A stretch of 64,000 nt of DNA from Coxiellaceae bacterium (GCA_047404195.1 JBDOIU010000002.1:3677-67676), one strand, 5' to 3'. Numbered from the stretch's first letter, positions 1 through 64,000 are shown. The notes: a model not told the origin generated them from the letters alone. A program made the numbers and translations.

Positions 1-2886
1 GATGCCAGTGAAAAGCAGCGATTGTTACAGCTATTGAATGACAACGCTGTCCAAGAATCCATGTCCTCCAAGCACCAGAAAAAGTGCAATGATATGTTGC
101 AGTCACTGATTAATGAGAGGCCAGAGGCTTGTCTTGAGTTGGTTTCATTGCCATGTAATCACTATAGATCAACGATACAACAAATCGTGCTAAACAAATG
201 TCAAGAAAATAATGGTGGGTCAATCACTGAGGAGCTGGCTAAGCTGGCATGTCACCGCGAAGTTTTTTCTATCTTTCCGGATCCAGCACAACAAAATGTG
301 ACGACAGAACTGAATGCAGTGATACGTGGCAGCAGGCGTATTCGTGTTGTCTTTGGAGAAACATCAGTAAAGTTGAACCAACACGTCAAAACATCAGATA
401 CGATAACCCAGGTTGGAGGAAAGTGTCACCCAAGCCAGCGATTCATCATTAACAACATCGCAGAGCTATGTAAGGAAAATAATTTTGAACTTCACCAGAC
501 GCGACTGGATGATATCTTGCAGCGGATACAACGCAAAGAAGTAGGCTTCCCTCTAGGCGCGTTGCTATATTTAAACCGTGTTAAGGGCTTTAGTGTTCGC
601 GACTTTTACCGAGTTTATAAAACACAGCGAAAGCCTCTGCAAGAAAACACCATGCCAATTTTAATTGCTTGCTTACAGTCTTTGGTTGAACAGCTTGATA
701 GCAATGACTATCAAGATACCAGCAGAACATCTAGTATCAGCATGTTGTTTGCCGTGACCAACGACATCATGCGTCAGCACTATCGTGATTTCAATGATCA
801 AACCAAGGTGTCTTATGCGAAGATGGTCATGAATCTGCTGCAGAAAATGAGCGATAATAATTGTCTATTGCAAAAGCAGAAAGTATTGGCGGCACGACTG
901 GTGCGTAAGATCTCAAAACATCTATCAGACACGGATAAAACATCAGCAAAGATGGAGGATATCATTTGTGGCTTATGTGAGAAGGAAGATTATGGTTTGT
1001 TGAAGACGGAGAAGCGTGCACAGGACCTGTATTATACGACATTTAAAAAACTGATTGATAGCCAAGATAGCCCAATAAGAAAACCACAGCAGATTGCTGT
1101 GCTGAGTAGGGGTATAGATACGCACGCTCTTGCTTCTGAGTACACTCGTCATCTCCCTGAGACAAAACGCATGATCGTGAGTGCTGCAAAACGTGCCCCA
1201 CAAAGACTAAAATCGCCCTTGCACCAAGATGTCATCGGAGCACTATCGCCGTTAGAGAAAAAGCGTGCCATACGCGCACAGCTTTCTAAAAACCCATATG
1301 AAATTGATTGGCCGTTAGTGATTTCCTTGGGAGAAGATAAATATCTGTTATCACGTATCAGGAAGCGTGTACGAGCCGATATATTTTGGTCTAAGAATCA
1401 GCCATCCCATAGTCTGAATAGTTTGTATAATGCCAATATTGATTCAAGTGTAAAAGCAGGCATATTGAGTCGTCTTGTAACAACGCTGCTGAAAAAAAGC
1501 TGGTTTAATAAAACCAAAACCAAGCTGTTATGGCAGTTTTTAGGGAAGCGTATACTGCCCCAATTGAGTGACAAGGCATTGACGGTTATGGGGCAACAAT
1601 GTGCTCGTGTTGCCAGTGGGCGTGGGTCGGCATTGGCGTTCACTGACGGAGAAGGTGGATTATTCGACTTCAGCTCAGAAGTAAACCAGCGACAATTGCG
1701 GACATTGCTAGACGCTTACGATCGAATCAATCCCAGACGCATGAATAATCGCATGCTACAAGCGCTATTTGACAATGTTGATGTTGCACCATTGTTAAGG
1801 AACCCTTCTCGCGATAGCTTAATAGAGCCACTACTAGCAGAGTCTCAGCGCGCCATACCTGAAGGCAGAAGCAGTCATCGCTTTCGCTCCTCCTCGGTTT
1901 CTACGATTAGCCAACACAGTCATGATACGCTGTCGGATGCTGCAGTGGAAGGCGGCCTGGCTGATATTGATATTCCTCCACTGAATGTTGGGCCAGGAAA
2001 AAGATCACGAGCCAAGTCTATGATGAGTAAGGCTGGTCGTGAAGTCATACCTTCTGATGATGATGGGTTGTCGCATCCATTGTTGCCAGCATGTCCGCGT
2101 AGCCAGTCTGAAAGTGTAAGAAGACATCGATCTCGATCATCCTTTCTTTCTGTTGATAGCCAGCGACGCCCTGAGAATGTGTGGGGTATTGATGATCTAG
2201 TAGAGGGAGGCGACTTTGTAGCTGGAGTAAAGACCAATAGTGAAGTCAGAGATGCTTCTCCATTGAGAGCAGGATCAGAAAGAAGCTTGAGTGCTGATTT
2301 TAGGGTCAGCGAGGGTGATCGTGTAGTCCTACCATCTCACAGAGCACAGACGGCACAGATTGTGAAAGTCCTACAGGCTTATTACGTTGACACTAAAAGT
2401 GATTTGCAGCATTACGAGCAGATGTACGGAGTAGAAGTGAAGCAACATGTGCGGGCACACACACCTTTGGCACGCACATCATTCATGTCGTCTCATCACC
2501 CCGTTGATGGATCAAGTTCGCCATCGTTATCAGAAAGACCACCACGAGATATGCGAGATGTTCACACAGAAGTGGTGATGCCGGTATGTAAAAAGCCAGT
2601 TCCAGAGTCAGCAGATTCTGCGAGCAAGCCAAATAAAGCACTCTCTGTATACTTTAATAAGCGGGGCGGAATTCGACACATATCAGGTCAAAAAACCATG
2701 ACTAACGAGGGTATAAACGCATTGATTCGGTCATTATTAGCAGCCGGGCATAAACGATTGCGGATATTCAGTAACGAGTTTGAGCCCAGTACTTTAGCTG
2801 ACATTAAAATGGCGCTATTGCGTAACAACATTCAAGCGGTTGACTCAGAGCGCCCTCGGGTGGTGAGGCCACGTATGGGTTGCTGA
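1..2886 (+). CDS. large hypothetical protein, 5' end upstream of window; paralog of the C-terminal half of 3114..7076; candidate secreted effector
   Basis: Frame 1 is open from nt 1 (DASEKQRLLQLLNDNA). This stretch before the TTG start still aligns with DQSSKQEIRLLQLFNDDA in the next ORF, so the gene starts outside the window. Shared blocks: VKGFSVRDFYRVYKTQRKPLQENTMPILIACLQ vs VKGFNVSHCYALYRMQRKPLKESVMPIFIASLQ; LLKTEKRAQDLYY vs LLKTDRHAQDLYY; KRAPQRLKSPLH vs ERAPHKLRSPLH. No enzymatic motif recognised. Confidence 0.7.
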   Translation, partial: DASEKQRLLQLLNDNAVQESMSSKHQKKCNDMLQSLINERPEACLELVSLPCNHYRSTIQQIVLNKCQENNGGSITEELAKLACHREVFSIFPDPAQQNVTTELNAVIRGSRRIRVVFGETSVKLNQHVKTSDTITQVGGKCHPSQRFIINNIAELCKENNFELHQTRLDDILQRIQRKEVGFPLGALLYLNRVKGFSVRDFYRVYKTQRKPLQENTMPILIACLQSLVEQLDSNDYQDTSRTSSISMLFAVTNDIMRQHYRDFNDQTKVSYAKMVMNLLQKMSDNNCLLQKQKVLAARLVRKISKHLSDTDKTSAKMEDIICGLCEKEDYGLLKTEKRAQDLYYTTFKKLIDSQDSPIRKPQQIAVLSRGIDTHALASEYTRHLPETKRMIVSAAKRAPQRLKSPLHQDVIGALSPLEKKRAIRAQLSKNPYEIDWPLVISLGEDKYLLSRIRKRVRADIFWSKNQPSHSLNSLYNANIDSSVKAGILSRLVTTLLKKSWFNKTKTKLLWQFLGKRILPQLSDKALTVMGQQCARVASGRGSALAFTDGEGGLFDFSSEVNQRQLRTLLDAYDRINPRRMNNRMLQALFDNVDVAPLLRNPSRDSLIEPLLAESQRAIPEGRSSHRFRSSSVSTISQHSHDTLSDAAVEGGLADIDIPPLNVGPGKRSRAKSMMSKAGREVIPSDDDGLSHPLLPACPRSQSESVRRHRSRSSFLSVDSQRRPENVWGIDDLVEGGDFVAGVKTNSEVRDASPLRAGSERSLSADFRVSEGDRVVLPSHRAQTAQIVKVLQAYYVDTKSDLQHYEQMYGVEVKQHVRAHTPLARTSFMSSHHPVDGSSSPSLSERPPRDMRDVHTEVVMPVCKKPVPESADSASKPNKALSVYFNKRGGIRHISGQKTMTNEGINALIRSLLAAGHKRLRIFSNEFEPSTLADIKMALLRNNIQAVDSERPRVVRPRMGC

Positions 2887-3113
2887 TACCCTAATTGTTC
2901 ATGAATTCAAGCACTTAGATGGTAATGCATCGCTAAAGCGATGGTGTCGGTATACCATTGTTATACATATGTCGATATTGTAGATATTGCTGGGCAGCGA
3001 TCAGTGTTGCTGTTATTTGGGTTCTTGCGTTGAGGGGTGTGTCTAGCGCTGTCAGTGCAGAATTGTACTATAATTAATATACTCAATGCCGCACGTTAGA
3101 GAGTGAGAACATC

Positions 3114-6100
3114 ATGAAGCCTAGCACAGCAAATAATTCAACAGATGTTGGCTCAAGCAGTACAGCTACCATCAATGAATTACTAGAACGAATGGCTTCA
3201 GATCAGGACACAGTGACGTTTACACAAAGGAGACTGCCAGGTTCGCCAGAGTGGCATTTGTTCGCGACAGCCAAAGCATCAGGGGAAAGTGGTGCGACTA
3301 AGCATTATGCTGTGAGCCAGCATTTGGCAAAAGCAAATTTAGACAAGCTATCAGTGCCCGAAAAACTTTATAGTAAAGTGGGTCAGGAATTAAAAAATGA
3401 CGGCGCTGATTATGATGCTGATTTAATGCAGCGCTTTGCATCTTTTCGGAGAAAGGATAAAAGTTTAGACAAAGTGGACCCATTGCAAGATAAGTCAGCC
3501 ATCCAAGTAATGGCGCTCAATCAGTGGGCTTATGAGCCTCCCAGCCGGTTTGATAAGAAAGATCGGCAACGGAAAAAACCATTTTTCAACTATCAGCAGG
3601 TGAATGGCTTGTATCGCTCAAACAAACAATTTCCCGCAGGTTCGTTAGAAAATGTTTTTTTATCAGCGGTGGTTGTTACGGATGCAATCAATGCTTTTTC
3701 TCGCACATCAAAAGAAGAGCGCTATCAGTTTACAACGCGACATGATGATAAGTCATGGGCGCCAGATGAGCATCAGGGAAGTTACTCAACGCGAGGCCCT
3801 GCATCTGTTTCGAACGGGCTGGGTGATAAAAAGTCATCAGCGTTTACAGGGCAGAAGAAAAAAACTATTTTCATTGATCCTGAGGGCGTTGCAATTGCTG
3901 CATTTAGCCCATTCCCGCATGAGGAAGAACGACTAACACCTCCAAATAAAACCTATATACCAATGACACTCGCAAAGGCTGAAAAAGCGCTGGGTCAAAG
4001 CCTTCGAAGCCAGTTGCGAGGAGGAAGAATCAGTGCTAATGAAGTCGTCTGGGTTGATGCTGCTAGAATAAAGCAAGGACGTAATAGTAAGCCCTATGAG
4101 TCTTGGAAAACATACCTCACTGGCGAGAAAAATGAGGATAAAAGTCGATCGAAGGCAGATGCAGCTATGATTGTTGCTCATTCCAATTCAAAGATAGAAG
4201 TGGCTACTACCGTTATTGAAGCAGATAAAAAAATTCAAAATGCTTGGAGTGAACTTATTGGTCACATGTCAAAGTTTGGTTCCAATGGCGGAGAATCACA
4301 CGGTAATAGTTCAAAAAAATGGGGTAAGTATTTGCCTCAACAGGGGGCTCAAGATGGTCAAGTTAGAGCGCAACGGGGCAGTGTGGAGGAAACCCCAAAT
4401 TGGTACGTTGTGACAGCATTTAAAGCAGGTTACGATTTACCGCATTGGCAATATTTTCGGGCGTTTCTTCCTGAAGAGGCATCACACCCAACAGACGAGC
4501 AGTTGTTAGAAGCCGTGTCACTTGGTTTATTGGCAATGCCTGATAGTGTGACAGAACAAGAGCAGAACGCCTTGGGTAATATCATATGCTTGCCCGGTAG
4601 TGCAGTGAAATCTGACCAGGCGATACAGGTATTGAACAGTGGTTATGCCAATAATATACCGAAAGATATTCTGCTAAAGCTAGCACAGACCGCCCTTAAA
4701 GGCAGCAGCAAATCAAAATTAAATTGTTCGGCATTGACGACACTGTCAACCATTGATGTTGATGGTTCGCTCAAAGATAGTCTTAAGATGGAAGTAGGCC
4801 GTTTATTAAAAAATAGGGAAGTGCCACTGTCCGAAGCATCATCTCAATCATATGTAAAAGATGTGTTTCATCAGTGCCTGGATCAACTGCCAGAAGGCAG
4901 TGAGAAAAAGCCACACTTCGCACACTCCCCACTGTTTGAGCGTCTTGATGCTGCAACAAGTAAAAAAGTCAGTGATCACTGGGCGAAAAAAATGAATTCC
5001 TATCTTTCTGAAAAACCTACTGGGTACACAAAAGCAAGGCAAAGAGACAAGGAAGATAAGGACTTTGAACGATTTTTTGCATCAGATGCGGTGCCTGCAA
5101 AAGACATTCTTGAGCGGATGTGGAATGTTGGAAACATGGATCAGTCAAGCAAGCAAGAGATCCGCTTATTACAGTTATTTAATGATGATGCAATCATAAA
5201 AAAATTAACGTCAAATACGAATACTGGTTCATCTCGCACCACCAGTGGAAATAATACTGCAACCGTGTTAAAGCAGATGGCTGAAAGAATAAAATCAATT
5301 GTTACCGGAGATGACCCTCAGCAGTGTTTGGATTTGGTTGATATGCCTTGCCAGGAAAGCATGAAAGCAATTGTTTTGGCTGTTGATGATAAGATGGGAA
5401 AGGGCACACATGATAATGAAAAGTTGATACAGCTGGCGTCACATAAAAATGTTTATAGCAATCTGAGCGATGATGTACAAAAAAAAGTAAACGCTGCAAT
5501 TGCTAAAAACCCAAAAATGATTTGCAGGGAAACATCACCATCATGCTTGGATCTCAATCAATTGATCCTAAATGAAAGCTCGGCACATCTTGATTTTATA
5601 GCAAACAACATAGGTGGTCTTCTCAAAAAAGAACCTGATTTTAGTATGACTGGTCTGCAGGCTAAGGGCATTGTGTCTCGTATGGGTGATGAGAAAAACA
5701 AGGATTATCAGTTGGGATTGTTACATTCATTGGTGCAGGTTAAGGGATTCAATGTCAGTCATTGTTATGCTCTCTATCGTATGCAGCGTAAGCCTCTGAA
5801 AGAAAGTGTTATGCCTATCTTCATAGCAAGTCTTCAGCAAAAAATTAAACAAGATGTTAATATACATGATGTCTCTGCCCTGTTCAAGATGACTGGAGAC
5901 ATCATGCGAACGCAATTTAAGGACTTTAATGCTACAACGAAGCATGCCTATGTTGACATGGTTTCTTCCCTGGTGACAGGAATCACGAAGAGTCATCCTA
6001 AAAAAGCAAAAGTACTTGCAAGCCGCTTACTGTGCAAAATATCAAAGCACATGGTAGTGGCTGACAGCCAAAATGACACGTTGAAAAAAACAGTGAGAAC

Positions 6101-7076
6101 TCTTTGCAGTGACACGAAACTCAACTTATTGAAGACCGATAGGCATGCTCAGGACTTGTATTATGGGGCCTGCGGAATGCAATTTCCGGAGACTATGAGC
6201 CAGAATCAGCAGATGAAAGTGTTGCGACGCAATATTGGTTTATTTGCTTCTACAGCAGGATTGAGTGCCCACCCTTCAAGTCATGCTAACATTGTGTTGC
6301 TTGCAGAGCGTGCGCCGCATAAACTGCGATCACCGCTACATACCAAGGTTTCTAAGGGTCTAAGCGTCGCAGCAAAAAAGCGAGTTATTCGGTCACAGTT
6401 ACTTGGAAAAAAAGGAAAAACAGACTGGGAGTTGGTTAAATCGGTGGTAGGCATGGATCGAGGTTTAATGACCTATCTCACTACAGAGGTTAGAAAAAAA
6501 GTACAAGTCAGGTTGTTTTGGGGAAAGGATAAGCCATATGAGGCATTAGATGAGTTGGTTAGTGCGAAGATGAGCAGTGATATTATCAGTAGCCTTGCGT
6601 TAGATTTGCTTAGAAAGGCTCCAGATAAACACGCACAGGCTAGACTGTGTCAACGTTTGCTTGCAAAAGATATACTGCCTAATCTAAGCGTCGATGCAAA
6701 GCAGCAAATACTCACTGAGTTGAGTCAAATACAAAGTGGTACAGGTATTCAGATCATGCTCTCAGATGATCAGCATAATCTGAGAGATATCAGTGCGTTA
6801 TGTGAAGAGAGGAGGCAGAATGGCAGCATGGGTGTTCCACAAACGTTGGCTGATGATGTACGGGCCTTATCAAAGAGCGCGGCATTGGTCAAGAAAAGGC
6901 CAGCTGCCTTAGTGAGTCGGGCCAAGTCAGTAGATCATACAGCGCAAAAGCTGGCTTCTCAGTCAGATCGTCCCAATAAATTACGATCAAAGCCAAATGT
7001 TAAGGCACCGATAAATCCTCAACCTGACCCTGACCCTGAATCGGATCAAGCTGATAATACAGGGCCCAAGCATTAG
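3114..7076 (+). CDS. large hypothetical protein (1320 aa); unique N-terminal ~675 aa plus C-terminal module paralogous to 1..2886
   Basis: Long uninterrupted ORF. ATG is preceded by GAGAGTGAGAA and an upstream TACTATAAT -10-like element. The paralogous module begins near nt 5139. The C-terminal tail is Pro/Asp-rich (PQPDPDPESDQ). Confidence 0.75.
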   Translation: MKPSTANNSTDVGSSSTATINELLERMASDQDTVTFTQRRLPGSPEWHLFATAKASGESGATKHYAVSQHLAKANLDKLSVPEKLYSKVGQELKNDGADYDADLMQRFASFRRKDKSLDKVDPLQDKSAIQVMALNQWAYEPPSRFDKKDRQRKKPFFNYQQVNGLYRSNKQFPAGSLENVFLSAVVVTDAINAFSRTSKEERYQFTTRHDDKSWAPDEHQGSYSTRGPASVSNGLGDKKSSAFTGQKKKTIFIDPEGVAIAAFSPFPHEEERLTPPNKTYIPMTLAKAEKALGQSLRSQLRGGRISANEVVWVDAARIKQGRNSKPYESWKTYLTGEKNEDKSRSKADAAMIVAHSNSKIEVATTVIEADKKIQNAWSELIGHMSKFGSNGGESHGNSSKKWGKYLPQQGAQDGQVRAQRGSVEETPNWYVVTAFKAGYDLPHWQYFRAFLPEEASHPTDEQLLEAVSLGLLAMPDSVTEQEQNALGNIICLPGSAVKSDQAIQVLNSGYANNIPKDILLKLAQTALKGSSKSKLNCSALTTLSTIDVDGSLKDSLKMEVGRLLKNREVPLSEASSQSYVKDVFHQCLDQLPEGSEKKPHFAHSPLFERLDAATSKKVSDHWAKKMNSYLSEKPTGYTKARQRDKEDKDFERFFASDAVPAKDILERMWNVGNMDQSSKQEIRLLQLFNDDAIIKKLTSNTNTGSSRTTSGNNTATVLKQMAERIKSIVTGDDPQQCLDLVDMPCQESMKAIVLAVDDKMGKGTHDNEKLIQLASHKNVYSNLSDDVQKKVNAAIAKNPKMICRETSPSCLDLNQLILNESSAHLDFIANNIGGLLKKEPDFSMTGLQAKGIVSRMGDEKNKDYQLGLLHSLVQVKGFNVSHCYALYRMQRKPLKESVMPIFIASLQQKIKQDVNIHDVSALFKMTGDIMRTQFKDFNATTKHAYVDMVSSLVTGITKSHPKKAKVLASRLLCKISKHMVVADSQNDTLKKTVRTLCSDTKLNLLKTDRHAQDLYYGACGMQFPETMSQNQQMKVLRRNIGLFASTAGLSAHPSSHANIVLLAERAPHKLRSPLHTKVSKGLSVAAKKRVIRSQLLGKKGKTDWELVKSVVGMDRGLMTYLTTEVRKKVQVRLFWGKDKPYEALDELVSAKMSSDIISSLALDLLRKAPDKHAQARLCQRLLAKDILPNLSVDAKQQILTELSQIQSGTGIQIMLSDDQHNLRDISALCEERRQNGSMGVPQTLADDVRALSKSAALVKKRPAALVSRAKSVDHTAQKLASQSDRPNKLRSKPNVKAPINPQPDPDPESDQADNTGPKH

Positions 7077-7158
7077 CGTTAGACCAAAAATCACGGTATA
7101 CTTTGGGGCATGTCGTCAAGTATAATGGCAAATAGCATCACTGATTGAGGAATGATAG

Positions 7159-8961
7159 ATGTGTGGAATTTTTGGACTACGTGGTTCTGATAAGGCACCT
7201 GCAGAGGTTGCCATTGGTTTGAGAGATCTTTCTTACCGTGGGTATGATTCATGGGGAATTGTCAGCCATGATGGGAAGCGTTTTCATTGTCAGCGTCAAG
7301 TAGGCTTGGTGCCAGACAATCCTGACCTGAAAAGCCAAAGCTGCCGCATGGCCATGGGACATACACGCTGGAGCACGCATGGTGAGCCGGCAGTGCGCAA
7401 TGCGCATCCACACATGAGTGACAGTGGAGACATCGCTGTTATCCACAATGGTATCATCGAAAATGACAAAAAATTGCGTCGGATGTTGCCAGATGTGACT
7501 TTTCGCTCAGAAACAGATACGGAAGTAATTGCACATATGCTGCAGTCAGCAGTTGACCAGGGGCATTCACTGCAACAAGCCGTCTGGCAAACGGCAGAGC
7601 AACTCGATGGCCGGTTTGCCATTGTGGTGATGCAGCAATCGACAGGAGAGATGCTGGCCATTGCGAATGGATCACCGCTGGTGGCAGCGCAATCCGGATC
7701 GCGGCAATGGGTGTCTTCAGATACATATGCGTTATCCAGGCACAGTGAGACTGCAATCAGAATACCCGATATGCATTTGCTGGTCTGTCAGGAGTCAGGC
7801 ATGCAGTTGCTTGATATGAATGGACAGATAGTTGCGCTGCAGGAAGAACCCATACAGCACCGTTACGAGCAAAGTACGCGTGGTCAATATAAACACTTCA
7901 TGCGTAAAGAAATAGATGACCAGGTCACAGTATTAGCTGATTGTCTCAGCGTATGTGCTGTCGAAAACTGGCTATCACTGGTCGTGCGTGAGCGATTACA
8001 GCATGGTCATCGTATTGTTTTGCTGGGCTGTGGTACGAGCTGGCATGCTGCTTTAGTGGCTGAATATTGGTTGGAGAAATATTTGCGTATTCCCGTGGAG
8101 GTTGAGTACGCTTCAGAGTTTCGTTACCGTGATCCAGTGATCACGAACCAGGATATCGTCATTGCGCTCAGTCAAAGTGGTGAGACTGCCGATACCAATG
8201 CGGCAGTGAGCATTGCGAAAGAAAAAGGTGCGATGATTTTAGCCATTTGTAATCAACCGGGCAGTGCGTTAACACGCTTAGCCGACGATACCATTTACAT
8301 GCGCTCAGGTATGGAAGTGGGTGTTGCGGCGACGAAAACTTTTACGACTCAGCTGTTGGTGTTGTATCAACTGACATTGCTCCTGGCGCAGGATCGTACA
8401 TTGATTACTGAAACATTCGCTCAAGAACAGGGTGTGTTGATGCGAGAACTGCCTGCGGTGATTGCACAACAAATTCAAGACTGTGATGCCATGGCGCAGG
8501 CGATTGCAAGAATTTATCAGTCATCTAGCCATGCCCTGTATTTGGGTCGAGGCCTGCAGTTCCCAATGGCGCTAGAAGGTGCGCTTAAGCTGAAAGAGGT
8601 ATCCTACATTCATGCCGAAGGTTATCCAGCTGCAGAGATGAAGCATGGCCCTATTGCACTCATCGACGAGAACATGCCGGTGTTTGTCATTGCGACTAAG
8701 GACCATACCTATGAAAAAGTCATTGCCAATATTGCAGAGGTGAAAACGCGTAAAGCACGTGTCATTGTGATAGGTCATGATAAAGACGAGGCATTGCAGG
8801 GTTTGGCAGAGCATTTTATCACTGTGCCTGACTACCACACCGATTTAATGCCGCTGCTGACAGCGATACCATTGCAGCTACTGGCGTATTACATGGCGGA
8901 CTTTCGAGGCTGCGATGTAGATAAGCCGCGTAATTTAGCAAAATCCGTCACTGTAGAGTAG
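7159..8961 (+). CDS. glmS: glutamine--fructose-6-phosphate aminotransferase (isomerizing)
   Basis: N-terminal MCGIFG (catalytic Cys2 of Ntn amidotransferases). Two SIS-domain motifs (GCGTSWHA, SQSGETADT). C-terminal NLAKSVTVE ending is typical of GlmS. 600 aa. Confidence 0.97.
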   Translation: MCGIFGLRGSDKAPAEVAIGLRDLSYRGYDSWGIVSHDGKRFHCQRQVGLVPDNPDLKSQSCRMAMGHTRWSTHGEPAVRNAHPHMSDSGDIAVIHNGIIENDKKLRRMLPDVTFRSETDTEVIAHMLQSAVDQGHSLQQAVWQTAEQLDGRFAIVVMQQSTGEMLAIANGSPLVAAQSGSRQWVSSDTYALSRHSETAIRIPDMHLLVCQESGMQLLDMNGQIVALQEEPIQHRYEQSTRGQYKHFMRKEIDDQVTVLADCLSVCAVENWLSLVVRERLQHGHRIVLLGCGTSWHAALVAEYWLEKYLRIPVEVEYASEFRYRDPVITNQDIVIALSQSGETADTNAAVSIAKEKGAMILAICNQPGSALTRLADDTIYMRSGMEVGVAATKTFTTQLLVLYQLTLLLAQDRTLITETFAQEQGVLMRELPAVIAQQIQDCDAMAQAIARIYQSSSHALYLGRGLQFPMALEGALKLKEVSYIHAEGYPAAEMKHGPIALIDENMPVFVIATKDHTYEKVIANIAEVKTRKARVIVIGHDKDEALQGLAEHFITVPDYHTDLMPLLTAIPLQLLAYYMADFRGCDVDKPRNLAKSVTVE

Positions 8962-8981
8962 AGACATTAAGGAATGAGCAT

Positions 8982-10685
8982 ATGACAATTAAAGCCATTA
9001 TCTTTGATTTAGATGACACGCTATACGATTGTAGTAATACATTATCAAAAGCCGCACGAGAGCGTGCAATTGAGGCGCTACTCAACCAGGGGTTATGTGC
9101 AACAAAAGCAGATGTTCATGCTTATATGCAGCAACCCACTGTCGCTTCAGAACGAAAAATCAGTTTTGTAGAACGACTGGTAGAGCAGTTTGGACCAAGG
9201 CAGTCAGCACTCATTGAGGTGGGATTGAAGGCATATCATCATCCGAGCATTGATGTACCCATTGCTTGCTTTGCCGAGACAATGCCGCTACTCAATGAGC
9301 TGCGTGAACAGTATAAATTGATATTGGTGACCACTGGCGTGCGCGCAAGGCAGCAAGAGAAAATCAGGCTCCTTGGGCTAACAGATATGTTTGATTGCGT
9401 GCTTATTGATGACATCAGTGAAAACCTCAGTAAGCGGGAACGTTTTCAAGCAGCGATGGCTAACTTTGCATTACAGGCATCGGAGGTTGTGGCCATTGGC
9501 GATCGCGTATTTTCTGAAATCAAGATTGGTAATCAGTTGGGCATGACAACCATCCAGTTGCGGCAGGGAGCATATCAACAAGTTGCGCCAACAAAAGAGT
9601 GGGAAGCGCCAGATTATGCCATTCGAAATCTCAGCGAGGTCACCGCACTATTGCAGAGGATTAATGCTGATAAACCAACAAAAGTGGTTGTGCTCGGGGG
9701 CGGCACAGGTTTGCCAACTGTGTTGTCAGGGCTGAGTCAGCATAATACATCATTGACAGGCATAGTAGCAATCACAGACGCGGGGCGAAGCTCAGGCAAG
9801 TTACGTCAACAATACGACATGCCGCCACCTGGAGATATTCGTAATTGTTTGGCTGCATTGGCAACTGGTGATAAAGGGCTGATAGATTTGTTGCAGTATC
9901 GATTCGAGAGAGGTGAGTTGCTCGGGCATACCATCGGCAATTTGTTGCTGGTTGCACTGACTGAAATGGTTGGGTCATTTGAGCAAGCTGTCACAGCGTT
10001 GGCACAATTGCTTAAGATTAAGGGCCGTATTTATCCCAGTGGTGTAGGTACGCATCACATCCAAGCACTTTGTGCAGATGGTACACGACTCCATAATGAA
10101 AACGACATCGTAGCCAGTGACAACCCCAATGTGCATTGTCGCTCACGCATTGTGTCTGTATCACTCGATAAGCCAGCACAGGCACCGGCAGCTGCATTAT
10201 CAGCGTTGCGTGCAGCTGATGTCATTGTTCTAGGACCAGGCGGCTTATACACCAGTGTGATTTCAAACTGCCTGGCCGATGGCATGGTTGAAGCGATTCA
10301 ACAGAGCAATGCTACGGTTATTTACGTCTGTAATGTTGTCACACAGGCATGTCAAACGGCCTCTTATTCGGCGTCAGAACATGTGCGGGCACTCAATGCC
10401 GTTCTTGGAGCCGGCGTCATTCAACATGTGATAGTACACAGTGAGCGGCTTAATGCACAAACACTGTCTGATTTAGCACTGATACACAGTGAGCCAGTAC
10501 TGGTTGATGATACAGAGCTAGCACAGCAGGGCCTCACTGTACATCGCTGTGACGTATTGACCGATAATGAGAAGAATAAAGAAGTGCTGTGGCAGAAGCA
10601 ACAGCTGTTGCAGCATGATCCAAATAAATTAGGTAAAGCAATCATGACAATTGTCGCCACGGTACGGCAGTGCGCTACGATTTAG
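8982..10685 (+). CDS. fusion protein: N-terminal HAD-superfamily phosphatase domain + C-terminal YvcK/CofD-like (UPF0052, GlmR-type) domain
   Basis: HAD motifs are FDLDDTLYD (motif I), LVTTG (II) and GDRVFSEI (IV) in aa 1-225. YvcK-type motifs are VVLGGGTGLPTVLSGL and ITDAGRSSGKLR..PPPGDIRNCLAAL from aa ~231. Only 20 nt separate it from the glmS stop, with an AAGGA RBS, so co-transcription is likely. Confidence 0.85.
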   Translation: MTIKAIIFDLDDTLYDCSNTLSKAARERAIEALLNQGLCATKADVHAYMQQPTVASERKISFVERLVEQFGPRQSALIEVGLKAYHHPSIDVPIACFAETMPLLNELREQYKLILVTTGVRARQQEKIRLLGLTDMFDCVLIDDISENLSKRERFQAAMANFALQASEVVAIGDRVFSEIKIGNQLGMTTIQLRQGAYQQVAPTKEWEAPDYAIRNLSEVTALLQRINADKPTKVVVLGGGTGLPTVLSGLSQHNTSLTGIVAITDAGRSSGKLRQQYDMPPPGDIRNCLAALATGDKGLIDLLQYRFERGELLGHTIGNLLLVALTEMVGSFEQAVTALAQLLKIKGRIYPSGVGTHHIQALCADGTRLHNENDIVASDNPNVHCRSRIVSVSLDKPAQAPAAALSALRAADVIVLGPGGLYTSVISNCLADGMVEAIQQSNATVIYVCNVVTQACQTASYSASEHVRALNAVLGAGVIQHVIVHSERLNAQTLSDLALIHSEPVLVDDTELAQQGLTVHRCDVLTDNEKNKEVLWQKQQLLQHDPNKLGKAIMTIVATVRQCATI

Positions 10686-10804
10686 TTGGTATAATGCAGA
10701 ATATGATGTCAAGTCAAATTGGGTCTTGAGATCGTATCATGTCTGGGATAAGATACGCATGCTACGTTATGTAGTACACGGACTTGACTAACACAGGGGG
10801 AGCT

Positions 10805-11197
10805 ATGGACAGTGAAATCACTCAATTATTTAATACAGCAAAGGATATCCTACCGCGCGCATATGCTCCTTATTCTCATTTTCATGTTGCATGCGTGCTT
10901 AAGACACGCTGTGGGAAAGTATTTCATGGTGTGAATGTAGAGAACATTTCATATTCCCTGACTTGCTGTGCAGAAAAGAATGCCATCAGCACAATGGTTG
11001 TTGAGGGTGGAAATGGAATAGAGATGATCATGGTCATGTCTGGCGCTGATAGAGTGTGTCCTCCTTGCGGTGGTTGTCGCCAGATTATCAGAGAGTTTGC
11101 GGACAGTGATACTCGGATTATCTTGGCCACATTGTCGGGTGAGTTTGCTGAATATACAATGAGTGATATGTTACCATTGGCTTTCGATGAAATATAA
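10805..11197 (+). CDS. cdd: cytidine deaminase
   Basis: Zinc-ligand motifs CAEKNAI and PCGGCRQ. Size fits the short tetrameric class. ATG at 10805 is preceded by GGGGGAG. The track start at TTG 10784 is probably too early. Confidence 0.9.
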   Translation: MDSEITQLFNTAKDILPRAYAPYSHFHVACVLKTRCGKVFHGVNVENISYSLTCCAEKNAISTMVVEGGNGIEMIMVMSGADRVCPPCGGCRQIIREFADSDTRIILATLSGEFAEYTMSDMLPLAFDEI

Positions 11198-11355
11198 GGC
11201 TCATTGAGTGAGTGGCAGTATGAGGTCATTCACTTTACTGATACATGTCAGGATTTCAGAGCGAGTGTCATTGTGTTGATAGAGTATTTGGTTTTTTAAA
11301 ATATAAGCGGCAAGGAATGAATAACGCTTGATAGGCTAACTAAGAAAAGACAACG

Positions 11356-14208
11356 ATGAAATATAAACAGTATATAAAAGACCTTCAAAGTCTCAGTGTG
11401 AGCTACCTACTGAATGGTATGGATGAGGCCTTGTTGTCATTTTTTGACTTCAATGGGCTTTATCATGGGGCAAGACCTGCGTATAAGCAAGAATATTTAC
11501 AGGTTGCTCAATGTATCAATTCAATAAAGCAAAGTGTTGCGAGCTTGTTGGTACAGCAGGTAAATCCATTGCTAAAGCAAGTATTGCAGCGGCAGGTTGC
11601 TGCATTGCAAGTGATTGTCAATCGCCATACCCATACAATGGCATCCTGGATGTTGGAAAGAGACTTAGTCAGTGAAATCTGCCGGGCGGCAGTGAAAGAT
11701 CGATTGTTAAAAGATTTCGACATATATGTATTGTGTTCTTATCGGCGCATTTATATTTCGTTGGCATCACAGCGTTATGATGTGCAATACACGTCGGCGA
11801 TGCAGAAAAGTTTTATCACGATGTTTCAGCATGCTTTCAGTAAAGTAAATGCATCAACGCATGATGGTGGTGATTGTCGGCTTCAAAAGGAGAGTATACA
11901 GCAATGTGTTCAAAGTGCATTATCGCCTCCCAACTTTAGTTATGTGGCTGATCTCAAATCGGCTAGTGGATACAGGCGTATTGAAATATTTCAGCCTTCT
12001 AAAGTACCTTGCACCTTGCCCAATCAAAGAGGCCTCAAGGAACAGCTCAAGGTAGGTGCCTGTCATCAGCACGAGTACGTCATCCGTGTTTCAATCAATA
12101 AAGTAGCCACAGCGCAGCATTATGCAGACCTCAATGTTCCTCAGCCCTTTTATTTGTCATGCAAGGCAGCAGAGGCAGACGTGAAAAAATGGGTCAATCT
12201 AGAGTTGAGTTGTATCGTTGATAAAAAGTTGGTTTCAGGAGGTCCGAAGGCTTTAACCAGTAGCATGATGGCTGAAATGATGCCTGCTATTATACAAAGA
12301 ACAGCAATACGCTTACCAGGTTGTGATTTGGCAAAGCAGGTTCCATCTGCTGAGAAGCATATTCAACCTTATGAGAAAGCGATGCAGGAATATGTGGCTG
12401 GTTTTTTGCATGCAGCCAGGCTAAGACCTATTTGCTATAGGCACCAAGAAGAGTGTCGTAAGCTTGTGGCATTTGGGTTTAAAAGCCAGCCCCTAGAGCG
12501 CTTGATCCCCAAGTCAAGTCAAGTTTGGTACGTGCAGACAGTATCACGTGCGCTCATAGCCTTTATGCGAGCACATTGTTTTGATGAGCCGGGTATTGGA
12601 AAAATATTTTCTGAGATGCCCTGGTTAAGAACAGTAAAAAACACATCTGTTGCTGATATTATGCGGTTGCTGCATTGTGTAAAGGTAGAGTCGAATGTTC
12701 AAGGTCTCAATATACCGCATGTGCGCGGTTATCCAAGGTTGGTCTGTCGATTGGTGGCGGAAAAGTTTCTTGAGATAATGCTTCGCATTTTGTCGAAAAG
12801 TGAGTTTAGACAACAAGAGCTTTGTGAGAGTGGTCTGGCATCTAAGTTACTAGTCAATGCTGTTTTTCAAAAAAAAGATGTCGGTATGCTCTTAAAAAAG
12901 TCCATCGCCCAATGCTTTCATCAAATGCGCAGCCGCTGTGGTTCGAAGACTGCGGTGTCAGTGCTGGCCGACTTCAGGTCGTATCTGAAACATAAAGATT
13001 TTTTATTACAATATTCAAAAGATAAACATGCACTGAACGTGGATGACGACTTTACGAGCCGTAAAATATTATTTGATTTCATGCTGGGCGTCGATCAGCT
13101 GTTACAAAATATGCCAACCCCGTCATGGCGCCCAGATAAACAGTATCAATTAATTTGGGGTTTCATTGCTGGGCACGAGGTTGATTTCGATGTTCCCCCT
13201 AGCTATGGTGCTGAACTGTCATTGCTTCGTAAGCTTGGTTTTGATGTGGCGGAGAGTGTGTGGTCTGATGCAGCTTCCTCCAGCAATGCCACAGATGTCA
13301 GTAAGGTTAAAAATACACGGGTAAAAAGAAAGAAGAAAAGAAAGAAGAAAGGTGGGCGAAAAAAAAATGGAAAGAAAAAAAATACCTCAGCAGTCGCATC
13401 TGATGAGTCACGCGCTGCTGGGTGTTCAGTCAACCCTCCTGAAAATAGCATGGCTTTGACGTACGCATATTACATGGACTTCTCAGTTGATTCGCAATCA
13501 AAAATGCAGAGATTTCTGTCTGTTGATGCACAGCTTGATGCATGTTTAGAGCAGCGTTTAATGATGTCATACCTAACAGAACGCCCGCCATCATCTATTG
13601 CTAAGGTCGGGTTCTGGAAGTTACTTTTTGGTGGGCAGAAATTATCCTTCATGACGAGTCTGATGTTGCAAGATCATGTCGGCTCGGGAAGAAGTACTGT
13701 TGAAAATGGGCAGTGTGTACTTGTGCTTAGATTGTTCTTACTGGTGAGGGTTGCAGACTCTATGAAACAGTGTAGGAAGGGGCTTGGTGATCTTAATGCC
13801 TATCCTGTGAACCACTCCAGGGCCATGAAAACTGCACTCAGAAATATATTGAGGCAAGATGGTGATCGATCTATCCCTGAATCCCTCCCGAAAGTTTGCC
13901 ATGAAAGAACACAAAAGTCTATTGTCTATGAGGTACTGAGAAGAACCACTGGTAAGTTGACAGGTTGGTATGATTTCGCAATTAACCATCCTGACTGTCA
14001 GCGCCGCGGTTTCCTGTTAGAAGCTTTGTACCATAGTGTTGAGGTCTTATATGATGTTGATACGCTGAGCCATACTTTGGCTTTGATGTGCAAGCAAGCA
14101 TCGGGAAGAAAGAGTCAGAGCCCAACTGGATCAAGTCAGCTCATGCGTCAGCTCATGCAGAGTAAAGAGAAGCTATACACAGGCATTGATCAACTTTTCA
14201 GTCTTTAA
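11356..14208 (+). CDS. large hypothetical protein (950 aa) with polybasic NLS-like tract; candidate effector
   Basis: Long ORF with no recognisable catalytic motif. It contains KVKNTRVKRKKKRKKKGGRKKNGKKKN, encoded by a purine-rich tract at ~13318-13385. Confidence 0.7.
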   Translation: MKYKQYIKDLQSLSVSYLLNGMDEALLSFFDFNGLYHGARPAYKQEYLQVAQCINSIKQSVASLLVQQVNPLLKQVLQRQVAALQVIVNRHTHTMASWMLERDLVSEICRAAVKDRLLKDFDIYVLCSYRRIYISLASQRYDVQYTSAMQKSFITMFQHAFSKVNASTHDGGDCRLQKESIQQCVQSALSPPNFSYVADLKSASGYRRIEIFQPSKVPCTLPNQRGLKEQLKVGACHQHEYVIRVSINKVATAQHYADLNVPQPFYLSCKAAEADVKKWVNLELSCIVDKKLVSGGPKALTSSMMAEMMPAIIQRTAIRLPGCDLAKQVPSAEKHIQPYEKAMQEYVAGFLHAARLRPICYRHQEECRKLVAFGFKSQPLERLIPKSSQVWYVQTVSRALIAFMRAHCFDEPGIGKIFSEMPWLRTVKNTSVADIMRLLHCVKVESNVQGLNIPHVRGYPRLVCRLVAEKFLEIMLRILSKSEFRQQELCESGLASKLLVNAVFQKKDVGMLLKKSIAQCFHQMRSRCGSKTAVSVLADFRSYLKHKDFLLQYSKDKHALNVDDDFTSRKILFDFMLGVDQLLQNMPTPSWRPDKQYQLIWGFIAGHEVDFDVPPSYGAELSLLRKLGFDVAESVWSDAASSSNATDVSKVKNTRVKRKKKRKKKGGRKKNGKKKNTSAVASDESRAAGCSVNPPENSMALTYAYYMDFSVDSQSKMQRFLSVDAQLDACLEQRLMMSYLTERPPSSIAKVGFWKLLFGGQKLSFMTSLMLQDHVGSGRSTVENGQCVLVLRLFLLVRVADSMKQCRKGLGDLNAYPVNHSRAMKTALRNILRQDGDRSIPESLPKVCHERTQKSIVYEVLRRTTGKLTGWYDFAINHPDCQRRGFLLEALYHSVEVLYDVDTLSHTLALMCKQASGRKSQSPTGSSQLMRQLMQSKEKLYTGIDQLFSL
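13359..13382 (+). repeat. A9 and A8 homopolymers inside the polybasic coding tract
   Basis: A-run at 13359-13367 (9 nt) and A-run at 13375-13382 (8 nt), read directly from the sequence. Confidence 0.9.
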
Positions 14209-14251
14209 TGTTTTCAGTAACACGACTCAGCTGGTTAATTTATCAGACTAG

Positions 14252-14818
14252 TTATCCATCAGTTAAGGTGTCTTCTGTGAAGCGGCATTTGTTTAACACG
14301 CTGGCTGATAAGGCAAAGTAATTTTCAATGGCTGGCTTCATTTTCGGCAATGTTTTTTTCGATGGTATGATGGTGCAAGTGAACAGCATGATGTCATTTT
14401 CCCCATTAGTGCTGTTTTCTATTAGATCAGTTGTTGAATTCTGCGGTATATATCGGCTATGCCCTTCCCATGCGTTGCCCGCATCATCTTTGGGTTGCAG
14501 AATGAGTTGTAGATTTGACAGTGAGCTGTATCGAGCGGCATTCTTCATGCGAATAGCAATGTGACAGCTATCATATAGCTTGATGCTATCAAAGAAAAAT
14601 CCAGGAAATTTACTGCCTTCCCAGGTATACTCTTCACAAATTTGATTTTTATGTGCATCCTCTTTGGCAGAGTTTTCAGCAACTGTGATGAGCTCAGAAA
14701 TGTGATTGATCTGTGCGATGAGCGCAGAAGCTTTATTTGGTGTTAATGCAGTGGCTGTGCCCGTGATGAGGGTGCACAGTAGAAAGCCTGCGCCGAATAA
14801 TAGTCGTTTAGTAGCCAT
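14252..14818 (-). CDS. small secreted/membrane-anchored protein in the MshF position of the MSHA-like operon
   Basis: Overlaps the stop of the upstream GspF-type gene by 11 nt. Hydrophobic N-terminus (LLFGAGFLLCTLITGTATA). The call rests only on position (last gene, after mshG) and size. There is no prepilin G/FTLxE motif. Confidence 0.35.
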   Translation of the reverse strand: MATKRLLFGAGFLLCTLITGTATALTPNKASALIAQINHISELITVAENSAKEDAHKNQICEEYTWEGSKFPGFFFDSIKLYDSCHIAIRMKNAARYSSLSNLQLILQPKDDAGNAWEGHSRYIPQNSTTDLIENSTNGENDIMLFTCTIIPSKKTLPKMKPAIENYFALSASVLNKCRFTEDTLTDG

Positions 14819-16028
14819 AGTGCATCCTCACATAAAGACGAGTGTAGAACATCCAGGCATACAACACCAAGATGATCATTAAGTAGGTGAATCTGATGAG
14901 CTCACGGACAATAATCAAGCGAGTGCGAAGCTTACCATCAAGATATTTTCGCATGACTGCCAATGATGGAATAAGTCGTTTGTTACCCATGGAGCTAATG
15001 AGCAGTGACTTTTCATCATCAGAGAACAAAATGAAATCCTCAAGTGATCGTGTCATGTTTTGCCCTTCACGGATTTGTCTAGAAAAATCTTGTAAGTGCT
15101 TTGCAAATGCAGAATGTCTCATGACAAATGCTGCTTGTGCGAGTGCCGTATGTAAGTTAACGCCAGCAGTGATCTGCAATTCTAGATAGTAAAAAATGGC
15201 GGCAGACAGCTGGGTACGAACACCCTCTCCTATAATAGGTATTTTAAGCATGGCGCGTTGCCAGCGATGGAAAACAGGTCGGTAGAAGCGGATAAAACAA
15301 ATGACGCCAGCGATGCCAGCAAATACAAATAAGTAGCGCCAGTGGGTAAATATCTCCCCTGAGAATAACTGATAGAATGTTTCCCAGAGATGGGGTGGCA
15401 TGCGTTGGTCATATAAAAAAGATTTCCTGGCGTCTTCCATCCAGTTCTGGACATAAAAAATAAAGATAAACAGTGTTGTAACCATGGATAAAATAAACAC
15501 CGATGTCATGCGAATAATGCTAAAAGTCAAATTCTGTTTCTTTTCTGAGACACCTGCAATCGCTAGAAAGGCATTTTTGAGTGTGTGGTTATCAGTACAG
15601 CCAGATAGCAATAGATTTTGCTCTTCACCAAGAAACCCAAATGCACCTTTGATGCTTTGCTGCAGTGAAAAACCAAGCACTAAATTTCCATGCAGGTTGG
15701 TGAGTGTTTTCAGTAGTAGCACATTTTTCTCTACCGTCACCATGGATTCCACTGCTTTCTGCAATGAGCTGCCTGCCTCTATAATGTTTGATAGCTCTCT
15801 GAAGAAGATACCTTTAATATGACCAGATATGCGGTATCTTTTTTTTACTTTCAGGAGGTGTATCAGTATATATGCAATCCATTGATGTATTGGTTTCGCA
15901 CTGGCGAGAGAGCGCTGTCGTACTTGCAATATGAATTTTAACGCCTTTAAGTCTTGGGCATAAAGCAGCCCCCGCTTTAATTTGCCACGACTATCATAGG
16001 ACCTAAAATAATAAAGTTGCTGGATCAT
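14808..16028 (-). CDS. mshG: type IV pilus / MSHA platform protein, GspF/PilC family
   Basis: 406 aa and polytopic. Two GspF-type repeats (FFRELSNIIEAGSSLQKAVE; IFYYLELQITAGVNLHTALAQ). 4-nt overlap with the upstream ATPase gene. Confidence 0.85.
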   Translation of the reverse strand: MIQQLYYFRSYDSRGKLKRGLLYAQDLKALKFILQVRQRSLASAKPIHQWIAYILIHLLKVKKRYRISGHIKGIFFRELSNIIEAGSSLQKAVESMVTVEKNVLLLKTLTNLHGNLVLGFSLQQSIKGAFGFLGEEQNLLLSGCTDNHTLKNAFLAIAGVSEKKQNLTFSIIRMTSVFILSMVTTLFIFIFYVQNWMEDARKSFLYDQRMPPHLWETFYQLFSGEIFTHWRYLFVFAGIAGVICFIRFYRPVFHRWQRAMLKIPIIGEGVRTQLSAAIFYYLELQITAGVNLHTALAQAAFVMRHSAFAKHLQDFSRQIREGQNMTRSLEDFILFSDDEKSLLISSMGNKRLIPSLAVMRKYLDGKLRTRLIIVRELIRFTYLMIILVLYAWMFYTRLYVRMHYGY

Positions 16029-17707
16029 ATGTCACACACCAGTTTGATGAGTTCAGAGGGCGGTGAGTCACCTTTTATAACTGTGCGAGCCGCTTTGTCT
16101 TGTAGACGCTGGCCATGCGACATTTTGAGCGCAGTTTGTGTGAATTCAGCTGTTTGATTGGTCATGATGAGGTGTTGCAGCTCATCATTCAGGGTCAGGT
16201 ACTCGCTGATCAGCGTGAGCCCCTCTATACCGGTGTGATTGCAGTGCGCGCAGCCTTGTGCAGTGTGCAATCGTGTCTTCTCAGGTATGATGCCAGAAAA
16301 CAGAGACTTTTCTTCGGTGGTTTGTTCCCTTGGAGTTCGGCAATGTGTGCAGTTCAATTTAAGCAGCCGAGTCGCAACCACGACTTTCAGTGATGATGAC
16401 AGCAAGAATGGGTTGACACCTAGATCCAGTAGTCGTGTGACGGTTTTTGCTGCTGAAGGCGTATGTAATGTTGAGAAGACCAAAACACCGGTCATTGCGG
16501 CACGCAATGCCATGTTGGCTGATACTTGATCCCGTATCTCACCAATCATCAGCACATCCGGGTTTTGTCGCAGCGAGCTGCGAATCACATCAGCAAAGTC
16601 TAGCCCAATGTCAGCATTCACTTGAACTTGATTGAGGTGCTCAAATGCAATTTCGACAGGGTCTTCAATCGAGATTATTTTTTTGGATTGGCTGTGAATG
16701 GATTTGAGAATGCTGTAAAGTAACGTAGTTTTTCCGGAAGCGGTGGGTCCTGTCACTAACATCATACCGTGTTCATTTGTTAAGAATTGATTGATGATTG
16801 ATTCAGTAGCGCTGTCATGAAGCAGTTTTTCCGGCTCAAGCAGCTTTTCGTTGCTGCGCAGTAAGCGCATGACGATTGAGAAGCCATGCAAGGTATATAG
16901 AACAGATACACGAATATTTACTGTTGTGCCACTATTTTTCACCCTGTGAGTCAGGCTGAGGTCTTGCGGGATATTTCTTTCTGCAATATCACCATCAGCA
17001 ATGACAATAATGCGTTGCAATACCATGGGGGATATGTCTTGTGGCAGCGGCATTTCATTTGACGACTCATGACCGAGCCGATAGTAGTAAATCAGCTTGC
17101 TGTCATTGGATTCGATATGGATATCAGTGGCGCTGCACTGAATGGCGTCATCAATGATCATGTCAACGAGGTTGACAACTGAGGCGCTATTATGGCTTCT
17201 GTTGATTCCTTCGTTGATCGTGAGTGTTTGTTGTGGTTTGATGTAAATTTTAGTTGCTTTCTCAGCCAGGCCGGCTATTTGATGTGTTTTTCGATAATAC
17301 AGATCGATGGCTTTTATGATTTCTGAAGTGTCTGCAAGAAATGCCCGAAATCTGATGGAGAGCGTGCTGTTAAGAAAATTTAGCATATCTGTATCGTATG
17401 GATTTTTACAGGCAATCAACAAATAATCGTTATGCATACACATAGGAATCAGATTATAGCGACGACATGATTTTTCAGTGATATAGCTACAGAGCTCAGA
17501 CTCGATTGAGTCAACATTGAAGTCTTCATTGTTTTCCCAATCCTGTAGGTAATGCGCTATGGTTTCCTTTTCAATGTGGTTTTGATTTTTCTTTGTGGAT
17601 AGGTGCTCAAGAATAGATTGCTTTTCTGACGGTAGATCATCTATCAGTTCATCGCTCAGCGCGTTGATTTGTTGTAGATATTGCTTGAATGATAGCCGTT
17701 TGCTCAT
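16025..17707 (-). CDS. mshE: type IV pilus / MSHA assembly ATPase, GspE family
   Basis: Walker A GPTASGKTT. Walker B-region VLMIGEIRD. His-box region GVLVFSTLHT. Tetracysteine CTHC...CAHC. 560 aa with an N-terminal extension domain. Confidence 0.9.
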   Translation of the reverse strand: MSKRLSFKQYLQQINALSDELIDDLPSEKQSILEHLSTKKNQNHIEKETIAHYLQDWENNEDFNVDSIESELCSYITEKSCRRYNLIPMCMHNDYLLIACKNPYDTDMLNFLNSTLSIRFRAFLADTSEIIKAIDLYYRKTHQIAGLAEKATKIYIKPQQTLTINEGINRSHNSASVVNLVDMIIDDAIQCSATDIHIESNDSKLIYYYRLGHESSNEMPLPQDISPMVLQRIIVIADGDIAERNIPQDLSLTHRVKNSGTTVNIRVSVLYTLHGFSIVMRLLRSNEKLLEPEKLLHDSATESIINQFLTNEHGMMLVTGPTASGKTTLLYSILKSIHSQSKKIISIEDPVEIAFEHLNQVQVNADIGLDFADVIRSSLRQNPDVLMIGEIRDQVSANMALRAAMTGVLVFSTLHTPSAAKTVTRLLDLGVNPFLLSSSLKVVVATRLLKLNCTHCRTPREQTTEEKSLFSGIIPEKTRLHTAQGCAHCNHTGIEGLTLISEYLTLNDELQHLIMTNQTAEFTQTALKMSHGQRLQDKAARTVIKGDSPPSELIKLVCDI

Positions 17708-18783
17708 GCTTTTTCCTGTTGCAGAGAAGCAATCTTTTGCTTGAGAAAATAGCGGTATGGCGCGTGTGGTTTTGAGTGTGAAAATGCTTCCTCAAATGAT
17801 TTAAGTGCCATGCTTTTGTTGCCGCCCGATAGGTAGCCAACACCCAAGCCCATCCACCATGAAGCCTGAGTTGAGTCAATAGAGACCAGCTGTTGATAGA
17901 GGGCAACACTATCTCTGTAATCACTTTCCTGCAGGTAGGCGTATGCTAATAATGCATAGTATTCAGTGTTCTTTTGGATCGGAACGTGTCGTTCTTGCAG
18001 GAAATTGATGCCTTTGAGTATGTTGCCTTCTTTAATATAGAGGCGAGCAGTGATTGTGCGTAGTGGAATACTATTCGGTTTGTATCGACTGAGGTTTTTT
18101 AGCAGGCGTTCAGCGGCCACATATTCGTTGCTTTCAGTCAAGTGATTGATGACGCCTTTGACCATTTTTTCCCAGTCTTGATTTCCTAGCAGTCTGTGGG
18201 TCAGAATTTGTAGTCTGCCATTATCATTTGCATTCACTGCCTCTAGGGCTTGTTGGGTGATGGCTTGTGTGTCTCGCTGTACCAATAGATGATTCTTTTT
18301 TGGTTGAGGTTGTTGGTTGTTAGTGAATGCGGATTGGTCGCTGCTTGAGTTGGTATGGCTCTTGTTGGCTTGATACACCTGGCTAGGTAGGCTGGCGGCG
18401 CTGCTCATTGCTGGCTTTGGCGTGGCTGCTGTTAAAATGAATTTGTTTGGAAAAGGTTCAGCTGTCTTAGGATTTGTTGCTGGGCTGCTTGGCATGGGCT
18501 TTTCTGTTAGGGCCTCAGCTGTTGAAAGGCTCTTTGTAGGCTTGGTTGATATGACCTTTTGTGTTGGTGTTGTGTGTCGAGTCAACTTGATGACAATGGC
18601 TGTTCCAATACTGATGACTGAGATGCATCCAACACCAACAAGCAGATATAGCGTGCGGCGTATCGAGCTTGTTCTGGTTGTCGTGCCTTGGCTCAGCTGT
18701 GCTGCGGCATCTGCGGACATGGTGCCCGATGATTGTTGTTGCTTTTTATCAAGTGCTTTGAGGGTGTCGTTAATAATGCTCAT
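17704..18783 (-). CDS. mshN: TPR-repeat pilus biogenesis protein, MshN-like
   Basis: N-terminal MSIINDTLKALDKK followed by one TM segment (LYLLVGVGCISVISIGTAIVI). Pro/Ser/Thr-rich linker. C-terminal TPR-like repeats (YYALLAYAYLQESDYRDSVALYQQ). Lies between the ExeA-like and GspE-like genes, as in MSHA loci. Confidence 0.65.
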   Translation of the reverse strand: MSIINDTLKALDKKQQQSSGTMSADAAAQLSQGTTTRTSSIRRTLYLLVGVGCISVISIGTAIVIKLTRHTTPTQKVISTKPTKSLSTAEALTEKPMPSSPATNPKTAEPFPNKFILTAATPKPAMSSAASLPSQVYQANKSHTNSSSDQSAFTNNQQPQPKKNHLLVQRDTQAITQQALEAVNANDNGRLQILTHRLLGNQDWEKMVKGVINHLTESNEYVAAERLLKNLSRYKPNSIPLRTITARLYIKEGNILKGINFLQERHVPIQKNTEYYALLAYAYLQESDYRDSVALYQQLVSIDSTQASWWMGLGVGYLSGGNKSMALKSFEEAFSHSKPHAPYRYFLKQKIASLQQEKA

Positions 18784-18786
18784 AAT

Positions 18787-19737
18787 CTATCCCAGTTGAA
18801 ACAAGATGACGCATCCAGTAGCACTTAACAATAAAAGTGCACCAAGACAGACCTTCAGCGCCATATGCGTTGTACGCTGTCTGAGTCGTAGGCTGCGAAT
18901 CAGTAAGTGTGAGTCTTTAATGGCGCGTTTGATGTCCTGCTGCATGACCAGTTCACTGCCTCTACCACATGCGATCAGCATGGCCTTGTTGCATAGGATA
19001 TTCAATATGCGTGGCACGCCACCACCATATCTATTCAGGGTTCTCAGAGCGGCTTGGCTGAATAAATTACCATGTTGGTGCCCTGCTGCAATTAAGCGTC
19101 TGACCAAGTAGGGTTTGGTGTATTCACCCGGAAGAGAGTCAATGTGATAGCTGTAAACAATGCGCTGCAAAATTTGGCGCATATCTTTTGATTGCAGCCT
19201 CTCGTTCAGTTCTGACTGCCCAACCAGTATAATATGAAGCAGTTTGCGAGAGTCAGTTTCTAGGTTAGTGAGCAACCTCAGCAGCTCCAATGATTCGTGT
19301 GTGAGTAAGTGTGCTTCGTCAATTAGCAGTACAACCTTTTTTCCAGCCTCATGCTGGACTAATAGTTGGTCACTTAGAGCTTGTATGAGCGCAAATCGAC
19401 TGGCATCATCGGCGAGCGTTATGCCCAAGTCTTTACCAATTGCGCGTAAGATATCTTCGCCAGACATGCAGGGGTTAAAAATGTAGCAACTGACATAAGT
19501 CTCAGGCAAAGTATCCAGTAGTTTACGACAAAGCAGTGTTTTGCCCACACCAACGTCCCCTGTGATTTTCATGAGGCACTCGCCCTGCTCGAGTCCATAA
19601 TTGAGGAGGTTGATAGCAGCCTGATGTTGTGGTAAATCGCAATACATATTAAGGCTGGGCGTTAATGAGAACGGGTTTTGTAGCAGCTGAAAATGTTGTA
19701 AGTACATAAATGCTCCATCATTTGTTGTCGTAAACAA
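18787..19737 (-). CDS. mshM: ExeA-like AAA+ ATPase, MshM-like
   Basis: Walker A GDVGVGKT and Walker B VVLLIDEAH. 316 aa. Sits immediately after the secretin gene. Confidence 0.8.
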   Translation of the reverse strand: MFTTTNDGAFMYLQHFQLLQNPFSLTPSLNMYCDLPQHQAAINLLNYGLEQGECLMKITGDVGVGKTLLCRKLLDTLPETYVSCYIFNPCMSGEDILRAIGKDLGITLADDASRFALIQALSDQLLVQHEAGKKVVLLIDEAHLLTHESLELLRLLTNLETDSRKLLHIILVGQSELNERLQSKDMRQILQRIVYSYHIDSLPGEYTKPYLVRRLIAAGHQHGNLFSQAALRTLNRYGGGVPRILNILCNKAMLIACGRGSELVMQQDIKRAIKDSHLLIRSLRLRQRTTHMALKVCLGALLLLSATGCVILFQLG

Positions 19738-19742
19738 GCTTG

Positions 19743-21377
19743 CTAAAAATCATTGCGACCGGATAGTTGGTGTCGCGTTTTATCAAGTTCTGTCACCCAA
19801 CCCTTGTCATCGATGATTGTTGGGCGCAGTAAAATGAATAGCTCTACTTTATCATAGCTATCTGAGCGGTGACTATTCCAGGCATGCCGCTCCATTCCAG
19901 GCACTTTGTTGCGTTGAAGCATACTTTTATCTGAAATCAGGCCACCGATGACAATAATTTGACCACTGCGGGCGCGTACAATTGTATCAGTTTCACGAAT
20001 GCTGGTTTTGGGGAGCTCGAGCGACTCATTATTGCCGGAAGTTGTGACAACGGGTGTAATAGAGCTGATAATCGGATGGATATGCAGGGTAATGTTGTCA
20101 TTCAGATCGACTTGCGGTGTGACATCAAGCGCTATACCTGAGAAGAATGACTGCAAATTGTTCGATACGGTAGGTGTAGTATTGAGGCTGCCTGACTCAA
20201 TAAAGGAGGTTGTAGTGCCCATAGAAAAGTATTGGTCATCGCCCACCTTGATGAGCGCCTTTTGGTTATTAAGCGTCGATACACGTGGGCTTGATAGCAG
20301 CGCAACCTTACCAACAGAAGACAGTGTGTCTAGAATGGCTGAGAAGCTTGTCGTGCTGGTAGTACTAGAGGTTTTGTTGTAGCCAGCAGCAGAGCTACTT
20401 GAGTTATTTGACCAGTCAAAGTAGGGCAATCCAAGGCGGCGTAGTCCAAACTCTTGCTTTTGTGTCATATTCACTTCTATGAAGCGAGCATCAATAACAA
20501 CTTGCTTGGAGTTGATAGCATGTAGGGAGCGTAAATACGCTTCCACCAATTTTTGCTTCCTGCGGCTAGCGCGTACGACTACTAAACCGTTGGCTTTGTT
20601 GACGGTGACAGAGCGGCCGTGCATGCTTTTCTTGTTAGAGGCATCTTCTCCGTCTGGCCGAATAATGTTCTCAATTGCTGTGGTAATTTCTTGCCAATAA
20701 TCCTCAATACCAAACGTTGTTGTGATTTCGCTGCTGCTTGATGCCTCACTTGAGCTTGAAGAGCCTGTCGTGTTTGATGAGCTACTGCTGGTACTATCAT
20801 TATCACGAGAATGCTGTAAGTCATTGATATTCATACTGCTTTTTCCGGAGCGAGTCATTGATAGCCAGTCTATAGTATAAATGCGTGTGAGCAGACGTTC
20901 TTGCATAACTTTGAAGCCAAAGTCCTTGTTCTCAATGCGAAAGCCGTAACTGTCAGTGAGTGCGTGCAGTACTTCGGGCAAGGTGATTTGTTTCAAATTA
21001 AGGGTGATTACCCCGGTGATATCTGGTGAAACCACCATATTGACGTTGTCTAAGCTGGCTAAATAAGAAAAGAATTGTTTGGCGGGCATTTTATTCACAC
21101 TGAGATTAAAGCGGCGCCAGTGGTGTTGTTTGGTTTGAGTTGGGGATGCAGACAGCGCCTGAGAGACAACCTCAGGCAATGAGGCAGTGACTTGGTTTGC
21201 TAACTTAGCATCATGGGTTGCGGCGGCCAATGTGATGTTTTTCGCGTCTTTGATGATGTCAGCGTGTCTTTGAGACATTTCTGTGCCATTACACGCTTGC
21301 AGCGATAACAGCGCGCAAACTGTGCAGTGGGTAAGCAATGTGCGAAATAATGTGGGCATTGACGGGGTCCTTTCCAT
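19743..21377 (-). CDS. mshL: secretin lipoprotein, MshL-like
   Basis: Lipobox LSLQAC. C-terminal secretin-domain pattern (LLSSPRVSTLNNQKALIKVG; SGQIIVIGGLI; VPGM; ILLRPTII). Carries Ser-rich low-complexity inserts (STSSSSSNTTGSSSSSEASSSSE; NNSSSSAAGYNKTSSTTSTTS). Confidence 0.85.
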   Translation of the reverse strand: MERTPSMPTLFRTLLTHCTVCALLSLQACNGTEMSQRHADIIKDAKNITLAAATHDAKLANQVTASLPEVVSQALSASPTQTKQHHWRRFNLSVNKMPAKQFFSYLASLDNVNMVVSPDITGVITLNLKQITLPEVLHALTDSYGFRIENKDFGFKVMQERLLTRIYTIDWLSMTRSGKSSMNINDLQHSRDNDSTSSSSSNTTGSSSSSEASSSSEITTTFGIEDYWQEITTAIENIIRPDGEDASNKKSMHGRSVTVNKANGLVVVRASRRKQKLVEAYLRSLHAINSKQVVIDARFIEVNMTQKQEFGLRRLGLPYFDWSNNSSSSAAGYNKTSSTTSTTSFSAILDTLSSVGKVALLSSPRVSTLNNQKALIKVGDDQYFSMGTTTSFIESGSLNTTPTVSNNLQSFFSGIALDVTPQVDLNDNITLHIHPIISSITPVVTTSGNNESLELPKTSIRETDTIVRARSGQIIVIGGLISDKSMLQRNKVPGMERHAWNSHRSDSYDKVELFILLRPTIIDDKGWVTELDKTRHQLSGRNDF

Positions 21378-21386
21378 GGTGCATTT

Positions 21387-21842
21387 TCATTTTAGCGAAA
21401 TAGTGTGCTGTTTAAAACCTGAAATATGTAATGTGACTCTATTTTGACCGTCCTCAAGCACAACTGTATGGGGCGTGATCTCAATAACCTCTAATAAACC
21501 AACATAGTCACCTTTCCGGACCTTTTTTTTGCCGATCACTGCCCAGTATTCGTCATCAACTTGAATAATCATGGTTAAGAGTTGGGCGGAGGTTTCCCCA
21601 GGTTTATACGGGTCGCGCTGGTCTGGTGATATTTGGTTCAGTACTTTTTGCTCTAAGGGGGATAATATATTGTCGCTTGCCGGGTAGCTGCCAATTGTTT
21701 CAATGGTGTCAAACGGTCTTGCCGTTGGGTCAAAGTGCAGCGTATCTTCTGCTGATTTGTTTTGCTGGTTGGCAAAGGAGGCTGTTGAGAGCAAGCCAAA
21801 TATGATGATGTATAGCATTGGTCGCAGTGAGAGGCGCTTCAT
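21387..21842 (-). CDS. small secreted pilus-biogenesis protein in the MshK position
   Basis: Signal peptide MKRLSLRPMLYIIIFGLLSTASFA. 151 aa. 4-nt overlap with the upstream gene. The call is positional. Confidence 0.45.
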   Translation of the reverse strand: MKRLSLRPMLYIIIFGLLSTASFANQQNKSAEDTLHFDPTARPFDTIETIGSYPASDNILSPLEQKVLNQISPDQRDPYKPGETSAQLLTMIIQVDDEYWAVIGKKKVRKGDYVGLLEVIEITPHTVVLEDGQNRVTLHISGFKQHTISLK

Positions 21843-22474
21843 TTTGACGGCTCCTTAGCTTCGGTTGTGAAGTACTGGAACTTCATCAAAAGAGATGCTG
21901 TTGGAAACTGATTAACAGAGATTTCTGTTTTATTGAGCAAGATGGCGCGATGTTGTTTTAGGAAGTCTTGCATGAATGATAATAGTTGACGATATTGGCC
22001 CATTACTTTGAGCGTGTAATCATGCATGGTGAACTGCTGGTTAGGTAGGCGAGTAACCCATGGCCGTGTTGGGTCTGAGGCTGGCTTAGCTTTTTTCTTT
22101 TTTGGCACTCGGCGGTTGCTGCGAATGCGGCGAATTCGTCTCTTTTTCTTAACAGGTTCTGCTTGGTTTAAGGCAACAAGGCGTACCCCTGGGTGTTGCT
22201 CAAGAAGGGCAATAATACTTAAATGGATACGAGCTTTTTCCAGCAGTAGTTGCTGCGTTAATAAAGATGTATTGCCAGCGTCTCTGGCATGTTGAATGAG
22301 TTGAATGGCATGGCGTTGTTTCGACAGTGAGTTGTTCAACTCATTTTGTTGGCTGGATAGCTGCATTGATGCAAATAAGCAGGAAAGCGCGAGTATCAGT
22401 AATAAGCATAATTGTATGATCTTCCCACTTAGGGGAATTTTTTTTCGTTGAAATAGTGATTGATAATGATTCAT
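21839..22474 (-). CDS. PilO-like bitopic protein in the MshJ position
   Basis: One N-terminal TM segment (IIQLCLLLILALSCLFA) followed by a coiled-coil-like segment. Unusual polybasic linker KKKRRIRRIRSNRRVPKKKKAKP. The call is positional and by size (211 aa). Confidence 0.45.
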   Translation of the reverse strand: MNHYQSLFQRKKIPLSGKIIQLCLLLILALSCLFASMQLSSQQNELNNSLSKQRHAIQLIQHARDAGNTSLLTQQLLLEKARIHLSIIALLEQHPGVRLVALNQAEPVKKKRRIRRIRSNRRVPKKKKAKPASDPTRPWVTRLPNQQFTMHDYTLKVMGQYRQLLSFMQDFLKQHRAILLNKTEISVNQFPTASLLMKFQYFTTEAKEPSK

Positions 22475-22478
22475 CTGT

Positions 22479-24011
22479 TTACCTTATTAAGATCGCGATT
22501 TGAAACGACAGAACTTTTGTGGTTATCAATTGGTCGCTGTCTTCACCTGCTTGCTCGTTTAAAAGTTGCTGCAGCTTTTGTTGACGGCGGCTGTAGGTAC
22601 GATCTAATCGTGTGAGCAGAGAGCGCTGTAAGCGTTTGATTTCATTGTTTCTGCGTTGTTTTTTCTTGCCTTGGCTGATTGTTTGGCCTGCTTGGTACGA
22701 TTTATTAGCAAATGTTTTCAGTGATACTTCTCTGGCGCCAGGGGCTTTCTTGAGCCATTTAATATAAGCAAGTATAAACTTAATATTGCGTGACTCCCCC
22801 TCCAGTTGCATTTTTTTTCGATCGACACTGATTTTTGTCAGCCACAGGCCAGGGAAGTTTTGACTGCTCAGCCATAGGAGCAGCTTGGTATGTGTGTGTT
22901 GCTGTTTTAAGAACTTTTGACTGAGAATACCAATAACTTTCTGTTGAGTATGTTTTGAGTCTAATGAATTGAGCATGGTAGTTCGTGAAGCCCTGCTTGC
23001 TTTGATTTTCTGTTGAAGAGAGCCAATCTCAATGGTTTTGAAGGTGCACAATGCAAGCAAAGCTGCTGCTATAGCTGTTGTTGTAGCGCATGACCAATGT
23101 AGTGTTCTAAAGCAATTTTGGCGTGTAAAGGTTGTTTTTTCAGCTAGTAGCAGCTCACCATGAGTTGTTTGCTGTTGTGAGCCAGTTGCAGCCAATGCGC
23201 ACCAAATATGATGGGGTTGTGGGTCAGCCTTTTCCTGTGCTTTCTGGTTGAGCGCATTGACTTGACATTGATTTGGCGTTATCGCCGTGGCATCCAGCAG
23301 TAACTGCTGCCATGGTTGAGCCAGATTGTGTTCAGTGCAGAGAATTGTAAATTGTGCCTGAGCTAAAATTTGTTGATACTGCTGACATATTTGTAGTACA
23401 GCACCACGTTGTAGCGGGTGTAGCACGTTGCTGTCTAAAGTTTCTCGAGGCAGGCCATGAATACCAATGATTTTATTTGCATGACAGACAACAATGCGCG
23501 GCATGAAATCGTCTAGTACGATGAAAAAGCTGGCATCAATTTCCTCCATGTGTATCAGTTGTGGGAGCACACCTTCTGCAAATTGAATATTTGAAATAGA
23601 TGATGGAAGCTGTGGGTTGAGCTGAGAAATTTGTGTATTGATGTCTGCCTGTATTGCTAGGCATACTGTTATATGGCACTCGTTGTCTGTCTCATGGATG
23701 GAGTAGAGGTAAAAGCATGTTTCTAGAGGTTGATCGATTAAATCAAGGAGTTGCATATCGATATGATCTTGCAGAACGCGCTTACTGAGGCCTGTCGGTG
23801 CCTTGATACTGAGAATTTGGTATTGTTCTGGTGCTAAAACCAGTGTTATAGCTGTTTTTTCAGGCAGTGCGGTTACTGGCTGACCACAATCTACATAACC
23901 CATTGAAAATTCATTGTTTTTCTTCGGTTGTGCCCAATAAAGCGCATTATTACGCAGCATGATATAGGCTCGTTTCGGGCGTTTTCTGCGCCATTTGAAA
24001 AGGTTGTGCAT
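22479..24011 (-). CDS. PilM/PilN-like fusion protein in the MshI position
   Basis: First gene of the minus-strand operon. Internal TM segment (TTTAIAAALLALCTF) splits a ~330-aa cytoplasmic part from a C-terminal part. I chose ATG 24011 (MHNLFKWRRKRPKR). The track's longer ORF to 24158 would run through the divergent promoter of 24201. Confidence 0.5.
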   Translation of the reverse strand: MHNLFKWRRKRPKRAYIMLRNNALYWAQPKKNNEFSMGYVDCGQPVTALPEKTAITLVLAPEQYQILSIKAPTGLSKRVLQDHIDMQLLDLIDQPLETCFYLYSIHETDNECHITVCLAIQADINTQISQLNPQLPSSISNIQFAEGVLPQLIHMEEIDASFFIVLDDFMPRIVVCHANKIIGIHGLPRETLDSNVLHPLQRGAVLQICQQYQQILAQAQFTILCTEHNLAQPWQQLLLDATAITPNQCQVNALNQKAQEKADPQPHHIWCALAATGSQQQTTHGELLLAEKTTFTRQNCFRTLHWSCATTTAIAAALLALCTFKTIEIGSLQQKIKASRASRTTMLNSLDSKHTQQKVIGILSQKFLKQQHTHTKLLLWLSSQNFPGLWLTKISVDRKKMQLEGESRNIKFILAYIKWLKKAPGAREVSLKTFANKSYQAGQTISQGKKKQRRNNEIKRLQRSLLTRLDRTYSRRQQKLQQLLNEQAGEDSDQLITTKVLSFQIAILIR

Positions 24012-24133
24012 GGTTAAGCTCAGCAAAAAACGATGATAACTCATAACATTATGGCATATTGACATAAAAAGAACCAATATTGCACACCTTTGCTTCCTTT
24101 GCAATGCATTTGTGTGGAAATAATGAACACATC

Positions 24134-24143
24134 TGTCTATAAT
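24134..24143 (+). promoter_or_regulatory. conserved TGTCTATAAT -10 block upstream of array gene A1
   Basis: tgtctataat at 24134-24143. TGGAAA lies 17 nt upstream (24115-24120). 57 nt to the ATG. Confidence 0.5.
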
Positions 24144-24200
24144 GAGGAATAAGGACAAAGTGATAATGGACTATTAAACCATACGTATGGGGAGTGTGTT

Positions 24201-24941
24201 ATGAATAAAAAGAAGTTTTTTTTGCCGATTTTAGCGGCAAGTTCGATGTTTTTCGCAGGCGTTTCGCTTGCAGAAGATACAAAAACTGAAGTCGATCATA
24301 CGGCGCAGTGCATTAATGATGCTTTGAATGTCTTGGGTACAAGTCATACAGGGCAATTTGAAAACTACAGACGTTCGTTCTCGTCTGAATATATAGAGGC
24401 TGGTGCGTTCTTCACATTTGATAAGGCGGAAGGTGTCTCACTGGGCGCGTCAGATAGTGATGAAGCGGTTAAGGGTCTGGTCGGGATTTACGCCTTTATT
24501 GAGGGTACTGTGACAATTCCTGATGGTTCGTCTGATGTTTCTGGTAAAGAAGTTGCGGTTGTGTCAGCTTTTGCAGGCTCAAGCTGTGGTGCCTTCTCTT
24601 ATAGCGCAATTTACTGTGTGCTATCAGAAAACGCCATACCATTTGATGTCAATGCGTCAGCATCAGGCCTGAACTTTCAGACGATGGGCAGGCAGTGCTA
24701 CATTTGCTCACAGCACCGGTCAACCATTTTGCAAGGATTTAGTTCTGGTGCAAATGTATCATTTCTAGCGTTGTCAGGCACTGTTGTATCAGTGCCACAA
24801 ATCTCATCAACCACAACCAATGACTATTTTACAAAAGCGCAGGTCTCAGATGTGCCAAACTACTTTAGTTTAGCAGTGAACCCTGATGTATGTGCTGCGA
24901 TGGATGGCGCAAGTATCTCGTTGTTGAACGTTGAGGGATAA
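24201..24941 (+). CDS. array family A member A1 (divergent): secreted Cys-rich protein
   Basis: Signal peptide MNKKKFFLPILAASSMFFAGVSLA. Family Cys pattern AQCINDA ... SSCGAFSYSAIYCVL ... GRQCYICS ... DVCAA. Confidence 0.75.
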   Translation: MNKKKFFLPILAASSMFFAGVSLAEDTKTEVDHTAQCINDALNVLGTSHTGQFENYRRSFSSEYIEAGAFFTFDKAEGVSLGASDSDEAVKGLVGIYAFIEGTVTIPDGSSDVSGKEVAVVSAFAGSSCGAFSYSAIYCVLSENAIPFDVNASASGLNFQTMGRQCYICSQHRSTILQGFSSGANVSFLALSGTVVSVPQISSTTTNDYFTKAQVSDVPNYFSLAVNPDVCAAMDGASISLLNVEG

Positions 24942-24982
24942 TGAGGTTACTGGTTAATCGATTATAAGGTTATTTAATCGTG

Positions 24983-25008
24983 AAAAGGCAGCTGAAGCTG
25001 CCTTTTTT
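24983..25008 (+). terminator. rho-independent terminator after A1
   Basis: ggcagc-tgaa-gctgcc hairpin (24987-25002) followed by a T6 run. Confidence 0.75.
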
Positions 25009-25072
25009 GCATTCTGGGTGTGTGGTTGACTAAAATAAAAGTGAGTCCTTAATGTTGGTAGGGAGAGGTAAT

Positions 25073-25645
25073 ATGAAGATCATTCGAGCTGTCAGTGGTA
25101 TTGGTCTATGCTGCGTGTGTCTTTCTGGCATGGCTTTAGTCGCTGATGCACAGGATCGTGTATTGATGCAGTCCTGTACCGGTGCATTGATAGATCATAC
25201 CATCAACTATTACAGTAAGATCATTGCCGGTGCAACGCAAAATGTGCCCGTCGATAGTGTTACCTTCACCACGGCGACTGCTGCACCCTTTAAAAAAGAT
25301 AGCGCTGTGACATGTGAGCGGGTTGCCATTGACGATGCAACGTATCAGTACCGTTGCTCAGGTACTTTTGGTCAGCCTTGTGGTTTTGTGAGTAACCGTC
25401 ATTTCTTTTGTGATTTTTTGAATCCATCTGCCAGCAATGCATCGCTGGGTTATTTTGCGGCGGGCTCACCTGGAGCGACAACAAGCAATGCTTTGCCTGA
25501 TACAATACATTGTCAGGTATGCATTCCGTGGCAAGCAGGTACACCTCAATCAACCAAAGATGAGGCAGCTAAGATTTTTCAGCATCATGAGCAAAATGTA
25601 TCAGTTGTGACAGTTGATGATGCTTCGGCGGCAGTGTGTTCATAG
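25073..25645 (+). CDS. array family A member A2 (divergent)
   Basis: ATG 25073 after GGGAGAGG. Signal peptide MKIIRAVSGIGLCCVCLSGMALVADA. Pattern QSCTGAL ... PCGFVSNRHFFCDF ... HCQVC ... AAVCS. Confidence 0.7.
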   Translation: MKIIRAVSGIGLCCVCLSGMALVADAQDRVLMQSCTGALIDHTINYYSKIIAGATQNVPVDSVTFTTATAAPFKKDSAVTCERVAIDDATYQYRCSGTFGQPCGFVSNRHFFCDFLNPSASNASLGYFAAGSPGATTSNALPDTIHCQVCIPWQAGTPQSTKDEAAKIFQHHEQNVSVVTVDDASAAVCS

Positions 25646-25655
25646 GGGGAGGAAA

Positions 25656-26330
25656 ATGAGACAATTTTTGATTACAGCCATAACATGTGCCGTGACCATC
25701 ACCAGCCCATCGGTGCTGGCTAACCGCTACGAGCAAATTAAAGATGAATCATTGGCATGTTTAAGGAATGCTTTTGCGTTGCTGCAACCCATTCAAGTCA
25801 GCCAGCTTGATCAGTTTAAGGCCAGAGTGCAGCGTATTGCGCTGACAGGTGGCAGCCAGGTTCGCGGTATTTCACAGGTCAGTGATGTTGACCAGGCCAG
25901 CAAAGTATATGGTTATCATTACGGATTTTTGAACCCAACAGGCAGTCAGGCGGGCCAGGTGCAGTATATAACACGTGCATTTCTAGGTTCTGGTTGTGGT
26001 GTTTTCACCAATGCGGCGCTGATTTGTCAAATGTCTAATCAGGGCGAGGTGATTGATTTGGCTCAACCGGGAGGTTTCAAGCAGTTTAATTTTGGTGGTA
26101 TGGGTTTTACCTGTCAACTCTGTTCAGGGGTGGTTGGTTTATTCCCTTGTGTTGATGGGCATTGCAGCATTAAAAGTACGGATATGCGGCCACCCAGCAT
26201 TGCGTCTGGGGTCAGTGCTGATCAGTTCGCACAGCGAAATGCTGAGCCACCAGTTGGTGTAGGAATGACAAAAAATGACCACTGTGGCGACCTGCTTGAA
26301 GAAATAAGCTACGTGTATTCAGGTGGTTAG
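25656..26330 (+). CDS. array family A member A3 (divergent)
   Basis: ATG 25656 after GGGGGAGG, 10 nt after the A2 stop, so likely co-transcribed. Signal peptide ...TSPSVLA. Pattern LACLRNA ... GSGCGVFTNAALICQM ... FTCQLCSG ... HCGD. Confidence 0.7.
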   Translation: MRQFLITAITCAVTITSPSVLANRYEQIKDESLACLRNAFALLQPIQVSQLDQFKARVQRIALTGGSQVRGISQVSDVDQASKVYGYHYGFLNPTGSQAGQVQYITRAFLGSGCGVFTNAALICQMSNQGEVIDLAQPGGFKQFNFGGMGFTCQLCSGVVGLFPCVDGHCSIKSTDMRPPSIASGVSADQFAQRNAEPPVGVGMTKNDHCGDLLEEISYVYSGG

Positions 26331-26370
26331 AAATTAGTCCCCACCTTTCCTGGAAATTTGAGATTGTCCT

Positions 26371-26380
26371 TGTCTATATT
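26371..26380 (+). promoter_or_regulatory. conserved TGTCTATATT -10 block upstream of A4
   Basis: tgtctatatt at 26371-26380. TGGAAA lies 18 nt upstream (26351-26356). Confidence 0.45.
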
Positions 26381-26434
26381 TCGTAAGCGGCCACTGATGG
26401 CTGAGTTTGTTGGCTCATACTAAGGAGAGAAGTC

Positions 26435-27103
26435 ATGAATAAAAAAATACAACAATTATTGGTGCTAGCTACTGCATCGAGTGTTGTTCTTGCTGTAAGT
26501 ATTGGTTTTGCTAACCCAATTTCTAATGCAAAACAATGCCTCAATCAAGCTGCCAGAATTGCAAATGCTAACATTGCTGGTTTGAGTACCATCGTGGCTG
26601 ATGCAGTGACTCCTAGAGCGCTTAAGTTTAGCCAGAATAACTTAAATGGTTGGGACGGAACATCATTAGATGCAAAGGGTATCTATCATTCATCCATCGG
26701 TTGGTCACGAGAAGAAAAAGGTAAATATAAGTTTTATAACGTTGTTTATATGGGTAAAGCATGCGGTGTTTTATCAACATCAAGGCTAGCGTGTCGCCTA
26801 CAGTTGGGGTCAGGCGACCTAACATCACAGACTAACTTAGACGGTAAGTTAAAGCAAACACTGGGGATGGAGTGTACTGTTTGTCGTGGTGCAAGATACG
26901 ACAGTAGTTCAAGGTATGACGTATACGGTGTCCCAGGTGCTATGCGTGCTTCGGCGTTGAGAAGCGATCTGAATATTGCTCGCAACTTTTCAGTTGGTGC
27001 TGTTAAGATAGTCGGGTTTGAGGATGCAGAGAGTGGTGCTTGTCCAAGTACACCAGATTTGAATGGAGCAGATTTATACAGTTATTATGAGCCTGCAAGG
27101 TAG
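26435..27103 (+). CDS. array family A member A4 (core type)
   Basis: Signal peptide ...AVSIGFA|NP. Motifs AKQCLNQAA, LNGWDG..DAKGIYHSS.GW, YMGKACGVLSTSRLACRLQ, GMECTVCRG, GVPGAMRASALRSDL, FEDAESGAC. Confidence 0.85.
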   Translation: MNKKIQQLLVLATASSVVLAVSIGFANPISNAKQCLNQAARIANANIAGLSTIVADAVTPRALKFSQNNLNGWDGTSLDAKGIYHSSIGWSREEKGKYKFYNVVYMGKACGVLSTSRLACRLQLGSGDLTSQTNLDGKLKQTLGMECTVCRGARYDSSSRYDVYGVPGAMRASALRSDLNIARNFSVGAVKIVGFEDAESGACPSTPDLNGADLYSYYEPAR

Positions 27104-27135
27104 TGTCATCATTGTAAGATACTACATTAAAAAAA

Positions 27136-27158
27136 GCGGCAAATTTGCCGCTTTTTTT
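27136..27158 (+). terminator. rho-independent terminator after A4
   Basis: Perfect palindrome gcggcaaatttgccgc (27136-27151) followed by T7 and preceded by an A-run, so possibly bidirectional. Confidence 0.8.
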
Positions 27159-27551
27159 ATGATACTTGATCACAGTGCTTTCAATTTAGCAGCGTGTTTC
27201 GGTAAGCGTTGTTTGGTTCCAGTGGCTCATTGTGTCAGCATTGTTTTTAGAAAAAAATTAAGTTTGAAGACATTTTCTTTGAAGTTCCCATAAAGATACT
27301 TGTTGATTTCAGCGTTTGCTTGGGCGGTGTGGATTAAGAGCAATGATTTTTATACATAGAAGGACAGTTAACATGTGTTCAGTGATCGCTTGGGATAGAT
27401 TGTGTTATTTCTTACGGTGCCAAATATAGATTAGAAGATAATATTTTATTCTAGATTCAATAATGTATTCGATATAATTCATTATTTTACAGTGATTTAT
27501 GTGGTTGGTTATCTTTTAATGGGTATGTGATAGAGAAAACATTAACCAAGT

Positions 27552-27561
27552 TGTCTATAAT
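27552..27561 (+). promoter_or_regulatory. conserved TGTCTATAAT block upstream of A5
   Basis: tgtctataat at 27552-27561. 65 nt to the ATG. Confidence 0.5.
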
Positions 27562-27612
27562 AAAGGTATGCGGAGTTATTTTCGTATTTTGTTTTAATAG
27601 ATAGATCTTCTA

Positions 27613-27622
27613 GGGGGGGGGG
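27613..27622 (+). repeat. G10 homopolymer forming the Shine-Dalgarno region of A5
   Basis: ta-GGGGGGGGGG-tgat-ATG. The run occupies 27613-27622 and the ATG is at 27627. Paralogs have GGGGG or GGAGG at the same place. Confidence 0.9.
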
Positions 27623-27626
27623 TGAT

Positions 27627-28259
27627 ATGAATAAACTTGTATTATCTATGATTGGAGCAAGCGCTATTTGTGCTGTCAGTGCTGGAATTGCTGGGCCGAT
27701 TGCGGATGCTAAAAAATGTTTGTCTCAGGCTGCCGATGTTGCAAAGGAAAATGTAGTGAGTGTTGGTCAGATACTGGCTGATGCAGTTAGCGTATCAGCG
27801 CTCAAGTCTGGTCAGTTAAAGCTAAATGGTTGGGATGGCTCAAGCTCTGATGCTAAAGGTATTTACCACACGTCTCACGGCTGGCACACCAGTCGAGGGG
27901 CGGTAACCTATTATGATTTAGTTTATATGGGCCGTGGATGTGGTATACTGTCAAAGTCAAGGTTAGCTTGCAAACTGCAGATTAAAGGCCATGATCTCTA
28001 TAAAAATACCAACCTGGATCATGAGCTCAAGCAGTCTATTGGTCTGGAATGCACTGTGTGCCGTGGTGTTGAATATACATCAGATGGCGATATCTTTGGT
28101 GTTCCAAAAGCAATGAGAGCGTCAGCACTTAAAAGCGATCTTGGGATTGCAAAAAATTTCTCTACTGGGGTGGTAAAAATTACAACTTTCGAAGATGAGA
28201 GTGAAGGTAATTGTGGTAGTAGTAGAGGTGTCAGTGGCCCAATGCTAACAAATCTTTAA
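27627..28259 (+). CDS. array family A member A5 (core type)
   Basis: Signal peptide ...SAGIA|GP. Motifs KKCLSQAA, LNGWDGSSSDAKGIYHTSHGW, YMGRGCGILSKSRLACKLQ, GLECTVCRG, GVPKAMRASALKSDLGIAKNFS, FEDESEGNC. Confidence 0.85.
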   Translation: MNKLVLSMIGASAICAVSAGIAGPIADAKKCLSQAADVAKENVVSVGQILADAVSVSALKSGQLKLNGWDGSSSDAKGIYHTSHGWHTSRGAVTYYDLVYMGRGCGILSKSRLACKLQIKGHDLYKNTNLDHELKQSIGLECTVCRGVEYTSDGDIFGVPKAMRASALKSDLGIAKNFSTGVVKITTFEDESEGNCGSSRGVSGPMLTNL

Positions 28260-28282
28260 TATTTTTTTTGCGGTGAGAAAAA

Positions 28283-28304
28283 GCGGCGTGTAACGCCGTT
28301 TTTT
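28283..28304 (+). terminator. rho-independent terminator after A5
   Basis: gcggcg-tgtaa-cgccg hairpin followed by T6. Confidence 0.7.
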
Positions 28305-28410
28305 CATTGTGATCCAAAAAAATGTTAGAGAAAATTATCTGAGCGCCTTCAGTGTTTTGGCAGACTTTGCTCTGTAATGGACGCGTTTGAGAAAAAATAT
28401 TGCCCTAGAT

Positions 28411-28420
28411 TGTCTATACT
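28411..28420 (+). promoter_or_regulatory. conserved TGTCTATACT block upstream of A6
   Basis: tgtctatact at 28411-28420. The downstream 5' UTR (tatgcggagttgatttcgtatctt) closely matches the A5 5' UTR (tatgcggagttattttcgtatttt). Confidence 0.45.
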
Positions 28421-28473
28421 ATGATTATGCGGAGTTGATTTCGTATCTTTACTGTTACCATCTAGGAGGACGT

Positions 28474-29106
28474 ATGAATAAATTAATATTAACTTTGATC
28501 GGGTCAAGCGTTGTTTTGGCTTCAAGCGCTGGGTTTGCTGGCCCAATAACAGACGCTAAGAAATGCTTGAATCAGGCGGCAGGTGTTGCGAGTGCTAATG
28601 TGAGTGCGGCTGGTAAGATACTGCGTGATTCTATGGCAATGGGCTCACTGAAGAGTGGGCGTCTTGACTTAAACGGTTGGGATGGCACCCGGGATGATGC
28701 AAAGGGTGTTTATCACTCCTCCTATGGTTGGGGTGGTGATCCACACAGGTTCTATAGTTTGGTTTATATGGGCAATGGTTGTGGTATTCTCTCAAAATCA
28801 AGGCTGGCATGTAAGCTTCAAATTGGAAAGTACGCAGCGAGAAAGGATAGTATTTTAAACGCAAAGTTACCGCAGACGGTTGGGTTAGACTGTACGGTAT
28901 GTCGTGGTGTTGAATATACAAGCAGCGGGGACATATTCGGTGTTCAAGCTTCTATGCGAGCATCAGCATTAAGCACTGATTTGGCAATTGCGCAAAAGTT
29001 TGGAAATGGTGTTGTTAAGATAAGCGCAGTTGAAAATGAAAACGGCAATCAGTGCGCTAATAGTGCTCATGTAGAAGGTGTGGGGTTAGGTAACTTGGTT
29101 GATTAG
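28474..29106 (+). CDS. array family A member A6 (core type)
   Basis: ATG 28474 after TAGGAGGA. The track's TTG 28387 would read through the promoter block. Signal peptide ...SAGFA|GP. Motifs KKCLNQAA, LNGWDGTRDDAKGVYHSSYGW, YMGNGCGILSKSRLACKLQ, GLDCTVCRG. Confidence 0.85.
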   Translation: MNKLILTLIGSSVVLASSAGFAGPITDAKKCLNQAAGVASANVSAAGKILRDSMAMGSLKSGRLDLNGWDGTRDDAKGVYHSSYGWGGDPHRFYSLVYMGNGCGILSKSRLACKLQIGKYAARKDSILNAKLPQTVGLDCTVCRGVEYTSSGDIFGVQASMRASALSTDLAIAQKFGNGVVKISAVENENGNQCANSAHVEGVGLGNLVD

Positions 29107-29145
29107 TGGTACTCATAACCATACCTATTTTGATTAAGGTGGGTG

Positions 29146-29174
29146 AATGCGGCGTTTTAACGCCGCATTTTTTG
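29146..29174 (+). terminator. rho-independent terminator after A6
   Basis: aatgcggcg-ttttaa-cgccgcatt hairpin followed by a T-run. Confidence 0.8.
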
Positions 29175-29272
29175 AGTTAAGCTATTGATGATGGTTCAAT
29201 TTCAATGACTTAGTTGAAAGGTAACATATTTATGAGAAAATTGCTAAATTACTGGGCAATTATGGCTGCGAA

Positions 29273-29282
29273 GGTCTATAAT
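29273..29282 (+). promoter_or_regulatory. conserved GGTCTATAAT block upstream of A7
   Basis: GGGCAA-N17-TATAAT, the same arrangement as upstream of A8. The ~76-nt 5' UTR is conserved with that of A8. Confidence 0.5.
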
Positions 29283-29358
29283 GGGAATAAGTGAGATGGA
29301 ATTCACTTTATAGAGTTCTGGAAAATGAGTAAATAGTCCTTTTTTTGGGGGTGTTATA

Positions 29359-30042
29359 ATGAGTAATAATTTTAAAAAACTACCATTAGTCGCATTGACT
29401 TCAGGTTTAGTCATGGCATCTGGATCTGGTTTTGCTGATCCAATTTCAGATGGTAAGCAATGCCTAAATCAAGCAGCCGCAATTGCAGATGCAAATGTTA
29501 CCGGTTTAGGTGCTATCGTCGCTGATGCTGTTGATGCTGTTGATGCTGTTGATGCTGTGGTGCTTCGAGACAGTCAAAGCAGTCTGAATGGTTGGGATGG
29601 GTCACCGGGCGATGCAAAAGGTATATATCATTCCTCGACTGGTTGGACATATGCGAGCAAAGTTGGGTATAGGTTCTTCAATATAGTCTATATGGGTAAA
29701 GACTGTGGTATTTTATCTAAATCTAGATTGGTATGTAAGTTACAGATAGGTGGAACAGACCTAACTACAAGCATAAGCAATTTAAATAATAAATTAAAGC
29801 AAACATTAGGCATGGAGTGTAGTGTTTGTCGTGGCGCTACATTTGCTAGAGTCGGTTTAGATGATACATATGGTGTGCCAGCCGCTATGCGGGCCTCAGC
29901 ATTAAAAGATGACCTGGGTATTGCAAAAAACTTTTCGGTCGGAGCTGTAAAGATAGTCAATTTTGAAGATGAGGATAATGGTATGTGCCCAAGTTCATCT
30001 GGTATAGAAGGAGGGGAATTACGTGGACTCTATAGGTTCTAA
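29359..30042 (+). CDS. array family A member A7 (core type, with DAV repeat)
   Basis: Signal peptide ...GSGFA|DP. Motifs GKQCLNQAA, LNGWDGSPGDAKGIYHSSTGW, YMGKDCGILSKSRLVCKLQ, GMECSVCRG, GVPAAMRASALKDDLGIAKNFSVGAVKI, FEDEDNGMC. Confidence 0.85.
   Translation: MSNNFKKLPLVALTSGLVMASGSGFADPISDGKQCLNQAAAIADANVTGLGAIVADAVDAVDAVDAVVLRDSQSSLNGWDGSPGDAKGIYHSSTGWTYASKVGYRFFNIVYMGKDCGILSKSRLVCKLQIGGTDLTTSISNLNNKLKQTLGMECSVCRGATFARVGLDDTYGVPAAMRASALKDDLGIAKNFSVGAVKIVNFEDEDNGMCPSSSGIEGGELRGLYRF
29524..29559 (+). repeat. 4 x 9-bp in-frame tandem repeat (gatgctgtt) encoding (DAV)4 in A7
   Basis: gatgctgtt x3 plus gatgctgtg, read directly. Paralogs have a single ADAV/ADAA at this position. Confidence 0.95.
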
Positions 30043-30082
30043 TGCTATCTTTTTTCGACAGTGGAGCATTTAATTCGTGGGG

Positions 30083-30105
30083 AGCGGCACTTGTGCCGCT
30101 TTTTT
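30083..30105 (+). terminator. rho-independent terminator after A7
   Basis: agcggca-cttg-tgccgct hairpin followed by T6. Confidence 0.8.
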
Positions 30106-30237
30106 AGTGTTGCATGATATCGTTTACAGTTATCTATGTTTACCCTCCGGTGAATCAAATTTAATTTCAATAACTTAGGTGATCTTTAACTAAAGACCAA
30201 TAAAATCGGGCAAAATGTGGGCAAATTTAGCTTGGAG

Positions 30238-30247
30238 CGTCTATAAT
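30238..30247 (+). promoter_or_regulatory. conserved CGTCTATAAT block upstream of A8
   Basis: GGGCAA-N17-TATAAT. 77 nt to the ATG. Confidence 0.5.
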
Positions 30248-30324
30248 GGGAGTAAGTGGAATGGAATTTACTGGATAAAGTTATGGATAGTCAACTGAAT
30301 AATCCTTATTTTGGGGGTGTTGTT

Positions 30325-30966
30325 ATGAGTAATTCTTTTAAAAAGTTACCTTTATTTGCATTGACTTCTAGCTTGATACTGGTAGCTGGTTCTGGTTTTG
30401 CAAATCCAATTTCAGATGCTAAGCAGTGCCTTAATCAAGCTGCTAAGATTGCAAGTGCGAATGTAGCCAGTGCTGGTACAATTTTAGCTGATGCTGCCGA
30501 TGTTAGAGTGCTTAGAAGTGAAAAGTTAGCTTTGAATGGCTGGAGTGGAATGCGAGAAGATGCCAAGGGAATCTACTTCTCTTCAACAGGTTGGTCAGGC
30601 GGTACTAGTAGTAATTTCTATAACGTTGTTTACATGGGCAAAGATTGTGGTATTTTGTCGAAATCAAGGTTGGCATGTCGGTTACAGCTTGGCAGCCAAG
30701 AGGTAACTAGGATTACTAATCTGGACCATAAGCTGAAGCAAACAGTGGGTATGAAGTGCAGTGTTTGTCGAGGTGTTGAGCATGTTAGAGGTGAAATGTA
30801 TGATCGTTTTGGTGTGCCAGCAGCAATGCGGGCATCTGCATTGAAAGATGACTTAGGTATTGCTAAAAACTTTTCAGTTGGGGCTGTTAAGATAACAAGG
30901 TTTGAAGATGAAGATCACGACAAATGTGCTAGCTCACCAGGTTTACACGGGGGACTGTTACGCTGA
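30325..30966 (+). CDS. array family A member A8 (core type)
   Basis: ATG 30325 after TTTTGGGGGTGTTGTT, the same context as A7. Signal peptide ...GSGFA|NP. Motifs AKQCLNQAA, LNGWSGMREDAKGIYFSSTGW, YMGKDCGILSKSRLACRLQ, GMKCSVCRG, FEDEDHDKC. Confidence 0.85.
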   Translation: MSNSFKKLPLFALTSSLILVAGSGFANPISDAKQCLNQAAKIASANVASAGTILADAADVRVLRSEKLALNGWSGMREDAKGIYFSSTGWSGGTSSNFYNVVYMGKDCGILSKSRLACRLQLGSQEVTRITNLDHKLKQTVGMKCSVCRGVEHVRGEMYDRFGVPAAMRASALKDDLGIAKNFSVGAVKITRFEDEDHDKCASSPGLHGGLLR

Positions 30967-31023
30967 TATGTGGCGCTGCAGAGGTTTTTGTATTGTCGAT
31001 ATTGGTCTATTCAATTTTGAGAG

Positions 31024-31047
31024 AGCGACGCTTGCGTCGCTTTTTTT
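31024..31047 (+). terminator. rho-independent terminator after A8
   Basis: agcgacg-cttg-cgtcgct hairpin followed by T7. Confidence 0.8.
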
Positions 31048-31169
31048 GTGGGCGGACAAATTTATCCTATACTATGTTTCAGATGACACACATTGCCTCT
31101 TTTTGAGGTGGTGTATTGATAGGATTCTTGCCTATAGTAAGCTCACCAGTGAACATTCAATGCTAACTA

Positions 31170-31179
31170 TGTCTATAAT
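31170..31179 (+). promoter_or_regulatory. conserved TGTCTATAAT block upstream of A9
   Basis: tgtctataat at 31170-31179. 81 nt to ATG 31261. Confidence 0.5.
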
Positions 31180-31260
31180 TGCTGTATAGTGTGCGATCAT
31201 AGATTTTTTTGTTCACTAAAGGATGTTTACCATGGCTGTAATGCTGATTTAGGGGGTTAT

Positions 31261-31920
31261 ATGACAAGATTCCGGCTCAAGTGTGTTACTTATGCATTGA
31301 CATCATGCTTCGCCTTGACGACAGGGACCTGTTGTGCCGATTCTATAGCTGATGCGAAGAGTTGTCTCAATCAGGCTACAGGTATCGCAAGCGCTACTGT
31401 TGCGCATGTCGCTGACATTTTGAGTGGTGCAATGCTGATGGGTTCACTTAAAAAGGGTGAATTGAATTTAAATGGTTGGAGTAAGCTTGTTGCGCATGCA
31501 AAGGGTGTTTATTATACAACTTATGGTTGGCACGCTGGCAGCAGTGGTCGTCATAAGTTTTTTAATATGGTTTATTTGGGAAGTAGTTGCGGAATTTTAT
31601 CAAACTCACGACTGGCTTGCAGGCTTCAAGTGGCAGGTGTGGATGCAGCTGACGTGGTGACTCTTGATAATAAACTTCAGCAGTCCATTGGCTTTGAGTG
31701 TACAGTTTGTCGGGGGGTTGTATTGGGGATCCAGCATAATCAATTGGTTGAATACTACGGTGTGCCAACTGCCATGAGAGCTTCGGCACTGACGAGTGAC
31801 TTAGATGTCGCGCAGCAGTTCTCATCTGGATCGGTTAAAATAGGCACTTTTGAAGATGAGCTGAATGGCGATTGCGCTAGCAGTTCTGGTGTCAGCGGAA
31901 CTGAATTGAGTAATCTTTAG
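31261..31920 (+). CDS. array family A member A9 (core type)
   Basis: ATG 31261 after TAGGGGGTTAT. Signal peptide ...TGTCCA|DS. Motifs AKSCLNQAT, LNGWSKLVAHAKGVYYTTYGW, YLGSSCGILSNSRLACRLQ, GFECTVCRG, GVPTAMRASALTSDL, FEDELNGDC. Confidence 0.85.
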   Translation: MTRFRLKCVTYALTSCFALTTGTCCADSIADAKSCLNQATGIASATVAHVADILSGAMLMGSLKKGELNLNGWSKLVAHAKGVYYTTYGWHAGSSGRHKFFNMVYLGSSCGILSNSRLACRLQVAGVDAADVVTLDNKLQQSIGFECTVCRGVVLGIQHNQLVEYYGVPTAMRASALTSDLDVAQQFSSGSVKIGTFEDELNGDCASSSGVSGTELSNL

Positions 31921-32027
31921 GGTGATACCTGTATTTTGATACTAAAGATTTGATTTGGCTTCTGTAAGTGGTTGATATTAGCAATATGGTGATTTTTTGT
32001 TCCGAGGGGTGAAAAACTGAACAGTAT

Positions 32028-32037
32028 TGTCTATAAT
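32028..32037 (+). promoter_or_regulatory. conserved TGTCTATAAT block upstream of A10
   Basis: tgtctataat at 32028-32037, with TGAAAA 16 nt upstream. Confidence 0.5.
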
Positions 32038-32126
32038 AGTAATATGAGCAACTGTGCTAATATCAGGGATAAGACCCTCCAAAATAATTTTTTTAAGGCT
32101 AGGATTGCTCGTTGGGAAGGTGGATA

Positions 32127-32789
32127 GTGTCAATCAATAAGAAAAGAGCGGCTGTATTTTCGTTGGCAAGTCTAGTCAGTGTTGTGATTACCTGTGTGAC
32201 CTATGCTGATGCACTACAAAATGCACGCGCATGTCTCTACTCCGCAACACAGTCAGCCAGTCAGACGATTGCTTCGGTCCCCGAGATCTTATCACTCAAT
32301 GCCTCTAGTAGCGAAATATCTGGTGGCCAGGCGACCCTGGGTAACTGGGATGAAACCACCTTGAGCACAGAAGTGGGTAGTGGCGCCATTGGTTATTATC
32401 ATCGTATATGGGGCTGGTCAGCAGCCGATACACATTTTTATGAAATTGCTTATTTCGGGAGGGGTTGCGGGATGTTGTCTTATTCCAAGATGGTATGCAA
32501 AGCGTATGTTGAAGACAGTATTTTTTCGCAGTCTAGCAACTTAGCACAATACACACGCCAGGGCTGGTCATTCCGCTGCTCTTTGTGTCGTGGCAAGGCG
32601 CTGAGTAATGTTGGGTCTGGTATTACTGAGCAGTCTGTCAATGAGTCCCAATTGGCCTATTCTGTACTACAAACAGATAAGGAGACGTTGAAGCAGCAGT
32701 CTGCCGGCTCGCGCTCAGTAATCTTAACGGGGCTGGTTGATGATGAAGCAAAGTGTTCACTATCATACCAAGAGATAGAGAGGGATTGA
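32127..32789 (+). CDS. array family A member A10 (divergent)
   Basis: GTG 32127 after GGGAAGGTGGA (TTG 32112 is an alternative). Signal peptide ...CVTYA|DA. Motifs ARACLYSAT, LGNWDE, YHRIWGW, YFGRGCGMLSYSKMVCKAY, WSFRCSLCRG, DDEAKC. Confidence 0.75.
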   Translation: MSINKKRAAVFSLASLVSVVITCVTYADALQNARACLYSATQSASQTIASVPEILSLNASSSEISGGQATLGNWDETTLSTEVGSGAIGYYHRIWGWSAADTHFYEIAYFGRGCGMLSYSKMVCKAYVEDSIFSQSSNLAQYTRQGWSFRCSLCRGKALSNVGSGITEQSVNESQLAYSVLQTDKETLKQQSAGSRSVILTGLVDDEAKCSLSYQEIERD

Positions 32790-32794
32790 GGCTC

Positions 32795-33454
32795 ATGTAT
32801 AGGATATTAACTTTATTTTTGGTGAGTACACTCATAATTCCAGTCTTTGCAGCCAGTATTGACCGAATTAAAGAGCGCACCCTCAACTGTACTCAGCATG
32901 CAGTAAAGTTGGTTGAAAGTCGCTTTAGTCTATTGCGTTTTTTCTTGGCCAAAGATGTCACATACCCCCCTCCTAGTAAGCTTATTATTCAGAATCACCA
33001 CATTACGCTTTCTGGAGCACTGACAGATCCAGAGTCTCTGCAGGCAGGAGCTCGCCGATTGTATGCGGATGAAGTGGGTAAGTTAGCCAGTGGTGAAGTA
33101 ATAATACGGGGATTTTTCGGTGCCAATTGTGGTGGGGTTAGCTGGTCTAGCTTGATCTGTGTATTAACGCACAATGGCGACATCATCGTTGATTACAGTG
33201 ATGCAACCGGCCTGACGTTACCCGGTTTCTCCGCGGTATGCTTTATTTGTCCTGATAGAAAGTTACGCATACCCTGCAGTCAATGCCAGGCTGAAGCAAC
33301 GACTACCACAACACCAAAGGCGCTCTATGATGTGGCTAATGCCATGTTGGTTGGCCAGGCGAGTAGCAGTGGCGTTGTGCATTTGATTAGCCCTGTTGGA
33401 ACAGATTTATGCTCAACATACGATACTGCACTGATTGTGCATGACTCGGCATAA
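32795..33454 (+). CDS. array family A member A11 (divergent)
   Basis: ATG 32795 lies 5 nt after the A10 stop. Signal peptide MYRILTLFLVSTLIIPVFA. Pattern LNCTQHA ... FFGANCGGVSWSSLICVL ... AVCFICPD ... DLCS. Confidence 0.7.
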   Translation: MYRILTLFLVSTLIIPVFAASIDRIKERTLNCTQHAVKLVESRFSLLRFFLAKDVTYPPPSKLIIQNHHITLSGALTDPESLQAGARRLYADEVGKLASGEVIIRGFFGANCGGVSWSSLICVLTHNGDIIVDYSDATGLTLPGFSAVCFICPDRKLRIPCSQCQAEATTTTTPKALYDVANAMLVGQASSSGVVHLISPVGTDLCSTYDTALIVHDSA

Positions 33455-33475
33455 ATCGTTGGTTGTGGGGGGCAT

Positions 33476-34063
33476 ATGTTAAAGAAAATCATTTTAAGTG
33501 CCGGATTACTATTGCTTGTTGACGTGGCCGCTGCTGCTAGTACACATGCTCTATTTTTCAAGCCAGCTGGTGCATGTATGCAACAAATTGGGTCAACCTT
33601 ATCATCCTTACAAAGTTCACTTGCGCTCGCTGCCAGTGGTGGTACAACGTTAACAGTTGATCCACAAACATTGCTGGGCCCATTGGCAGAAGTCAGTGTG
33701 AGCATGCAATTGGCGCAACCACCAACGACAGCATATGATTACTGGCAGGTTTCAGGCATGGTCAGTGATAAAGCGTGTGGTGTCATTACGAGGGCGAGCG
33801 TCACTTGTTATTTAATGGATACGTGCCTGAATCGGATAGGTCCAGATTCTACATATTCGTGTCATTCAGGTGGATGGACCGGCATGGATGAATTGACCAT
33901 TTTAACGTGCAATATCAAGCTACCCGTTGTGAATGCGACGACACTGGATGCACAGGATTTTTCAGCTATTTGCACGGCATTGAGCCCACATATGATTCAG
34001 GATAAGGTCTTGTTTGATGTGGTCAGTGCGGATGGCAGCCAGGAATGTGATATATTTTGGTGA
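33476..34063 (+). CDS. array family A member A12 (most divergent)
   Basis: ATG lies 21 nt after the A11 stop, preceded by GGGGGG. Signal peptide MLKKIILSAGLLLLVDVAAAAS. Pattern GACMQQ ... DKACGVITRASVTCYL ... LTCNI ... QECD. The CxxC is reduced to a single Cys. Confidence 0.6.
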   Translation: MLKKIILSAGLLLLVDVAAAASTHALFFKPAGACMQQIGSTLSSLQSSLALAASGGTTLTVDPQTLLGPLAEVSVSMQLAQPPTTAYDYWQVSGMVSDKACGVITRASVTCYLMDTCLNRIGPDSTYSCHSGGWTGMDELTILTCNIKLPVVNATTLDAQDFSAICTALSPHMIQDKVLFDVVSADGSQECDIFW

Positions 34064-34190
34064 TCAGCTGCTAAATATGCCGCGAAATGGCTAATTTGAC
34101 AGGCCTAGACGCCCCCACTGCCCTCCCCCGTTTAATACCATTATTACAGACAAAAAGCTGGTCAGAGCGCCTATAATCGTGTTACAATAG

Positions 34191-37236
<3,046 letters not shown>

Positions 37237-37240
<4 letters not shown>

Positions 37241-38580
37241 CGTGTTTCCTGCTGTGGTAAAATATTTTTACTGCCAACCACAACGCGTACCCAGGGTTGC
37301 TTGGCCAAGGCCTGAAAGACACGCTTGATATCTTGGTTGCTGACCGCTTTGATGTGTTGCGGATAGTTTTGAATCATGCCCATTGGGATATGGTGCACGG
37401 CCAGAGAGGATACGCGTTGTAGGATTTGTATGTTGGTGGCAAACTTCAGGGGCGCGCGTGCGATCAGCATTTTTTTTGTTGCACGCAAACGTTTTTTATT
37501 GACGCCTTGTTTAGCAAACTGATTAAAGCTGCTTTCTGCTAAGTGTAGTGCTTTGGCAGAGCTATTGACCTGAGATTGTGTTGCAATGGTGAATGGACCG
37601 TTGCCACGTAGTAGTGTTGCAGAGCTGCCTGCATAGTACGCTAAGGCATGTTCACCACGTATTTTTTGGTACAAAATAGAGTTCAGTCCACCGCCGCCAA
37701 GCACCTCATTGCCGACCACCTGCGCAAACAGGTCATCTATTTTATGTGCTTGTGCCAGTTTGGCTAAAACAATTGTATTTTGTTCATTCGGTAGGTAGTG
37801 AAATATATTTTTAGTTTGTTGCAGTGGTTTGGCCATGGGTGGTTTTGGGAGTTTATCACGTCTTGCTAGGCCGCTGAGGGATTGTTTCGCTAAGCGTTTG
37901 GCGGCAGGGCGAGAGAGGTCGCCGACAATGACAGCAATGGCTTGATTGGCGACATAGTGCTGTCGATAAAAGGCTTCAAGCTGATTAGTGTTGATGTGCG
38001 AAATGCTGCTCGCTGTGCCGATGGTTGAGTGTGCGTAAGGATGCTGTCGATAGAGCGCAGCGTACATACTGCGCTGAGCCAATCCGTTAGGAGATTGTCC
38101 TGTCATTGTCTGGGAGGTGAGCATGCGCTTTTGTTCTTGCTCAAGGCAGCGTCGATCAAAAGTGGCTTGTGTCAATGCTGCACGCCAAGTGCGAATGGCT
38201 TTCCGATAGACACCGCCTTCACTTTGCGTACGTAGCCGGGCGATGCTCGTGTCGCGATCAATGCCGGCAGTAAAAATAGCGCCAACATCCGCAAATTGAT
38301 TTGCAAGGTCACCCTCTTTCGTATTTTGACTGCGATCTCCTAAGCAGCGTGCTGTGAGGTCAGCAATACCTGGTTGCTTGCCGTCGTAGGCTGAGCCAGC
38401 AGGAAAGATGACATTGATATCGACCATGGGTAGAGCATGTCTGGGTACAAAGTAGACTTGGCTGCCGCCTTCTTGCCAGTGTTCGATATGGTTGCTTGCA
38501 TTCATTGGAATGATGTCAGGTGCAGCATAGCTTGATAGGACAAAGCTGCTGAGACTCAGGCTGAGTAGTGTTGCTTTCAT
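37237..38580 (-). CDS. M16-family (pitrilysin/PqqL-like) peptidase, non-catalytic-type subunit
   Basis: No HxxEH motif, but size and pairing match the upstream M16 gene. ATG 38580 after AAGGAG gives signal peptide MKATLLSLSLSSFVLSSYA. 4-nt overlap with the rsmD start. Confidence 0.7.
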
Positions 38581-38590
38581 GCTGTACTCC

Positions 38591-57732: not shown

Positions 57733-58214
57733 GTGTTTGATTGCTCAATTTTGGAGATAAGTTTCTGCCTGCAGTCAGGCAACATAATTGAATAGCAAGA
57801 TCAATTCAGCTTATGCAGCAAACAGTAGGTGTAAAAAAGCAATATGTTGTTATTGCTCTAAATTTGGCGGAGTCGTTGTCAATTGTTCTGCGTGGTTTTA
57901 AATATTAACCCAAAGCATGCTTCATATTATTGCAGCTGAAATTCAATTAGCCTCAAGAGGGACTGGGTTTTTTTGCAAGCCACTATAGGTGAGCCAGTTA
58001 GCGCATGCAGTACCAGGAAAAATCAGCACAAACGCTTGTGCATTTCGTTAGAATGGTATAAATTGTGAACGCCAAATACTCAGAGTGATCGCTACCGAAC
58101 ACCAGTGCATCATATCGTATAATAAATAGAATGTATCTGTCGGGTTATTACGAGAGATGTGTTTAGTACACAAAAATTCTGCTGGTGCATGCATTAGGAG
58201 ATTATGCAGGAAAA

Positions 58215-58928
58215 TTAATCCGTTGGCCAGCCCATATTGCATTCAGAAAGTGTTTGGCAGGTGACAACGCCTGGCCCCTCAAAGCGATCAAATTGATATT
58301 GCTGCGAGCTGGACCAACCTTTCTTCAATTCTATTCTATGCCGGGTATGTTTGATGGTTTCACTATGGTAGACCCAAGCGCCTGCGCGTACATCTAATAT
58401 TTCACCCTCACTGAGATGTGCTTCGTATGGATTGCCATAGCAGTAGACCCAAACACCACCGTCTCTTCCATATGCCTTTAATGTATCTTTTAAATGCATC
58501 GTCTGTGGTGGTAGAAGCTTTGGGGCTTTGACAGATTTCTCTGTTTCTATCTCGATATTGCTTGTGGCGAGCAGCATCTGATGTGCGCGTAGGAACACTT
58601 TGTCACCTTTATTGAGGGGAATAAAAGCAATGCTTCCGGGTACATGGCGGGAAAAGGCAGCCTTGCCGTGTCCAATCAGTGAGCAGAGATTCAGCGAGTG
58701 GCCATTGATATCACGCGTAAATTTTTCGGTGTTTTCAAATGGTCTGATTGATAATTGTCCCATACTCCATAGCAGTGTGTGTTGTTCAAAGAATACATGC
58801 AGTTTAGGTTCATCACATTGCTTGATGTTCAGCGTCAGACTGGGTGTATTGCCGCCAGATATGATGTAGTCAATGTGCTCGACATTGCCCTTTGCCGCGC
58901 CAAGTGTGATGAGTTGTGGGTAAGGCAT
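58215..58928 (-). CDS. hypothetical protein, possibly AIM24/DUF124-like
   Basis: 237 aa, beta-rich composition. The segment GHGKAAFSRHVPGSIAFIPLNKGDKVFLRAHQMLLA resembles the repeated G.G.v...G.i..i.L..GE.l.v motif of AIM24-family proteins. Weak call. Confidence 0.35.
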   Translation of the reverse strand: MPYPQLITLGAAKGNVEHIDYIISGGNTPSLTLNIKQCDEPKLHVFFEQHTLLWSMGQLSIRPFENTEKFTRDINGHSLNLCSLIGHGKAAFSRHVPGSIAFIPLNKGDKVFLRAHQMLLATSNIEIETEKSVKAPKLLPPQTMHLKDTLKAYGRDGGVWVYCYGNPYEAHLSEGEILDVRAGAWVYHSETIKHTRHRIELKKGWSSSQQYQFDRFEGPGVVTCQTLSECNMGWPTD

Positions 58929-58971
58929 ATGGTCTCCCAGGATAGCTTACTGAGCATATTTTAGCACAGCA

Positions 58972-59979
58972 CTACCTAAATAAACTATAGATATCCTTTA
59001 CGCTGTCACACTGTGCGATAAATGCCTCGTCCCTTGTTGCAGTTTTTGTACAGGCATCATAGAGTACCTTACAAATACTGAAGTCTTGCAGAGCGCAGCC
59101 AACACTGTCAAACATGGTGATGCTGGATTGTGACAGTCGTGCGCTGTCAGCGCCTGTCATGACGTGATGTATTTCTTTCACGGTGTCGTGTGATTGTAGT
59201 TGCTGTATCTCACCTTCAACGATTGCCTGGGGTAGAAAGTCAGTTGTAATGCTGTCACACGCACTGAGTAATGACAGTGGGAACTCGGTTTTACCTGGGC
59301 AGTCACCACCGAGAGCATTGATGTGCAGTCCTGCATGAAGATCGGTTGGTTGTAAAATATGCTGTTGTTTTTTTGCAGCAGTGAGGGTGATCAGGCAGTC
59401 TGATTCTGCTGCAACCTGTTGTGCACTGTTGGCAAATTTAATTTGTATGCCACGATCAACAAAGTGTTGCTGTAAGATTTGCATGGCTTCAGGGTCGATA
59501 TCAAAGACAATAAAGTGATTACAACCCAACAAAGAATGATGCGCCATGACTTGAAAAGCAGCTTGAGCACCACAACCGATGATGCCGACGGTGGTGATTT
59601 CCTTGTTGCCGCAATAAAGTGTGCCTATAGCTGCATTCACAGCAGTGCGGACGCCTGTGAGTATTGTCATGTCACAAAACATCAGTGGTCGTCCTGTTTC
59701 GCATTCAGCCCATAGCCCAGTGGCCATGATAGATGGATATCCTTTGCTTGGATTTGCGGGATGGCCATTTACAAATTTGCAGCAATAGAATGCGTCATCT
59801 GCAATTGGCATTTGCTCAAGGACACCATTCGGCACATGATGCGCAATACGGGGTGATAGCTGAAATTCGTCCCAGCGCTGATAGTCGGCAATCATTTGCT
59901 GTAGAACAAGCTCATAAAAAGCCTTTTCACCTATGGTATGTATCATAGGCACTATATCTTTGGCATTGATGAAGTACAT
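58972..59979 (-). CDS. ornithine cyclodeaminase / mu-crystallin family protein
   Basis: 335 aa. Rossmann motif VGIIGCGAQAAFQ preceded by LTGVRTAVNAA, which is typical of the OCD family. Confidence 0.75.
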   Translation of the reverse strand: MYFINAKDIVPMIHTIGEKAFYELVLQQMIADYQRWDEFQLSPRIAHHVPNGVLEQMPIADDAFYCCKFVNGHPANPSKGYPSIMATGLWAECETGRPLMFCDMTILTGVRTAVNAAIGTLYCGNKEITTVGIIGCGAQAAFQVMAHHSLLGCNHFIVFDIDPEAMQILQQHFVDRGIQIKFANSAQQVAAESDCLITLTAAKKQQHILQPTDLHAGLHINALGGDCPGKTEFPLSLLSACDSITTDFLPQAIVEGEIQQLQSHDTVKEIHHVMTGADSARLSQSSITMFDSVGCALQDFSICKVLYDACTKTATRDEAFIAQCDSVKDIYSLFR

Positions 59980-60126
59980 AACACTCTCTCTTAGGATGAT
60001 AACACATTGATTATAATGGGTAATAAATATTTGTGCAGCATAGTGGCGTGTAGTGGTTGATATGCTCTAAAATCATGCTAAAATAAATCAAATATGCAAC
60101 ATTTATATGAATAAGGGTGGTTAATA

Positions 60127-61329
60127 GTGTCTAAAAAGTTTATTCAATGTACAGCAAAAACATTTACAGAGCACACAGGTAGGCGGTGGTCAAAGCGTCA
60201 TGAGCATATTGACTACACTGTTCGGCCTTATTTTAATCCAGAAGCAGGTTCTATGCACTGGCTGGCACAGAAAAAAATACTTGCTGGTACTGAGCTTGGC
60301 TGCTATGCCAGTGTTTCGCTTCCTATAGATTCTAAGTGTGTTGATAGAGCTTGGCTGTTGATTGGGGCTGGTATGAAAAACAGTTCAGCTTACATCTGTA
60401 ATGATATATCAGATGCAAATGAAGGGTATCCAAATGCCAGTATGACACATGCGCAAGAGTGCTCAAGGGCTTTGAGAGATATAGATGTAAATGATGAGGT
60501 TTATACTTGGTATGGCGCAGCATATGCAGACTGTCGTCTTGAGGTTGTTGCATGGGCAGTGCCGTCAATGTTAGGAGGTAAGAGTGAGTATCAGAATTGG
60601 GCAGAGGCGCAAACATTCGATGTACCATATATTTGTCAACAATTGTTTAATAGTCATGAGGGAAACGAGACAGAGATATTGCTTGCTGAAGTCAAAGCTG
60701 TATTCCATAGGAGTGAAGATGCAGCGCAATATGCAGATAAGTTTCAGCAAAAACTCGGGGAAAGTCATAACATGTCGCGTCAGGTTCTCACTAAGCAGGT
60801 GGCGTTGTTTAGATTTATTCTTAAGTATGACTTCGCACATGATTTACTTGAGAGGGTTATAGGGCTGATGAAGGCGTGTATGGTTGATAGACAGCACTAC
60901 AGTCCTCTTATGATAAATTTGATAACCTTTAATTGGGGCCATTTTTTATCTATGTTATCACCAGCCAGTACGTTAAAAGATCAAGCTAAGCATAGTGCAA
61001 AGCAGCTTTGTCAGTCTATGTTAGAGGGGACTCGGCCGGAGATAACCCACAAGCAAGGCTACTTTGTAAAGGCAACGCTATTGATGCAACGTATTCATAA
61101 GTTACAGCGCTGTATCAAGTTTGCAGACCATTATGAGGTTCAGTTAAGCTTTGCACCACAAAAGGAGTTGATCAGGCACTTTCTTCATCTGGCTGCAATT
61201 CATATTGTGAATCGAGACAAGAATGATCGTCCTGAGTTGGTGTGGATTCACAGTCAATTGTTTGGGGCAGCTGATGAGCATGGTATATGGAATGATCCCG
61301 CTTTATGGTGTCATTTTGAGGCGCAGTAG
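60127..61329 (+). CDS. putative SET-domain-like protein (eukaryotic-like methyltransferase fold) with shared C-terminal module
   Basis: GTG start (MSKKFIQCT). SET-like blocks ILAGTELGCYASV, NDISDANEGYPNASMTH (compare RFINHSC.PN) and DVNDEVYTWYG (compare GEEL..DY). The C-terminal ~130 aa are nearly identical to the next gene. Confidence 0.45.
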   Translation: MSKKFIQCTAKTFTEHTGRRWSKRHEHIDYTVRPYFNPEAGSMHWLAQKKILAGTELGCYASVSLPIDSKCVDRAWLLIGAGMKNSSAYICNDISDANEGYPNASMTHAQECSRALRDIDVNDEVYTWYGAAYADCRLEVVAWAVPSMLGGKSEYQNWAEAQTFDVPYICQQLFNSHEGNETEILLAEVKAVFHRSEDAAQYADKFQQKLGESHNMSRQVLTKQVALFRFILKYDFAHDLLERVIGLMKACMVDRQHYSPLMINLITFNWGHFLSMLSPASTLKDQAKHSAKQLCQSMLEGTRPEITHKQGYFVKATLLMQRIHKLQRCIKFADHYEVQLSFAPQKELIRHFLHLAAIHIVNRDKNDRPELVWIHSQLFGAADEHGIWNDPALWCHFEAQ

Positions 61330-61440
61330 CTGCCCACAATATAGCCCGGCACGCTTGACAGAGGGCGCGATCTTTCGTATTTTTTGGTTACAATAAAAGA
61401 GAGCGCTATTTGCTGTGCTCAGGCTGATTTGGGGGTTTCA

Positions 61441-62760
61441 ATGAGAAAGTTAATAAAGTGCACGCCGGAAGATTTTACAATGATGACTGGTAGACGATGG
61501 ATGAAACAAAATGGAATTGGCGATATGGTTTCACCATGGGTTAATGTTGACACAGGTGTAGTGAGTTGGTTGGCTAATCGTGCAATAGTACCCGGGACCA
61601 TGCTTGGTGAATATTGTGGTGAGACTTTTCAGGGGAAATCAACCAATGCAGTGGATATTGCGTGGGTTCTCTCATCCGATGAGGTTCAGTATGTCTCTGC
61701 TGCTTACAGATGCAGCCTCTATTCTGATGCAAATGATGGTGTGCCGAATATAACACATGTTGGATTGGCAGGAAGTGTATCATTTAAAGCCATTGCGAAG
61801 GGCCAAGAAGTGATAAATGCCTATGGCCCAACATATCTTGGGCGTGAGGAATCTGTGGCATGGAAAATGCCACAAAGTTATCCGCAGCGATTCGGTCCTT
61901 ATGACATGTCTCCTTTCTTCTTTGTGTTTTCTTTACCGATGTTATGCAAGGGATTGGCACAGGTTGAGATGCTAACACGATTACACACGTGTATTAAGGC
62001 TGCTATGACGCAAAAAGGTATCTATAGCCAAGCATTGTCTTTGTTGTGTGCACAACCAGTTCAAATTGACAGTAGTGAACTAAAGCAACTACGTAAGAAT
62101 ATGGATTCATATACCCAAAGTGGTGATCATAAGGTGAAGGGGTATTTGGATCGCCAGCTTGCAGGGGGACGAGACTTCATACTGGATACCAGTCAACTGC
62201 GGCGAGAAGATAACTCAAAAACTGTAATTTTTATAGATGCGTATAAAAAGCTATTAGACTGTCTACGTGTGAAGAAAAACTTCAGGAAGTTGAGGCCTGT
62301 TATGCAAGCATGTTTGATTGGAAGAGAATATTTTAACCCAATTAAAATGACACTTTTACTGCACAGTCACGCAGAATTGCTTAAAGCTAAATCGCCCGTC
62401 AAAAAGTTGCAGAAGAAAGCGGAGTTGAGAGCGAAGCAGCTTTGTATGACGATGATGAGAGGGGCTCAGCCAGTCATCACTCAAAGACAGGCCTACTTCA
62501 AACAGGCAACGCTATTGATGCAACGTATTCATAAGTTACAGCGCTGTATTAGGCTTGCAGACCATTATGGAGTTCAGTTAAACTTTGCGCCACAAAAGGA
62601 GTTGATCAAACACTTTATTCATCTGGCTGCAATTCATATTGTGAACCGACGTGAGAATGATCGTCCTGAATTGGTGTGGATTCACAGTCAATTGTTTGGG
62701 GCAGGTGATGGGCATGGTATGTGGAATGACCCAGCTTTGCAAGCCCACTACGCCAAATAA
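61441..62760 (+). CDS. putative SET-domain-like protein, tandem paralog of 60127..61329
   Basis: ATG 61441 (MRKLIKCTPEDF) parallels the start of the first copy. SET-like blocks IVPGTMLGEYCGETF, YSDANDGVPNITH and AKGQEVINAYGPTY. Confidence 0.5.
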   Translation: MRKLIKCTPEDFTMMTGRRWMKQNGIGDMVSPWVNVDTGVVSWLANRAIVPGTMLGEYCGETFQGKSTNAVDIAWVLSSDEVQYVSAAYRCSLYSDANDGVPNITHVGLAGSVSFKAIAKGQEVINAYGPTYLGREESVAWKMPQSYPQRFGPYDMSPFFFVFSLPMLCKGLAQVEMLTRLHTCIKAAMTQKGIYSQALSLLCAQPVQIDSSELKQLRKNMDSYTQSGDHKVKGYLDRQLAGGRDFILDTSQLRREDNSKTVIFIDAYKKLLDCLRVKKNFRKLRPVMQACLIGREYFNPIKMTLLLHSHAELLKAKSPVKKLQKKAELRAKQLCMTMMRGAQPVITQRQAYFKQATLLMQRIHKLQRCIRLADHYGVQLNFAPQKELIKHFIHLAAIHIVNRRENDRPELVWIHSQLFGAGDGHGMWNDPALQAHYAK

Positions 62761-63030
62761 TAATCAGTATGTAGAAGCGCTTTTTGCTAGTGGTTAAATG
62801 CAATATTATCCCCTGCTTGCCCAATGCCATTTCTATTTTGAGTTTGTGGACACTCTGGTGTCCACGCTCAATAACACACTGTATGATATACCGGCTTGAA
62901 ACTAAGTTGATTCACCCATGTTCCAAATCTTAAGCTGTATTTGATATTGTTAGTACGATATGACTACAATACTCAACTGCAGCTCCTTTATATCTGGTAT
63001 GGGGCGGCACCTTTAATGCGTAAGGGGGGC

Positions 63031-63333
63031 ATGATGTTTAAAAAATTAAAAGAATATCTTAGCGTAGATTACGAACAATTTATGCTTTACTTTGGTTTGT
63101 GTAGCCCAATATTTACTATTCCCCAGTTGATTAAAGTATATTTTACCCACTCACATCATGTTGCTGGTCTCTCATTGTTGGCCTGGGTTGCGTATACAAT
63201 TGTGTCGGCATCATGGGCTATTTATGGGATAATCTATAATAAAAAAGCAATTATAGCAGCAAACTCTCTTGCCTGTGTATTAAATGCCATCATCTCTGTT
63301 GGTATTGTGTATTATGGTGGGGCCAAGCTCTGA
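63031..63333 (+). CDS. SemiSWEET-like / PQ-loop 3-TM membrane protein
   Basis: ATG 63031 after AAGGGGGG. ~100 aa and three TM segments. PQ motif in TM1 (FTIPQLIKVY). Confidence 0.6.
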   Translation: MMFKKLKEYLSVDYEQFMLYFGLCSPIFTIPQLIKVYFTHSHHVAGLSLLAWVAYTIVSASWAIYGIIYNKKAIIAANSLACVLNAIISVGIVYYGGAKL

Positions 63334-63359
63334 GCATACTCTCATCGCACTCTAAAATA

Positions 63360-64000
63360 TTACGATTGAATATATTGTTGCCAGCAATACTGTTGTCTCT
63401 CTGCTTGTGCATAAAACATCTGTTTTCCATCGTCGAAAGTGCATTGAAAATCAGCCGCCAGCTTGATCAACTCACAACGCTGCTTGACATGGTAATTGAT
63501 GTCGATCACGTATGGTTTTGTGCGTAGATACCCGGAGACGATATTTTTCAGTGTGGGTTCCCGATATGCTTTATCTGGAATGGTATTGATGAGTAGTTTG
63601 CATTTTGATGGGAATGCTTGGGTGAGTGGTTGATGTGCAATGCTGCTGTCAGTTACCCAGCCGGGTTTTCGACGGCTACAAATAATGATGCTTCTCACTT
63701 TATTTTGCAAAGAGAGCGCTATGATTTCGGCCGCACTGCCTGAGCCAAGAATAGTGATAGATGACGTATTGTTAATTAGTTTTTGTGGCATACTGCTCAC
63801 TGCACCTGCGCCATCTGTATTGTCGCCCCGCCAAGCGTTCAGTTGGCGTGTCAGCGTATTAATGGCTGGCCACTGGTGTGGGTTGAGTGCGTGGGGTAGC
63901 ACAGATTTTTTGAGTGGCATTGTGACGCTGAATCCATCGAAGGGTAGCGCATGCGCCAATTCGAGTGCAGATTGTAGATCGTTTTCGGTGAGGCGAATAT
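63360..64000 (-). CDS. aroE: shikimate dehydrogenase, N-terminus beyond window end
   Basis: Motifs GFSVTMPLKK, NTL....W.GDNTDGAG and ILGSGSAAEI. The frame stays open upstream of the track's TTG start (IRLTENDLQSALEL...) to nt 64000. Confidence 0.8.
   Translation of the reverse strand, partial: IRLTENDLQSALELAHALPFDGFSVTMPLKKSVLPHALNPHQWPAINTLTRQLNAWRGDNTDGAGAVSSMPQKLINNTSSITILGSGSAAEIIALSLQNKVRSIIICSRRKPGWVTDSSIAHQPLTQAFPSKCKLLINTIPDKAYREPTLKNIVSGYLRTKPYVIDINYHVKQRCELIKLAADFQCTFDDGKQMFYAQAERQQYCWQQYIQS

Follow-up and report, generated by a model that had tools for sequence, protein, structure and literature searches.

A tandem array of exported-type, cysteine-rich proteins beside an MSH-type pilus machine in a Coxiellaceae bacterium: possible cargo or partners of the machine

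Introduction

What does a pilus machine serve when no pilin is encoded beside it, and an array of genes of no recognisable family is? The question is raised by a 64,000-nucleotide stretch of DNA from a Coxiellaceae bacterium (hereafter, the window), in which twelve consecutive genes, A1 to A12, lie next to genes resembling those of pilus and secretion machines. A first-pass annotation, made from the sequence of the window, suggested that their products are an old and still expanding family of Sec-exported, cysteine-rich paralogues under diversifying selection. MSH and type II secretion systems both derive from type IVa pili (PMC6668835). TcpF of the Vibrio cholerae TCP and CofJ of the ETEC CFA/III pilus are Sec-dependent, soluble proteins, encoded in the pilus operon and exported by the type IVb pilus machine itself, with no secretion system of their own (PMC10120004, PMC9565799, PMC6048534).

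Results

A twelve-gene array of exported-type proteins

As annotated, twelve consecutive plus-strand open reading frames fill positions 24201–34063, with products of 190–246 aa (table 1); ribosome-binding-site evidence favours shorter starts for seven of them. Neither extra copies nor pseudogene remnants were found elsewhere in the window. The close kinship proposed for A4–A9 holds, with mutual identities of 45–63% (BLASTP E 1e-61 to 1e-97). A10 shares about 27% identity with this central group (E about 1e-20), and leave-one-out HMMs recovered A1 (E 4e-11), A3 (1e-17), A10 (2e-24) and A11 (8e-9). The result was marginal for A2 (13 bits), which hhalign nevertheless aligned across 110 colinear columns (E 5e-4), while A12 was missed and shares with the family only a 17-residue CG..S....C.L core (hhalign E 0.014). 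Given these sequence comparisons, the claim of twelve paralogues is statistically solid for ten genes (A1 and A3–A11, by leave-one-out HMM or BLASTP); A2 is a probable further paralogue, A12 an unproven one. A7 contains a short tandem repeat.

All twelve proteins have a leader of the Sec/signal peptidase I (SPase I) type, i.e. an n-region with one to three Lys/Arg, a hydrophobic core and small residues at −3 and −1, and these features fit the export that had been proposed. The −1 residue is Ala in every sequence of the 12-member alignment, and still so when two TARA relatives are added; among 21 members from several lineages, 20 have Ala here (Gly in the remaining one). The hydrophobic leader is the least conserved segment, conservation starting after the −1 residue of the SPase I-type site, and no other hydrophobic segment was found in the family proteins. 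The ordered cysteine scaffold was also retrieved: Cys35, Cys110, Cys120 and Cys150 (A4 numbering) are invariant in the twelve proteins, Cys147 is nearly so, and a C-terminal Cys is present besides these. The predicted mature proteins have 6 or 8 Cys each, always an even number, and the pI of the copies spans 4.2–9.1.

No known family could be matched to these proteins. Pfam had no match above threshold (the best, DUF6196, scored 15.7 bits for a cut-off of 25), nor had NCBIfam, with which ten members were compared (A1–A7, A10–A12), or PHROGs. A PDB profile search gave nothing at E < 1, and plasmids and phages had no tblastn match. Among 1.84 billion representative proteins, searched exhaustively with HMMER, only about ten outside relatives were found, all metagenomic. 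AF2 models consist of a long N-terminal helix followed by a beta-sheet, with a leader of pLDDT < 50; the A4 model has a pLDDT of 77 and a pTM of 0.77. Foldseek searches against PDB and BFVD gave no significant match, none with E < 0.27. In line with the first-pass annotation, these searches point to a previously undescribed, lineage-restricted family of small proteins of exported type.

Table 1. Positions of the features discussed in the text, counted from the first nucleotide of the window.
Feature	Position	Strand	Description
mshF-position gene	14252–14818	−	exported-type 188 aa protein, 4 conserved Cys
mshG-like	14808–16028	−	platform protein; T2SSF 37.6 bits
mshE-like	16025–17707	−	assembly ATPase; T2SSE 325 bits, MshEN 39 bits
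mshN-like	17704–18783	−	TPR protein
mshM-like	18787–19737	−	AAA_22 ATPase (ExeA/GspA type), 95 bits
mshL-like	19743–21377	−	secretin; Pfam Secretin 99.5 bits, Secretin_N_2
mshK-position gene	21387–21842	−	151 aa, Sec leader, PTARP motif
mshJ-position gene	21839–22474	−	211 aa, N-terminal TM; by position and size relative to V. cholerae mshI-F (PMC4624765)
mshI-like	22479–24014	−	~511 aa, weak PilN domain (22.7 bits), divergent from A1
Box of A1	24135–24143	+	GTCTATAAT, promoter-like −10 box
A1	24201–24941	+	family member, 246 aa, signal peptide 24 aa, 6 Cys
Hairpin of A1	24987–25008	+	terminator-like, with T-run
A2	25073–25645	+	probable divergent member, 190 aa, mature part 8 Cys
A3	25656–26330	+	family member, 224 aa
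Box of A4	26371–26380	+	variant TGTCTATATT
A4	26435–27103	+	central-group member, 222 aa
Hairpin of A4	27134–27158	+	similar to that of A1
Box of A5	27553–27561	+	GTCTATAAT
A5	27627–28259	+	central-group member, 210 aa
Hairpin of A5	28282–28304	+	similar to that of A1
Box of A6	28412–28420	+	variant GTCTATACT
A6	28474–29106	+	central-group member, 210 aa
Hairpin of A6	29146–29173	+	similar to that of A1
Box of A7	29274–29282	+	GTCTATAAT
A7	29359–30042	+	central-group member, 227 aa
Repeat in A7	29523–29558		9-nt ×4 tandem repeat, (DAV)n
Hairpin of A7	30083–30105	+	similar to that of A1
Box of A8	30239–30247	+	GTCTATAAT
A8	30325–30966	+	central-group member, 213 aa; nearest copy A7 (63%)
Hairpin of A8	31024–31047	+	similar to that of A1
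Box of A9	31171–31179	+	GTCTATAAT
A9	31261–31920	+	central-group member, 219 aa
Box of A10	32029–32037	+	GTCTATAAT
A10	32127–32789	+	member, 220 aa
A11	32795–33454	+	member, 219 aa, 8 Cys
A12	33476–34063	+	exported-type 8-Cys protein, 195 aa; family homology unproven
Second array	53691–56074		tandem genes for exported Cys-rich proteins unrelated to the family

The array adjoins a divergent MSH-type machine without pilins

Domain matches confirm the machine that had been supposed to lie next to the array. Read down the minus strand from 24014 to 14252, its nine genes have the order mshI-J-K-L-M-N-E-G-F, which is that of V. cholerae, and similar sizes (PMC4624765). Shared with the V. cholerae MSHA locus (mshIJKLMNEGF and mshBACDOPQ) are the MshL-type secretin with Secretin_N_2, the ExeA-like MshM, the TPR protein MshN, MshE with its MshEN domain and the PilC/GspF-like MshG. 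The mshE-like ATPase keeps the Walker A and B and CxxC..CxxC motifs, the mshI-like protein aligns with its homologues in three related loci (L007, L010 and L091), and the mshF-position protein is kept in relatives and unrelated to the array family. Among NCBIfam models, MshL fits the secretin best, with 179.6 bits for a cut-off of 250. All machine genes score under the NCBIfam equivalog cut-offs, so the machine itself is divergent.

The MSH model of Denise et al. [quoted passage not shown] The last four are all present in the one locus; mshA was not found, and neither the 64 kb window nor the related loci yielded any prepilin. The locus has no prepilin peptidase, as is the case for all MSH loci (PMC6668835). 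The second V. cholerae operon, which encodes the pilins MshB/A/C/D/O together with MshP/Q, occurs neither in the window nor in any related locus; the cysteine-rich family, with its Sec-type leaders, stands in its place. A class III signal peptide is a short basic leader ending in Gly and cut before a hydrophobic segment with Glu at +5 (PS00409/N_methyl). Six-frame translations of the window and of loci L001–L010 and L091–L095 contained no PS00409 or relaxed match (a positive control sequence was matched), and there were zero matches to Pfam N_methyl. Since class III signal peptides are absent from these loci, the family takes the place that belongs to the pilin operon in V. cholerae. The array proteins themselves differ from type IV pilins and pseudopilins in that the class III signal peptide, Glu5 and the conserved hydrophobic alpha1-N are all absent.

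Such a position would be expected if the family had taken over from type IV pilins, its proteins being polymerised or extruded as subunits of an MSH-derived filament that needs no pilin. The models are compatible with this: they resemble the globular domain of a type IV pilin in that a long N-terminal helix packs on a beta-sheet of antiparallel strands and the C-terminal part is predicted to be rich in disulfides, and the two best Foldseek matches of the A4 model are type IV pilins (1qve and 8tum), truncated PAK-type pilins ranking at the top. However, these matches are not significant (E 0.27–0.36, TM 0.23–0.38, rmsd 7–13 Å), and pilins are absent among the top matches of the model of a second family member, P0017. 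The proteins also lack the conserved hydrophobic alpha1-N by which every known type IV filament machine extracts its subunits and stacks them, and an SPase I site is conserved in their leader. Finally, mshA can be encoded off-locus, as a loner elsewhere in the genome (PMC6668835). Replacement of pilins by the family thus seems very unlikely to us.

The linkage is conserved among distant relatives

The family adjoins an MSHA-type gene set in seven of the seven lineages with enough flanking DNA. These relatives are uncultured marine bacteria, which usually have two family copies directly after mshK and an msh operon split into L-M-N-E-G(-F) and I-J-K-fam-fam. The latter is divergent from mshL-M-N-E-G in L007/L008, L091/L092/L093 and L095, whereas L010 has mshL-M-N-E-G-I-J-K-fam-fam on one strand. 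L005/L006 have mshK-fam-fam-gyrB, and in the TARA relative L094 mshI-J-K and the secretin are divergent from orthologues of A1-A2-A3. The linkage extends to lineages in which GyrB has only about 70% identity with that of the window.

Conserved adjacency might have another cause. The family could be made up of exported proteins, whether periplasmic, on the outer surface or effectors, that are functionally unrelated to msh and remained next to it by inherited synteny of a cdd-msh-gyrB neighbourhood. The window, L007/L008 and L091 share the cytidine deaminase, msh, the family, gyrB, an rsmD-like gene, M16 peptidases and ftsYEX, and because the whole neighbourhood is syntenic the linkage could partly reflect vertical inheritance. 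The window also carries a second array of exported cysteine-rich proteins (table 1), which shows a general tendency to amplify such genes. Yet, the linkage outlasts rearrangement: mshIJK is inverted between lineages and co-linear in L010, and the family is still beside msh where acyltransferase genes were inserted (L091 and L095). Added to the operonic spacing behind mshK, and to the family never being seen without msh genes where context existed, this makes a purely syntenic association unlikely.

The spacing itself may be read in another way. The gap between mshK and the first family gene is about 23–31 nt, and L095 has a 4-nt overlap; a distance of at most 31 nt, or an overlap with the mshK stop, occurs in four lineages and suggests co-translation with mshIJK. 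Since the alignment genes mshIJK are of low abundance, such co-operonic genes would also suit a periplasmic part of the divergent machine, structural or needed for assembly and associated, for instance, with the secretin or the alignment complex, in place of exported cargo. Two copies are kept clade-wide, and the top Foldseek matches of the P0017 model are ring-building motifs of FliF/PrgK/EscJ, all non-significant (E ≥ 0.4, prob ≤ 0.11). But no fold match reaches significance, twelve diverged paralogues with so wide a range of pI are rare for machine parts, and most copies in the window have putative promoters of consensus type and terminators of their own, uncoupled from mshIJK. We find a role as machine component improbable.

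The copies appear old, constrained and separately expressed

Synonymous divergence is saturated (dS > 1.4) in every pair of paralogues, including the closest, A7/A8. Orthologues of A1–A3 and A9–A12 occur in a second species (60–84% identity), and their dS relative to the window is saturated too. In L094, the orthologues of A1 and A3 are 65% and 60% identical, and that of A2 84% by BLASTP or 79% in full-length alignment; in L001, those of A10 and A12 (P0022) are 73% and 74% identical; the orthologue of A11 (P0007) is 77% identical. The family is therefore old, as had been proposed, but the notion that it still expands is unsupported, given dS saturation and orthologues already present in a second species. 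The suggested comparison of dN and dS among copies did not support diversifying selection: gene-wide dN/dS is 0.1–0.3 among paralogues and about 0.1 between A10 orthologues, which are rough values because dS is saturated, and even A2, the most aberrant copy, is closely similar to its orthologue. The copies thus appear to have been under purifying selection.

Eight copies have a private promoter-like box, either GTCTATAAT or a near variant (table 1). GTCTATAMT is matched seven times in the 64 kb, for 0.58 expected, and each time 54–90 nt before a family start codon; seven were reached in none of 100 shuffles. These boxes contain a consensus or near-consensus −10. Six genes (A1, A4–A8) are followed by their own putative terminator. 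The predicted private promoters and terminators point to abundant, separate expression, and since most copies have both, the array may be a repertoire of independently expressed variants.

Discussion

In every relative with context, the family lies beside a machine whose usual pilin genes are missing from the locus, which suggests that its members are the cargo or the partners of that machine. We tentatively favour, with somewhat less than even confidence, a model in which these Sec-exported, disulfide-bonded proteins become cargo or surface partners of the MSH-type machine, in the manner of TcpF and CofJ. The sequences suggest that the proteins would be exported by Sec and have their leader cut by SPase I. 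Once in the periplasm, they would adopt the fold of a compact alpha/beta domain with three or four disulfides, as the even Cys counts and AF2 models indicate, and then pass to the MshL secretin machine, and from there to the outside or the cell surface. The ancestral state may have been two paralogues directly 3' of mshK. This pair would have expanded long ago in the lineage of the window into about twelve diverged paralogues of differing surface charge (pI 4.2–9.1), all retained through purifying selection.

Several lines of evidence make such a role plausible, if still short of probable: the msh linkage, the lack of nearby pilins, the export features, the signs of abundant and separate expression, the low dN/dS (0.1–0.3) and the precedent of TcpF and CofJ. 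Like the latter, the family proteins have a predicted Sec-type cleavable signal peptide, are predicted to be soluble and are encoded beside the machine, in 7/7 lineages. In contrast, TcpF and CofJ each have a single copy in a type IVb system, where they dock on a minor pilin, whereas the family has 2 to 12 copies, is linked to MSH and has no nearby pilin. As TcpF and CofJ need a minor pilin, and type II systems need pseudopilins, the pilins would have to be elsewhere. Against this role, passage through the secretin is deduced solely from the neighbourhood, and no likeness to TcpF or CofJ was found in sequence (PDB, E < 1) or fold (Foldseek, E < 0.27), nor to known type II substrates.

Type II substrates may themselves be encoded beside the gsp/pul cluster, e.g. 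the pullulanase PulA divergently from pulC-O. To our knowledge, those known are enzymes or toxins with recognisable domains. The family proteins resemble them in being probably Sec-exported and periplasmically folded, and in having genes that adjoin those of a secretin/GspE/GspF machine, often in divergent orientation, but they have no recognisable domain. The machine differs as well: it is MSH-type by its secretin, MshM, MshN and MshEN, and has neither GspC nor cis pseudopilins.

One may go further and propose that, in a deep gammaproteobacterial clade, an MSHA-type pilus machine became a dedicated exporter or assembler of Sec-delivered, disulfide-bonded proteins, without conventional cis pilins. 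We regard this as decidedly unlikely on present evidence. If true, it would add a new functional class to the type IV filament superfamily, and the twelve-gene array would be the exporter's diversified payload or repertoire of subunits.

A rare family of exported-looking, cysteine-rich proteins

The sequence data establish a protein family that is real, rare, exported-looking and of the disulfide type. The first-pass annotation had described twelve same-strand genes for proteins with signal-peptidase-I leaders, an ordered cysteine scaffold and no recognisable family, next to a pilus or secretion machine, and all of this held. ORF calling retrieved twelve + strand ORFs in succession (window 24201-34063), seven of which were shortened to internal start codons with Shine-Dalgarno-like G-rich stretches 5-12 nt 5' of them, and the products have 190-246 aa (see table). 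Judged by sequence features, each of the twelve carries a Sec-type leader, with one to three Lys/Arg, small residues at -3/-1 and a hydrophobicity maximum of 1.6-3.0 (Kyte-Doolittle, 11-residue window). All 12 members of the window alignment have Ala at -1, as do the two TARA relatives when added, and over 21 family members of several lineages this residue is near-invariant (Gly in one). Because this residue is so well kept, while the hydrophobic stretch before it is weakly conserved in the 21 members and the leader has a pLDDT below 50 in AF2 models, the predicted leaders bear the signature of a cleaved Sec signal and not of the retained N-terminal helix of pilins.

Cys35, Cys110, Cys120 and Cys150 (A4 numbering) are invariant in all 12 copies, Cys147 is nearly so, and there is a C-terminal Cys. 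Every predicted mature protein has six or eight cysteines, a number consistent with three or four disulfides. On this one scaffold the pI of the mature proteins varies between 4.2 and 9.1; the 12-copy expansion is a natural variant series with very different surface charge. A7 carries about four copies of a 9-nt unit, GATGCTGTT, adding (DAV)n to the end of its N-terminal helix, the sole sign of recent length change within the array. A 126 aa ORF antisense to A11 and A12 is mirrored in L001, a TARA relative contig; since the mirror arises only from conservation of the sense genes, this ORF is probably not a gene.

The claim that all twelve genes are paralogous was borne out in part. A4-A9 are 45-63% identical to one another (E 1e-61 to 1e-97), A10 matches them at about 27% identity (E about 1e-20), and leave-one-out HMMs recovered A1, A3, A10 and A11 (E 4e-11 to 2e-24; A11 8e-9). 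A2 scored only 13 bits in this test and aligned over 110 colinear columns in a profile-profile comparison (E 5e-4). A12 was not recovered, and only its 17-residue CG..S....C.L core aligned between profiles (E 0.014). On these scores ten genes are shown to be paralogues and A2 is probably one too, but the paralogy of A12, which shares the core only, is unproven. The rest of the 64-kb window holds no additional copies or remnants. The A4-A5 gap is unusually long (523 nt) and AT-rich, with no ORF, family or pseudogene remnant, or Rfam match.

Scans of the members against Pfam, NCBIfam and PHROGs gave nothing above threshold, and a profile search of PDB sequences gave no match. When 1.84 billion representative proteins were searched exhaustively with HMMER, there were 16 matches, six of them the window's own proteins; the roughly ten outside relatives fall into two groups. 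The close ones come from TARA metagenome assemblies (P0004, P0007, P0014, P0022). The distant ones (P0013, P0015-P0021; E 1e-17 to 6e-7) keep the leader, the helix Cys, the AY(M/L/F)G..CG....K(L).C.LK block, the CxxC and the C-terminal Cys; they were detected by the exhaustive search. Word-indexed searches gave few matches and overlooked known relatives. There was no relative in GTDB representative genomes (central-copy profile), at any of 80 gammaproteobacterial gyrB loci or in plasmid and phage collections (tblastn), and a JGI metagenome scan gave one locus only, with the same cassette as the related locus L091 and a contig of almost the same length. No GTDB representative found has a GyrB more than 67% identical to that of the window; the figure is 70% for the related L007 and L091 lineages and 78% for L005. 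The window thus comes from an uncultured, deep lineage of gammaproteobacteria.

A4 and the distant P0017 were modelled with AF2 from alignments of 14 and 21 sequences, respectively, with pLDDT 77-78 and pTM 0.77. In both models a disordered leader precedes an N-terminal helix of 24-29 residues that carries the first Cys; five or six beta-strands come next, then a C-terminal helix and one last strand. Foldseek found no significant PDB neighbour for either model (no E below 0.27), and nothing in BFVD. The best PDB matches of A4 were type IV pilins (E 0.27-0.36, TM 0.23-0.38, rmsd 7-13 Å), and those of P0017 were FliF/PrgK/EscJ ring-building motifs (E ≥0.4, prob ≤0.11). As the two leads disagree, we accepted neither: the pilin lead had non-significant scores and was not reproduced with P0017.

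Coordinates of genes and other features in the window and in related loci
Feature	Position	Strand	Remarks
mshI		-	weak PilN domain
mshJ, mshK		-	within the nine-gene order
mshL		-	MshL-type secretin with Secretin_N_2
mshM		-	ExeA-like AAA_22 ATPase
mshN		-	TPR protein
mshE		-	T2SSE ATPase with MshEN domain; Walker motifs intact, tetracysteine
mshG		-	T2SSF platform protein
mshF-position gene	14252-14818	-	exported 188 aa protein
mshF-position gene in relatives	L007 312-815; L091 124-633
A1	start 24201	+
A2	start 25073	+
A3	start 25656	+
A4	start 26435	+
A5	start 27627	+
A6	start 28474	+
A7	start 29359	+
A8	start 30325	+
A9	start 31261	+
A10	start 32127	+
A11	start 32795	+
A12	start 33476	+
GTCTATAAT/GTCTATACT box	24135-32037		seven sites
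A4-A5 gap	27104-27626
9-nt repeat in A7	29523-29558
Antisense ORF	33325-33705	-
Position-4 gene, TARA relative	L094 1-330	-
Region with truncated third copy	L010 11576-13721		MAG GCA_024279495.1
Large ORF	22-2886	+	954 aa
Large ORF	3114-7076	+	1320 aa
HAD-CofD fusion	8982-10685	+	567 aa
Large ORF	11356-14208	+	950 aa
Second tandem array	53691-56074	+

Conserved linkage to an MSH-type assembly machine

The key new result, established by gene order and domain content, is the conserved cis-linkage of the family to a complete assembly set of the MSHA type (MSH) without pilins in cis. Directly upstream of A1, and divergent from it, lie nine genes (14252-24014) whose order, sizes and domains match mshI-J-K-L-M-N-E-G-F, the canonical assembly operon of V. 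cholerae (PMC4624765). Every match falls under the NCBIfam equivalog cut-offs, so by this measure the machine is divergent. Among the markers of MSH membership, mshE, mshG, mshL, mshM and the gene order were found, and mshA was not found within the available DNA; no class III signal peptide, the prepilin leader, occurs anywhere in the 64-kb window. Where V. cholerae continues with a second operon, which encodes pilins (mshB-Q), the window has the twelve-gene array in the adjoining position, with gyrB and housekeeping genes (rsmD-like, M16 peptidases, ftsYEX, cyo) 3' of it. The exported mshF-position protein is conserved and specific to the msh cluster of this clade; it has an FPG motif, four of its Cys are invariant, and it is missing in the related loci L095 and L010. 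It was rejected as a hidden family member (hhalign prob 1%).

Family and msh genes are associated in all seven lineages with contig context (GyrB divergence about 30%), despite inversions and insertions. L007/L008 read cytidine deaminase, mshF-G-E-N-M-L (-), mshI-J-K-fam(206)-fam(231) (+), gyrB, where fam(n) is a family gene encoding n aa. The layout is the same in L091/L092/L093, with fam(208)-fam(223), and in L095, where the first family gene overlaps the mshK stop codon. L010 has mshL-M-N-E-G-I-J-K-fam-fam on a single strand, and L005/L006 have mshK-fam-fam-gyrB. In the TARA relative, mshI-J-K and the secretin are divergent from orthologues of A1 (65%), A2 (84%) and A3 (60%) on L094, and another contig carries orthologues of A9 (C-terminus), A10, A11 and A12. 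None of these related loci contains a prepilin gene. As in Vibrio, the window and the TARA relative carry mshI-J-K on the same strand as mshL-F and joined to it; in the two-copy lineages (L007, L091, L095) mshI-J-K is transcribed with the family genes, divergent from mshL, so an inversion separates the lineages. Mere synteny, with no functional link to the msh genes, might be read from the presence of gyrB beside the family in several loci; for an association of this reach we find it an unlikely explanation. In L010, a third family copy truncated after about 75 residues adjoins a RelB-family gene and an ISL3 transposase.

An ancient expansion and its putative promoters and terminators

Substitution patterns and flanking motifs establish an ancient expansion with private putative promoters and terminators. 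Across all 15 central paralogue pairs, and also between window and TARA orthologues, dS either exceeded 1.4 or could not be computed, and dN/dS was 0.1-0.3 (NG86; dS saturated). DNA segments shared by two copies are at most about 83% identical, and recent gene conversion or duplication was rejected on both grounds. These values argue for an old expansion kept by purifying selection. The first-pass annotation had proposed an old, still expanding family under diversifying selection: the saturated dS agrees with its age, and neither continuing expansion nor diversifying selection is supported by these values. At both array ends the expansion, judged on orthology, predates the split from the TARA species. 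The TARA gene at position 4 is 27-29% identical to any window copy, so array content differs between two species with both ends orthologous, and this different paralogue indicates that some turnover has occurred. In a neighbour-joining tree the two-copy lineages have two paralogue types, both ancient, and the window copies form a radiation specific to their lineage.

The window has seven occurrences of the motif GTCTATAMT (0.58 expected; none of 100 shuffles reached seven), each time 54-90 nt 5' of a family start codon (A1, A5-A10), with a variant, TGTCTATATT, upstream of A4. The GTCTATAAT/GTCTATACT sites lie only upstream of family genes. This box is conserved even between copies with proteins at most 27% identical (A1, A10) and absent from the related loci, a pattern that points less to simple co-duplication than to a promoter or regulator site specific to this lineage. 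The 54-90 nt 5' UTRs had no Rfam match to a riboswitch or leader RNA. Terminator-like hairpins with T-runs follow A1, A4, A5, A6, A7 and A8, and we infer the transcription units A1, A2-A3, A4, A5, A6, A7, A8, A9 and A10-A11-A12.

Possible roles of the family

Descriptions of MSH loci present compact systems, confined to one locus and with the pilins included, and to our knowledge all type IV filament machines described to date act on pilins with class III signal peptides. Here, a whole clade retains nine biogenesis genes with an uncharacterised exported family in place of the pilin operon: the kind of machine is known, the protein family attached to it is new, and the configuration, without pilins, is unusual. 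We tentatively favour, at somewhat less than an even chance, that the family proteins are cargo or pilus-associated partners of the MSH-type machine. They would be exported by Sec, fold oxidatively and then be delivered by the machine outside or to the cell surface. The closest precedents in function are TcpF and CofJ, two Sec-dependent soluble proteins whose genes lie in type IVb pilus operons and which the pilus machine exports (PMC10120004, PMC9565799, PMC6048534). The family has no homology to either. Another precedent comes from type II secretion substrates with genes next to their gsp/pul clusters. Type IVa pili gave rise to both MSH and type II systems (PMC6668835).

The missing pilins are the weakest point of the cargo or partner model. 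Pilins may be encoded elsewhere in the genome, and mshA has been treated as a possible loner (PMC6668835). A non-pilin filament subunit would fill the vacant pilin position, but the family lacks the class III signal peptide and the conserved, retained N-terminal hydrophobic helix of type IV pilins, and we regard such a role as very unlikely. A role as a periplasmic component of the machine seems improbable for a family amplified to twelve diverged copies. If the proteins are instead cargo or partners, they would offer a simple genetic system for soluble-substrate selection by pilus machines (in the relatives about eleven genes, two of them for cargo, if cargo they are) and a new fold and family for annotation in marine metagenomes. 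If pilins are absent genome-wide, the pilin requirement in the type IV filament superfamily would need rethinking.

Other features of the window

A second, unrelated tandem array comprises four paralogues, 34-44% identical to the first copy. Their proteins, of about 160 aa, start with Sec leaders, and four of their Cys are invariant (VKFCPKNIFKPC ... C ... STCDG..KWHFR); Pfam gave no match to any of the four. The three very large ORFs have no Pfam or NCBIfam match, and that of 950 aa directly adjoins the end of the msh operon. In another protein of the window a HAD-type hydrolase at the N-terminus is fused to a CofD (2-phospho-L-lactate transferase-like) domain.
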